A program made the translations under genes and the position numbers. Positions 1 to 64,000 of a DNA stretch of 64,000 bases are shown here, piece by piece. The notes under the pieces were generated by a model. The model did not search any database and was not told the origin of the DNA. It worked only from the letters and a program-made list of their open reading frames with translations. Numbering within the stretch: the stretch's first letter is position 1; the number at the start of each line of letters is the position of its first letter. The stretch spans positions 1-64,000 of the forward strand of contig JAUCBJ010001188.1 in the NCBI GenBank assembly GCA_032718475.1, read 5' to 3'. Origin of the DNA: Nemertoderma westbladi. Taxonomy: Eukaryota > Animalia > Xenacoelomorpha.

Positions 1-180
1 TGGAACTGCTCGTCCTTGGCTTGACGCTTGCCAAGGACTCCTCCTTCTGGTACATGCCGCGAGCTGTGAGCTCCGGCTGTTGTCGCTGTGGGCGCGGCGG
101 TCCTGATCCTCCACTCGTTCAGAGGTCAATGACCCCAGACGAGTCTCCTTAGGCCGCCAATTGTGCGCTGGGTAATAAAT

Positions 181-483
181 CTAGACGTATATATCAGAGC
201 GACGATGATATATAAAGGATTGGACATATTCGGGCTTAATAATGCGTTCGTCGAAACTTCCCGAAATAATTTGGAGTAAATATCGTATAAACCGTGGATC
301 GTGGGTATAGTTAGTAGACGGATGGATGGCGCGAATCTCGTCTGGATACTCAGGCGTGACCTTCCTTTCCTGGTGAAGCGAAGTGAACGTGGTCCAGGAA
401 CTCGAGTCCCGTGCCGCTTCGCGCCGCGCCTCTAGGTCTTTATAGGCTCGGTATAGCGAAATGGCCGCCGCCGTGTCTATCAA
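181..483 (-). CDS. BEL-1 3' accessory ORF, distal part (unknown function)
   Basis: HDPRFIRYLLQI resembles HDSGFRVVREYLLQI in the BEL-2 ORF 28852-29961. Confidence 0.45.
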   Translation of the reverse strand: MIDTAAAISLYRAYKDLEARREAARDSSSWTTFTSLHQERKVTPEYPDEIRAIHPSTNYTHDPRFIRYLLQIISGSFDERIIKPEYVQSFIYHRRSDIYV

Positions 484-520
484 ACTGGGTGTCGAACAGG
501 TTTAATCTCTGTAAACGGAT

Positions 521-841
521 CTAATGTCGTAACGGTCGGCGTAATGGGTCTTGGAGGTCGCTTTCGCTGAAGTCGATACTGATCATCGGGTCGCTGATCG
601 GGTAACCTCCCTCGTTGTATCTAAGGAATTGGTGAGCTGGACATCGCGTTAATATCGGTTCTGGATGTTGCTCGTCTAGTCGGTCGGGAATCGTGGGTTT
701 GTATTTCCCATTTAGCTCCATCACCGACCGCCCATGGTAGTAAACGTTCGAGTCTTTACATCCCGGTCGCGCGAATGGTAACTCCGCCTCCTCTCTGGCA
801 GTAAATCCTCTGCGCGGTTGCGCTCTAATATCCTTCTCCAT
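521..841 (-). CDS. BEL-1 3' accessory ORF, N-terminal part (unknown function)
   Basis: MEKDIRAQPRRGFTAREEAELPFARPGCKD aligns with BEL-2 MEKGIQREPRWGYDIQEEAAASFERFGAKD at the same position after pol. Confidence 0.65.
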   Translation of the reverse strand: MEKDIRAQPRRGFTAREEAELPFARPGCKDSNVYYHGRSVMELNGKYKPTIPDRLDEQHPEPILTRCPAHQFLRYNEGGYPISDPMISIDFSESDLQDPLRRPLRH

Positions 842-1605
842 TATGCCCCGCGTATATACATATATATCCCAATAAGTGTTCCGTTACGCAAACCAATTAC
901 ACTGTGGGTAATCAGTTAGATGTCGCCGAAGGACAGACCTCCCGAACCCCCTCCGCCTTCCAGCAGTTCAGGTTCGACTCTCTAGATCCCGTCTCTTCCT
1001 AACTAACTATCCTCTAACCTATTCCCATGCATAGCGCAAAAACTTTGGAGATAAACTGGCCGTGACCAACTCACTTTTTGATGCCCAAACTACTCCCATT
1101 ACTCGTACTAAACTACAGTAGTTAGAAAGGACCATAGCCACAATACTCGACTATACCAAACCCACAGGTTTGATAATCGAACATCACACATCCTGCAAAC
1201 TACTGAGTGGGGTCCGTGCACGCCTCTGGTGCTACTAACCTTTAGCACCTTAGTTGCACTGTTGGCACCAATCTGTGGAAGTTGCTAAACTCAATTTACA
1301 CTCCTACGTAATATAGCCGTCACCATGGTTTCTAAATGCTATTTTCCAGGCTTCACGACTTTTCAATTTACTGTTTATCTATAGACGAATTCTAAAACGC
1401 GTCTATACACAGCGTCTGGAATTGTCTTGGGTTCACTTCTAATTTTTTTTTTTAAAATTTTCTAATTTTCCAAAAATTTTTGAAAATAAAATTTTGTTTT
1501 GATACCCACCAGACAAAACTCAACGCAAATCACCACAACCCCGCTCCTATGCATTTCCTTGTATTTGCATACGAGGAATGCATACGAAGTGAGTTGCGTC
1601 CAACA

Positions 1606-4600
1606 CTAATTCTGTTTTGAGGCAGGAGACAAACTATAATCTCCCGTCTCGATACGTGTCTCCTCTAATAACACAATATCTTGGACCGGTCGGTCCAAGG
1701 TGTGTAAACCATTAGTTTTACACTTTTTTGGGTGCGGACACTTGCACCTAATTTTCACAGTGACTGTGCGCACTATGTTTTGCACGTCTGGGTGTGTGTG
1801 CAAGATCACTCCTGTCTCCCAATACTTTCTCTTGACAATGGGTTCGGTTATCAACACGTAATCTCCCTTTTGGAGACTCCGAACCGTTTTGTACCACTTT
1901 GTTCTGGTGGATATGGTGGGAAGATAGTATTCCCGCCAATATTCCCAGAATGTGTACGCCACTAACTGTGTTACTTTCCAGCTTTTACGACTATATAGGT
2001 CGGCACTAATGGGTTCTGATGCCGGCACAAGAAATGCTGGACTCTGCATTAGCAAATGATTCGGCGTTAATGCAACACCGTCTGGCAACATAGCTATCGG
2101 CCTCGAGTTTAGGGTATGCTCGATTTCAATGAAAGCTGTAACCAGTTCGTCGTCGGTAAGTTGTTTGTTCACAGGCAACGTTTTGGCAATGGCCTGTTTT
2201 ACAGAGCGAACTAAACGCTCCCAACTTCCTCCTCTCCAAGGACTTTCTGGAGTATTGAATCTCCACTCTACTCGTTGCGGCAAAAGTGCTGCAGAAATTT
2301 CCTTATTCTGTGCTACTTTATGAGCCGCGTTCAACTCGCTATTCCCTCCGACAAAGTTTGTACCCTTATCGGAGTAGAACGCCTTTACTAGTCCTCTCCT
2401 GGCCATAAATCTCTTTAAGGCCAGGAGCAGAGATTTGGTCGACATGTCTGCCACACGCTCAATGTGTATGGCTCTACTAGCCATACATGTCAGTAGCAGA
2501 CCCCATCGCTTGTGGGTCAGCCGTCCACTCTTTGCTTCAATCGGACCAAAACAGTCCACCCCTGTGTTCGTAAAGGGTGGGTCATATGCCTGCACTCTCG
2601 CTTCCGGGAGTTCAGCCATCTCCTGTTCCAATACTCTGGCGTTCACCCTCTTGCAAACCAGACAGGCGTCGTACATGGTGCCGACTGCCCTGCTTGGCTG
2701 CAATAGAATGAATCGCTGTCTCGCTGCCGACAAACAGTGTAACTTTCCCGCGTGATGCAACCTCTTGTGTATATCCCATAGAATCGCTCTTTGCAATTCT
2801 ATTGGGTGACTAGGGATTATCACTGGGAACCGAAACTGTGAGTTTATGTCGACAGTCTGGATTCTCGATCTATGACAAATTAAACCCTTATGGATTAATG
2901 GACTCCATTTTCTAAGGGGTTTATAGAGAACTGGTCGTTGAGCCGATAATAGATGGAATTCTTTTGGGAAGGCACACATCTGATAATGTTTCAAATGCTT
3001 TAATTCCGCTTGATCAATCTCATCCTCTGTCAGAGGTTGTTTCAATTTCCGAATTCGCTCACTATTGGTGCTCAATGGTTCTCTCAAATGTTTCGAATGT
3101 TTTAAACGAAGGTACAAAATATATCGGCTTAACCACGCAGTTCTTTTACAAATTGTCAGCCAAGAGGCAGACGAATTTAGTAATTTGTCATAAACACTGC
3201 ATGACTCTAATGCCAGCGACGGTTGTCCGCTAACTAATGGAAGTTTCGAATCCAAACCCGCAGGTTTGGAAACCGAAGGATCCATTGTGTCGGTCATTTT
3301 CTGTCCGTCACTTACCAATTGTGACTCCGGTTTAGTCTGTAAGGGTGGTTTGATGTCATAACTTACCCTTCCGGACCTAGTAGTCACGTAAGTCTGTTGG
3401 TCTGACAGGTCTCCGGGCCGCTCCAATAACTCTTCAGGCCGCTCCAATGACTCTTCAGGCCGCTCCAATGACTTAAGTTTGGCTTTAGACTTCGACTTAG
3501 AGACTTTCTCCACTTTGACTTCTGCATCTTCAGGCATCGGATTGGTCACTATCTTTAGTCGCTCTGGCCAATGTTCCTGTGTCCTCGTTAGAAAATCAGG
3601 TCCATGCAACCAAAACTCCTGCGACTCTTCCTGACAGAATTCCGCCGGCATTGCACCTCTCGAAGTTATGTCGGCCGGGTTCAACACTCCCGGACAATGT
3701 CTCCATTGTTCCTTCGTCGAAAAGTCAACGATCTGAGCGCGTCTGTTGGCCACAAATGTCTTTAGTGCAATATTGTCGGCCGCAATGTATACTAACACTA
3801 AGGATGCGTCCGTCCAATAGAATAAGGTCAACGTCGTGTCTAATTCCTCTGTTATTTGCTTACTTACCTCGACTGAAACTACAGCCGCCTGTAACTCTGC
3901 ACGAGGGACAGTCATGTATTTGACCGGCATTGTCTTTGATCTAGAAGTCACAAAGGCCGTCTCAAACTTGTCCTGACTTACCTCTCGGCGAAGGTAGGCT
4001 ACCATACCAAAGCCGGTGTCACTTGCGTCACTAAATAGGTGGAGTTCGAGATCAGCTGGAAATACCAGCTGATTCGGAAAGTAGGATCGGGGCACATCTA
4101 TATTTTTCAATAGATGCAACTCGGCTTCCCACTCTCTCCACTGCTTTGCATGTATAGGAGATATTGGTTCGTCCCACTCCAGGTCGGACAACCAAATTTT
4201 CCTCATGCACGCTCGTGCCTGTAATATAACCGGACTGATAAAGTTCATCGGGTCAAATAGTCTACTTAGAGTCGATAAGCAAATTCTCTTTGTCAAAACT
4301 TTGTCTGGGCTACTGGGCTCAAATCTAACTCTTACCTGGAACTTATCTGAGTTCGGGTTCCAAGCGAGTCCCAGTACTCGCGCCATGGGAATTGGTTCTA
4401 CCCCCAATTCAATGTCTCCGCTCCCGCGATCTTTCACCGGGAACGACTCTAATAGGGCCTCCGAGTTCGTAGTGAACTTGGTCAGAGGAAAACCCCCTGT
4501 AGCCAAGCACTCTTGCAGGCCGTGAGCCACTTCTATGGCTTGTTCCGCCGTGTCCTTGGACACCAATCCGTCGTCCATGTAGAAGTTTCTCAAGATGGAC

Positions 4601-7600
4601 TCGATAACCTCTACTGGGTACTTACCAATCTGGGCTGTTGCCGTTTTCTTTAGAACGAACAGCGTGCCATTCGGACTATCGCGGGCGCCAAATATCCTAA
4701 CGTACATTTGGTATGTAACCACTGGGCCGGATAAGTCTTCATTCTCAAACCAGAGAAAGCGAAGGCTATCCTGGTCTGCCTTACAGGCTCTTACCTGGTG
4801 GAACATCGCCTCGATGTCACAAGTAAATGCGAATCGCCGCTGTCTAAAACGCAACAGTATTCCAATCAAATAGTTGTTCAGGTTGGGACCATCCATCAAC
4901 TCTGAATTCAGGGACATACCTCTATAGACTGCTGCGCAGTCGTTGACTACTCGGACTTTGTCTGGCTTGTCAGGGTGAGTCACATAGTGGTGTGGAAGGT
5001 AATAAGTCTGGTCTGTCACTAAGTCAGGGTCCTCTACCTTCCCAGCAAATCCCTTGGCGAAATAGTTGTTGATCTGGGCGCAATACTTCTCTCTAATGTC
5101 CGGATTCTTCAACAACCGAGCCCTTACTCCGTTTAATCTTTTCAAGGCTAAGCTGTAGTTGTTCTCCAACTTAGGTGGTTGTCGACGCCACAACATTCCA
5201 ACTTCAAAATGTCCAGTCGGTAGCAGACGTATGGTGTCTTCCATCATCTCCAACGACCGTTTCTCATCAGTAGACATGGCTAGGTCATATCCACCGGGTT
5301 CCATTGCGTCCCTATCCAGCCATTCGACGGTTCTGGCTCCTGTCTCGAGGTCCTGGCGTATCAATTCCTTCTGTAGCTCCTCCTCACTGTATTGGAAAAT
5401 GTCTAGGTCTCGATATTTAGCCACTTGACCCTCCACTATGTCTGTATAAGTCAAAACGTTAGTCAAATAGGTAGCGTGGGCCGCTGAACCAGACCCACGG
5501 GTCTGATAACAGTAGTCCTCGGGTTCACTATCTGTCCGGTTGTTATGAAGTGGTTCCGACAACCTAACATTATCGGGAATCAACTCCTCGTCCGACTCGC
5601 TAAAGTCACTATAGTGGTCAATACAGGTTCTCCTAAACTCGTCTATGTCTGGTGGTTCTACTAACGGTGGTTGAGTTATAGGCTGTAATTCATCGTATCT
5701 GTCCATTGGCTTGTCGCCACCTGTAAACTCATAAGACATGGGTACTCTTGTATACCAACCTAATATAGTCCTATGGGCATGTGGTCCGTTGACATGCGGT
5801 TCAGCTGGTCTCGTTTCCCATATTTGGTGTGCGATCAGCTGTTCTGCACCAATTAACATAGAAACATTCCTATAACCTACCTGGTGTCTGGGTATCCTGA
5901 GCTTGTCAAAATACTCCTGTGCTATGGGACTCATCGGCGGCACCTTACCTAACTGCCTGCCGAATCCCTTCATAGCTAGACACTTAAATCCGTCCAATGG
6001 CAAAGCTTTCCGTTCTTGTCGAGTATGCTGGTCTCTCGGAAGTAGGGAATCTAGTTCTACCGAAATTCTGTGTCCCTTGAGGTCTCCTACCCCATGCATA
6101 GACTTCAACTCTATTTGGATCTCCTCGGCGTCCTGGAAGCTAGAAACGGCTCTCGCCACTTCCTCGTCGATATAGGATAATGTGGACGCAGTGTCCAACA
6201 TCACATATATTCGCTTCGATCCCTTATCGCCAGTGAGTTTCACCGGAATCACGCTAAATATTTCCGACGTGGCCGATGATAAATACGTCCGTGCGCTGGT
6301 CGATGAACTATCCGCGGTGAAACCTTGGCAGGTCACTTCTCTTGCGCTCGACTCGCCATCCTCGTCCGACGAACCTGGTTGGTAACCATCGTCTTGGATG
6401 CCAGTGTACGTATTCCTCCTTATCGATACGGGTTCTTTGCTCCCCTTCCTTTGAGGATTTCGCTGTAAGTAACGGTCCGTTGGGGTATGGAAATCCGCAT
6501 GTAGCAACTTGTGATGTAGTCTGCCGCATTCCATGCATCCGTCCTTGCTGTTCGGGCACTGTCGCCGTACATGACCTGGCGCAAGACATGCCCAACAGGT
6601 GTCCAACGTCCGCACTTGAACTCTTCTCTGTTCCGAATTTAATTCTTTGAACCGTCTGCAACTATCTAACTTATGGTCGTCAGATCTTACCTCCTTTAGT
6701 AAACAGTATTGGCAACCTACAAATCCATCCGGCAACTCCTGTTGCTTCAACCTAGGTCTATCTAACCGCTCACCTGACCATACTCGCGAGTCTGATCTAA
6801 AGGCTGGGGTACTCGAATTATATCTGTCTACTGAGTTATAAGTCACAGTGGTCCTGTCATCGTCAAAACTTACCATAGACTTACCGGTAGCAGGTTTAGA
6901 CTCCCTCATATTCTCCTCTGAGAAGTTTGATTTCATCTCTGCTACTGCGTCTGTGGCTATCATGTCATGAATATGCTGAAGTGTCAACACCTTACCTTGG
7001 CCCTCCAACTTATTCTCTAATTTGCGCCATTTCTGTCGGTAACGCATGTTTAAACGTCTTATTACGCTTTTCAAAACTTCGGCGTGATCACCATGATGAG
7101 GTAGATTCACCGTCCTCAAGATGTCCAATGCGTTCGAAATAGCGTTCGCCAAGTTCAACAGCTCTAACGGAGTTGTAATCCTTCCGCCCTTACCCAAGTC
7201 TTCTACTATCGACTGCGCCATCTTGGTTTTATTCCCGTAGATGTCACTAAGTGTCTTCATCGCTAACTCAAACGCTCTCTCGTTGCCGACGAAGTTGTCA
7301 GCAATGGCTCTAGGTTCTCGATGGAGCATCTGAAGCAAATAGTTGAACTTCTCGTTGGGAGTAAAGGTGCTGTTGGTTAGCTGCTCGTCGACATAGGTTT
7401 TAAAGGTCCTCCAGTGCTTATGGTTACCCATAAACTTCTGGGGTTGTTGCGTCGGCAGTCCTTGCCTAGCAGCAAACTTACCTATGTCCCTAAGGGTTGC
7501 GTCGTTCCGGGTTAACAAATGGTTTAGTTCCGCAGGGTTGTTAAGTCTGGTCCTTTCCCGGTGGTTCCAACTTACCTGCTCCGCGTCCGTCCTTCTTTCC

Positions 7601-8952
7601 TTATAGTTTCGGGACTTCTGACGTCTCATTTCTTCCTCTTCATCACTTGACTCGGTGTCAGTCCTTAGCGCTCGCGATGGTTTGCGCGCCGAGGCCCTGA
7701 CCCAAGCTTCCTCAATAAATTTCTCAGCCGAATTTTCGAAATTGGGATTATGGATATTCGGGACAGGCGTCCTTACCTGAGGTCTATGTGATATAGTTTC
7801 CTCCGATATGCGTACTCGTTGACTAGGCTGGACTTTATCTAACTCAGGCCTGCTAGGATTTGAATTACTTCTTACCTGGGCTGCTTCCTTTAACCGTAGG
7901 TTGCTAAGCATGTCCGTTATAGGTTGGATGTGCGGCGATATAGCTTGCGCTAAACTAGCACTTAACTCATCCCTCGTAATAAATTCCTGGCTAGGGTTCT
8001 GTTGTATAGTCGGCTCTATCTGAGTAATCCGCTGTCTCTCATATGATCCCTCTTCCGGTTTAACCCGGAAGTTCTCCGTCGAACTGGGTCGGCGCTCCGT
8101 CCGCGTATTCCAAACCCGCGGGTTCGGTTCGCCAAATACTCGGCCCGTCGGAGTTTCTTCTCTAAATTCTCCGTTGTCACGTTCGGTATACAGTGGTGCG
8201 GCGTTCCGATGACGTAGATCCTGGGCGATGGGTGAGGCACTAATACCAACTGGCGTGCGATATGTAGAGAACGGTTTAACGATCCGTGTACTCGTAATAG
8301 CTGGACCGGGTATAGGAATTCTGGTCGTCGTCGACTCGCGTATAGCCGGAGTTCTCGCTTCCTGTTCGGCCTTCTGCAGTGCGAACAGTTCTCGCAACTC
8401 AGTCCCTACACTCGCCCCACATTCTTCGAGCATTCGCATCCCCTTCTCGGCGATTTCGTTCGCCTTCCTAGTCCGTTCTTCGCTCTCTAAACTTAATCTC
8501 GCACTTTCCAACTGCGCCAGTTTACGTTCTTCTTCTTCCCTCGCTCGTCTCGCTGCGCCCTCTTCTTCCACTCGCGACCTTTCTTCATACAATGCGCGTC
8601 TTCTTTTCTCGATCTCGAGTTCACGTTCCTTGCGTCCGCGTTCGAGTTGAAGCTCGCGCTCCTTCTGTTCACGATCGAGTTTCTTGCGCTCGCGTTCGGC
8701 TTGGAGTTCGCGTTTCTTCGCTTCCTGTTCGCGTTCGAGTTGGAGTTCGCGTTTCTTCGCTTCCCGTTCGCATTCAAGTTGGAGTTCGCGTTTCTTCGCT
8801 TCCCGTTCGCATTCGAGTTGGAGTTCGCGTTCTCTCTGTTCGCATTCGAGTTCCTCGCGCTCGCGCTCGGCTTGAAGTTCACGTTCCCTTTGCTCGCGTT
8901 CCGCTCGCTCGCGCTTACTTATCTCTTCCAACTCTCGTAACTCTGCGTCCAA
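1606..8952 (-). CDS. BEL/Pao Gag-Pol polyprotein
   Basis: DUF1759-type gag (KFMGNHKHWRTF), three Zn knuckles (CWACLAPGHVRRQC), protease VMLDTAST, RT (YYLPHH, DIEAMFHQV, FYMDD), Pao RNase H (HLFSDAS, VPRAEL, NPADITSRG), integrase (GVDCFGP, SDKGTNF, WERLVRSVK). Confidence 0.97.
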   Translation of the reverse strand: MDAELRELEEISKRERAEREQRERELQAEREREELECEQRERELQLECEREAKKRELQLECEREAKKRELQLEREQEAKKRELQAERERKKLDREQKERELQLERGRKERELEIEKRRRALYEERSRVEEEGAARRAREEEERKLAQLESARLSLESEERTRKANEIAEKGMRMLEECGASVGTELRELFALQKAEQEARTPAIRESTTTRIPIPGPAITSTRIVKPFSTYRTPVGISASPIAQDLRHRNAAPLYTERDNGEFREETPTGRVFGEPNPRVWNTRTERRPSSTENFRVKPEEGSYERQRITQIEPTIQQNPSQEFITRDELSASLAQAISPHIQPITDMLSNLRLKEAAQVRSNSNPSRPELDKVQPSQRVRISEETISHRPQVRTPVPNIHNPNFENSAEKFIEEAWVRASARKPSRALRTDTESSDEEEEMRRQKSRNYKERRTDAEQVSWNHRERTRLNNPAELNHLLTRNDATLRDIGKFAARQGLPTQQPQKFMGNHKHWRTFKTYVDEQLTNSTFTPNEKFNYLLQMLHREPRAIADNFVGNERAFELAMKTLSDIYGNKTKMAQSIVEDLGKGGRITTPLELLNLANAISNALDILRTVNLPHHGDHAEVLKSVIRRLNMRYRQKWRKLENKLEGQGKVLTLQHIHDMIATDAVAEMKSNFSEENMRESKPATGKSMVSFDDDRTTVTYNSVDRYNSSTPAFRSDSRVWSGERLDRPRLKQQELPDGFVGCQYCLLKEVRSDDHKLDSCRRFKELNSEQRRVQVRTLDTCWACLAPGHVRRQCPNSKDGCMECGRLHHKLLHADFHTPTDRYLQRNPQRKGSKEPVSIRRNTYTGIQDDGYQPGSSDEDGESSAREVTCQGFTADSSSTSARTYLSSATSEIFSVIPVKLTGDKGSKRIYVMLDTASTLSYIDEEVARAVSSFQDAEEIQIELKSMHGVGDLKGHRISVELDSLLPRDQHTRQERKALPLDGFKCLAMKGFGRQLGKVPPMSPIAQEYFDKLRIPRHQVGYRNVSMLIGAEQLIAHQIWETRPAEPHVNGPHAHRTILGWYTRVPMSYEFTGGDKPMDRYDELQPITQPPLVEPPDIDEFRRTCIDHYSDFSESDEELIPDNVRLSEPLHNNRTDSEPEDYCYQTRGSGSAAHATYLTNVLTYTDIVEGQVAKYRDLDIFQYSEEELQKELIRQDLETGARTVEWLDRDAMEPGGYDLAMSTDEKRSLEMMEDTIRLLPTGHFEVGMLWRRQPPKLENNYSLALKRLNGVRARLLKNPDIREKYCAQINNYFAKGFAGKVEDPDLVTDQTYYLPHHYVTHPDKPDKVRVVNDCAAVYRGMSLNSELMDGPNLNNYLIGILLRFRQRRFAFTCDIEAMFHQVRACKADQDSLRFLWFENEDLSGPVVTYQMYVRIFGARDSPNGTLFVLKKTATAQIGKYPVEVIESILRNFYMDDGLVSKDTAEQAIEVAHGLQECLATGGFPLTKFTTNSEALLESFPVKDRGSGDIELGVEPIPMARVLGLAWNPNSDKFQVRVRFEPSSPDKVLTKRICLSTLSRLFDPMNFISPVILQARACMRKIWLSDLEWDEPISPIHAKQWREWEAELHLLKNIDVPRSYFPNQLVFPADLELHLFSDASDTGFGMVAYLRREVSQDKFETAFVTSRSKTMPVKYMTVPRAELQAAVVSVEVSKQITEELDTTLTLFYWTDASLVLVYIAADNIALKTFVANRRAQIVDFSTKEQWRHCPGVLNPADITSRGAMPAEFCQEESQEFWLHGPDFLTRTQEHWPERLKIVTNPMPEDAEVKVEKVSKSKSKAKLKSLERPEESLERPEELLERPGDLSDQQTYVTTRSGRVSYDIKPPLQTKPESQLVSDGQKMTDTMDPSVSKPAGLDSKLPLVSGQPSLALESCSVYDKLLNSSASWLTICKRTAWLSRYILYLRLKHSKHLREPLSTNSERIRKLKQPLTEDEIDQAELKHLKHYQMCAFPKEFHLLSAQRPVLYKPLRKWSPLIHKGLICHRSRIQTVDINSQFRFPVIIPSHPIELQRAILWDIHKRLHHAGKLHCLSAARQRFILLQPSRAVGTMYDACLVCKRVNARVLEQEMAELPEARVQAYDPPFTNTGVDCFGPIEAKSGRLTHKRWGLLLTCMASRAIHIERVADMSTKSLLLALKRFMARRGLVKAFYSDKGTNFVGGNSELNAAHKVAQNKEISAALLPQRVEWRFNTPESPWRGGSWERLVRSVKQAIAKTLPVNKQLTDDELVTAFIEIEHTLNSRPIAMLPDGVALTPNHLLMQSPAFLVPASEPISADLYSRKSWKVTQLVAYTFWEYWREYYLPTISTRTKWYKTVRSLQKGDYVLITEPIVKRKYWETGVILHTHPDVQNIVRTVTVKIRCKCPHPKKCKTNGLHTLDRPVQDIVLLEETRIETGDYSLSPASKQN
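8640..8900. repeat. Degenerate ~39-bp tandem repeat encoding a gag coiled coil (ELQLECEREAKKR)
   Basis: Repeated ttggagttcgcgtttcttcgcttcccgttcgcattcgag units. Confidence 0.85.
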
Positions 8953-10061
8953 CTTACGTGTGCGCTCCCGTTCCCGCTCGGCTTCCTTCCGTGCTTCTGT
9001 GCACGCAAAACTTCCGCCTGCTGTTCGTCTAGTCGGCGTCTTCTCTCCTCCGCCGAGTTGTGAGAAACAAGGGATCTAGCACATATTACCTTACCTCGCG
9101 CGTGACTAACCTGGGAATCGCCGCTGTCTCTAGATGCATCGTCGGGTGGAGTTAACGTCCTCTGTTGGATGTTCTCCGTCGTCGGTAGCACCTGACCCGG
9201 TACCACCACTCCATTCTGCATCAGCCAGCTAGTAACTTCCCTCTGATAACGGCGCTCCTCTTTATCCTGCGTCTCTTCTCGCTCCACTAAGTCTCTCAAC
9301 TCTGCGTCACTCACCTGAGTCGCCTGCGCTTGTGATGCCCATAGCAGCCAGTTCTCCGTCCTAACTCGTCGGAATCGCTCCGATAACTCGCGGTGCTCCA
9401 ACAAGGCTGCTAAAACCCTGTCGTAAATCCTCGTTGCTACGTCGCTCGACTGAGACTCTACTGCCTTCTTCGCTAGGACTGCAAGCTCCTCCGTCTGCTT
9501 GAATAACGCTGAGTTATATCCTCTTCTAATCTCTGCTAACTCTACCCTCCCGATGTTCGCTGAGTCGGCTAACATTTTCCTTACCTTGTCCGCCGTCCGA
9601 GTTATATGTCCGGCGTGCGCACGAAGTTTCTTCTTTATCACGATATCGAACTCTCTATCACTCACCTGACTTACACTCGGTGGACTTGAAGGATTATTTC
9701 GGGAACTACGGGTACTCCTTACAGCCGTCGGAACCACGGCACTTACCATACCCACAGGTCTGGAAACCGGGCTCCGGGCTCTCGCTTCTGCTACACTACC
9801 CTCCCTATCACTCACCTCTGGTTGGGTTGCTGTACAATCCTTCCTATCAGTAGCGGTAGGGGATCCTAATACTATTACTTGAGGTTGTTGTTCTTCCTCA
9901 CTAGTCACTGTCTCGTCCTCCTGTTCACTTACGTCAGCGTCGCTCGCTGCGTCGTCATAGTCGGCATTGTCGTCAACAGTAATATTTACGCTATCGTCAG
10001 TCGGCGGTCCAGCCGCCGTCTCATAGCTGTCCTCTAGTGCCTCCTTGTCTGAGACACTCAT
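8919..10061 (-). CDS. N-terminal part of BEL-1 gag, separated from the main ORF by a frameshift near 9000
   Basis: RAHAGHITR matches GYMAHITR of BEL-2 gag. The other frame continues EARKEAERERERTRKLDAEL directly into the 2448-aa ORF. Confidence 0.8.
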   Translation of the reverse strand: MSVSDKEALEDSYETAAGPPTDDSVNITVDDNADYDDAASDADVSEQEDETVTSEEEQQPQVIVLGSPTATDRKDCTATQPEVSDREGSVAEARARSPVSRPVGMVSAVVPTAVRSTRSSRNNPSSPPSVSQVSDREFDIVIKKKLRAHAGHITRTADKVRKMLADSANIGRVELAEIRRGYNSALFKQTEELAVLAKKAVESQSSDVATRIYDRVLAALLEHRELSERFRRVRTENWLLWASQAQATQVSDAELRDLVEREETQDKEERRYQREVTSWLMQNGVVVPGQVLPTTENIQQRTLTPPDDASRDSGDSQVSHARGKVICARSLVSHNSAEERRRRLDEQQAEVLRAQKHGRKPSGNGSAHVSWTQSYESWKR

Positions 10062-12720
10062 AGTCTAAATAATGTTTGCCTTCCGGCAAAATATCTCGCA
10101 AAAGTTCGAGATATAATTATAATTTAACCGAAATACGGTCAAATTAATTGTCAAATAATCAGTTGGTCCAAATGTCAAATAAATTCGCAATGCAATATTG
10201 TGAATTTAATGGGGTATAGTTATAGCAAATACTAGCACAATATTTAAACAAAAATATTATTATATAGCTACTATAGCATTAAATACCGGTATAGCACAAA
10301 TAACTTTGAATCTAATACAAAATATTCAAAATAAACTTGCCACCCGAATATTTCTAATTTTATATAGCTCTAATCAACGTAATTTTAATTTCAAATATTA
10401 TATGTATCCACTAGCGCGTGGCTACATCTTCGGGTTGCGACTCTCTCTAACTCTCTCTCTAACTTGAGCGATTCAAAAACCATGGCCGGCTAAACCTAAA
10501 TATCCTAACTAATAAATTGAGTTCAGCTTCGCAGTTAAACAACCGATAATTTTTTACTGCTTCCACAAACACACTGGCGCCAACAGAACAACTAACCTTG
10601 TTTGCTGTGAGATTCCACGTCCGCGTCCAAAGATTCAGGCCCTTCGCTGATTGCAAACCGAACCCGCAGACCCACACGAACCCCAAACTCAGAAGTTCCG
10701 TCTTGCCATGTATCTCCAGATGGTATAAAATAACTAAGCGGTTACCTAACATACCGGTACAAAACTCTAGAATTTTACAAAATAATTTTGACCGAAACTG
10801 AATTCTCGCAAACCTAGCTAATAATTTTCAAAAAACTTACTAATTACAGTTTGCCCTAAGGCCTAAGGAACTGCTGTATTCGCAATTAGTAAAAACGCAC
10901 TACCGTACATCCACTGTATGCAGTACAGTAAGTAAAACAGTACACCAACCTAACAGCCTAATGATACTGTGTGTGGTACGGCAAAACAAATGTCCTTCTA
11001 CCGTACGCAGTAACAGCAATCAGCCTAATGTACTACTGTACTATCGTACGCAACCAGTGAATACAGTAATCTAAACTAGCCTAAAAATACACTCTCTGTC
11101 CTACTATACGCAGTACAGTGCCTAATACAGTAATCTAATTTGTATTTACTGTACGCAGTACAGCAAGCAAATCACGTGCTTTACTGTTAAACAAACTACC
11201 CCGGCCTAACCAATAAAGACACAAAACTGCAAACTGCTCTATTTATTAGACAGGGCAATCAGGAGCGTATTATTGCTAATGTGAGGGGCTGCTAAATACA
11301 AAACCGCTACTTACCGTTAGATGGCGCTAACCTGCCGTCCGCTAATATGTTTTACTAATTTTCTACCAGTCTACGGCTCCTGCTAATTTCTTGTTCCTTT
11401 CTCTACCAATTACTCGATAGAGAGCTAACTGTTCGAATATATGAGCCACGCGGGAATAACCAAAACAACAAACCCGAATCGGCTCCCTAAGCTGACTTAA
11501 AACGAGTGTGAGAGGTTTTACACTCAGAGTATATTCTTACGCCTAATCTTACTGTTAAAGTACGCCAATGCCTACGTCTTTTCTAATCGCGAATACTGGG
11601 GGTTCCCTAACGGAATGTGTGAATGCGAGAATATTTAAAATAATCAAAGTGGTACAGTGTTTATTAGGGCTAATACCTATAGTGGGACTAAACTTGTCTG
11701 CGGCTGGCTTTAGGCCAGCAAATTACTAATGCGTTTTGCGTACTGAATACTGCTATCTAGCTTATTGCCCGCTAATTCAAATAACCGCTCAGCGTGAATA
11801 GTTTACGGTACTCTAATTATTACCTTAGCTACTCTCCGCTATGCTGCGTACTAATTCTTAATTTTACTAATTAATTACAGTCACAAATATGTAACAGCCT
11901 AAAATACTGTATTACTTTGACCTAATCAGTAATTATTTACAGTAAACTAAGAGATAGAAATCAATCAAAGGGAAAAGAGCGCCTATCTAAGCATTCGTAA
12001 TCTTAGGCACACTTTAGTAACACACCAATCAGCGTCAGCAATCACATCTCGCAATGCGCGATTCACAATTGTACAATCCGCAATGCACGCAATTAGCAAT
12101 TACACAGCACAATATAATAATTCGCAATACATGCAATTCGCAATTGTAAAGCACGCAGACCTCTCCCGGGTACATCTAGGCTTCCTAACTAACCCAATTC
12201 CTGCCCCCCTAATACTAAATAGAGACAAAACCTGGATCATCAGCCCCCTAATTACTGTACCAGCGAGCTGCCCCCACGCTACAATGCAAATTGCCCGACC
12301 GCAACGGTGACCCCCCGCCAGCGTTGCTCGCCTTTGAATCCTCCGCTCCCTCCTAGTCGCTCAACCCCCCGATGCGCCCACCGCCCACTGGCGCCTTAGC
12401 CCTCCATGATGCTAATAGCTACCGTAGCGGCGCATGCAAATCACAAAGTCCGACAGTCTCAGGAATCCCTTGGGATTATTGCGCAGAAAAGAATCACATA
12501 GAACCATCAATCAAAGGGTAGAAATCATAGTTCAATTGTAATTAGCAGTAATCGAAGGAATTATTGAGAAACACAAGCAAGTAATCGCACTAGCAAATCA
12601 TTTCAAGAAATTAATCAAATTAGCAAATTGCAGAAAATACGAGTATCAAGAAAACAGTAAGACAGGTGCTAGGGCTAGGTGTCATGTGATAAGAGTGAGG
12701 CTCTACCGGCACACCGCCAA

Positions 12721-12830
12721 TTTATAGGTGATCCGGATGGGGTGATGCAATAGGGTGACTCAATCGCTTTCTTATTGGCTCTCCAGTCCGTGCTAGCACT
12801 AGACCAACCTGGAAGCAGCTAGTCCAATAA
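12721..12830 (-). promoter_or_regulatory. Putative BEL-1 LTR promoter (CCAAT boxes and TATA)
   Basis: Minus-strand TATAAA at 12721-12726, CCAAT at 12774-12778 and an opposite-orientation CCAAT near 12824. Confidence 0.45.
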
Positions 12831-14003
12831 GGAGGCCGGATTGTAGCCCTATTTGCTCCCTTTCCTCGAATTATTACCATATATGGTAATGGTTCACGTC
12901 TCTGGCTGCTGAATGGCCAGGACAGCGTCCCTATATGCTAGCCCTACTAAAGCTAATATCAGCAAGCACGGAATCCAGGGTCCGAATAAACTTACCCTGG
13001 AACTATCTACATATAACCTAATACAAAATTACGTAGGTAGGGCTACATACTATACAAAATGAATGGATGCAAAATATATGGGCGTTTTGATTTCCCTACC
13101 TAAATACCACTGCGTTATTATGCCTTATCTAAAATATTATGCTGCACAACGGACTAATATTACGTACAGTATAACGGACTAATATTGCATACTGCATAAC
13201 GGACTAATACTGTGGATACAGCGCCATATACCGTAACAGACACCTTCAAAATTAAAGAGTAGTGATTAGTTGACTATATAGTTTTTATACAAAATGTGTG
13301 GAATGGGTCAACTGAATATCAAGTATTAATTGGTGGATATAGTCTTGACATTTATTTTAAAGGTGTCTACACCCACTACATCGATCATTTCTGTGATGTG
13401 TCTATTCTTGGTTCCTTGAGATAATTCAAAATAAAATTTTTTGAGGATTTGTCCATATCGCATCAAGGCGGCAATGAAGACTTGTGCCGGACTTCACATT
13501 TTCTGCGCTATCTCAAGAACTATTCGCTGTACGTTTGTTTTGAAGTTGTCTACCCCCACTAAATCGGACATTGCGGTTCTAATGAGCATAATATTAAAGC
13601 AGTAGGAGATCTAAAAGTTGGCCATCGCGAAAATTGAGAATAATCGTCACTTGCGCCAAAGGGTAGGTTCTGGCCATCTGCCTGTGGCACTAGTTCCCTT
13701 GATCCAAAATTAAAATTTTGGTATCAAACTGGATTTGGAGTCAAACTGCATTTGAACCCATTTGATGACATTTGATGCATGCAGGAAGTTCTTTCTTGGG
13801 TCATTGATCTTTCATTAATGTGTTATATTGTTATAAATTTAATTGTGGTGCATCGCGAAGGCTCAAAATTTCAACCCCCTTGGGATCCGTCAAGATATCG
13901 ATGAAATTTCGAGAAATTTTTTTTGCCTTAATTTTTTACCATTTGGCAACTTTTTCGCACCTGTAGAACAACGAAATCGAAAAAAAGTAAAAAACGCACC
14001 GCC

Positions 14004-14192
14004 CTAATCACCAATGGAAATATCTGGGAGTACAGACTCAGACACTTTTACTTCTATAAAGTTATCAGGCAATACCCTGTCATTATTGAGGAGCTTTTCA
14101 ACGTGGGCCTTCCAACCATTGAGGCGATCGGCTGGTGATTCAGCCTTAACCTTGGCTGGCTTGGTTGGTTGGCTTTTCCGACCAGTAAGCAA
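14004..14192 (-). pseudogene. Short non-LTR (RTE-like) ORF2 fragment
   Basis: ADRLNGWKAHVEKLLN resembles the W..HF..LLN linker that precedes LINE RT domains. Confidence 0.4.
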
Positions 14193-14230
14193 GTTGATCA
14201 GCCCAAACTACTTCCAGCCGGCAATAACTA

Positions 14231-15164
14231 TGCCCCATCTGCAACACACCCTTTCGCCACAAATGGCTGGCTCACTGTAAGTCTTGCCTTGTCAAATTCC
14301 ACGGTGCTTGTGCCGGGCTAACGTAAAAGAACTTCGAGCTAGACCCCAACATGTCTGAGAACTGGCTCTGCAAGACATGTCGTCATGTCCCCACATCACC
14401 CACCCCCATACCCTTTGGTACAGAGCCAACAGAACCTCCTCAACTCTGTCTAGATGATGCCTTCCGACAGGTATTCCATGTCCTTTCTCTCAAGAAGACC
14501 CTTCCACGTATCCCCCAAGGTGCCCGATCAAAAGCATCATCCATTTACGCAAATCTATGTGAATCAGTGGTCCGGGAGAATACCCCACGAACATGGCTTA
14601 ATCTTCTGGCTTTCCCCTACAGCCTCAGGATCCCACAATCAACATACAAGAAGCGTAGATCCACTAAACCATCAAACCAACAATCCCTAACAACCAAGGT
14701 CAAAATCCATCGACCCGAGCCATCCAGTGTTGCCGGAACACAGGAAACCCGACCAACGGCCATCTACCAACTCGCCCAAATCCGTTGATGAAAAACTCGG
14801 TAAGCTCATCTCGATGAAGATAGAAGAAGGGAATGTTGGCGCTGCTGCCAGACTAGCTTCTTCCTCGGCAACCATAGCTCCCCACAACTCTGAAACGCTA
14901 CACTCTCTCCAGAAACTCCACCCATCCCGTCCGCTTGACGACTTCGAGGGATTACCAACCATTGAGGAGGCAGATGCGCCTCTACTCGACCTATCTCAAC
15001 CCGAAGTAGTCAAATCCATATTTTCGTTTCCAAATGGATCAGCATCAGGGCCCGACAAGCTCCTCCCTCAAGTTCTAAAAGACCTTTGCTCATCCTCGGC
15101 AGGTGAAGCCGGCATGTGCTGTAGGAAAGCAGTAACCTCCATCGCCAACGCAAATAACAGATGA
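14231..15164 (+). pseudogene. Degenerate CRE-clade (RLE-type) non-LTR retrotransposon fragment with N-terminal PHD finger
   Basis: CPIC..CKSC..FHGAC..(stop)..WLCKTC PHD pattern, EEGNVGAAARL, and SFPNGSASGPDKLLPQVLKDL (RT domain 0 typical of CRE-like elements). Contains a stop and a frameshift and is truncated. Confidence 0.65.
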
Positions 15165-15300
15165 ATACTATCCAAAATAAAACTGTTACCTGTTATATTG
15201 TGTTTAGTTTATTGTTTTTTGTTAAAATAACGTGCCATTGTAACCTGCTCCTTTCCCTAAATTGAGAATTTAACATTGAGGCGGGATATCCGGTAATATG

Positions 15301-15925
15301 AGTAGTATAAGAAGCTATGACATCCGGCCAAGGTCACCCATAGCCCAGTATTACCGTCCATTTCTAGTACTGCATCCAATCAGAAGCCACCATTTCAACC
15401 TTTACCAATGGTCGTTATTATTTCAACCAATCAGATGCCAGCATTTCATTCGTAACCATGGTAACTTCTCAAGTTCCCGCTTATTCCGCTAGAGGCGTTA
15501 TTAGTCACCCAACGCTAGTACTGCATCCAATCACCAACCTTTATTTTACAGGTGTTCGGGTGTCTACACTTAGCATCAGGTAACGTCTACTATTTTTCAA
15601 ATCGCTTTTTTTCAGCAACCAGTATTTTCATATTCACCAACCTTTATTTTACAGGCGCTACGAGTGTCTACAGGTAACGTCTACTATTTTTCATTTTCGC
15701 TATTTTTCACCAACCAGTATTTTCATATTCACCAACCTTTATTTTACAGATGCTAGAGGTGTCTACAGGTAACTTATACTATTTTTAATTTTGCAATTTT
15801 TCAGATAACAAAATATTCATCCGGGTTCGAACTCGGGACTGTTATAACTCCTCACAACTTACCACTCACTCTTCCACCCAACCTCGAGAGAAAAATGCGA
15901 TAAATATCTGAGTTATACTGTAGCC
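15301..15925 (+). repeat. Polinton left TIR with internal ~90-bp tandem subrepeats
   Basis: Reverse complement of 46832-47567; repeated ccaacctttattttacag units; several CCAAT boxes. Confidence 0.95.
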
Positions 15926-16130
15926 TGACCTATTTTGCTTCATTTACTGTTATTATTTACTTTCTATTGGTCACATGTGACACGTGTTCTTAGTTGATTG
16001 GTTGTATATATATAAAATGATCTATATAAATATATGAATAGAATAGAAAAAATATCATTAATATTTATTTATCTGTCTTGTCGCTGTTATTTAATTGTTA
16101 TTACATAAAATAATAATAATAATAATAATA

Positions 16131-16556
16131 ATGTCTTCTGATACACCTACGCCGGTAATAAGACATACATTTAATACTGTAGATAATCTTACATGTATTG
16201 TTATTGGTAACACTATTTATTGTCCTTCACAACCTAATTTTAAAATAGATATTTCTGAACAAGCAAGAAAAGAACTACAATCTATTGATATTTTCGGTGA
16301 GGTAGATTCGACTAATTACCTTTTAGATTACAAAGAAGAAGATGATTTAGATAAATTCACAATTTTATCAATGTCAGATAACTTTATTGTTATTACTCAA
16401 TATAGTGGTAATATAGCGAGCAATAAATGTGAAAAGTTTGAGATCAAATTAGATCGTAAAAATGCTTATGAAATTATGGCTTTGTTTATTGTTATTATTT
16501 CGAAAGAAACCCTTGTAACCACTGATGAAACTGATGACAATGAAGATGATTCTTGA
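16131..16556 (+). CDS. Polinton hypothetical protein with acidic C-terminus
   Basis: ATG after an (AAT)n tract, downstream of CCAAT/TATA-like signals at ~15965-16030; no recognised domain. Confidence 0.6.
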   Translation: MSSDTPTPVIRHTFNTVDNLTCIVIGNTIYCPSQPNFKIDISEQARKELQSIDIFGEVDSTNYLLDYKEEDDLDKFTILSMSDNFIVITQYSGNIASNKCEKFEIKLDRKNAYEIMALFIVIISKETLVTTDETDDNEDDS

Positions 16557-16623
16557 CTCTTTCAGCTATATTATAAATATTTTATCAACATTTTAACGAT
16601 TTTGGTTTGGTTATTTAAGAAAA

Positions 16624-17325
16624 ATGGATATATTAATAAACACAAATTGTAGTATTTGTTATTCTAATTTAAAACATCTTGATTGTTACATATGTGTTAA
16701 TAAACATGGAACTTGCGTGACATGTATTGATCAACATGTTGAAATTAATGATTGTACTAAAATTTGTCCAATTTGTAGAGTACAGACACTTTGCAGAGTA
16801 AACAAGTTATATAATCCATATTATTGGAAAGAGCTGCGGAATTCTATTTACATTTCTGGAAAAAGTAACGAACCTAACGAGTTATTTACAATATCACAGA
16901 ATATTTTTTATCGATATATAGTGAAAAAAGGCGGCTTTATGGTACCTTGGTTGTTTGATGAAGAACATAAAAATATCACAGTAAAATTAAATAAGAATTT
17001 ACGTAGTTTTGATATTTACTTTAAGACATATAAAGATGAATCATCTTCAAGAGGTATAAAACCAAAAAAGTATTATTTGAAACTTGATGAAGGTATTCTT
17101 TGCAATGATTTGTGTATGAGAGTAATTCGCACTTTGACGGAGCATACTCTAAGTCATATTTCCAGTACTAAATGCTACGGACGTGGTATAGAACGTAAAT
17201 GTCAAACTAAGAAGTATAACGAATTTATACGATGTCACCGCTATCTCACTTGGTATGGACATTATTTAAATCGACAACAATGTCTGTTGATTGCAGGTAT
17301 ACGATTACACAATCTTTTCAAATAA
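16624..17325 (+). CDS. RING-finger (C3HC4) protein, putative E3 ligase
   Basis: CSIC-x12-C-x3-H-x2-CVTC-x13-CPICR. Confidence 0.8.
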   Translation: MDILINTNCSICYSNLKHLDCYICVNKHGTCVTCIDQHVEINDCTKICPICRVQTLCRVNKLYNPYYWKELRNSIYISGKSNEPNELFTISQNIFYRYIVKKGGFMVPWLFDEEHKNITVKLNKNLRSFDIYFKTYKDESSSRGIKPKKYYLKLDEGILCNDLCMRVIRTLTEHTLSHISSTKCYGRGIERKCQTKKYNEFIRCHRYLTWYGHYLNRQQCLLIAGIRLHNLFK

Positions 17326-17511
17326 GGTAATAAATAGAACGAAAGATTACCATGATAAATATACTAATACTACAGTTGTACATACTTTTTGTTGTAAAAT
17401 GCTGTTTTTTGTGAATTGTTACATATATACATAGTAATGGTGATGGTTTATTGATATTTATATTATATTATATTATATTGTATTGTTGATATATCTTAAT
17501 AATAATAATAA

Positions 17512-18195
17512 ATGGCTGACTTTAATTCAGGTCCATATAATTTAAACTTTCAAATGGGAACGAGTATGATAATTTCTGGCCCGTCTGGTTCCGGAAAGTC
17601 TACATTTGTCAGTAATTTAATTAAACACAAAAATGGTTGTTTCAATGAACCCCCCTTGCGAGTATTGTATTGTTACGGGAGCAATCCCCCGACTATTCCT
17701 GGTATTACACACCTTTACAAAGGTTTGCCTGAAAATATAGATAGTTTAGTGAATAGTCGAGATTTATTAATTATAGATGATTTATTAACAGAAACTGAGT
17801 CCAGTACAGCTTTAACTGTATTGTTTACTAAGGTAGCTCATCATTCCAATATATTTATTTGTTTTATAACGCAAAACATGTATTACGGTGGGAAGCATAA
17901 CCGCACAAGATCAATTAATAGCCATACCTTAGTATTAATGAAAAATCCGCGAGACAGTTTATCGGTTTTAAATTTCGCGAAGCAGATGTTACCAGGGCAG
18001 ACCAAATTTTTAGTAGATTCCTATCAAGATGCGACTATTGAACCATTTTCACATTTCTTAATTGATTTACGACAGGAAACACCCGAACATTTAAGATTTA
18101 GATCGGATATATTTCATAATCATAATTGTTACATTAAAAATTACATTGACTATAAACGTAGCGAAAATAATAATAATAATAATAATAATAATTAA
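17512..18195 (+). CDS. Polinton DNA-packaging ATPase (FtsK/A32-like)
   Basis: Walker A GPSGSGKS, Walker B LLIIDD, FTKVAHHSNI, ITQN, KNPRD. Confidence 0.95.
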   Translation: MADFNSGPYNLNFQMGTSMIISGPSGSGKSTFVSNLIKHKNGCFNEPPLRVLYCYGSNPPTIPGITHLYKGLPENIDSLVNSRDLLIIDDLLTETESSTALTVLFTKVAHHSNIFICFITQNMYYGGKHNRTRSINSHTLVLMKNPRDSLSVLNFAKQMLPGQTKFLVDSYQDATIEPFSHFLIDLRQETPEHLRFRSDIFHNHNCYIKNYIDYKRSENNNNNNNNN

Positions 18196-18340
18196 TATTT
18201 TGTAACAATTTTCAATAATGTTGCAACAATGAATAGACTTGTGCAGAAATATCGTAACGAACTGGAATTTCTACACAGCGCTACCCCTCAACAAAGAACT
18301 TATTTTATTAACCATACCGCGAGTAACGAATTAATACGGC

Positions 18341-20263
18341 TATAGAATTATATTCCCTAAATGCCGTGGATTTTCAAAATTTTATTTTATTCGAATTAAC
18401 TTTGTAAAGATTGCTTTGAGTTCTCATTAGTATTGGTTCTATCTATTATGCATCTATCGGTCAAGTGGTTCAGTAGCTCAGTTGGTAGAGCGTTGGAAAT
18501 TATAAGTGTAGTAGGTATCGAGTTCGAATCCTAGTAAGTGCGAATTATTTTTTGTGCAGAATTTCAACTCATTTAAATTAACCGCTACAAATTAATTGCA
18601 TTTGTCTGTACCAATAAGGCTGTAGTTATTTGATTGTAACCAATGTCGTGCAAGTTATATATTAGCTGGACCAATAAGCTATCTTTAAAACCTCGTTAGA
18701 ACCCATAGAACAATCGAGAATTTTCTCGATTGATTGCAGCACAAATTTAGTATATAAAGGTGCGATTTGTTCATTAGTTATCTATCTCAATCTATCACTG
18801 CAATTTCCATCATTCGCTTTCTGTCTTATTTCAGATTACATTGTTTATTGTATAATAGTTATTATATGTTTTGTAATAAAGTCAGAAATACTAGTCACAT
18901 CTCAGCCTTTCTATCTGTTTTAATATGGTTTCACTACGGTGAACAAACTCAGGGACAGGATGGCCAGCTAGAGATCGGGCCGCAGCAATGAACGGGAACA
19001 TCACGGGAATGTAGACGAGAGACAACCCGCAATACCATTTAGAGTTATTCGCCCATCGCCTGAAAGGTTAGACAGCGTTCGATCCTTGCTACCTAAGTGT
19101 AAGACCAAAAGATCAAAGGTAGACGTAGTGACACGCTGTAAGCCCAAAATTACATCATAGGGACTGTACTGTCTTGATTCAGGAAAAACCGCAGTAGACC
19201 TTCATATTCCTACGGGGGGAGAGGGAGAGAGAGCAGATACTAGTACGCAGATAGGACGTAGGCACACCGGTACAAGGCATACACATTGGTTAGGGTGCAG
19301 CAAACTGTACGCTTAACTCTTGCTAAGTACAGGTGTGTGTGCGACTATTTGCAGTACGACCGTGTCTATTACATCAGAACTTGTAGGCTAGGGGGTTGCT
19401 GTGTTTTCACCTGAATTGGGATTGTACCGTTCAGGCGGTAGGGCAGTTTACGCTAGGCGCAAATAAATTGAGGCTATCAGGGATATACTAACATCTACCG
19501 TGTCCCCGCCAACGCCCTAATAGGAAGTTACCCGGACTACCTGGGTGACTAAAATTCTAGATAGGAGCCAGGATAGCTATTAGTACCCGTACGCCTACCG
19601 TAGTAAACTAACACATCTCTTCTTAGTATCAGGGACCTGGTACCTAAAATTGCCGAATTCTGGGCGTAGTATTAACCTTATGCCTGAATTTGAGTCCTGG
19701 AAATACGCAAGAGGGGAAGGAACCTTATCATTCGTGAGTATTGGACCTACAAGTTATAAAATTAGAATATTCGTAAATGCACACCGTACCCAGTAATTAT
19801 ATATGTGAAGGAGCAAAACTGCTTTGACCGTTCAGAATTAACACACGCGCGTTAGAAATTATTTACACCTCGAAATATATAAAATTAACTTTCGTCCTTA
19901 CTGCACTTTGCTCGCTAGTTAGACATCTCCAAATCTGCTCTATACCTAGCTAGCGTCCCTTTGCCCAACCATATAAATCACACCGCGGCAAAGTATACGA
20001 GCCTCTTAGTCCGTCAGTGAGTCAGCCTGATTTTAGGATTCGCTGCGCGGGATTTTGTTTTATCGAAGTTTGTCTGCTCGTAGACTGTTTTCTGCCTCAC
20101 CGGTTAAAAGAGATCGATACTGCAATATATTCGCTTACTTGGGGTTTACTGTTTTGGTGAGAAGGTCGGATTTATGATTTGATTTACAAACTTTACAGTA
20201 GGATATTGCAGGTATTGTTACCGTCTCTTCCGATAGTAGGAATAGGCGTATCTCTCCAATTTA
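18341..20263 (+). repeat. BEL-2 5' LTR (1923 bp, TATAG...ATTTA)
   Basis: Direct repeat of 31044-32962 with few differences; three CCAAT boxes (18611-18675), TATATAAA at 18751 and AATAAA at ~18875. Confidence 0.95.
18467..18553 (+). ncRNA. tRNA-like Pol III cassette in the 5' LTR (not a functional tRNA)
   Basis: A box TAGCTCAGTTGG, intact D-arm GCTC/GAGC, B box GTTCGAATCC, T6 terminator; acceptor and anticodon stems pair poorly. Confidence 0.6.
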
Positions 20264-21166
20264 GTAGGAATATGTTATTTCTATTTCCTTTTGTGGAATG
20301 TTTTTCATATTTCCTAATTTAGTAGGAATATGATTATTTAACATATTTCCTAATTTAGTAGGAATATGTTTTACTGAACTACGGTTCGGTAGGACTAAAG
20401 TTATTTGAAAATTTTGTATTTTGAGGTAAAAATTTATATTTGATTAGCTAAGTGCTAATATTTTGAAATAAAATTTGATTTGAACCGCGTGTAAAATTTT
20501 TTGGAATTGAATACCGGTGTTTAAAAGGGTTTAAATACCATATTGTACCGGTACAAAATTTTCGTAAAGTAAAACCTAACTCTTTTGTTTTTCAGGATTC
20601 AGAACTCATTTCTAGACTGTAACGGGAGCAAGACCGTGTTTAGCAAGTTTGGGAGATAGATAACTCAACAACTTTGGTTGGGAAAATCGCGTTTCGTCCG
20701 CAACGTTAAAAACGGAAAGGTTCACGTTCGGTTTGTATCTGGGAATCTGTTTTTCTGGAGAATTATTGGAGTGGGTGAGTTCGAAAAGTTGCATAAATAA
20801 GTTAGGCATTACCGTATTTAGTTAAAATTATTGTGGGTTCCACTGTCTCAAGTATTTATGCATTCCGTACGATTTCTTTGTTCATTGCTGAATTAGTCCG
20901 TATTATTGTATTTAATTTACCTTTTGATAACGCATATCGTTATCCGATTTATTTGTTGTAAAATTGGCCGCTAGGCTAATTTTATTATATACTTATTCCG
21001 TGACATTTATTTGCTGTAAAATTGGCCGTTTAGGCTAATTTTATCCATCTGCTATAAAATCAGCCGGTAGGCTAATTTTATAAGACTGTAATTAGTACCG
21101 TTTAGATATAAATACGGTAAAACTCGATACTTTGACACTCACTTTACTTGACTTACAACTACCGAA

Positions 21167-23740
21167 ATGAGTGACAAACAAGACTATACGAAGAACACAC
21201 AAACCGACTATGACTCATGTGACGCGGATAAGTCAGCAGCGGGAGAACAACAGGGGAAGACTCGCGAGCCTACCGAACCTACACCGTGTGCGTCACCAGT
21301 ACATCCAACGGGAGTACCGGATGCCGTAGTACGAGGCGACGGCAGGACCGAGGACTTTCTAACTGTTCCGCAACCTAGATATAGGGAAACGGAAATGGTA
21401 AGTTCAGCAGGAAGCACAGAAAGTGTGGTTAGAAGCGTCGGAGGTTACATGGCGCATATAACCAGGAGTATTGGAGAAGGCCAACGCATATTAGACGGGT
21501 TGACCGCTCCGATGTCTCGATTCGAGTTCTACACCCTCCAGGTTAGAGTACAGAGTAAAGTATATAAGTCCGTAGATAATTTAGTTGGCTTACAAGATCT
21601 AGCTAGACAGAGACAGGACATGGATACTCAACTTAGAATCCTAGAGAAACTAATGATCACTAGAGAGAAACTGATTCAGTTTAAGTCGACGATTAGACAG
21701 ATACAACAGGAACAAGCGGACCAGTTGTTAGGTGAGTCAGTTTCGGACGAATTATTACAACCCGAGGAAGAACAGGAACTGTACCGACTGGATGGACAAT
21801 TGAAACACCTGACGGATCACTTGCGCATGTGCGGCGAAGACGTCGGGGATTGGGAAACCGTGCCGGAGGCTACGAGGGAAACTTCACTCGCACAAATCGA
21901 ATCGGCACCGGGAATACTAAATCAATCGCTGGTGAGTATTCGTAGCGAAATCTGCGAGGGAAGTATAGTCACGTCAGAAGTTGCTCGACAACAGCAAGAA
22001 TTCTGCCGACAACGACGAGAAATGGAGGAACAAGCTCAACTTCTAGTGATGCAGGCAGCAGTAGAGGAAGAGAAGCTACGCGTTGCGAATATAGCGAGAA
22101 TCTCTCATCTACAGGAACAAGCTGAATTAGAAGCAGCTGAAGTAGAAAGGTTAGAGGTAGACATTGCCCGACAAGCGGCAGCGGCAGCGGCCGAGTCAGA
22201 GCGACAAGCGGCAGCGGCAGCGGCAGAGTCAGAGCGACAAGCGGCAGCGGCAGCGGCAGAGTCAGAGCGACAAGCGGCAGCGGCAGCGGCGGAATTAGAA
22301 CGAGACAGGTTAGTTTCGGAAGCACGGGCCGAAATGAAAACACGGCAAATAAAAGCTCAATCCGCCATACGACAAGCAGAATTTGAGGCGCAACAACGAC
22401 AAACGGAACAACGAGAGAAGACAGCTAAACTTCATTTCGAACTTGAGAAGAAGGCGAGAGAATTAGCGAACGCTGAGGAAGATCTGGATCAAAAGGCCCG
22501 CGATCGATCGATGAGATCTCGTGACGGACATGATTTGGACCAGTTAGAGGTAAGACATCGCCAAATTCAGGAACGGAAGAAGGAAGGAAGCGTAGGAGCA
22601 CCCGGACGGGAACGACAATTAGTAAAAGACGTGTGTCAACGATTCCCACAGGTAACTCATATGTTTGCACCGGTTACGACTAAGGAACCTGTTTCGATTG
22701 CGGGTAGTAGTGATATTTCTCCTATCCATGGTGCGACGGAACACAGGTTTGTTATTCCGAACGAGTTTATACCGCCAAGAGCAACGTCGTCGCCTATTCC
22801 GAGAGTCAAGGTAAGTAACCCACCGATTACAGATCGTAGTAGTTTATTGACCAGACCCGCACTACTGACGACAAAACAGGTGAGTCCACCTTTGACACCT
22901 AAACCCGTTACACATTACGCTTATCCAATGACGTTTCGACCTACAAGGCCAGTTGTTTCGAATGCTGTCATTCGCCCACCGAACCAGTTTACATCGCAAT
23001 CTACGACTTCGAGGAAGACTTGTGAGCCTACCGAACAACGGAGAACAGTGGATACGCGACCGGTTCAGTTTACATCGCAATCTACGACTTCGAGGAAGAC
23101 TTGTGAGCCTACCGAACAACGGAGAACAGTGGATACGCGACCGGTTCAGTTTACATCGCAATCTACGACTTCGAGGAAGACTTGTGAGCCTACCGAACAA
23201 CGGAGATCAGTGGACGATGTTCCGAAACGGAACGTTAGAATTCGAACAACGCAACGAACGCGAGCACGTCGACCACCATATCCAGATGATAGTAGTACTT
23301 CGAGCGAATCGGATTACCCGAAACGCGAGGTATTTAGAACAGGGGCGGCCGACGAATATAAACGCGAGCGTTCAGACAACTCCTTTGCAGACAATCCTCC
23401 ACAGAATACACCGACACAGAAGGCGTTACCACCAGCGGGCGCGATCGGTGCGCAACAGTTCGCCGACATTGTCAACAAGTTGGCCCGGATTGAGGAACGT
23501 CTGGAGGAAGGTTACACCGACAGTTCGAGAAATTCCGAATTCGAACACAATAGACACCCGAAGGAACCACAAAGACCGGTACCTTCAAACCCCATATCGT
23601 ATCAGGGAAAAGCGCCAAGAAGGGATCATCAACCAAGTTACCAACCAAGGACGCGAAACTCTGAACGTTGCCGAGGAGATAGCGAAATTCGCAGCCAGAC
23701 AGGGATTGCCGGTACAACAACCACCGAAGTTCTCCGGTAG
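21167..23740 (+). CDS. BEL-2 gag N-terminal part (coiled coil; frameshifted to the next ORF before ~23650)
   Basis: Homologous to BEL-1 8919-10061; contains 33-bp (AAAAAESERQA) and 81-bp internal repeats. Confidence 0.8.
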   Translation: MSDKQDYTKNTQTDYDSCDADKSAAGEQQGKTREPTEPTPCASPVHPTGVPDAVVRGDGRTEDFLTVPQPRYRETEMVSSAGSTESVVRSVGGYMAHITRSIGEGQRILDGLTAPMSRFEFYTLQVRVQSKVYKSVDNLVGLQDLARQRQDMDTQLRILEKLMITREKLIQFKSTIRQIQQEQADQLLGESVSDELLQPEEEQELYRLDGQLKHLTDHLRMCGEDVGDWETVPEATRETSLAQIESAPGILNQSLVSIRSEICEGSIVTSEVARQQQEFCRQRREMEEQAQLLVMQAAVEEEKLRVANIARISHLQEQAELEAAEVERLEVDIARQAAAAAAESERQAAAAAAESERQAAAAAAESERQAAAAAAELERDRLVSEARAEMKTRQIKAQSAIRQAEFEAQQRQTEQREKTAKLHFELEKKARELANAEEDLDQKARDRSMRSRDGHDLDQLEVRHRQIQERKKEGSVGAPGRERQLVKDVCQRFPQVTHMFAPVTTKEPVSIAGSSDISPIHGATEHRFVIPNEFIPPRATSSPIPRVKVSNPPITDRSSLLTRPALLTTKQVSPPLTPKPVTHYAYPMTFRPTRPVVSNAVIRPPNQFTSQSTTSRKTCEPTEQRRTVDTRPVQFTSQSTTSRKTCEPTEQRRTVDTRPVQFTSQSTTSRKTCEPTEQRRSVDDVPKRNVRIRTTQRTRARRPPYPDDSSTSSESDYPKREVFRTGAADEYKRERSDNSFADNPPQNTPTQKALPPAGAIGAQQFADIVNKLARIEERLEEGYTDSSRNSEFEHNRHPKEPQRPVPSNPISYQGKAPRRDHQPSYQPRTRNSERCRGDSEIRSQTGIAGTTTTEVLR

Positions 23741-25640
23741 CTCAAAACACTGGCATACCTTCGTAGACTATATTGAATCCCAGATCGCCGTGTGCGCCTT
23801 TACGTCACGAGAGAAGTTCAATTACTTGCTCCAAACGTTGTCAGGAGAACCTAAACGTTTGGCGGAGACTTTCGTCGGTGTACCAGACGCTTTCGAACTA
23901 GCGTACGATCGTTTGACTTCGATATACGGAGGTACAGTGAGTATGGCCAGGTCAGTAATAGAAGAACTCTGTAAGGGAGGGGCTATCACTAAACCCGTCG
24001 ACTTACTAAAACTGGCTGACGAGATTAAGAACGCTATCACTACCTTAAGATCAATTGGACAACTTGATTACGGGAATACACCTACAGTCCTATTAAAGAT
24101 AATAGGACGACTCCACCATCGACTTCGTCGGGAGTGGAGGAAGGTCGAATATCAGCGAGAGGAGCGAGGAGGATTCCTAAAATTAGAAGATGTGTACCTT
24201 TTAATATCCAGGGAGGCGGTAGTAGAAACTCGATCTAACTATACCGACCAGCACATCGTGGCAGAAGGAATCACACTGCCATCCTCCAACCGACAAAAAC
24301 CCCAGACAACATCCACAAAGACGGCCACTTACGCCACACCGACGGAATCACGACAATTCTCAGACGGCAATAGAGTATCTGCGCCCATTGGGACGAAACA
24401 GACGAGACAGCAACTCAGCGCCGACTTCAACGGCTGCCAATACTGCGAACATTTGGGTAAGCGGTATATTGGTCACAAGTTACGAGGTTGTCGACAATTT
24501 CGCGAGTTGAACTCAGAAGAACGACGGCTGCAGATACGGCCACTGGACTCTTGTTGGCGGTGTACGCGACACGGACACGTGCGCAAGGATTGCCCAAATA
24601 CCGACACTTGTCCATCCTGTGGACGCAACCACGACGGTCTGCTCCACACAGACAGCCACACGCCGACGAAACGCTTCGCCAGGGAACACCCGGAAGCAGC
24701 AGCGAGATGTGATGCGGCTTACCGAAAACGGGAATCGAAAACGACTCCGACTTTCGTGACCCATATAGAGGATTGCTTTTCAGAACAATCCGGATCGTCG
24801 GACGAAGAATCAGAAGACGACGAATATTCTAATGGAGACGAACAACCGTCAATCGCGCTCCTGACCACTGACCAACTGAAGGGATTCAGTGTAATCCCGA
24901 TTAAAGTTACTGGCACAAAAGGGAGTAAGAGGATTTACGCGATTCTAGACTCAGCCTCATCTCACAGTTACGTAGATGAAAAGATAGCTGACGTCGTAAC
25001 AGATCTTAGACAAGGTAAGCACGTCAGTTATACAGTAAGTAGTATGCACGGCCAGCGTGCAATACCAGTGACACGAGTTAAGTTGGACTTAGACTCTCTT
25101 CTTCCAAAATCGCAACACAGCGAGAGGGAGAGGTCTTTGTTGCCCTTTAGAGATCTAACCTTTGCGGCCACGAAGGACTTTAGTAACCTACTAGGTCCAG
25201 TGCCGGAACAATCTCTGGAGGACCGTAAGTATTTCAGACACCTTGGTGTACCCGAATGTCCTGTCAATTATAGATCGGTAGCAATGCTGATCGGGACGGA
25301 CCAATTCAACCTACATCAGGTGTGGGAAACCAGACCATCGGCAGTTGTAGCAGGAAACGCATACGCCTGCAGAACGCCGATAGGGTGGTATACTCGAGCG
25401 CCTGTGCGCACACTGGACGTAAGTGACGAGGAAGACGACGTACAGAGTACATGTAGTTTATTGACTACAAACTCAATTCATTCCTTTTCACACGACGTGA
25501 ACCATACTACGCTACAGTCGACAAAACATCACAGACGTGTAACTAGTATGATAAGTCACAAGGAGCAGCTAACCCACAAGGTGAGTTTAGAAACTTGGGG
25601 GGAAGATGAGTCAGCTAGAGATTCCATCGACGACAGATGA
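22953..25640 (+). CDS. BEL-2 gag core, Zn knuckles and aspartic protease (homologous to BEL-1 from ~23620)
   Basis: KFAARQGLPVQQPPKFSG, CWRCTRHGHVRKDC, IYAILDSAS; colinear with BEL-1. Confidence 0.9.
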   Translation: MFRMLSFAHRTSLHRNLRLRGRLVSLPNNGEQWIRDRFSLHRNLRLRGRLVSLPNNGEQWIRDRFSLHRNLRLRGRLVSLPNNGDQWTMFRNGTLEFEQRNEREHVDHHIQMIVVLRANRITRNARYLEQGRPTNINASVQTTPLQTILHRIHRHRRRYHQRARSVRNSSPTLSTSWPGLRNVWRKVTPTVREIPNSNTIDTRRNHKDRYLQTPYRIREKRQEGIINQVTNQGRETLNVAEEIAKFAARQGLPVQQPPKFSGSSKHWHTFVDYIESQIAVCAFTSREKFNYLLQTLSGEPKRLAETFVGVPDAFELAYDRLTSIYGGTVSMARSVIEELCKGGAITKPVDLLKLADEIKNAITTLRSIGQLDYGNTPTVLLKIIGRLHHRLRREWRKVEYQREERGGFLKLEDVYLLISREAVVETRSNYTDQHIVAEGITLPSSNRQKPQTTSTKTATYATPTESRQFSDGNRVSAPIGTKQTRQQLSADFNGCQYCEHLGKRYIGHKLRGCRQFRELNSEERRLQIRPLDSCWRCTRHGHVRKDCPNTDTCPSCGRNHDGLLHTDSHTPTKRFAREHPEAAARCDAAYRKRESKTTPTFVTHIEDCFSEQSGSSDEESEDDEYSNGDEQPSIALLTTDQLKGFSVIPIKVTGTKGSKRIYAILDSASSHSYVDEKIADVVTDLRQGKHVSYTVSSMHGQRAIPVTRVKLDLDSLLPKSQHSERERSLLPFRDLTFAATKDFSNLLGPVPEQSLEDRKYFRHLGVPECPVNYRSVAMLIGTDQFNLHQVWETRPSAVVAGNAYACRTPIGWYTRAPVRTLDVSDEEDDVQSTCSLLTTNSIHSFSHDVNHTTLQSTKHHRRVTSMISHKEQLTHKVSLETWGEDESARDSIDDR
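22985..23207 (+). repeat. 81-bp tandem repeat, ~2.7 copies, within gag
   Basis: cagtttacatcgcaatctacgacttcgaggaagacttgtgagcctaccgaacaacggaga recurs at an 81-bp period. Confidence 0.95.
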
Positions 25641-28002
25641 TAGGCTTGCGAGTCTACCTACCCCAACGACACCAACAATGCCCGTCGATACAAAGAAAAG
25701 GACGACGGCGGCAAAACTCAAGAAAAAACCGAAGGCGAAATGGAAAGATATAACTTCAAAGGTCAAGAGAGGAAGACTTGCGAGCCTTTCTACACCAGAC
25801 ATATCGCCAGACGGTCAACCAGACATATCGCCAGACGGTCAACCAGACACGTTACTAGACGGTCAACCAGACGTTTTGCCAGACATATCACAAAATGTTC
25901 CACCAGACGTTAGTAACGCACTGACAAACAGTAAAGCCGCAGTTTCCCTATTGGAGCGGCCTTCTATTGACAAACAACCAGATACGTTACCAGACGTATC
26001 GCCAGACACACTACTAGACAGTCGACTAGACACTAGTAATGTATTGACTAACAATAAAGCCGCAGTTTCCCTATTGGAGCGGCCTTGTATTGACAAACTA
26101 CCAATTTTGACACACTTGAGCAACCATAAGCATGGTGAAACCTCATGTATTACAGATGTGGGTAGTACCTACGCTAATGTAAATACAGGTGTTACTTTGC
26201 GCTCAAGAGACATACCGAACTTACAACCTATGGTGAGACCTGGGATTAATGTCGGCAGAAAAATAAGTTTACCGAAACCTGCTGACCCCATAGAGTTCAA
26301 ACCACCATTAACGATCGACTTACAAAGTACCGACAATCAAGGTAAGAAGACAAAGAAGGACAAATTACTTGTAGACCCGGACGGATCAACAGTCAACAAG
26401 GGAATACTTACCGGCGGACCCGTGGGCCCTTCTAGTAATTCAAAACCTTCCAAGTTCTCCATTGACTTACCTGATGACGTCACAAATACTTACGTCGACC
26501 GTATTGTAAACTTAACAGATTCTTGGTCAAACGCTTGCCGAAAATTAGCGTGGATTGTACGTTTTGTACAATACGTTAAAGGCAAACGTGACTTCACACG
26601 TCGACTTACATTGGCTGAGATTGACAGGTGTGAGATTAAATTAATTCGCCATTACCAACTGAGATATTTCGCGCGCGAATTCACATCCATAAATCAAGGT
26701 CAACCAATCAAGTCGTCACCGATACTGAGTTGGAGTCCGATTATTTATAATGGCTTAATTTGTCATAAATCTCGGCTTCAAAACATTGACTTTAACACGA
26801 ACTTTAGGTACCCAATAATAATACCGCAACATCACGAACTACAACGTGCAATGATACTGGACGCACATTTACATCTGAAACACGCTGGAAGACACCACTG
26901 TCTTTCCTACTTACGTACTAGATTTGTATTAATTAGACCCAGTAAAGCATTAAGTTCAGTGACACGTACGTGTATTATTTGTAAAAAGGTACATTCTAGA
27001 ATAGGTACCCAAGAAATGAGTGAACTACCACAAGCACGACTTCAAGCATTCAGACCACCTTTTACAGAGACTGGAATTGATTGCTTTGGTCCCATACATA
27101 CGAAACGTGGACGTATACTAGTAAAACGCTGGGGACTGATTTTCACATGTATGTCCAGTAGGGCAGTTCACATTGAACGTGTGATGGATCTTTCCACCAA
27201 CGCGTTTATACTAGCACTGCGGCGATTTATCGCTAGACGCGGACTAGTAAAATGCTTGTACTCAGACCAAGGGACAAACTTCGTTGGTGCTCGGAATGAG
27301 ATTGCTAGAGCCTTTAAGAAATTAGATCATGATCAAATCTCGAACGAACTGCAACCTCACAAGATTGTTTGGAAGTTCAATCCTCCAGATAGTCCTTGGA
27401 GAGGCGGAGTCTGGGAGAGATTGATTAGATCTATAAAGACAGCCATGGCAAAGGTCATTCCAGTAAACCACATATTAACAGACGACCAACTGACAACATT
27501 GTTTGTTGAAATCGAGGCAATACTAAATACTAGACCAATAGTATTAGTACCCGATGACAAACAATCTCAGTTTGCTTTGACACCGGCACACCTGCTAATG
27601 CAGGCACCGACGACTTTGACACCGATTTCTATTCCAATAGAAAGCGACAGCTATGGTAGAAAAGCGTGGAAAATCACGCAACTACTGGCTAACAAATTCT
27701 GGGAAATATGGCAAAACCATTATTTGCCCTCTATTTCTGCCAGAACAACATGGTACAATAACACCCGTGCATTAAAGCCGGGAGATCACGTGCTGTTGGC
27801 AGAAGTGAATCTGAAAAGACGCTTCTGGATAACAGGTGTCATTTTAGCCACACATCCATCTATGGATGGAGTGACAAGAACTGTGACGGTACGGACAATT
27901 GACGGTCGTACAGTAGACAGACCGACTCAACGTCTCGTACTCCTTGAAGAGACTCGTAACGAGTCTGGAGATTACAAATCTCCACCTAATACTAGTAAAT
28001 AA
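25606..28002 (+). CDS. BEL-2 linker plus integrase
   Basis: HHCC (HLHLKHAG...CIICKK), GIDCFGP, SDQGTNF, WERLIRSIK; no RT or RH motifs upstream. Confidence 0.92.
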   Translation: MSQLEIPSTTDDRLASLPTPTTPTMPVDTKKRTTAAKLKKKPKAKWKDITSKVKRGRLASLSTPDISPDGQPDISPDGQPDTLLDGQPDVLPDISQNVPPDVSNALTNSKAAVSLLERPSIDKQPDTLPDVSPDTLLDSRLDTSNVLTNNKAAVSLLERPCIDKLPILTHLSNHKHGETSCITDVGSTYANVNTGVTLRSRDIPNLQPMVRPGINVGRKISLPKPADPIEFKPPLTIDLQSTDNQGKKTKKDKLLVDPDGSTVNKGILTGGPVGPSSNSKPSKFSIDLPDDVTNTYVDRIVNLTDSWSNACRKLAWIVRFVQYVKGKRDFTRRLTLAEIDRCEIKLIRHYQLRYFAREFTSINQGQPIKSSPILSWSPIIYNGLICHKSRLQNIDFNTNFRYPIIIPQHHELQRAMILDAHLHLKHAGRHHCLSYLRTRFVLIRPSKALSSVTRTCIICKKVHSRIGTQEMSELPQARLQAFRPPFTETGIDCFGPIHTKRGRILVKRWGLIFTCMSSRAVHIERVMDLSTNAFILALRRFIARRGLVKCLYSDQGTNFVGARNEIARAFKKLDHDQISNELQPHKIVWKFNPPDSPWRGGVWERLIRSIKTAMAKVIPVNHILTDDQLTTLFVEIEAILNTRPIVLVPDDKQSQFALTPAHLLMQAPTTLTPISIPIESDSYGRKAWKITQLLANKFWEIWQNHYLPSISARTTWYNNTRALKPGDHVLLAEVNLKRRFWITGVILATHPSMDGVTRTVTVRTIDGRTVDRPTQRLVLLEETRNESGDYKSPPNTSK

Positions 28003-28662
28003 TTAGGAGTTTACAAATAGATTTCCACGTACCTGTACACCGTAGTAAGGACAGCGGTAGAATTCCATTGTCTTTATATGTGAACATTGAGGGTAGTACC
28101 CTTATGTGTCACATAGGAGCGGGATTTGTAGGTATAAGAAATGGAATTCTACTTGGAACTCACAATATTGAGACATTTTCGAAATTTTAGACAATCCATT
28201 TGGATTTGAAAAATTTTTAAAATTTTCTCCAGTGAATAGATTTCAGGGTACAGTCGGGTGGAACTTAAAATTAGAGAAACAAGAGAGGAAGACTTGCGAG
28301 CCTTTCTTAAAATTTTTAATTAAATTTTACACGGTCTTGTTTCAATAAGTTACGTCAAAATAGACTCCCCTATATTTATTACTAATTCTTGACTGCTTAT
28401 TTTCTGATAATAGTTTGGGATCAAAAAGTGAGTATTTTAGACTCACGGCCAGTTTAGCCCAAATTCGTTTTTATTTCGGCAAAAAATTTTAGATAAGAAG
28501 CAGCGTGTCATTAAAGAAACCTTAGATCTTAGGCTATGGGTAGGAGGTTAGAGCGTTGTCGAAGCCCAAAAGGCAGACGAAACTCTCACGTCTCCTCACA
28601 ACTAACCACAAACTCTGTTGTATTCCCTCTAGTAGTAATGATTATGTAACTACACCTCTAAT

Positions 28663-29961
28663 TATGGAGAAAGGGATACAAAGAGAGCCGAGATGGGGAT
28701 ATGATATCCAAGAGGAGGCGGCAGCTTCATTCGAACGATTTGGAGCAAAAGACTACACTATATTTGGTATAAAGGAATTATCAGAAAGTACAGCGAAGCT
28801 CGCAAAGACAGCAATGCCTTTACTCGAGCAGGATTTAGCATATTTCGAGACGTGTATCTTCGCTGTGCGGGATCTCTTATCGAAAGACCATCTATGTTTA
28901 CATTGTTACCCTATGAAGGAGAACGTATCGTGGAGATTACGGATGAATCACGGCAGACGCGCGCGCCTATCGGTCACCTTGGTGATGAATTCGAAGTAAC
29001 TACTACGATCGCCGACGATCCTTTAGAGGAACTTCTTGAGATCGAAAGGAACCTCCCGAAGAAATCTCAGACGGAGATTCGACAACTTGAAGCAACAGAT
29101 GCTATAGTTTGCCTACAACCTTCAGAAACCTACCAACCCATAGACCCAGATGATTACGATTATAGTATGGGAGGAAGCGCTCGACCGATTGGAGATCTTA
29201 TATACGAACGAGTGTGGTACCCTGCTAATACGATGTGTAGTAAATGTGGCGTCGCTGGACATCATATGGCAAAGTGCAGTGGAAAGCACATTACTACGAC
29301 TCAGCTAATCTGTGGATGGTGTGGGGATCAAGGGTCTCATACCTTTTATACTTGCTGGAGATTTATGGCTCAATGTACTTACTGCAATATAAAGGGACAT
29401 CGAGCATCTGAATGCCAACTGAGAGATATACCTTATGAACACGAATCTGTAAAACTCGTGAGGAAGTTATTTGATGAGTGGGCAGATTTAGCCGACGAAC
29501 ATGTATCGGCACAGAGAAGACGGTTTCCGATGAGAGCGCATCTCGGATTTTGGGCGGTAAATCCCCAGACGATGATGTCGGAAGGATACATCTCCGCTAT
29601 GCCTCAATATGACGAACTTATCGAGGTTGTCGATATTTTGCCCCACGACAGCGGATTCCGAGTGGTGCGCGAGTATCTGTTACAAATTCACCCGGATAAC
29701 AAAAACACGTGGAATTTTCAGAAAGTCGTTAATCGGATTACGTATGGTGAATTCGATCGTTTCCGAACTGAAAGGCGGAACAAGGGAGCTTGGTTAACCG
29801 TCGCATGGGCGTACCGAGCCGCGTTTTACCACAAACGTATACGAGCGAGCGTATTCGAGGAAGAAGAGGTCCTAGAGGCGACAAATATACCAGCCACTCC
29901 GGTTGCGCCGTCTGCACGTCACCCTCGGGAGGACGGGCAGGGTAGGATCATACGGGTCTAG
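28663..29961 (+). CDS. BEL-2 3' accessory ORF with three CCHC zinc knuckles (frameshifted between frames 28556-28999 and 28852-29961)
   Basis: Starts MEKGIQREPRWG (homologous to BEL-1 521-841); CSKCGVAGHHMAKC, CGWCGDQGSHTFYTC, CTYCNIKGHRASEC. Confidence 0.7.
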
Positions 29962-29964
29962 AAA

Positions 29965-30366
29965 GTGGGCCAACAATTAAAGAAAATTATTAATGTAGAA
30001 GAACGCAAGGGAGTTGAGCCGACTATTCGAGTTACTCGGGATACGGTATCACTTCCAAGAGAACCAGTAGGAGGATCGGGACATACACCAGCTGATCAAC
30101 AGGGGGCGCAAGCTACTCTCGGGTCTGCGTCGTCCGCTTCTCACGCGTTCCCAGACGTTCTACCAACTGTAGTGACGACTGATCGGTCACGAGGAATTGG
30201 TCGAGGTTTTGGGATGCCAAATAGACGAATTTGTGAGGAAATAGTCGCACCGTCTCTTAACGTCCCAAGTAAACCAGTGACTCGCCCCATTAGTCCCATA
30301 TCGCGAGCAAAGTCACCTGTGCGCAGTTTTCGAGGACGCGGCAGGGCTCGATCAACTAAGCGATAA
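29965..30366 (+). CDS. In-frame continuation of the accessory ORF past a TAG (basic, S/P/R-rich tail)
   Basis: Same frame as 28852-29961, directly after the stop; ends RGRGRARSTKR. Confidence 0.45.
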   Translation: MGQQLKKIINVEERKGVEPTIRVTRDTVSLPREPVGGSGHTPADQQGAQATLGSASSASHAFPDVLPTVVTTDRSRGIGRGFGMPNRRICEEIVAPSLNVPSKPVTRPISPISRAKSPVRSFRGRGRARSTKR

Positions 30367-31033
30367 AAGGGAGGGCAAGGGTGGACGGAAGACTCGTGAG
30401 CCTTTCTTATGATTTATGATTTATTTTGAATTATATGTTTTATATTTAGAAAATAAAACTTATATTATTTATGTTTCATATTTGAGATGCAAAGATTTAT
30501 ATTATTCCAAACTTATGCAATTTGTATTGTTCCGAACATTATGCAATTTATATTTTATAAGCAGTATTTGTATTTACAGTGTAAAAGAGAAAGTTTTATA
30601 GACAGAAAATTTTGTGCTCAGAAAGACTCATATTTGTAATTATTCCAAACTTATGCAATCTACATTTAGGTACGAAAGTATTTGTAATTACTTGAATTTA
30701 TGCAATATTTGAGATGCAATAGTAGATGGAAGACTTGCGAGCCTTTCTTATTGTTTTCATTTATTTGTATTTGTAATTGTTTGAATTTATGCAATATCTG
30801 AGATGCAATAGATTTACATTGGTGAATTTAATTTAGATTTATATTGTACTTAGTTAGTAAAGCCTTAAATACGTAAAGTTTGAATTTGTAATTATTTTGT
30901 ATCGAATCATTACGTAGAAAGGAAGTATTGTTTGAAACTTAATTGTAAATATGTAAGTACGCCCTAAGTATTCTATAGTTTGATTGATTATTGGTGAAAA
31001 CCGTATATTTTATGCACGATAATATCCTGTTTT

Positions 31034-31043
31034 CATGGAGCGG
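31034..31043 (+). other. Short polypurine tract (PPT) of BEL-2
   Basis: CATGGAGCGG immediately precedes the 3' LTR. Confidence 0.6.
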
Positions 31044-32962
31044 TATAGAATTATATTCCCTAAATGCCGTGGATTTTCAAAATTTTATTTTATTCGAATT
31101 AACTTTGTAAAGATTACTTTGAGTTCTCATTAGTATTGGTTCTATCTATTATGCATCTATCGGTCAAGTGGTTCAGTAGCTCAGTTGGTAGAGCGTTGGA
31201 AATTATAAGTGTAGTAGGTATCGAGTTCGAATCCTAGTAAGTGCGAATTATTTTTTGTGCAGAATTTCAACTCATTTAAATTAACCGCTACAAATTAATT
31301 GCATTTGTCTGTACCAATAAGGCTGTAGTTATTTGATTGTAACCAATGTCGTGCAAGTTATATATTAGCTGGACCAATAAGCTATCTTTAAAACCTCGTT
31401 AGAACCCATAGAACAATCGAGAATTTTCTCGATTGATTGCAGCACAAATTTAGTATATAAAGGTGCGATTTGTTCATTAGTTATCTATCTCAATCTCGAT
31501 CACTGCAATTTCCATCATTCGCTTTCTGTCTTATTTCAGATTACATTGTTTATTGTATAATAGTTATTATATGTTTTGTAATAAAGTCAGAATATTCTCT
31601 CAGCCTTTCTATCTGTTTTAATATGGTTTCACTACGGTGAACAAACTCAGGGACAGGATGGCCAGCTAGAGATCGGGCCGCAGCAATGAACGGGAACATC
31701 ACGGGAATGTAGACGAGAGACAACCCGCAATACCATTTAGAGTTATTCGCCCATCGCCTGAAAGGTTAGACAGCGTTCGATCCTTGCTACCTAAGTATAA
31801 GACCAAAAGATCAAAGGTAGACGTAGTGACACGCTGTAAGCCCAAAATTACATCATAGGGACTGTACTGTCTTGATTCAGGAAAAACCGCAGTAGACCTT
31901 CATATTCCTACGGGGGGGGAGAGAGAGAGAGAGCAGATACTAGTACGCAGATAGGACGTAGGCACACCGGTACAAGGCATACACATTGGTTAGGGTGCAG
32001 CAAACTGTACGCTTAACTCTTGCTAAGTACAGGTGTGTGTGCGACTATTTGCAGTACGACCGTGTCTATTACATCAGAACTTGTAGGCTAGGGGGTTGCT
32101 GTGTTTTCACCTGAATTGGGATTGTACCGTTCAGGCGGTAGGGCAGTTTACGCTAGGCGCAAATAAATTGAGGCTATCAGGGATATACTAACATCTACCG
32201 TGTCCCCGCCAACGCCCTAATAGGAAGTTACCTGGACTACCTGGGTGACTAAAATTCTAGATAAGAGCCAGGATAGCTATTAGTACCCGTACGCCTACCG
32301 TAGTAAACTAACACATCTCTTCTTAGTATCAGGGACCTGGTACCTAAAATTGCCGAATTCTGGGCGTAGTATTAACCTTATGCCTGAATTTGAGTCCTGG
32401 AGATACGCAAGAGGGGAAGGAACCTTATCATTCGTGAGTATTGGACCTACAAGTTATAAAATTAGAATATTCGTAAATGCACACCGTACCCAGTAATTAT
32501 ATATGTGAAGGAGCAAAACTGCTTTGACCGTTCAGAATTAACACACGCGCGTTAGAAATTATTTACACCTCGAAATATATAAAATTAACTTTCGTCCTTA
32601 CTGCACTTTGCTCGCTAGTTAGACATCTCCAAATCTGCTCTATACCTAGCTAGCGTCCCTTTGCCCAACCATATAAATCACACCGCGGCAAAGTATACGA
32701 GCCTCTTAGTCCGTCAGTGAGTCAGCCTGATTTTAGGATTCGCTGCGCGGGATTTGTTTTATCGAAGTTTGTCTGCTCGTAGACTGTTTTCTGCCTCACC
32801 GGTTAAAAGAGATCGATACTGCAATATATTCGCTTACTTGGGGTTTACTGTTTTGGTGAGAAGGTCGGATTTATGATTTGATTTACAAACTTTACAGTAG
32901 GATATTGCAGGTATTGTTACCGTCTCTTCCGATAGTAGGAATAGGCGTATCTCTCCAATTTA
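31044..32962 (+). repeat. BEL-2 3' LTR (1919 bp)
   Basis: Direct repeat of 18341-20263, followed by the TSD ACGGC. Confidence 0.95.
31170..31256 (+). ncRNA. tRNA-like Pol III cassette in the 3' LTR
   Basis: Copy of 18467-18553. Confidence 0.6.
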
Positions 32963-33241
32963 ACGGCTCATTATAAATACTGCATTAAATGTTCTAAAAG
33001 GTAACGTATAATTGACCCCTCATTCATTTAGAAATATTCGCCGCTATAAAAAGGTATTGAAATCACTCAACCGCAAAACAAAAAATATATCAAGTTACAG
33101 AAAAAAGTTAAGCAATCAATCTGGAGGCATACTACCGTTTCTAATACCCTTACTCGGCATTGGTGCGAAACTCGCCGCGAGTGCTGGTGCCGCCGCCGCT
33201 GGAGCGGTTATTGCGAAAAAAATTAACCGCGGACGGTAATA

Positions 33242-33475
33242 ATGGTTAAAACGGGTGTAACATTTAGAAAATTATATTTAGTATCGAGTAAACCGTTAGC
33301 TACTGATTTAAAACCTCAAGATATACCTAGAGTAAATACTACAAAAAGAAAACCCTTCAAAACATCAACTTCAAAGAAAATAAAAAATTTCAGCTGTTTT
33401 TACGGTGATGCCCTTTATAAGAGATTTGAATATACATATTACTTGCGGTTGTCGAAAAGATGCCACGCAAGATGA
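33242..33475 (+). CDS. Small basic Polinton hypothetical protein
   Basis: Tightly packed ORF between the core-like gene and integrase, TAATAATG start. Confidence 0.45.
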   Translation: MVKTGVTFRKLYLVSSKPLATDLKPQDIPRVNTTKRKPFKTSTSKKIKNFSCFYGDALYKRFEYTYYLRLSKRCHAR

Positions 33476-34552
33476 GACCGATTTTAAGCCGAAGCTTAGA
33501 CAAAAAACTGTTAAGAATTTATTTAGATCCTTCATCCCCTGCGGGTTTTGCAAGTATCACAAAATTAGCAAAAGCCGCAAACATCAAACTAGCTCAAGCT
33601 CAGAAATGGTTAAGCGGGCAAAAGACATACTCCCTTCACGCACCACGTAGACATCGTTATCCAACATCTAAAATATTTACGGGAGGGATAAAAGATATAT
33701 ATATGATAGATCTGGTGGATATGCAGCAATATAAATCACAAAATAATAATTATAACTATATATTAACATATATTGATACCTTTAGCCGGCTTGCTTTTGC
33801 CTATGGTATGAAGACAAAAACAGGTATTGAAATTATTAGTATATTGCAAAAAATATTCCAGAAAGGTAAACCAAACAGAATCGCGACTGATCAAGGTTCT
33901 GAGTTTCTAAATAAATCTGTAAGGAAATATTTAGATACTATTGGTTGGTATACAGTATTACGTAATGTACTCTGTGAATAAGGCAGCTATTGTCGAGAGA
34001 TTCAATAGAACATTAAAAACAAAGATGTTCAAAATTTTCACGCAATGGGGAAATAATGTTTGGATAAAAATTTTACCGAAGCTTATCTTGGCTTATAATA
34101 GGTCATATCATAGGACAATACAAATGACGCCCATTGAAGTTATTAAATTTAATGAAACTGAATTAATGAATAGATTATATGGGAAATATAGACAGATTAA
34201 TCACAAGAAAATAAAATTTAAAGTTGGAGATACAGTACGATTATCTATCGCGCGTACTGCTTTTGCTAAAGGCTATCGAGAACAATGGACACGTGAATTA
34301 TTTATTATTCATCGGGTCAGATTGGATAGAGTACCAGCGGTAATGTTCGATATTAAGGACAGCGCAGGTGCTATAATAAATGGGTCATTTTATTCATACG
34401 AACTCCAAAAGGTCCACCCGAATAGTAATATTTATCTTCCGATTGACAAAAATATTGGCAAACTTAAAGAACGTGTGCGCAATGGGAAAAAAGAATATTT
34501 AGTCCGATTCATTGGATCCAAGAAACAGTCGTGGGTACAGCATATTCAATAA
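33460..34552 (+). pseudogene. Polinton retroviral-like (c-)integrase with C-terminal chromodomain-like tail, one frameshift
   Basis: IYLDPSSPAGF, IDLVDM, TDQGSEF, KAAIVERFNRTLK, FAKGY, KKEYLVRF. A ttggttgg duplication at ~33941 explains the frameshift. Confidence 0.93.
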
Positions 34553-34583
34553 GTTTAGGTTTATACTGTATATTAATTCATTT

Positions 34584-35011
34584 TGGTCACATATGACCGT
34601 AATTAATCAATATTAACTCAAATGATATTACTATACTATACTGTAAGTCTAATATCTATAGTTCATTCGCTTTAAATAAAGCCAGTAAAATATTGATCCC
34701 TCACATATACTGTAGAAGCGGCAACGAACGTGGTCACAGATGTCTATAATTTAACATTATACCATACTGTATGTACAAAGGAGTCAAGTAGAGAGAGCTT
34801 AAGCGAATAATGGTCACATATGATCGTAATTAATCAATATTAACTCGAATGATATTACTATACTGTAAGTCTAATATCTATAGTTCATTCGCTTTAAATA
34901 TTGATCTCTCGCATATACTGTAGAAACAATGAACGTGGTCACAGATGTCTATAGTTATGTCTACATTATACAGTACAGTATGTACAATGGAGTCAAGCAG
35001 AGAGAGCTTAA
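34584..35011. repeat. Two-copy ~227-bp intergenic tandem duplication
   Basis: tggtcacatatga...agagagctta at 34584 and 34811. Confidence 0.9.
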
Positions 35012-35023
35012 ATAATAATAATA

Positions 35024-35893
35024 ATGGCTGTAGATACATATATCACTCTAGTTTCAGATAGCTCATTAAACACATACCCCAATAATAACCCTAGCGAGTT
35101 TACTGTTGATTTAGCTGAAGAATTATATATTGGTCCAAACGCTAAAATTGGACTCGCCGAGATACAATACCAAGCAACATACAGTAATATTACTCTGCAA
35201 ACTCAAATCTCGCTGTCAATCGGGGTAGATGCAAAAGATGTTAAATTATTCAGTTTATTTCCTGGTATGCATAGCTCTATTCAAATCATTATTGATGATA
35301 TAAATAAACTGTTTAATTCTGAAGCGAAATATAGAGATTTCGAATTCATTTTTAATGCAAATAATTCTAGAATTAAATTTAAATTTCCTAAAAAGTTGAA
35401 AAAAATACAATTAAGTCTACGTGGTGATTTAATTCAAATTCTAGGCTTAAAACAGTTATTGGATCAGAATCATCCAGGTATTCCGAATTGGGATATATAC
35501 AGTACCACTACAGTGGATGAATTAAGCAATATAGATATAGCGATATTAATTTTAAATTATAGTGGACCAAAAATTTCGGAAATTGGGATTTTAGATTTTC
35601 CAAATCCCACAAATATTACTCGTAATAAAGATACAATCTTCATATATACAGATATTATTAAGAGCTCATTTGTTGGTGACGCTTTAGCTCCGCTCTTAAG
35701 AACCTGTCCTTTAACACAATTAAATCGAAAATATATTAATCACGAATACGAGAGCATTTGCTATTACCCATTGTTGAATAAAAAACTAAAAACAATCTTA
35801 ATTACTTTACGTGACGGTCAAGGTGAATTAATTAATTTCAACGGTGGTCGCACTGTTATAACACTTAAGTTAATACGTGGTGGTGATGGATGA
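35024..35893 (+). CDS. Polinton minor capsid (penton-like) protein 1
   Basis: YITLVSDSS..YPNNNPSEFTVDL, IGLAEI, IFIYTDII..VGD..APLLR, LRDGQGELINF. Confidence 0.85.
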   Translation: MAVDTYITLVSDSSLNTYPNNNPSEFTVDLAEELYIGPNAKIGLAEIQYQATYSNITLQTQISLSIGVDAKDVKLFSLFPGMHSSIQIIIDDINKLFNSEAKYRDFEFIFNANNSRIKFKFPKKLKKIQLSLRGDLIQILGLKQLLDQNHPGIPNWDIYSTTTVDELSNIDIAILILNYSGPKISEIGILDFPNPTNITRNKDTIFIYTDIIKSSFVGDALAPLLRTCPLTQLNRKYINHEYESICYYPLLNKKLKTILITLRDGQGELINFNGGRTVITLKLIRGGDG

Positions 35894-36731
35894 GTTCTAT
35901 GTTAGGCTACCAAGTAACTCCTGTCCAATTGATTTTCCTCGTAATACCGGTAGTAATTATCAGATCAATTTCCATGGTGCCTTACCTATAAATCCAAACG
36001 AAAACTGGGTGGTAGGTATAAAAAGTATATTTTACTTAGCCACGTTACCGTCCATGTATAACAATGTAGAGAATGTTATTTTATTAAAAAAAGGGAAAAA
36101 AAATTTTGAGGATACACTTCCATCCGTCTTGTTCTACAGTATCAATGACATTATAGATTATTTTAACACTGGGGCGTTGAAAGATAAATTACAAATAGTT
36201 GAAAATACTCAGCAAAATAGGTTGCAATTTATTTTAGGGAAAACTGTACGAGAGTTATTTATAGGTCAACAATTAGCCTATTATTTTGGAATTACTGAAA
36301 ATAATCTCAGTGCGAATTTAAATCCAAATTTTAAAAATATTTTGAAGACGAAAAATAATATAAAGGGTTATTTAATAAAAATTATCGGAAATGAAGAAAA
36401 AGCTTACCAGATGGTATTTTTATGTCCTCAACCACCCAATTCTATTCCAGAACCTAAGTCGAACATGTACGTGACTACTAATATAATTGAAAATGAATAT
36501 ATTAATGATTTTGGTTTAGCTTTACTTCGTCGCGTGGCGATACCTGATGACGTGAAATATGGTAGTGTAATAAATAAAGAATTTGCCAAGGATACAATTC
36601 ATTATATCCCTGTAAAAAAATCATATAAGATAACATACATTCATATTGAAATAACAGACAAAGAAGGAAAAGATTTGAATTTTGAATACGGGACAACATC
36701 TATTACCTTACACTTTAAAAAAATAAATTAA
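35886..36731 (+). CDS. Polinton minor capsid (penton-like) protein 2
   Basis: FYVRLPSNS..FPRNT, WVVGI, MYVTTNII, LLRRV, ITDKEGKDLNF..TLHFKK. Confidence 0.85.
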   Translation: MDEFYVRLPSNSCPIDFPRNTGSNYQINFHGALPINPNENWVVGIKSIFYLATLPSMYNNVENVILLKKGKKNFEDTLPSVLFYSINDIIDYFNTGALKDKLQIVENTQQNRLQFILGKTVRELFIGQQLAYYFGITENNLSANLNPNFKNILKTKNNIKGYLIKIIGNEEKAYQMVFLCPQPPNSIPEPKSNMYVTTNIIENEYINDFGLALLRRVAIPDDVKYGSVINKEFAKDTIHYIPVKKSYKITYIHIEITDKEGKDLNFEYGTTSITLHFKKIN

Positions 36732-36732
36732 A

Positions 36733-37295
36733 ATGGATTCCGATTTATTTCAAAGATACAGTAAACCTCAATATGGTGGTGCAGACTCTAATCTTGCTGT
36801 TTTTAAAGGTGGTAGAAGTACGAGAGGTTCGACGCAAGTTCCTGTTTTTCGAGGTGGTTCATATATTGACCCTTACGGTCAACAAATTGGTGCATTTGGT
36901 CCAAATTTAAAACAATGTCGATTTCAACGTTATCGTAGAGGTATGATGCGAACAAATCAACACGGGGAAGGTATATTTACTGACGCTTTATCTACATTGA
37001 AAAAATTTGGGAAGCCATTAGCTAAAAAATTTTACAAAAAGCTTTACCATTTCCTACAAAATTTATGAGACAAAATGTAATACCAAAAGGTAAGCGGGTC
37101 TTACATCAACAGGCTAATACGGTTATTAATAAAGCATTAAATAAAATGAAACCATCAACAAGATCGGATGTAGAAAAAGTTTATAGAGATTTAAAGCGAC
37201 CAACTAGACCAATGTCTATGAACATACATCATCGTCGTAGTAAAAATAGAAAAATTAAAGGCAAACTGAAACACTGCGAAAAAAGTATTTTTTAA
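36733..37295 (+). pseudogene. Core / membrane-lytic precursor-like protein (one frameshift near 37030)
   Basis: QYGG, VFRGG and QHGEG/IF processing-type motifs followed by the amphipathic GIFTDALSTLKKFGKPLAKK; basic C-terminus. Confidence 0.65.
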
Positions 37296-37297
37296 TA

Positions 37298-38557
37298 ATG
37301 TCAATTATTAAGGAATTCGATTTATTTTCTACACAACCAATACAGACTGAATTTAAAGCAAAACATTATGAAACAATTTACCCCGTATCTAATCTCAGAA
37401 GCGAGTCTAGGGAAGTCACGTTCCTTGTACCAAGATCCAATGAATTCTATACGAAACTGCAAGATGCGTTATTAATTACAAAATGTACTGTACGGTGGGA
37501 TAGACGACTTGAAAACTCCCATATTTATATGTTGAATTACCCTTCTGGGACTATGTGGAGTGATATTAAAATAGACCTTAATGATAAGCAGGTTGAAAAT
37601 AGCAATAACCATTATTTCTACAAGTCGTACTTATCCAATTTACTATTTACAACATACGAAACTAAAAATGGGCTACTGGGGGCAGGCGGCTTTCGTCAGC
37701 ATTTATCCGAACACGGAAATGAAATTAATCCCGGCGCGCATCCTATTGGCGATGCCTTTAGTAAACAAATGCACTTTGTAAGTGGATTGACGATTGATTT
37801 TGATACTGAAAGTAAAATAATACAACCCGGGTATGATTTAAGAATGCATTTTAGAAAAGTATCAAATTAGTTTATTTTTAAAATCACTCCAAACGCAAAC
37901 GCTGTGACAAATCTTCGGCTAGAATTAGATGAAGTAAAGATCCTAATCCCTAGAATGGAGGTTAATCCCGTAATAGAAAGCAGTCACCTAAAAGGTTTAG
38001 AGAGTTACGATATTGAATATCAATTTCAAAAAAAAGAAGTTACTACATTTACTATTCCCGCTCAAACCACAAATTACACCCAAACAAACATATTTGATGT
38101 TAAAAAACCCAAATTAGTTATTATTGGTTTTATAACAAATAATTCATATTCGGGAGAATTAACTAGCAATCCCTTGAAATTTGAACATTTTAACCTTAGA
38201 CGCACGGAACTGATTGTAGACGGTCTTCCAGTAGGTGGTGTAATATACGAGCCTAATTTTACAGATGGAACATACATTTTTGAGTATACACAATTAATGA
38301 AGAACATTAATACATATATTAACGGTTATGGAGGTAATAATATAGACCATGAAACTTACTTAGGTAATTGTCCACTCATTTCCTGGGACATAACCACCGA
38401 CGGCTATGTTAGAGATCCTCAACCATCAATATATACTAATGGACAATTAAAATTAAGATTTGCCGAACCGTTGGTTGAGACCATAAATGTTATCGTTTTT
38501 AATATTTATGATCAATCATTAAGTTTAAATAGCAGGAAAGAAATACATATCGATTAA
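37298..38557 (+). pseudogene. Polinton major capsid protein (double jelly roll) with one in-frame TAG at 37868
   Basis: EFDLFS..PIQT, YFYKSYL, PKLVIIGF..NPLKFEHFNL, LKLRFAEPL. The two ORFs are in the same frame. Confidence 0.9.
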
Positions 38558-38559
38558 GT

Positions 38560-39012
38560 ATGTTATCTACAGAGGACCTTGATATGTTTCCAGTGGGTGG
38601 TCACTATTTGGGGGCGTTTCCATCTAATAAATTACCTAAATTAGATAATAATAAGCGGAGAGACTATGGGTTAATAGTAAATACCGATAAAGAGCATCTG
38701 CCAGGTGTTCATTGGGTAGCTATATATATACGAGATAATGATGCTGAATTATTTAATTCGTTTGGACCAAAATATCCAAACAGATGTATCGAAAAATGGC
38801 TTGAGAAAAATACAGCAAGGTGGTGTACTACCCGCAAACAATTTCAAGACCCTAGAAGGACCACATGTGGGTTATACTGTCTTTATTACTTGGTAAATCG
38901 AATTCACACAAACTATCCAATGAGAGCGTTTACAAATAATGTGGAAATAAATGAAATAATATTATATAAATGGCTTGTTAATTATTATAAAATAAACCAA
39001 CAAACGTTGTAA
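38560..39012 (+). CDS. Adenain-like cysteine maturation protease
   Basis: IVNTD..PGVHWVAI, FNSFG, FQ...TCGLYC. Confidence 0.93.
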   Translation: MLSTEDLDMFPVGGHYLGAFPSNKLPKLDNNKRRDYGLIVNTDKEHLPGVHWVAIYIRDNDAELFNSFGPKYPNRCIEKWLEKNTARWCTTRKQFQDPRRTTCGLYCLYYLVNRIHTNYPMRAFTNNVEINEIILYKWLVNYYKINQQTL

Positions 39013-39043
39013 TTAATCATTTAACTTTTGTTTATCAGATAAA

Positions 39044-39616
39044 ATGGATAATATTATTTTTGTCGATTTTCAATATTATAAGATAGACAATAAGGAATAT
39101 CCGGTAGTATTTAAAGAATTTGCTATATTCGATTCTAAATACAGTAAAACTAATATAAAGACGTTTTTAATTAAAGGACCTCCTGATATTAACTTATCAG
39201 CATTAGATGAAGCCCACGTAAACAATTTACGCGACATGACTTCACATTTACCTTGGGATTACGGCGACATTTCGCAAGATGACTTTAAAAAGTACATGAA
39301 GAGACAATTAAAAAATAAATATAATATATATGTATTTGGGTTGATGAAAGCCGCAATATTAAATACCCAACTTGATGTTTACGCTCCAAAATCAATGAAC
39401 AAATTGGGAATATTTCGACTATATTACAATTATTTAACTCCATGCCCCTTCCATGATAAATTAACTACTGTAGAAGATAAATGTAGTTTTCACAAAGATG
39501 GTGATAGCTGCTTGAATTACTGCTCAGCGAAAAGGATTGGAGGGTATGTAACGAAACGATTAACTGAGACAGGTGATAAACTGAAAGAAATAACTGCGGT
39601 GAATGATGTACAGTAG
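39044..39616 (+). CDS. Polinton accessory protein, possibly of a degenerate DEDD exonuclease fold
   Basis: IIFVDFQ..FKEFAI, HLPWDYGDI, IYVFGLMK, C-x2-H-x8-C; recognised by eye only. Confidence 0.5.
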   Translation: MDNIIFVDFQYYKIDNKEYPVVFKEFAIFDSKYSKTNIKTFLIKGPPDINLSALDEAHVNNLRDMTSHLPWDYGDISQDDFKKYMKRQLKNKYNIYVFGLMKAAILNTQLDVYAPKSMNKLGIFRLYYNYLTPCPFHDKLTTVEDKCSFHKDGDSCLNYCSAKRIGGYVTKRLTETGDKLKEITAVNDVQ

Positions 39617-39994
39617 GTTTACTGTAAGCTTGTAATGTGATGGGATATAATATAATTTTATTTTGGTGATGATCTTGATGTTAATATAAAAATATAATAA
39701 AATATAATTTTTTACAACAAGTTCTCTAAAAAAGAATCAATTGCGCTATTTAAACCATACACATTTAACAATATGATGTAGATGTAACATGTACAGTAAG
39801 TATTCTCGACATCATTCTAATATAGTTGTACTGGTATTGCGAAACATCCTATACATCGCAAACTAATAACACATACAGTAGTTGACTAGTGATATAACTA
39901 TAGTAATATTAATCAGAAATGCAACATAATCTGTATAGGATGTAGTGTTAACCTGTTGGTACCGGTACTGATAAATTCAATAATTTATTATAGG

Positions 39995-40898
39995 CCTATC
40001 CACAACTGTCATCCACTTTATCAGTACCGGTAGTGTTTTACTCTTCCAACACTGTAGTCGCAGTCTACTGGTATCAGTACAGCAGTAATCTGATGCAATA
40101 GCATACTGCTGTCATGACCTGGATTGCATGCAGGGGTCTCACATACAGGGATTAGATCACCTACCCAAACAATACAGTACTGCAGTACTGTCACTGTTGT
40201 TGTAACAGTATAGTCAGATAGAGCATACTGATTTCCTTTGATTAGCATTGTACTGCAGTACCGGTACTATAGTATTAATGTAACAGTACCTGCAGTAACA
40301 AACTAAGCCAATGTATACAATATCGTGAGCCAGTTACAATCAGATGTGTATGCAGTCAGCCATGCTGCGGGGATGCGGTCAACCTCACAGCTAGCCTCGC
40401 AGCTCCTATCTACAACTGTCATCCACTTTATCAGTACCTGTAGTGTTTTACTCTTCTAACACTGTAGTCGTGGTCTACTGGTTTCAGTACAGCAGTAATC
40501 TGATGCAATAGCATACTGCTGACATGACCTGGATTGCTCGCGTGGGTCTCACATACAGGGATTAGATCCCCTACCCAAACAATACAGTACTGCAGTACTG
40601 TCACTGTTGTTGTAACACTATAGTCAGATAGAGCATACTGATTTCCTTTGATTAGCATTGTACTGCAGTACCGGTACTACAGTATTAATGTAACAGTACC
40701 TGCAGTAACAAACTAAACCATTGTATACAATATCGTGAGCCAGTTACAATCAGATGTGCGCGCAGTCAGCCTCGCAGCTGGGATGCGGTCAACCACGCAG
40801 CCACCCTCACTTCCAGCCTCGCAGCCAGCCTCGCAGCCAGCCTCGCAGCCAGCCTCGCAGCCAGCCTCGCAGCCAGCCTCGCAACCAGCCTCGCAGCT
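39995..40898. repeat. 410-bp two-copy tandem duplication ending in a 12-bp (CAGCCTCGCAGC)n array
   Basis: Units start at 39995 and 40405; 12-mer array at ~40814-40897. Confidence 0.92.
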
Positions 40899-41012
40899 AC
40901 TACTGGCTAGGCACGCAGTCAGCCCGTGAGAGTCATGCTTATTCAAACGAGGTTAGTTTTCCCTAACTACCGATAGATCGATTGAAAAATAATAATGTTT
41001 AATTTTCACCTT

Positions 41013-41567
41013 CTAATTACCAATATATTCTACACCTAAAGTCACAACACCAAACATTAATAAATAATTAACCAGTTTACTAAATATAGGATAATAAATG
41101 TGAAATTTGCTAGGTGAACACATTAAAGTACATTTACCGGTATGAAAGCAGCAAATGACTACGGTATTATTTATTCTTATTTTGCAATTATTAAAAATTT
41201 CAGGTTCATATATAACTTGAAGTTGTACATTATCAAAGACAACATAAAACCCGGTATTGTTTATCAATAACCTATAGACTACAGACTTAATACTAAAAAT
41301 ATAAGTACATAAATTAACAGATTTTAAAATCAAATTAATACTAGTTTTATCAAATATATGCTTTTTTACTTTTTGGAAATTATACTTACTACCTAATAAT
41401 GTAATACGACCATTTTTAAATATTAATAATGTGGCACCAAATATCTTATATATAAACTGATTTGGTTTGAGTATGTGTTTACCAGATAATTGATTTTTTA
41501 ATTCTTTCAAATTAATCGCTGACACTTGCTGGCAACTTACATTCTTATTAACTATCTGATAGTTCAT
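41013..41567 (-). CDS. Divergent TATA-box-binding protein (TBP) homologue
   Basis: Two TBP half-repeats: QIVN..INLKEL..ATLLIFKNGRITLLGSK and IYEPEIF..VVICCFHTGKCTL; 184 aa matches the TBP core size. Confidence 0.8.
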   Translation of the reverse strand: MNYQIVNKNVSCQQVSAINLKELKNQLSGKHILKPNQFIYKIFGATLLIFKNGRITLLGSKYNFQKVKKHIFDKTSINLILKSVNLCTYIFSIKSVVYRLLINNTGFYVVFDNVQLQVIYEPEIFNNCKIRINNTVVICCFHTGKCTLMCSPSKFHIYYPIFSKLVNYLLMFGVVTLGVEYIGN

Positions 41568-44560
41568 TGTTTGGCTCCCGATAAATAGGTATATTGTTTT
41601 TTTTTACGGGTTTTTCAACCTTTGTTTGATAGTGACCCCAGGGAAGTGAATGATTTTTATTAACCCAATAAAGTTTATCATCAAATGCGCTGAGAGCAAA
41701 CTTATCTCGTGCTACAGTGTACACTTTGTGTAATTGACTCTGAAATTGATGCATTTCCTTGGAAATTTCTTTGTTATCCTTATATGCTCTTAAATAATCT
41801 TCGTGGCAAATTTTTTTATCCACGACAGGTCTTGTTATTCCTTTCGCCCGTCGTATATTTTTGTTATTCCATTCCAAAATTGAATATAATTTTGGTCTTA
41901 AAAATACTGCTTGTTTAATCTCTCTCGAGCACAACTCGTCTTTACAGTAATAGAGTCTGGATTTATTTTTATTGCTGTAGAGAGGGTGATCCTTGGGGTA
42001 ATTGGATGTATCTAAAATATTATTTTTAATTAAGGCTTTTATGAAATTACTCTGCGATGTATTATAATAACAACCTATTAATGAGTCTGTATCTGATGCT
42101 ACAATTTCAATTCGGCAGTTTAATTCTTTCTCAATAGGTAGTAATTTATTATAGTACAGCTCATACATATCCAATTTAGCCAAATCCAAGACAGTACTAC
42201 CTACATAGACTGGTTTATCTAGTGTCACGCTGTCTTTCACTAATAAGTGCCCCGATAAGGAATTGTTATAAATCATGAAATTTTCGTCATTTATACGTTT
42301 CACCAATTGATCGCATTTCTCATTGCTATTAGCGATACGGAAATTACAGCGATCTTGTATCTTCTCTATCGTTTTACCAAATAACGAGTTATTCAGCAAT
42401 TTCGCGACAGCTGTTTCAATATAAGTTTTTGCTAGTCGTCTTTGATTAATATTAAAATCTATATAGGGTTTAAATACAAAGTCTTGATGGAAAGAATACA
42501 ATTTATGGAGCTTAGTAACAATTAAACCTTGTTTTATATAAAATTTTAACAGTTTTAAATTTACATGATAGAATTCTTTATCGAATTGTGTCAACATAAG
42601 TTTTGGTGCACACATCTTATACTTGCTATTAGTACCTCTTTGTTTACATACATGATTATATTGTTCCCTCATATATGGTGAAAGCATTGTCTCATTTATA
42701 CTTAAATGTTCTGGGGCTAAGGGTAGTTCTAATGTACGATCATGAATATCTTTGGGATATTTCAAATCGCAAATTAAGAAAAACCCAATATCCCAATATC
42801 CCAATACCCAATATTCAGTATCAAGATTTGTTAAATAGTTTATTAGTTCTTCTGGAGCGGCATTCTCTAAATATGTAACGTTGACTTGTTCAAAACCTGA
42901 AACAGGTAGCTTTTTACTTAAATTACCCGAATACAAGGAATTAAAATCTATATTGAAAATATGACACTCTTCCTTGCTTGGATCATAATTATCAGTATCT
43001 GGTATATTTGATTCTATGTAATGCTTTCGACAGAATGAAACCCCTCCTCTAATAGATGCTTCAAAATCTCTATATGTTTGGTAATCTTTTATTAATGCTA
43101 ACTTACATTTATTGTATTTCAGGGCGCAATCATAAGTGAAAGCTGCGATACTGCAATAATAAACTACTTCTAATTCGTAGTTTTGTCTACATACTCTCCT
43201 AAAGTTCTCAAATATATCAGCGAGGAGACAAACATCGAGTTTTAAGTATGCTAAAAGATAATCCTTGAGATTTGAACAGTCAAACTGACTCCATGATGCG
43301 TTGGCAAAACTATATCCCTCGGGTGTACAGGTATTTTGTATTAATTTACTATAAAATTTGTCTATTGATGGTAATTTCGAATCATTGAATTTATTTAAAT
43401 CTGTCAGATACTCGTAGGGAAATATACCTTTTCGTTTAATTGTTGCATTATTTAAATTCGGATAAAAATATTTCATTTGCTGTTCAGTAATTGGTAGAAC
43501 TGATGTTATATCCTTGCTGTCTATATCCTTTGTTGAACAATCAACTAAAGTACTTAGGGAAAAGGATAAAAATTGATATGTGTCTAAGACACGTAGCTCA
43601 ATTTTTGTTTTTTGATTTTTCACCGGTATATGCATACTCAGTGAAATATACCTTTCAGAATTTTTAGGGATTACCTTTATATCCCAATCGGAATATCTGT
43701 TATTACAAAAGCCAACTTGTAAAAGAAAATGCAAATCGTAGTGATTGCAGTTGTGTGCAGCGAGTATATACATGTGTCGTTTCAATGATAAAGAGCGGTT
43801 ACATGCGTTACAAGCGGCTGCTATATAGTTACCAGTAATATGTGAGTGATGTTTGTTTTTCTCAGATTTATCCTTAAATAAAACATTGCAATAAAAGCAA
43901 GTTTTAGCTTTCCAAAAACTTAACTTATCTACATCATTAAGTATCATCTTTTCTCTCGTGTTAGTTTCTGACCACTTATATAATTGGGTGATGTCATTAT
44001 ATACAGAGTCTAAAAAGTCTTGAATACAGTTGTTGTCGATTGTTTTTGTAAAGGTTTTCAAATAAAATTTTGGTAGATTGATTAATTCGCTACTAGGGAC
44101 AATTAAATAACTTACAGCGCATGGAATATGATTCTGAATAAATTTACTGTTGCTGGCTGGCTCCAAAATAGATTCTATGTCAAAATATATTACAAACAAT
44201 GCTGGTAATGTTCTGTCTAAATTTCTAAAGCTAATGTGAGTTCTTTTTTCAGACGGTAGCTTCTCAACTTGACTTTTTCCTTGATAAAAAGTAAGACGGT
44301 GACGTTCTAGAACATCCTTGCTGTAGAAATGTGACAAACACCATTCACAATATTTCCTACATCCAATATGCTTACCTCTTGTATTCATCATGCGATTCAA
44401 GTTAGTTATGCAAACATAATGTGATTGTTTACTCGTATTCTTATTTTTTACAAGTAATATATTCAATAACTCTTTATCTGGAGTGATTTTACTAAATGGT
44501 GCCTGTCTTAATATAGATACTCGATTGTTCTCGTAGAGTAATAAATTAATTATATCAGTA
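41548..44560 (-). CDS. Protein-primed family B DNA polymerase (pPolB) with HNH/EndoVII-like insert; natural N-terminus missing
   Basis: ExoI YFDIES, HNCNHYD, KGIFPYEY, DVCLLADIFENFR, DFNSLY, KLLNNSLFGK, SDTDS, RPKLY, AKG; insert CFYC..HHSHITG..CNACN. Confidence 0.96.
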
Positions 44561-45395
44561 CTGGGCTGAGAGTTGGGGAATCGAAAACAAAGAATAGAGA
44601 TGAGGAACAGCGATAAAGTTTTTAATTTCATAATATTATAAGTCAAATGCAAACGTTTCGGAAGTAAACAACTACCATCTTCAGTGCAATCAAAAATAAG
44701 CCAAATTAAAGTAAACAGAAATTTGAAAAAAAACGGCCAAAGAAACAAATATAAAATGCAGTAGTGCTATAGTGCAGAAATAGGGCCTACCTAAGAAGGG
44801 CCCTTCTGGATATGGATATTTCAATTGTTTATCCATCTCTTTATTATCCTAAAAACAATTTAAAATTAATATGAATATTGTTATATATATATATATAATC
44901 AAAAAAAATTCATAAGCTACTCAACACAAATAAAATATAATATCTAAACTTTAATTAATTTAATATTTTCAGAATGAGCTCGATTGTATCAGTTGAGCTC
45001 TTTACATATATTTCAAGTTTCTACTTATACCAACCAATCATAAATAACAGTTACATTGGAAACTAATATCATAAATAAAGTTGCTTTTACAACTGAATTC
45101 TTTATAATAAAATCAAGTCTAAACCAAGATGTGCATAATGTGTTTTTAATTTTCATTGATAAAGTAGGTTTTACATGCTAATGTTTATTATAATATCAGG
45201 TGTAAACTCATGCATTTACATGCGAATGTTTTATACCTAATCCCATGCTCACATTAAATATAAACTATCACCAATATTTACTCAATAAAGTCACCTTTAC
45301 ATGCAAATACTTTATAATAATCATGCTTTGTGTTAAAAAGTTACCTTTACTAGTTAGTGTGAAACTGAAAAAAAAAGTCTCTAGTTAATAATAAA

Positions 45396-45974
45396 TCAAT
45401 CTGATACTGCTTTTATATGTTCCTTATTGTAATCTGCTACCTCTTCACTTGCTTTTGTAACTTTTCTTTTCTTTGTAGGTATAGAATCATTGTTGGGAAT
45501 GGAAGATGTTTGAGACGTAGATCTGCGCTTTCTATCACTCGATGTCTCTTCGATGTATGTCTTTGGATTAAATGTGGATGAAACTGCTTCTGGAAATGAC
45601 TTATTAACCTTAAACTTCCAAGGTGGTTGATATAGAATCGCGAAACCGTCTGCTATATCAGTTGATGAAACCTTTTCCATCATATCGTTGAGAAACTCTA
45701 TATGTGGTATGTCTTTATCATAATGTAACTGTAAATATTTGCTTTCCTTGTCTGTAATAATTACTTTTTTTTCTTGTACATTTATTTTTACTTTAAGTCG
45801 GTCAGATAAAGCTTTATCGCTCGTATCTAGCTCTGAAAAGACACCTTCGTTACTAATTTCATAATTCCATTCATACCACAATGAATTTACTTCCGATGCT
45901 GTTAAGTTAAACCCATTATAATACCTAAGACCAATAGCATCAGAATATCTAGCTGAAATCTCCCATAGTCCCAT
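45396..45974 (-). CDS. Polinton hypothetical protein (weakly penton-like N-terminus, NLS-like tail)
   Basis: AYMGLWEIS resembles the penton xGLxEI motif; RKRR and KKRK clusters. Confidence 0.4.
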   Translation of the reverse strand: MGLWEISARYSDAIGLRYYNGFNLTASEVNSLWYEWNYEISNEGVFSELDTSDKALSDRLKVKINVQEKKVIITDKESKYLQLHYDKDIPHIEFLNDMMEKVSSTDIADGFAILYQPPWKFKVNKSFPEAVSSTFNPKTYIEETSSDRKRRSTSQTSSIPNNDSIPTKKRKVTKASEEVADYNKEHIKAVSD

Positions 45975-46831
45975 ATAAGCCGTTCCTTTATATTTGCTTA
46001 CAAAAGTTGGTTAAATTAACAACAGAACACTGATTTATTATTTCGAGTGGTGGTGATAACAATTCTAATATTTCTGTCTTACTCTGAAGCAATAAATTAA
46101 TGAGTGATTTGTTTAGAATTTGACATTTGCCGTGCTTCTGAATATATACGTTTTCAGTAATAACACAGGTGGAAATATTTAACTTTCCTCTTGTAAATTC
46201 TATATTAGGATAAATATTACCTCTTGAAACTGATGATTCCTTTTGTCGGTTGATTAATATTTCTAAGATGTCTAGAAGGTAGAGTGTATCCCAGTAAGAG
46301 AAGCATGTTGTTACATTGCTATCACTTGAGTGTAATATAAAGTACTTGCCATAAACAATACTACAGGTATATTTATTACATGTAAATTTCCAAGTATTGT
46401 TTGAACTTTTTTTTAAATAAATCCATAATTAGAATGAAAACTATTTTGAAAAATAAAAACTAAATAAATGATTATTAGATTGTAAAACTTCGGTTTATAT
46501 GCTTGCTTTATTACAACAGAGTGACTTACAGTGAATAATATAGTAGTTTCGTGTAACAGATGCAACGTGTACAGCTAAAATTATTACATTAGCGTGAGTT
46601 AGAGAGTGAAATAGCAGTAACGAGTAACAGATGCAACATGAACAATGCTAGTCCTATCATTCTAACTTATATTCAACTTAGTTGACCGACCAGTCACATA
46701 TATACAACGATAAAAGAAATCGATTATTATTAATAGTCGAATTAATGTATTCTATGCTATAGTAATTATGTTAAGGAACTAGAAGCTATTTATAAACATC
46801 TGCTACCAGTGTTGAAGATGAAGAATTCAAT

Positions 46832-47567
46832 GGCTATGGTATAACTCGGATATTTATCGCCTTTTTCTCTTGAGGTTGGATGGAAGAGTGATTGGTGAGT
46901 TGTGAGGAGTTATAACAGTCCCGAGTTCGAACCCAGTTGAATATTTTGTTATCTGAAAAATTGCAAAATTAAATTTAGTTACTGGTGAAAATTACTAGAA
47001 GTTACCTGTAGACACCTCTAGCATCTGTAAAATAAAGGTTGGTGAATATGAAAATACTGGTTGCTGAAAAATAGCGATTTGAAAAATAGTAGAAGTTACC
47101 TGTAGACACCTCTAGCATCTGTAAAATAAAGGTTGGTGAATATGAAAATACTGGTTGGTGAAAAATAGCGAAAATGAAAAATAGTAGACGTTACCTGTAG
47201 ACACTCGTAGCGCCTGTAAAATAAAGGTTGGTGAATATGAAAATACTGGTTGCTGAAAAATAGCGATTTGAAAAATAGTAGACGTTACCTGATGCTAAGT
47301 GTAGACACCCGAACACCTGTAAAATAAAGGTTGGTGATTGGATGCAGTACTAGCGTTGGGTGACTAATAACGCCTCTAGCGGAATAAGCGGGAACTTGAG
47401 AAGTTACCATGGTTACGAATGAAATGCTGGCATCTGATTGGTTGAAATAATAACGACCACTGGTAAAGGTTGAAATGGTGGCTTCTGATTGGATGCAGTA
47501 CTAGAAATGGACAGTAATACTGGGCTATGGGTGACCTTGGCCGGATGTCATAGCTTCTTATACTACT
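46832..47567 (-). repeat. Polinton right TIR (one extra subrepeat)
   Basis: Inverted copy of 15301-15925 ending ACTACT. Confidence 0.95.
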
Positions 47568-47856
47568 AATATACGGGATATGCGGTAATCATGGTGGATT
47601 AGTAATTAATATCATCCAGCTGATTGTTCCTCCCCCATCATGAACTCAACATCAACTTTCATGAGGGTGTGCTAGTTTCTATTGAATCCCCCTGAAAAAA
47701 AGATTCCCTAGATTGGGGATTCATTCTAACCTACTGTACTGTAGGTTGAAATGATGTCCTTATAAGGTTGGGTACTAGTTTGTAATGAATCCCATAAAAA
47801 ATGACTCCCAAATCATTTAAACCTACTGTAGGTTTAAATGAATCCCCATTAATTTC

Positions 47857-48245
47857 AACCTAGGTTTAAATGAATGGGATTCAATACAACCTAGGTTTAA
47901 ATGAATGGGATTCAATATAACCTAGGTTTAAATGAATGGGATTCAATACAACCTAGGTTTAAATTAATGGGATTCAATATAACCTAGGTTTAAAAGACGT
48001 ATCTTGGTTTAAATGAATGGGATTCAATATAACCTAGGTTTAAATGAATGGGATTCAATACAACCTAGGTTTAAATGAATGGGATTCAATATAACCTAGA
48101 TTTAAATGAATGGGATTCAATACAACCTAGGTTTAAATGAATGGGATTCAATAATATAACCTAGGTTTAAGAGACGTATCTTGGTTTAAATGAATGGGAT
48201 TCAATATAACCTAGGTTTAAATGAATGGGATTCAATATAACCTAG
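47857..48245. repeat. 31-bp satellite, left part
   Basis: Unit AACCTAGGTTTAAATGAATGGGATTCAATA(T/C), with occasional AAGACGTATCTTGG variants. Confidence 0.95.
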
Positions 48246-48553
48246 TAATAATAATAATAATAATTTATTTTTATTCGCAAAAACTCCGCAACAAGTTAAA
48301 AAACCGCACAGAGGCAGCCTAACAGAATAAGATCCCATTATAGCTGATTATTACGCGAATAAAGCGTCACAACCTACGATTTTAATTTGTACTATAAAAT
48401 TAACATACAGTAGCTTTAGTACTCAACTAATCTATAATAATGTACTGTACAATATGTACACAGTACCTTAAGCACAAACTTCGATCAAACTCGTTAGCCA
48501 GCTGTCTCCGGCATATATTTGTTTAAATTTATAGTCATATTAGTGTGTTTAAT

Positions 48554-51500
48554 TTATGTTATGTCGTCACGTGAGTACATTTTGTAAAATTCCTTCTTTA
48601 GTTTATTTATAAATTTGCTATATGACTTTGTTTCGCGAATATTTAAATTTAGAGAATTCCACAGTCTTGTACAACTAACCATCACGCTGTTGTATCCAAA
48701 TTTTGTTTTTGTTTTTGGTACTTTGATACGGAATGTTCTTTTATTTATGTTTTTATTTTGCATTTTAAAATTTTTAAGGAAAGCAATACTTAGATTTTTA
48801 AATGGTGTTGATAAATCGAAAAAATATTTAAAGAAGTATTTTAGTACGTAGAAATTTCTAAGTGCTTGAAAGTGGGGTAATTTTGCCTTAGTGCGTAATT
48901 CTGTCCCAGTGGCATCTCTGATTTTTTTGCAGTAGACAGTGCGTAGCCCGTAGTTTTGAATTTTATCTAGCCCGTAAAGTAATTCTTTGTACCCGTGTAT
49001 CATATGTAGTGGTGTAATAATTTCACAGCAGTAATTATGTAGTGGTAGGACAGTAGCCTTATACACTGTTAGTTTCGTGTTAGTAGGTAATTGACCTTTA
49101 ATAAGTCTTAAACATGATACTGCATGGGTCATTTTCTCAGCAATCAATTTTATTTGTGGCTTCCAAGTAATTTTATTATCAATTATTATTCCTAGGTATT
49201 TAAATTGCGAGCTCTGTTTAACGGTTGCTTTTCTTATGTGCAGGTTAATTTTTTCTATCTCATTTGTTCTAGAATGTGGAGTTATTAAAATAAATTCAGT
49301 TTTTTCGGGATTTAGTTGCATTTTTAAACTTGAAAAGGTACTATCTATTTTTAATATACGATTTGATAGAGTTTGGGTAGCAGCGATCGGATCCGGTCCT
49401 GATGCAAAGATGAGAGTGTCGTCAGCGTATTGAATGATGTTAAGGTCTTCAGATTCAGCAATTTCGTTGACGTATATGAGGAACATAAGAGGTCCCAAAA
49501 GTGTTCCTTGCGGAATTCCCCGTTCAGTCTGTTCCCAACTGGAGAAGTTACCGTTGAGCTTAACCCTTTGTTTTCGTTGGCAAAGGTAGTCTTTCATTAG
49601 GGAGACAGCAGTCGAATGGAGACCAATTTCTTTTAATTTTAGAAGAAGAATATGATGATTCAACGAATCGAAAGCCTTACTTAGATCTAGTGAAGCTACA
49701 GCCACGTGATTTCCTTCGTCAAGTTTTGATCGCCAATTCTCAGTTGCGTATATAATCACATCCTTAGTAGAAAAAGATTTCCGAAAACCAAACTGTTTGC
49801 TAGGGAGTAGTTTATTTTTAGTTATGTATGTGATTAATTGTATATAGATGACACGCTCATATGTTTTTGCAAATGAGGAAGTTACAGAAATAGGTCTATA
49901 ATTTTCAGGTATTTCTTTGTCTCATTTTTTGTACACCGGGTTACTTCTGCTAATTTAAGTCTATCAGGGAATTGAGATTTAGTTATAGATTGGTTAATTA
50001 AATGAGTCATGATAAATATTATTTTAGGGGAAATTAATTTTATTATTTTCGGGGGCACCTTTGAAGGACCAGGCGATTTATTCTCATTAAGTTTTGAGAT
50101 TATATCGGAAACAGTAATCGCATCAATGTTTTTGAAACTGAAATTGTTAATTAAATCTTGATGTTTTTTACTTGGTTCATACGGAATGTCCTGTAATCCC
50201 AGAAAATTTCCTAGATTTAGATACGTTTTGTTAAACAATGATGCCATTGCTATTGGTTTGTTTATTATCCTTTTTAATTTTTTTTTTCATCCCGTAAGGA
50301 GTGAATTTTGCACGATGGACTCTCTTTATTGAGAATGTTATTTATAATTTTCCACTTTTTACGGGATGAGCTTTCAGAAATGAATTTAGATTTTATAAAC
50401 TTGTTCTTAGCAGCCCTATGGTTATGGCGTTGTTTCATTAGTTTTCTTTTAATCGGGGCATGTTTTTCAATAATTTTTCTAACACATCTTCAAATAAATT
50501 AAAAGCTAAGTTTATATCATTATGCTGATAAACGTTAGTCCAATCTATTTTATTTATATCTGACAAAAACATTTTTCTGAGAAACTATTGTAGTCCCTAT
50601 AAGATACCCAGTTGCCAGTGTTGGGCGCGTTCATTTTGTTTAGTTTAGAATTTATATTAAATGTTATGAATTCATGATCTGAGAAGTAACATGGAAATGT
50701 GTTGCTCTCCGTTCTATCTAATGAAAACGAAGTAATAAAAAGGTCCAACAGGGTGTCAATTGTTTTGCCATAACGTGTAGGATTCTTTTCATCAGCTATA
50801 GAGAGTCCATATTGGCCCAAGATTGTTTTAAAATATTCGACTTTTTTATCGGTGGAATTTAACATATTTATATTAAAATCTCCCATTATCGCAATTTTCT
50901 TACTCGTAGAATTAATAGCACTTTCTAGTTCATCATTAAATTGATTTATGAAGAGTGATGAATTTTTTGGTGGGCTGTATACTAGCCCAACAATAAATTC
51001 ATTACTAACTTCTATCCAAATTGAATCATATTTATTTGTAGTTTTGGTTAATTTAATATCTGCTCGTACTTGATGATTAACACTGTCGGGTATATAGATA
51101 AGTACACCTCCCCCATTTTTATTACGTCTATCAGCTCGATATAAATTGTAGCCAGCCAACTTGACACTTCTATTTGGTACGTTTTTTTTAAGCCATGACT
51201 TAGTCACACCTATAATTAGATTGTCATCTATACTGGTTAATATGTCTTTTAATTCCGAGTAGTTTTTGACGATACTTCTGGCATTTAAAAGTAAAAATTT
51301 GGTTTGGTTTTTATTTTCTAGCAAGTAGTATCTCACATTATTTAGATGTTGTCTATTTTTTCCAAACTTAATTGTATATTTATTATTACTTTTAGGATCA
51401 ATGTAGTTTATGTTTGGCGTCGGGCCAGGGTTCTTGTGAACATCTCCAGCACGGTTTATTATAGTTATGATGGTGTGCGAAATAATAATAATATCTGTAA

Positions 51501-52383
51501 TATAAAATATATATCGCATGAAAATAATAATATAACATTTTATGAAAACAAATGTATTTCTTTTCATAATTTGTCTTACTGAATTGCGTTCTTTGTTTGT
51601 AATTTTGTGTCCTAGTTTCGAGTGATGTCTTTTTTGTATTCCTATTATATTCGTTTGCCAAGCTGAGTAAATTAATATTAAAATTATTAGCCGTTGTGGC
51701 GAATATATATTGTAATGATGTGAACGTAGTATTACAATATATGTCACTATAGTAGTTATGAATAAGAGTGTGAAATGTACAAATGGACTTCCCGCAAACA
51801 AATGGCAGTTAATATTTATTTTTATATTAAGGGAGATGTGTATCAAGTTACCAATTAATGCATATAAAAATATAAATCTGTAATTATTTTTGTTACCTGA
51901 TACAACACAGCTTATATGACATTTTTTATTAAAATAATTATATATTTCAGAAAAATATTTTGGGTAAAATGCTTCATAATTTGCCGCATATTGAATTATG
52001 TATCCTATTTTATAAATGGTGCTAATGACAGTTGCCAGGTACTGGTGGCTAACGAGGAAGATCAAAATAACTATAAAATAATCAATAACACAGTATTTAT
52101 CATTATCAATAAGAGATTGTACTTGTACATGGGATCTGTATGAGTATAATGTGGGGAATCGAAATTGTGTACCGGTACCGGTAATGCTGCTTGTGCGGTT
52201 ATTACATACATTTAAAGAAATTATATCGCAATAATTGGACCGGTAGATACATGTACCGGTATATATTTGAATATTATTTTTGCAGTAAAATAATAAAATT
52301 ACCATAAAAGGAAAAATAAAATTTATCATTGGATGATAAACGAACATTATAAAATGGTCATTTCGTTTGATATTATTAATCAA
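48554..52383 (-). pseudogene. LINE ORF2 (hydrophobic leader, 2A-like motif, APE endonuclease, RT), frameshifted
   Basis: LLNARSI, GGGVLIY, MGDFNIN, SDH (APE); KSPGP, LDLSKAFD, GIPQGTLLGP, QYADD, KYLGI (RT). Confidence 0.92.
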
Positions 52384-52452
52384 TTAGTTTGCCTCTAGCT
52401 GAAAATAAAAGATGATGAACATTATATAAAGAATATATAAATGAATATATAT

Positions 52453-53951
52453 TTAGACACTGATATTACCGTGGGCTGTGATTGCCCTTATTAGGGCTAT
52501 TGCCGAATCAACTAACGGGTTACCGGCGTTGCTGTTCAGCCCTCTGTCCGAACTAACTGTGTTGGATTGATTTGCCGCACAAAAGTCAAAATAATAGGGC
52601 TGATCGAATTGTCGATGCGGTGTAGCGATGAATGGTTGATGGATATTCCGGTACATTGCCATGGGTTGTTGCAAGTTGGTCGATTTACGAGGGTACTCAT
52701 GGTGGAATTGCTGCGTATCTGCAGGTGTAGGATGATATTTCCACGCAGATGCCGGGGGCAATTGCCTGTTATGTTGCAAGCGATAATTTCCTCCCCCTCT
52801 ATTCATCAGAGGTGGTTGGGGGTAGGAAGTTTGTTTAAATTGATGCGGGTTCGAGCAGCGATATTCGGACGGAACGGAACTATTCGTCTGCTGCTTGTGT
52901 GCGTGAGGTCCATGTATTTGCAGCTTTATATTTCTCGCAAGTATTCCAATATATTTTGCGGCGATATGTTTGGTGTCAAATAAGTGTGATCTTTTAATAT
53001 TCGACTGCTCAACCAATCTAACACCGACCTTTTGACATAGCTTCCGGATTTCTCCGTTGATTGCGTCTACATTGACATCCGAACGAGTGATGATCTCAGA
53101 AACGTGGATATCGCAAAGAGGCCACTTTTTGCGAATAGTCTCGATACTTTCGTGTGTATTATTTATTATTAAAGAGGTATTATGATTTTCGGGATTGAAG
53201 TCATTAGTCCCCGTTTGGATATACACATGGTTGATTTTATTTGAAAATTTATTTATAGAGGACGTAGTATTCCGTAGGAGGTCGCCCGTTGTGGCACAGG
53301 GAACCATGCGGGCTGCCCGGTCAATTTTGCGCGGATATATATACTTCCGGTTACTATCCATGAATAGCAGGGTAGTAACTCTGTTATCTTTGTCTTCCGT
53401 TGGTGTAACCCTGATAAATTCGGTGGTATCGGTATCAATATCAATGACTGTCGGTGTTTCTGCGGTAGTACCGGAATTCGATTGAGTATGAGAACCGTTA
53501 CCCGTAATTATTTGGTTTGAATCTGGCTGTTCCAACTCCTGTATAATTTCTGAATCAGATTGCCCAGCATCTCGATATCCCGATGCATGGTCGCATTGAC
53601 CAGGAGTTAGCTGGGTTTTGTTATCGGTATAGGTCGTGGCAGTAGAACAGAGGCTAGATTCGACTATGCGCTCGAGATTATGAATGCGCATCATGTCGCC
53701 TCGCCGTATCTCTTTTACCTGGGCAAGTTCGAGTTCAACCGTAGCCAGACGATCAAGTAATCGGCTATATAATACCAGACATTGAGCCCCATCATGTACA
53801 CCAGGTGTATGAGGGCTACCGTTACATGACGGTGTCACGTTGTCGGTACCGGTAGGAATATCGCTAGAACTATCATTACGATTGTACGTTGTATTTAAAT
53901 CAGTACCAGTACCGGTAGCGACGTCTGGGGTATATGGAGACTCACTGAGTG
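52453..53951 (-). CDS. LINE ORF1 with coiled coil and SGNH-esterase-like domain (5'-truncated)
   Basis: LLFMDSN, YIQTGTND, SEIITRSD, DTKH; leucine-zipper-like LLDRLATVELEL. Confidence 0.8.
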
Positions 53952-54275
53952 ACCTAGGTTTAAATGAATGGGATTCAATACAACCTAGGTTTAAATGAAT
54001 GGGATTCAATATAACCTAGGTTTAAATGAATGGGATTCAATACAACCTAGGTTTAAATGAATGGGATTCAATATAACCTAGGTTTAAAAGACGTATCTTG
54101 GTTTAAATGAATGGGATTCAATATAACCTAGGTTTAAATGAATGGGATTCAATATAACCTAGGTTTAAATGAATGGGATTCAATACAACCTAGGTTTAAA
54201 TGAATGGGATTCAATATAACCTAGGTTTAAATGAATGGGATTCAATATAACCTAGGTTTAAATGAATGGGATTCA
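53952..54275. repeat. 31-bp satellite, right part
   Basis: Same unit as 47857-48245. Confidence 0.95.
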
Positions 54276-55915
54276 GGTGTACTGGTCAAACCAAATGGCA
54301 TATGTTTAAAATGAAGTAAACCAATATGAGAATACTGTTCTCCTAAGACCATGTTTTTTTTAAAGATTCAGACTGCTCGAATATAATGTATCTCCACTAA
54401 TCATAGGATTATCTAAATATCCAGTTATCATCGTCAACTCCATGGAGGTTTTATTACTATATCGTTACACCATACAGTTGCAATAGTCTGGGGTGTAGGT
54501 TAGTTTTCATTGTTCCTGCATTACTACTGTCACTTTCCGATTGGTGTTATGCGAGAATATAAAAAAGGTTACAGCAATGTAGAAGTTATAAATAAAAATT
54601 ATTAACCGCTTGAACCCCTGTAGTAATGAGAAACAATGAAAACTAGGTTTTTAAAGGTTTTCAAACCAGATTGATCTACTGTGTACTGTCTATACTAACT
54701 ATTTACGGTAGGCCTACGTCCTAATATCAATTTCATTTATCAGCTGTATTTTACATATATATTAAGCGTATGTATTCTTACTTAGTTATTATATTTCATT
54801 TAATTTCTAGAATATAGCATGATGAAGACCCAAGTCGAAAATTTACAAAACAAACCTTTTTTAGCACTATATTGGCTTTATTAAATTACTATTTCAATTT
54901 ATATTAAAATAATATAGTAATAATAATATATATATACACCATGACGTAATATATGATGTCATTTTCTGTGGACACTAACTCCCCCCCAAATTTTTCTACA
55001 AATCTTTATCATATTGCTTGAAATTTGAAACACAACTAGTTCAACTCACCGTGGTTGTTACCATGAAGCCGGAATTTTCGATTTCGCCTTTAAATGTTTC
55101 CTATAAGAGTTTTAAAAAAGTGTCTTTTGTGAAATTGCACCCTCCGTATCATTGCCGTTCTTCACATTAGTCGTAATTTTTTCATATCAATTTAAAGATT
55201 GCGCTGCAAGGATTCCAAATATGTAATAATATCTGAATTTCGTTGAGAAACAGCTGAGAAATAGGCGTTCAAAGACTGCAAGAATTATTGTTCGCTGCAA
55301 GCCATTTATTCAATTTAATAAATACGCAATATTCTGGAACAATTTGTTTATGTATGATTAGCTACGCAATATAGATAGATATTGTATACCATTTCTGTTT
55401 CTATTGTTGCCTACCAACTCATAGATTAAATAACACGTTCTAGAATTTTTTGTATTTATTAAATAGAATAAATGGCTGTCATTTTACCAACTTGTCTCAA
55501 GACGTTCCAAGAGTTCCACTGGTCAAGAACCTCCAAGAGGTGAAAATTTCCTCAAAGAGAGACCAATAACTCTCAAGAGTGACCAACATAGTTTTACCTT
55601 CAATTCAAATCAGGAATGTCGAACTTTTTAGAAGGATGATATTCCTTCTTCTTGATTGGGCATTGTGATTAAATTAATACACACCATCATTTTTTTACCA
55701 CACATTACTGCTACAGTATATCAATATCGAAACCTCACTCATTAAATAGTTGATATTGTTTAAATTAATTGAAGCTGAAGGGGGATGCAGGAAGGTGGGA
55801 ATTCAAGTAGTCTAAGTCACGCGGTTAATATTAAGAAATATTAGTATAGGAAAAACTCGGAACAAACGGATCAAACCAAGAGTTTATTTCAGATCAATGT
55901 TTTAAGAAATTAAAG

Positions 55916-56004
55916 AAAAAATGCTAATTCGGATGGGTTTCGAGCCCAGTAAATAAATAATAACATAGCTCCTGCCTGTGCTCTTCCGACTGAGCTAAAA
56001 TTTC
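55916..56004 (-). ncRNA. tRNA-derived A-box/B-box element
   Basis: Minus strand TAGCTCAGTCGGAAGAGC ... GGGCTCGAAACCC ... TTTTTT. Confidence 0.5.
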
Positions 56005-56374
56005 GCACTTTTATAAGGCAGTGATTTTTTATGTCCTTTTATTTGACTTTTTTTGTCATTTTTTTTTACGAATTATGCATAATGACTTTTGTTGTCCTTT
56101 TAATGACTTTTATTGTCCTTTTAATGACGTTTTATGTATGTATTTCTTCAAACTGTCAGACAGCTGATTTCTGGACTGTCAGACAGTTGATTTCACTATG
56201 CCTGTGCCAAAACATTCCATGATTCCATGATTTATAGACTATGAGATAGATTTCCATATGCGCCTGTGGTAAAAAGACTCTATATTTAATAGTTTGTGGT
56301 TGTTGTCGATAATCGATTACAACATGACGTAGCAAAACACTCATTTTATAGCCAAAAACAATTACCAATTGATG

Positions 56375-56728
56375 GAAAGGAGCAGGTTAAGGCCGAGTTT
56401 TCTAACCAAAACAATAAACAGTCACTTTACCAAATCAGGGAAAGGAGCAGGTTACAGAGAGTTTTCTAACCAAAACAATAAACGATCACTTAACTAATTG
56501 AGGGAAAGGAGCAGGTTACAGAGGCGGGATTTTCTAACCAAAACAATAAACGATCACTTAACTTATTGAGGGAAAGGAGCAGGTTACAGAGGCGGGATTT
56601 TCTAACCAAACCTATAAACGATCGTTTAACTAATTGAGGGAAAGGGACAGGTTACAGAGGCGGAATTTTCTAACCAAAACAATAAACGATCATTTAACTA
56701 ATTGAGGGAAAGGATCAGGTTACAGAGA
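56375..56728. repeat. 68-bp tandem repeat, ~5 copies
   Basis: gagggaaaggagcaggttacagaggcgggattttctaaccaaaacaataaacgatc at a 68-bp period. Confidence 0.92.
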
Positions 56729-57789
56729 CGATAAAACTAATACAGTAATAGGCCTAAATTATGTGAAAGGTATATCCACATTTTCCACAATCCTGCAATC
56801 CTTGAAGGTTGATTAAAGACCTTGACCCGCTATCTTTTTGTAAATTTAATAGAAATTTGTAAACATGCGCATATTTTTATTTATTATTTTTTATTTTTTA
56901 TTTTTTTTTTTATTATTTTTGTGAATCCTAACAATCAATTTTTATTGTGAATATTTTATTGCACATAGCTTACTGTTTACTGTACCCTTGTATTTATTTT
57001 ATTTTATATTTTCAGCACTGCTTCTGTCTATTCTACTGCACCGTTTTATGCTTTTTTATTTTGAATGTAAATATGATATCTTTATTCACTGCACCAAATT
57101 TATTTATTATTTTTTTTTATCAATTTTCAGAAATTCGTAGACTATGACATTGTTGAGTTAATTTTAATTTTATTTTGTAGAATATATTTCTGTATTTTTG
57201 TGTAATTTTAGAGCCTGCTCGGGCAACCATAAGTGTTTAATTTTTAATAACCTGGTTGTTTTCTCTCCTCATGTACTTTTAATTTAATTTTTATAAATAC
57301 ATAGAGTGATAATAATAATAATAATAATCCAGTTTGGCCTATCAATTATTTAAAATTTATTAGCACAACCGGTAGGTAGGCCTTTGTTATGTAAGAGTTT
57401 TAACAAATTACTAGAAAAATACCAACAATAACCAATATACAAGGATACAAATTGCAACAAATTACAGTATTGTAGTGTTGCTGTTTAGACCAAAAACAAA
57501 AATATTAAATATTTCTTTAAAAAAAATATTTAATTAAATTTTATTGGAGATATACTGTATATTGAACAACCTGTTGTCAGACCCTAGGACAGTATTCGGA
57601 ACTGCTGATTTTCTGGACTACTGCAGAATTACCAGTACGGTATTAGAGCATTTTATATATTATAATTTGGAATCATTGTACGACATAACTTCAATACATT
57701 ATTACTGTTCTGGTCGTATAGCCTTGTTATTATTATTATTGCTTTTTTCCCCTCGATATATCGATAGCAGTTATCTGGGACCTTTACAC

Positions 57790-57807
57790 TGGTGACCCAG
57801 ACGAGAT
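57790..57807 (+). other. tRNA-Trp primer-binding site
   Basis: TGGTGACCCAGACGAGAT versus the known Trp PBS TGGTGACCCCGACGTGAT (16/18). Confidence 0.85.
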
Positions 57808-57842
57808 TCCTTCAAACTTTCTGACTTTCAGACTTTAGAACA

Positions 57843-60556
57843 ATGGCTAATCATCGGATCCACACCCGCCTTTCTCATTACAACAACCCACAATTTGGTT
57901 CAGACAACTCGAGGCATATTTCACAATGGAGAAAATCGAGGAAGAAAATAAAATCAACCTACTGTTTACGTTGCTCCCGACGGAACAGGCCGCGATCATC
58001 GCTTCTGGGGAAACTAAAACCTACGAGGAAGCAAAGGATTTGTTGAAAAACTCCCTGGGCGAATCGAAATACGACTTAATCCGGAAAGCAATCGCAACAT
58101 TTACCTTATCGGAAGGCGAAAGACCATCCTTAGCAGTCCAAAAACTTAAACTTCTTGCTAACGCTGCAGAGATGCCAGAGCAAAATGAGAAAGAGATTAT
58201 CGCCCGGTTATAGAAGCGATACCAAACGCTTCCGCCAAGAGTGCTCTCGCTACACAAGCGGAGAATAGTTTGGAAGATTTCCTAAAGATCGCAGACACCG
58301 TAGTCGCTGCCACAGCTACCGGATCCGCCGGATCGCCACATCCACAAGGCCATTAGAGGTTTAGACCCAAGCACTTTCCCATACTACGACGACATAATCG
58401 TTGGCTCCGCTAATATGGAAATACACAAAGTTCACCTAAAACAACTCTTTATACGTCTACAAGAACACGATTTACACGTAAACCTGTCAAAGTTCACATT
58501 TGCTGTCCCTGAAATCGATTTTTTGGGTTTTCGCATTGATACCAACGGAGTTTCACCATCTCCCACTAAAGTTGCTGAAATATCCCAACTTTCCACCCCT
58601 ACTTGTTACAAAGAACTACGTAGCCGTCTCGGGGCCATAAACTTTTATCGCCGATTCCTACCGAGAGCCGCTGAAACTCTAATCCCTCTACAGACATTGC
58701 TCAACGAGACACAACCCAGGAGAGGAGTTGTTCCACAGTTTACTTAGAAACCTGAGCATGATTCTGCCTACCTAACAATTCTTCAAACTCTACAACAGCG
58801 AATCGTATTGGTACATCCTCCCCCCAATACAAACGAACTTACGCTAACGAGTGACGCCTCAGAAGCTGCGATTGGTGCAGTTTTGGAAGCAAATGGTAAA
58901 CCACTCGGATTCTTCTCCCGACGACTCAGTCCCACTGATTCAAAACGCTCCGCCTTTGAGCACGAACTTCTCGGTTTAGCGAGTGCAGTCCTCCACTTCC
59001 GACCATACATCGAGTCTATTCGCACTCTAGCCTATACGGATCACCAACCTATCGTTGCTGCATTAGGCAAATCATGCGATCCTCCCGCACATTGGCAAAA
59101 TCGTCGCCTAGCAACCATTTCCGAATATGTCGACGAGGTACGATATATTCCCAGTTCAGCAAACGTTGTCGCCGACTCCCTTTCTCGGCCACCAAACTTT
59201 CCTACCAACAATCCTACATCACCAGTAAACAGCGGACAAAACTCTGAAACTGAAACTATTTTCAATATCACCATTGACGTCTGCAATTTTCCTGCCATAT
59301 ATGCTGCTCAACAGCAAGAGGAACTTCCTCCCAATCTCACTCCTATGCCATTCGGGGATGTTTCTCTAGCCTGTGATGTAAACTCCTCCCACCCCCGCCC
59401 TTATATTCCAGCTTGTCTCCGTGAGAATATCTTCAACCAAACTCATAATATTTCTCACCCTGGCCGCACTGCTACCCAGAGACTAATACTTTCACAATTC
59501 TATTGGCCACACGCCAAGAATGACATAAAGAAATGGGTTCGCGAGTGTCAGAACTATCAGAAAGCCAAGATTATTCGACACATACACACACCATCAGAGC
59601 CTATGCCAATTGTAACAGAGAGATTGGATATCGTCCATATCGATATCGTGGGGCCATTACCAACGATCAACAGATATTCATATTTACTGACTGCCATAGA
59701 TAGATTTTCTGGATGGCCCGCTGCAGTTCCCCTGACAGATATTCTAACTACAACCATTGCTACAGCCTTCATCAATGGATGGATTTCACTTTTCGGAATT
59801 CCACTGCATGTTATTTCGGATCGTGGAAGCCAATTCGAATCCGATTTATTTAAGAAAATCGCTACTAACCTCGGATATGTCCGTATTCGCACAACAGCTT
59901 ACCACCCACAAACAAATGGCATGATCGAACGCTTACACCGCCGTCTGAAAGACGCCATCAAGGCCCGCGATTCGGATTGGCTGCACTCAATTTCGTCCAT
60001 CCTTTGGGTTATTCGAAATACTCCTAACGAATCTAAACCTTCCCCTATTACATTACTGACTGGCGAAGCTCCCCGTTTCCCCACGAAGTTGATTAGTTAC
60101 ACGCCAACCGACCATCCCTCTATTGTTGACAAACTCTGCCAATATTTCGATCCAACCAATCATATCCATCGCCAACCCCAGCCAATAGAACGCGCCGAAA
60201 TTCGCTCCCATCTACCGCCCAACACTGATAAAGTTTGGCTGAGAATCGACAGCGTACGTCGCCCTCTAGAGGCTCCATACACTGGCCCTTACCCTATAGT
60301 GGAAGATAAAGGTTCAACTGTGGTTATCGAGAAGAATGGTAAACAACAGACAGTCAGTGTTTCCCGCCTCAAACAGTTCATACCAAAACAAACCCTTCCT
60401 TCACCACATCTAGAATTACCAATCCATACAAACCACGTCAAACCACCAAACCCAACTTCAGGGCTTCGTTCTTGTTTACACACAGCTAACCCATTGCGAA
60501 CTCGTTCTGGGCGAGTCGTTATATCTACCAAGGACAATGCGTATCATTATTATTAG
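57843..60556 (+). pseudogene. Gypsy gag remnant, partial RT, RNase H and integrase
   Basis: gag WFRQLEAYF-like region, YYDD and IDFLG, TSDAS..ELL..TDH, HNISHPG..HIDIVGP..SDRGSQF..ERLHR. Contains stops; protease and most of RT are deleted near 58330. Confidence 0.9.
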
Positions 60557-61026
60557 AAACTGAAAGTAAATTATAGGGTTGTTTTCAGCATGAAATGACA
60601 CATTAAATATATTTATTTTTGTTTTAAACCGCTAGAAACTGCTCCGCCTCTAAAGGGAAGGCTGTGTAGTGGTGCTGTTTAGCCCAAAAACAAAAATATT
60701 AAATATTTCTTTAAAAAAAATATTTAATTAAATTTTATTGGAGATATACTGTATATTGAACAACCTGTTGTCAGACTGTAGGACAGTATTCGGAACTGCT
60801 GATTTTCTGGACTACTGCAGAATTACCAGTACGGTATTAGAGCATTTTATATATTATAATTTGGAATCATTGCAGTTATCTGGGACCTTTACAGTATACT
60901 CTACATACACTTCAACAATAACAAAGTGAGAAATAACAGTTGTAAGAGTTTTAACAAATTACTAGAAAAATACCAACAATAATAACATGGTAACTGGTTA
61001 AGTTTGAGTTAAATTGAGTTAATCCG

Positions 61027-63897
61027 CTACATAGCTAGGTATGGACTCTTCCCAGATTGAGAGCCTAGGCGGTCAACAACCTTACTTACAGTTCTCTGGC
61101 TTGAAAATGGCGCCCAATGGTGTTTGATACCAGCCAGCTCACACCCATCTCGATAAATTCGATCAGCCTCATTTACAATTTCGGTAGATAGTGCTAGTGC
61201 AAGAGATGGCAGCATCCAAGCCAGTTTAGCTCTTCTCATAAGGGTCTCAGATCCTTGACCGCCATCCTTCTGGTGGCATCTCACACAGTTATAAAAACTT
61301 TCCGCAATTGCCTCTGGTCCCCCCCTTTGATAAAGCAACGTCTAACAACAGACAGCCTTCCGGGCTTTGCATGTACAGATCTTCCTGGTGATAGAATGAT
61401 TCATAGAGTTCTTCCTCTTGTAGTTTTACTATGCTTTTTTTGATTTTTTTTAGTTTTACTGAAGCTAACTGTTTTAGATCGTCATCCAATTCGTAAGCTT
61501 CTCTTGCAGTCCATATATACCGGTCTACAGCATCCCGACCCAAGTCATCAGTCACAAGCAATCCTTCCAATAGCTCAACTCCTTGGTAAACTCCTCCTGG
61601 CTTAAGTTCTTCTTCTTCAATGGCTGCACTTAACCGCCTACAAACTTTCCATCCTTCAACTGAGCAATTGTCTAAGTGACTAATCAACAACTTTAATTTC
61701 CAGAATGGGGTTGCAAGATTTTGACATTTTGCCATCAATATCTTGATTGGCTCTATAATATCAATAAATCCCAAAAGATCGTAAACAAAATCAAAACCAG
61801 CAATCATGTATGTACTGCTGCTGCTCGAGGTGTGATCGGTTCTGATTGAGAAGGTCGAATGCTTTCCAATAAGCAGAAAAGCCCTTAAAAATTTATTCCC
61901 ATTGAAGGTAGCTTGAGGAAAAAAACCGTTGCATGCCAAACGATATTGGTATCTTTGCAAGCTGGTCCACAGATTCAAGGAAGGCAAATCCCTTTCCACG
62001 CCCTAGAATTATATGAAAAATATTGCATCTGGTCACAAATCGTTTAAAATGATTAGATGATATTGACTTATCTCGAGCATCTTCAACAACCAAATCTAAC
62101 AGGTGGGCATGGTCCCGAGTAATGGGAAGGTCAATGGCATTATATTCATTAATACCAACACCAACATCAGAGATATCAAATAGTTCATATAGAGTTGCTC
62201 TAAATTGTCTATCCTGGTATGGGCCATCTGCAGCAACTCCATAAAGTTGCTTCAGAGCTCTTTGACCAAGGCAGGTGTTAAGGGAATCATATAAAATATG
62301 TGCACTATGCTCTGATGTGGCAGGGCCAGGAGAGTCTATATCGTAGACAGCAGGGGCAGCTATAGGTATGGCAGATGGCTGTCCGAGTGCAATAATTATT
62401 ATGGCTTGAGTCATAACTCTGGCATTGCTAGACTTATCAACAGTAACCCAAAAATGTGGTGGAGCTAATGTTGACTTCAATGGAGTTGCAATCCATGAAG
62501 CAGTCTTCTGATCTACAACATACTCCACAGCCTTCAGCAAATCTCCCATTTGTTTTCTGGAATGTCAAACTAGACCAATTTCGGCACCACATATGTCAAG
62601 GAAAGAGATCAGGGTTTCGAAATGCTGATCTGCTGCAAGCATTTGGATATCAGTTATTGCAGCTCTTACAAGGTTGCAGAAAACTAAGTGATCTCTATCC
62701 AATCTGGTGTCTTTTATCTTCTTCTCTTCCACAGCTTTCTTATATATACCTTTGAGCCCGCTCCAATAAATGAACAATGATTGATACACCTATGTTTCTG
62801 GTGATAGAAGTACTCATTGTGTCCACTAATCAACGACTGGGTTTTCTCCTTACTTAACATTAACACAGTATTTAATGTGCCAACACTTCCAGCTGTGTTA
62901 ATTGCACACTGGGCATTATATGCTGAAAGTTTGGTTATGGATGGTCTTGACAGCATAATACTCGAAGCATGGCTCGCATCTCAGCACTCCTTCTTCACTA
63001 ACTTCATCATAAAAGAATTTATATATACCACCACTACTTTCCACCAAAGTGTAAGTAAATGTCTATAGCTTGCTTCATCTCAGCAAGTCTTGAACTAGAT
63101 TCTTGATTTAGTTCTGCCATGGCCTGTGGTTTGATAGACACAACTTTGTCAAGTCTCTCAGTTAGCTGCTTTACCATATCATAGGTCTTTCTAGGTAGAT
63201 CTAAATTATCTTCATTTTCAGTATGATTGGTAATGGATGATCCAGCTGTCACTGTTACGTATTGTATCAACATTGGGTGTGAATGTGTAGCTGAGGTTGA
63301 CAGAGTACCGGTAGTAGTGCTTAGACTGGGTTCAACTGGTTCTTGTGGATGAATGCCACTCGATGTGCCATATGTGCCATATGACACTGGCACTGTTACT
63401 ATAGGTGTGAGTGTGTCACTGGTTCTCATGCCTGAGGTTCCTTGGACAGAACTGCTTTGAATTGCACTTCTTGGTTTCGGTTCAATACTGGCTGAATCCA
63501 AAGTATACTTTCGCTTTATGGCTTTAGCTTCACTGGATGATGCTGGAACAATGGTGCACTTTGACTTATCACTGTGCCATCGCTGCTTGTGGCGGGTAAC
63601 AGAGGATTGATTGTTCCTGGATATGTATGAGAACTGAGCATCCTTTGGCTTTTTATTAAGATGGTATCTCAAGCACTCCAAGCACACATATTTGTTAGAT
63701 TCAGAAACTTCTCCAGATACGGCACCTTTAACTGAACGTTGTCCTTATGACTCTCTCTCCTTTTCAGTGGACAATGACACAACTGATTCAACTGTCAAAT
63801 GAGCAGATGTTAGTGATTGCTGACTAGCAACATAAGAGTACAAAAAAAATGAACTTAAGGAAGATTGTATAGCATACTCTGAATCCGAGTCTGCCAT
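61027..63897 (-). pseudogene. Degenerate hAT-like DDE transposase with BED-type zinc finger
   Basis: CLEC..RHKQRWH, WVTVDKS, AADGPY, DHAHLLDL, EAIAESFY; many frameshifts and stops. Confidence 0.7.
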
Positions 63898-64000
63898 TTG
63901 TGTTAAATTAAAATAATAATAATAAAACTGCAAACAGACAAAATTATATTAAAATGATAAAGGACAATAGAATTAGAGTTGTAATTAAATTGAATGTTGT

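Follow-up and report, generated by a model that had tools for sequence, protein, structure and literature searches.

The window (the whole stretch of 64,000 nucleotides of Nemertoderma westbladi DNA that was analysed) carries a Polinton at 15301-47567 and, on the minus strand of this element, a gene for a divergent TATA-binding protein (TBP). Polintons have terminal inverted repeats (TIRs) and a 6-bp target duplication. Here, both termini read AGTAGTA (at 15301 and 47567), the TIR arms are 97% complementary over 525 nt, and the flanks AATATG / AATATA represent a 6-bp target duplication with one mismatch. The other class features are present as well, namely pPolB and an rve integrase (broken), a packaging ATPase, an adenain, and genes in the capsid slots, with the ATPase and the protease assigned by Pfam and the capsid genes recognised only through homologues that occupy the corresponding slots elsewhere. 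The minus-strand block consists of a 192-aa ORF, pPolB, and TBP, and the remaining Polinton genes are on the plus strand:

15301..15925, plus strand: left TIR, beginning with AGTAGTA
16131..16556, plus strand: 141-aa ORF, no family match (Pfam)
16624..17325, plus strand: 233-aa ORF with an N-terminal RING-like Cys pattern; weak Pfam match to zf-RING_2 (E 0.039), below the cut-off
17512..18195, plus strand: packaging ATPase (A32/FtsK-like); Pfam Pox_A32, E 9e-4; 14 Polinton-locus homologues, best E 3e-47
18229..33241, plus strand: small conserved Polinton gene between ATPase and integrase, split by an LTR element (18341-32962) and also with a stop
33460..34552, plus strand: retroviral-type integrase in two frames; Pfam rve, E 4.6e-10
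35024..36731, plus strand: two tandem ORFs (289 and 281 aa), putative minor capsid; homologues in 10-11 loci
36733..37295, plus strand: basic Gly/Arg-rich ORFs (111 and 76 aa), from the ORF list
37298..38557, plus strand: putative major capsid protein; same-slot homology in other loci; in-frame stop at 37868-37870
38560..39012, plus strand: adenain-like maturation protease; Pfam Peptidase_C5, E 3.1e-5
39044..39616, plus strand: 190-aa ORF convergent with TBP; no Pfam match; BLASTP to an ORF of locus L008, E 0.006
41013..41567, minus strand: divergent minimal TBP, 184 aa; PF00352, leave-out profile, fold match, residue map
41548..44631, minus strand: pPolB ORF (protein-primed family B DNA polymerase), 1027 aa; stop 20 nt inside the TBP ORF
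45396..45974, minus strand: 192-aa ORF upstream of pPolB, no family match
46832..47567, minus strand: right TIR, with the 6-bp target duplication AATATG / AATATA beside the element

The minor capsid label of the 289- and 281-aa ORFs is putative and derives from their position and their homology to the same Polinton slot; by Polinton gene order, the two Gly/Arg-rich ORFs are putative core proteins. The 190-aa ORF is presumably DEDDh/Maelstrom-like, as judged by eye. L008 has a similar ORF in the vicinity of TBP, and L001 possibly does too, with no match to L001 in BLASTP. Counterparts of the small conserved gene in L001 and L053 match positions 32970-33155 of the window (tblastn). No RNA polymerase was found among the element ORFs (ORF list and Pfam). 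The element family is AT-rich, with about 30% GC, and GC3 is 0.21 in TBP versus 0.23-0.29 in the other element genes.

The insertion in the small gene is a Pao/BEL-like LTR element of 14.6 kb with a 5-bp duplication (ACGGC), near-identical 1.9-kb LTRs, and the ends TA...TA, not TG...CA; Pfam finds gag-like, integrase-side, and zinc-knuckle domains in its ORFs, among which no reverse transcriptase was found. Minus this insertion, the Polinton is about 17.6 kb long. The region between the 190-aa ORF and TBP holds a 410-bp tandem duplication (39995-40808; copies 93% identical) and, at 40761-40897, a GC-richer array of 12-bp repeats, neither of which has a further copy in the window. A LINE-like element with endonuclease and reverse transcriptase ORFs on the minus strand follows at 47796-54421, with 31-bp repeat arrays on both sides. 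Such Pao-type and LINE neighbours suggest that the host is an animal.

Window-wide, there was no match to the ~400 N-terminal residues of a relative's PolB. An OTU domain at the N terminus of PolB is characteristic of adintoviruses, which are divided into an Alpha and a Beta class (Starrett et al. 2021). At 44631-44860 (minus strand), a short ORF begins upstream at 44836, and there are a GT donor-like site and a pyrimidine tract with a terminal AG; together, these suggest splicing. A pyrimidine tract plus AG is also found shortly 5' of the pPolB ATG in L001 and L008.

The Polinton copy in the window is defective. The lesions that the preliminary description had noted in the integrase and the major capsid gene are a frame break at 33950-33981, around which the integrase occupies two frames, and the in-frame stop at 37868-37870. 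The preliminary description had also remarked that TBP is intact while these genes are broken. Little can be concluded from this: given 3-5 lesions across ~12.4 kb of coding DNA, the probability that a 555-nt ORF is spared by chance is 0.80-0.87. The intact frame is therefore uninformative; it is the sister copies that provide evidence for selection.

The 184-aa ORF encodes a divergent TBP

As read from the window sequence, the ORF at 41013-41567 (minus strand) is intact from ATG to TAA and holds both half-repeat motifs (LLIFKNGRITLLG and YEPEIF...CFHTGK); its start region overlaps the 3' end of the pPolB ORF by exactly 20 nt. All of this is as first described. The Pfam TBP family (PF00352) matches the protein in two stretches that cover both repeats, with an E value of 3.7e-10 and 39.9 bits, above the curated cut-off of 22.9. 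Furthermore, a profile built from 80 other TBPs, with the query left out, recovers the window protein at E 1.9e-10. All 30 feature matches in the ESM Atlas were TBP clusters (best score, 0.95), with a recognition value of 1952, which is below the 2300 mark and makes this weak evidence on its own.

An AlphaFold2 model guided by an 81-row TBP alignment (pLDDT 75.3) is a TBP saddle. Its top matches in the PDB were only TBPs (44 chains at E<=0.001; Foldseek E 1.6e-9), VIA gave a Z of 11.9 with an rmsd of 4.7 over 168 residues against TBP (next non-TBP row, 7.7), and viral TBP-like proteins in BFVD were matched as well; the match is partly circular because the input alignment consisted of TBPs. The single-sequence model was poor (pLDDT 39.5) and had no structure match at E<=0.001, with TBP chains ranked second and fourth. 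A PDB sequence search with the window protein alone gave no TBP match, a word-seeded homologue search gave none among 41 candidates, and a full HMMER scan gave one match, P0002 (E 8e-4). Identity to any of the 120 TBPs compared is at most 28%. The nearest sequence matches (P0002, with 31%, P0003, and P0004) are minimal TBPs of 171-175 aa on short unannotated contigs, with Phe99 kept. The window TBP is a bare two-lobed saddle without an N-terminal extension. PF00352, the leave-out profile, the sister copies, and the relatives agree on a divergent, element-encoded TBP. ATTAAA lies 10 nt past the TBP stop, and several AATAAA are also found within pPolB and TBP.

Purifying selection in sister copies

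Sister copies of TBP are assembled contigs from four public runs. They cover TBP and pPolB in many variants and span the overlap of the two genes. One subfamily, ~84% identical (48 differences in 293 nt), leaves the window sequence at 41515 and rejoins it in pPolB at 41621. The sister-copy table lists 40 of 71 differences, from which 3 outside the ORF were dropped, and the 37 analysed comprise 21 synonymous and 16 non-synonymous changes and no stops, with 25 at third codon positions. The expected synonymous share is 0.19-0.25, versus 21/37 seen (p 5e-7 to 4e-5), and the crude pN/pS is 0.18, a rough value in that sites were classed one by one and subfamilies pooled. The only length variant listed is an in-frame one of 9 nt in the C-terminal tail of TBP, and one non-synonymous difference is at codon 121 (the stirrup Glu). 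In sum, the TBP gene is under purifying selection across sister copies.

TBP genes in related Polintons

A search with a pPolB alignment yielded 127 loci, the metagenome part of which is the best 80 of 541 from 12 of 64 parts. Among the loci listed, four (L001, L008, L017, and L055) have a TBP gene, each scoring higher than the Pfam cut-off. Of the 28 loci of at least 11 kb, 3 have TBP and 25 do not; most Polintons thus lack the gene, which is therefore dispensable for the class. No TBP was found in the 45 genome-contig loci L083-L127, Polinton-type pPolB loci in bacterial/archaeal MAG records that are probably misbinned eukaryotic or viral contigs. Scans of viral contigs with pPolB, TBP, a four-TBP alignment, and an ATPase alignment gave nothing, and the pPolB alignment gave two loci, both TBP-less.

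In the pPolB tree (FastTree; 64 rows of at least 700 aa from the window and L001-L082, with L083-L127 left out), the window element, L001, L008, and L017 fall into one 15-row clade with a support of 100, and L055 lies elsewhere. The other 11 rows of this clade have <5 kb beside pPolB, too short to show TBP absence, and the clustering of the TBP label on the tree is not beyond chance (54/500 shuffles). The TBPs of the window, L001, L008, and L017 also group among themselves, at 90/94 in a careful 30-row tree, a value below the starred level, and at SH-aLRT 96 in a quick 65-row tree that carries a long-branch warning, and such branches may be placed together falsely. The four lineage TBPs are 17-44% identical to one another, the window TBP being the most diverged (end branch, 3.4), and sit at an open node whose neighbours differ between the two trees. 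On these sequence grounds, TBP is likely a long-resident gene of one Polinton lineage. The TBP-like gene of L055 (8426-8911) belongs to an unrelated pPolB clade, lies beside dUTPase-like, F-box-like, and DUF4326 genes, and, being without the derived features of the lineage, is probably a separate, second capture.

The preliminary description had named a recent host retrocopy among the outcomes that would undo its reading. The gene is intronless, as expected of a retrocopy. In the 30-row tree, the window TBP lies outside the eukaryotic TBP clade (96/94); the trees are without metazoan TBPs, and an old host-lineage origin is conceivable. A recent retrocopy is ruled out, however, by the divergence from other TBPs (identity of at most 28% to any of 120), the position outside the eukaryotic clade, the purifying selection in sister copies, and the homologues with shared indels in other Polintons, three of them same-clade relatives; GC3 is like that of the other element genes. 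That the gene is a recent host retrocopy or a neutral passenger is extremely improbable.

The position of TBP varies. In L001 and L017, it follows pPolB at ~1 kb on the same strand, behind two other ORFs; in L008, it is directly before the ATPase gene and 5.5 kb from pPolB; in L055, it comes after the ATPase gene, far from pPolB. The suggested coupling to pPolB is hence a local arrangement: a search of other loci, as had been proposed, did recover TBP in 4 of 127 pPolB loci, but the overlap is kept in none of these four, and strict coupling is ruled out. In L001 (7511-8399) and L017 (4842-5739), a 216-aa ORF overlaps the TBP ORF by several hundred bases in another frame, with TTAAGC ~40 nt 5' of its start in both.

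Gene position also bears on a role in replication or element architecture, in which TBP would be a DNA-bending protein for the TIRs or for protein-primed initiation, translated together with pPolB through the 20-nt overlap. The overlap in the window, the same-strand location within ~1 kb in L001 and L017, and the sister-copy contigs that span the junction fit such a role. However, TBP is far from pPolB in L008 and L055, most Polintons replicate without it, and a replication protein would have no reason to keep the TFIIB stirrup described below; we regard this role as very unlikely.

Residues of the lineage TBPs

Yeast numbering was transferred via P0006, which aligns to yeast TBP without gaps at an offset of 56, and DNA-contact positions are those of Table 1 in PMC12529657. 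N69, F116, G125, E186, P187, E188, F190, and F207 are kept in the TBPs of the window, L001, L008, and L017. The place of F99 is Lys/Arg in all four, in a register deduced from repeat symmetry together with the Phe-Pro motif (by MAFFT alone, F38 of the window protein would fall there): Lys/Arg-Pro stands 16/15 residues before the F116 equivalent in all four, versus Phe at -17 in 98 of 117 other TBPs and one place earlier in most of the rest. V122 and T124 are changed as well, and V71, L114, N159, L205, V213, and T215 are partly changed. The first lobe is shortened in all four, and the second lobe is shorter by one residue, the span from Y185 to F207 being 22, versus 23 in 111 of 120 others. All four share a YEPExF stirrup, which reads YEPEIF in the window TBP, with E121 and E123 as the acids (= E186, E188).

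The window TBP keeps the hydrophobic concave sheet and three intercalating Phe (F50, F125, and F141), with Lys in the place of F99. It alone has P191 replaced by Asn (Pro in 119 of the 120 other TBPs) and G216 by Cys (Gly in all 120), and thus does not have the canonical set of four intercalating Phe plus P191. The first TBP lobe reads the 3' half of the TATA box, and its rewiring would allow G or C in that half. The acids of the C-terminal stirrup bind TFIIB, the stirrup making 4 of 8 TFIIB contacts (PMC10005294), P191 in TBP favours T at the first position, and a proline matching P191 is required for the function of the herpesvirus protein ORF24 (PMC12529657). Judged by the contact residues, the lineage has therefore preserved the TFIIB face and rewired the DNA face, mainly in the first lobe.

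The same residues could be those of a decoy for host shut-off, which would keep the TFIIB stirrup, bind promoters poorly, and titrate host TFIIB/Brf or TBP regulators, thereby damping host or antiviral transcription. The lineage has only three of the four intercalating Phe, and the window TBP is also without P191 and G216 while E186/E188 are kept, all of which would suit a decoy, as would a target word that was not found in the window element (see below). On the other hand, N69, F116, F190, and F207 are retained along with the hydrophobic concave sheet, strand-specific words stand upstream of genes in relatives whose TBP is rewired in the same way, and the element depends on host Pol II to have its genes transcribed. 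We consider a decoy unlikely.

Words upstream of element genes

The 120 nt 5' of each ORF were compared with AT-matched permuted windows, with two word lengths per locus. In L001, 7 of 14 ORFs are preceded by TTAAGC, a result equalled by 3 of 1000 AT-matched permutations. In L008, 7 of 15 ORFs are preceded by CATAAAC (0 of 1000), which has 12 coding-strand copies and no copy on the opposite strand. Both words are found before ATPase, integrase, and putative capsid genes, in most cases 22-93 nt 5' of the ATG, and both are absent before pPolB and TBP. CATAAAC also stands before three ORFs of the capsid-side block of L030 (5133-7910, minus strand), a locus of the L008 subclade. The 8.9 kb seen of L030 are without TBP, and therefore the gene is predicted in the missing part.

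The window element has no enriched upstream word: its best 6-mer was equalled in 176 of 200 permutations. In 36 further word tests, TTAA was best (11/12 plus-strand genes; 4/150), a value that fails for 36 tests and a count inflated by upstream stop codons. L055, which has a TBP, gave no significant word either (282/1000). Among TBP-less controls, several of which include non-element flanks, 5 of 25 loci of at least 11 kb also reach <=1/100, with TATA-type words in L014 and L070, TTAAAA in L026, AAGAAA in L085, and AAAAGGC in L104; the top word is TATA-type in the TBP-less elements L014, L018, L038, L070, L082, and L101. Non-canonical words before virion genes, as candidate boxes, are seen in L001 and L008 and not in the window or L055, and non-TATA words occur in 3 of 25 TBP-less loci, too.

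In the window element, several genes have TTATAA or TTATA at positions -30 to -62, which is not significant. These boxes would fit an activator of relaxed specificity: the lineage would have begun with a private-box factor, which in the AT-rich window family would bind plain A/T-rich boxes, indistinguishable from background, and boost element genes generally. The loss of P191 and the longest branch of the window TBP point in the same direction, but no statistic supports any word, and such an activator overlaps with the promoter factor discussed below so far that the two are inseparable by sequence alone. We hold it to be quite unlikely.

Other repeats were seen 5' of genes of the window element. 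An imperfect tandem duplication of ~237 bp (~34590-35020) lies 5' of the first putative minor capsid gene; its first copy ends in CTTAAGC, which contains the L001 word, and the second copy is without it. (AAT)n runs or AATA stand directly 5' of start codons at 16105-16130, 17495-17511, 35010-35023, and 37290-37297, and TAATAA is the most over-represented sense word of the element. Since (AAT)n runs also occur outside the element, they may be due to microsatellite slippage.

DISCUSSION

Our data point toward a TBP that would serve its Polinton lineage as a late core-promoter factor of its own, recruiting host TFIIB and Pol II; this prediction is somewhat more probable than its negation. It takes up the fold, the lineage-wide presence, the purifying selection, the rewired first lobe with the kept stirrup, and the private words in two relatives. 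TBP would be made from the pPolB-side (early) block, and its target would be a TATA-like but non-canonical box ahead of the packaging, integrase, and capsid genes. Once bound, it would use its intact second stirrup to bring in host TFIIB and RNA polymerase II; host Pol II is the assumed partner because no RNA polymerase is present among the element ORFs. The promoter-redirecting factor suggested in the preliminary description thus ranks best, but no target word for it was found in the window element. Further points against it are that L055 has no word either, that some TBP-less loci have enriched words, that the window TBP is the most diverged and is without P191 and G216, and that 25 of 28 large loci are TBP-less.

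A TBP in a Polinton is not unprecedented. A "TBP" label is found in the Fig. 5 legend of Starrett et al. 2021 (PMC8502044) and in the Fig. 5 and 6 legends of the preprint (10.1101/697771). By this label, the MELD viruses with adintovirus-like PolB of that article would share with the element described here a gene of the TBP type on medium-sized linear dsDNA; in the accessible text, TBP is a legend entry without an analysis of lineage, residues, promoters, or function, and the part of the supplement searched has no match to "TBP." In the literature outside subscription journals and Repbase, we found no study of a Polinton TBP beyond these legends. The element shares TIRs, the 6-bp duplication, pPolB, rve integrase, ATPase, adenain, and capsid-slot genes with animal Polintons/Mavericks (adintoviruses) and differs from them in TBP, an accessory gene in 3 of 28 related loci of at least 11 kb.

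A functional parallel may be the TBP mimics of beta- and gammaherpesviruses, which, according to PMC12529657, read TATTWAA late promoters with host Pol II. As in the KSHV ORF24 type, a nuclear DNA virus or element without RNA polymerase has a TBP fold that is proposed to read a non-canonical box with host Pol II. However, ORF24 is a 752-aa protein with all four Phe and without the TFIIB acids that contacts Pol II directly and depends on five viral partners (PMC12529657), whereas the Polinton TBP is a bare saddle of 160-185 aa with Phe99 lost, the TFIIB stirrup kept, and no recognised partner set. The window TBP thus does not have the ORF24/UL87/BcRF1 domain layout: it is a saddle only, with the acids kept and F99 lost.

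With cellular TBP (PDB 1mp9, 1ytb, and 1cdw), the window protein shares the two-lobed saddle, N69, F116, F190, F207, and YEPExF; it differs in a structural identity of 18-21%, in the changed F99, V122, T124, and N159, in shorter lobes, and in having no N-terminal domain. Nucleocytoviricota and Mirusviricota also encode divergent TBP folds, and the nearest Atlas clusters are largely viral. The BFVD matches include HaV01, EsV-1-53, and abalone asfa-like B263R, at 9-19% identity, with no sequence-level kinship found. Nucleocytoviruses are far larger than Polintons and mostly have their own RNA polymerase. The same holds for mirusviruses, in which TBP is present (PMC10132985). Loss of intercalating Phe is also seen in TRF2, a protein that fails to bind TATA (PMC10005294).

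A more specific form of the promoter-factor model is a late switch made of one protein, in which the first-lobe-rewired TBP reads an element-specific box (TTAAGC, CATAAAC, or others), protein and box co-diverge, and host TFIIB is used; we consider this possible, though somewhat short of probable. For the window element alone, the gain would be moderate, since the target box was not found there. The question addressed is when Polinton capsid genes are expressed and whether there is a real infectious cycle. A dedicated promoter factor with matching words would be a direct test and a marker of lineages with a late programme. A TBP saddle with a changed DNA face and a kept TFIIB face, unlike the herpesvirus mimic, would show how TBP specificity can be recoded. 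If TBP-box pairs do co-diverge, they would be the smallest known viral promoter-recoding system and a natural library of orthogonal TBP-promoter pairs, and they would be evidence for a true early/late viral cycle in Polintons.
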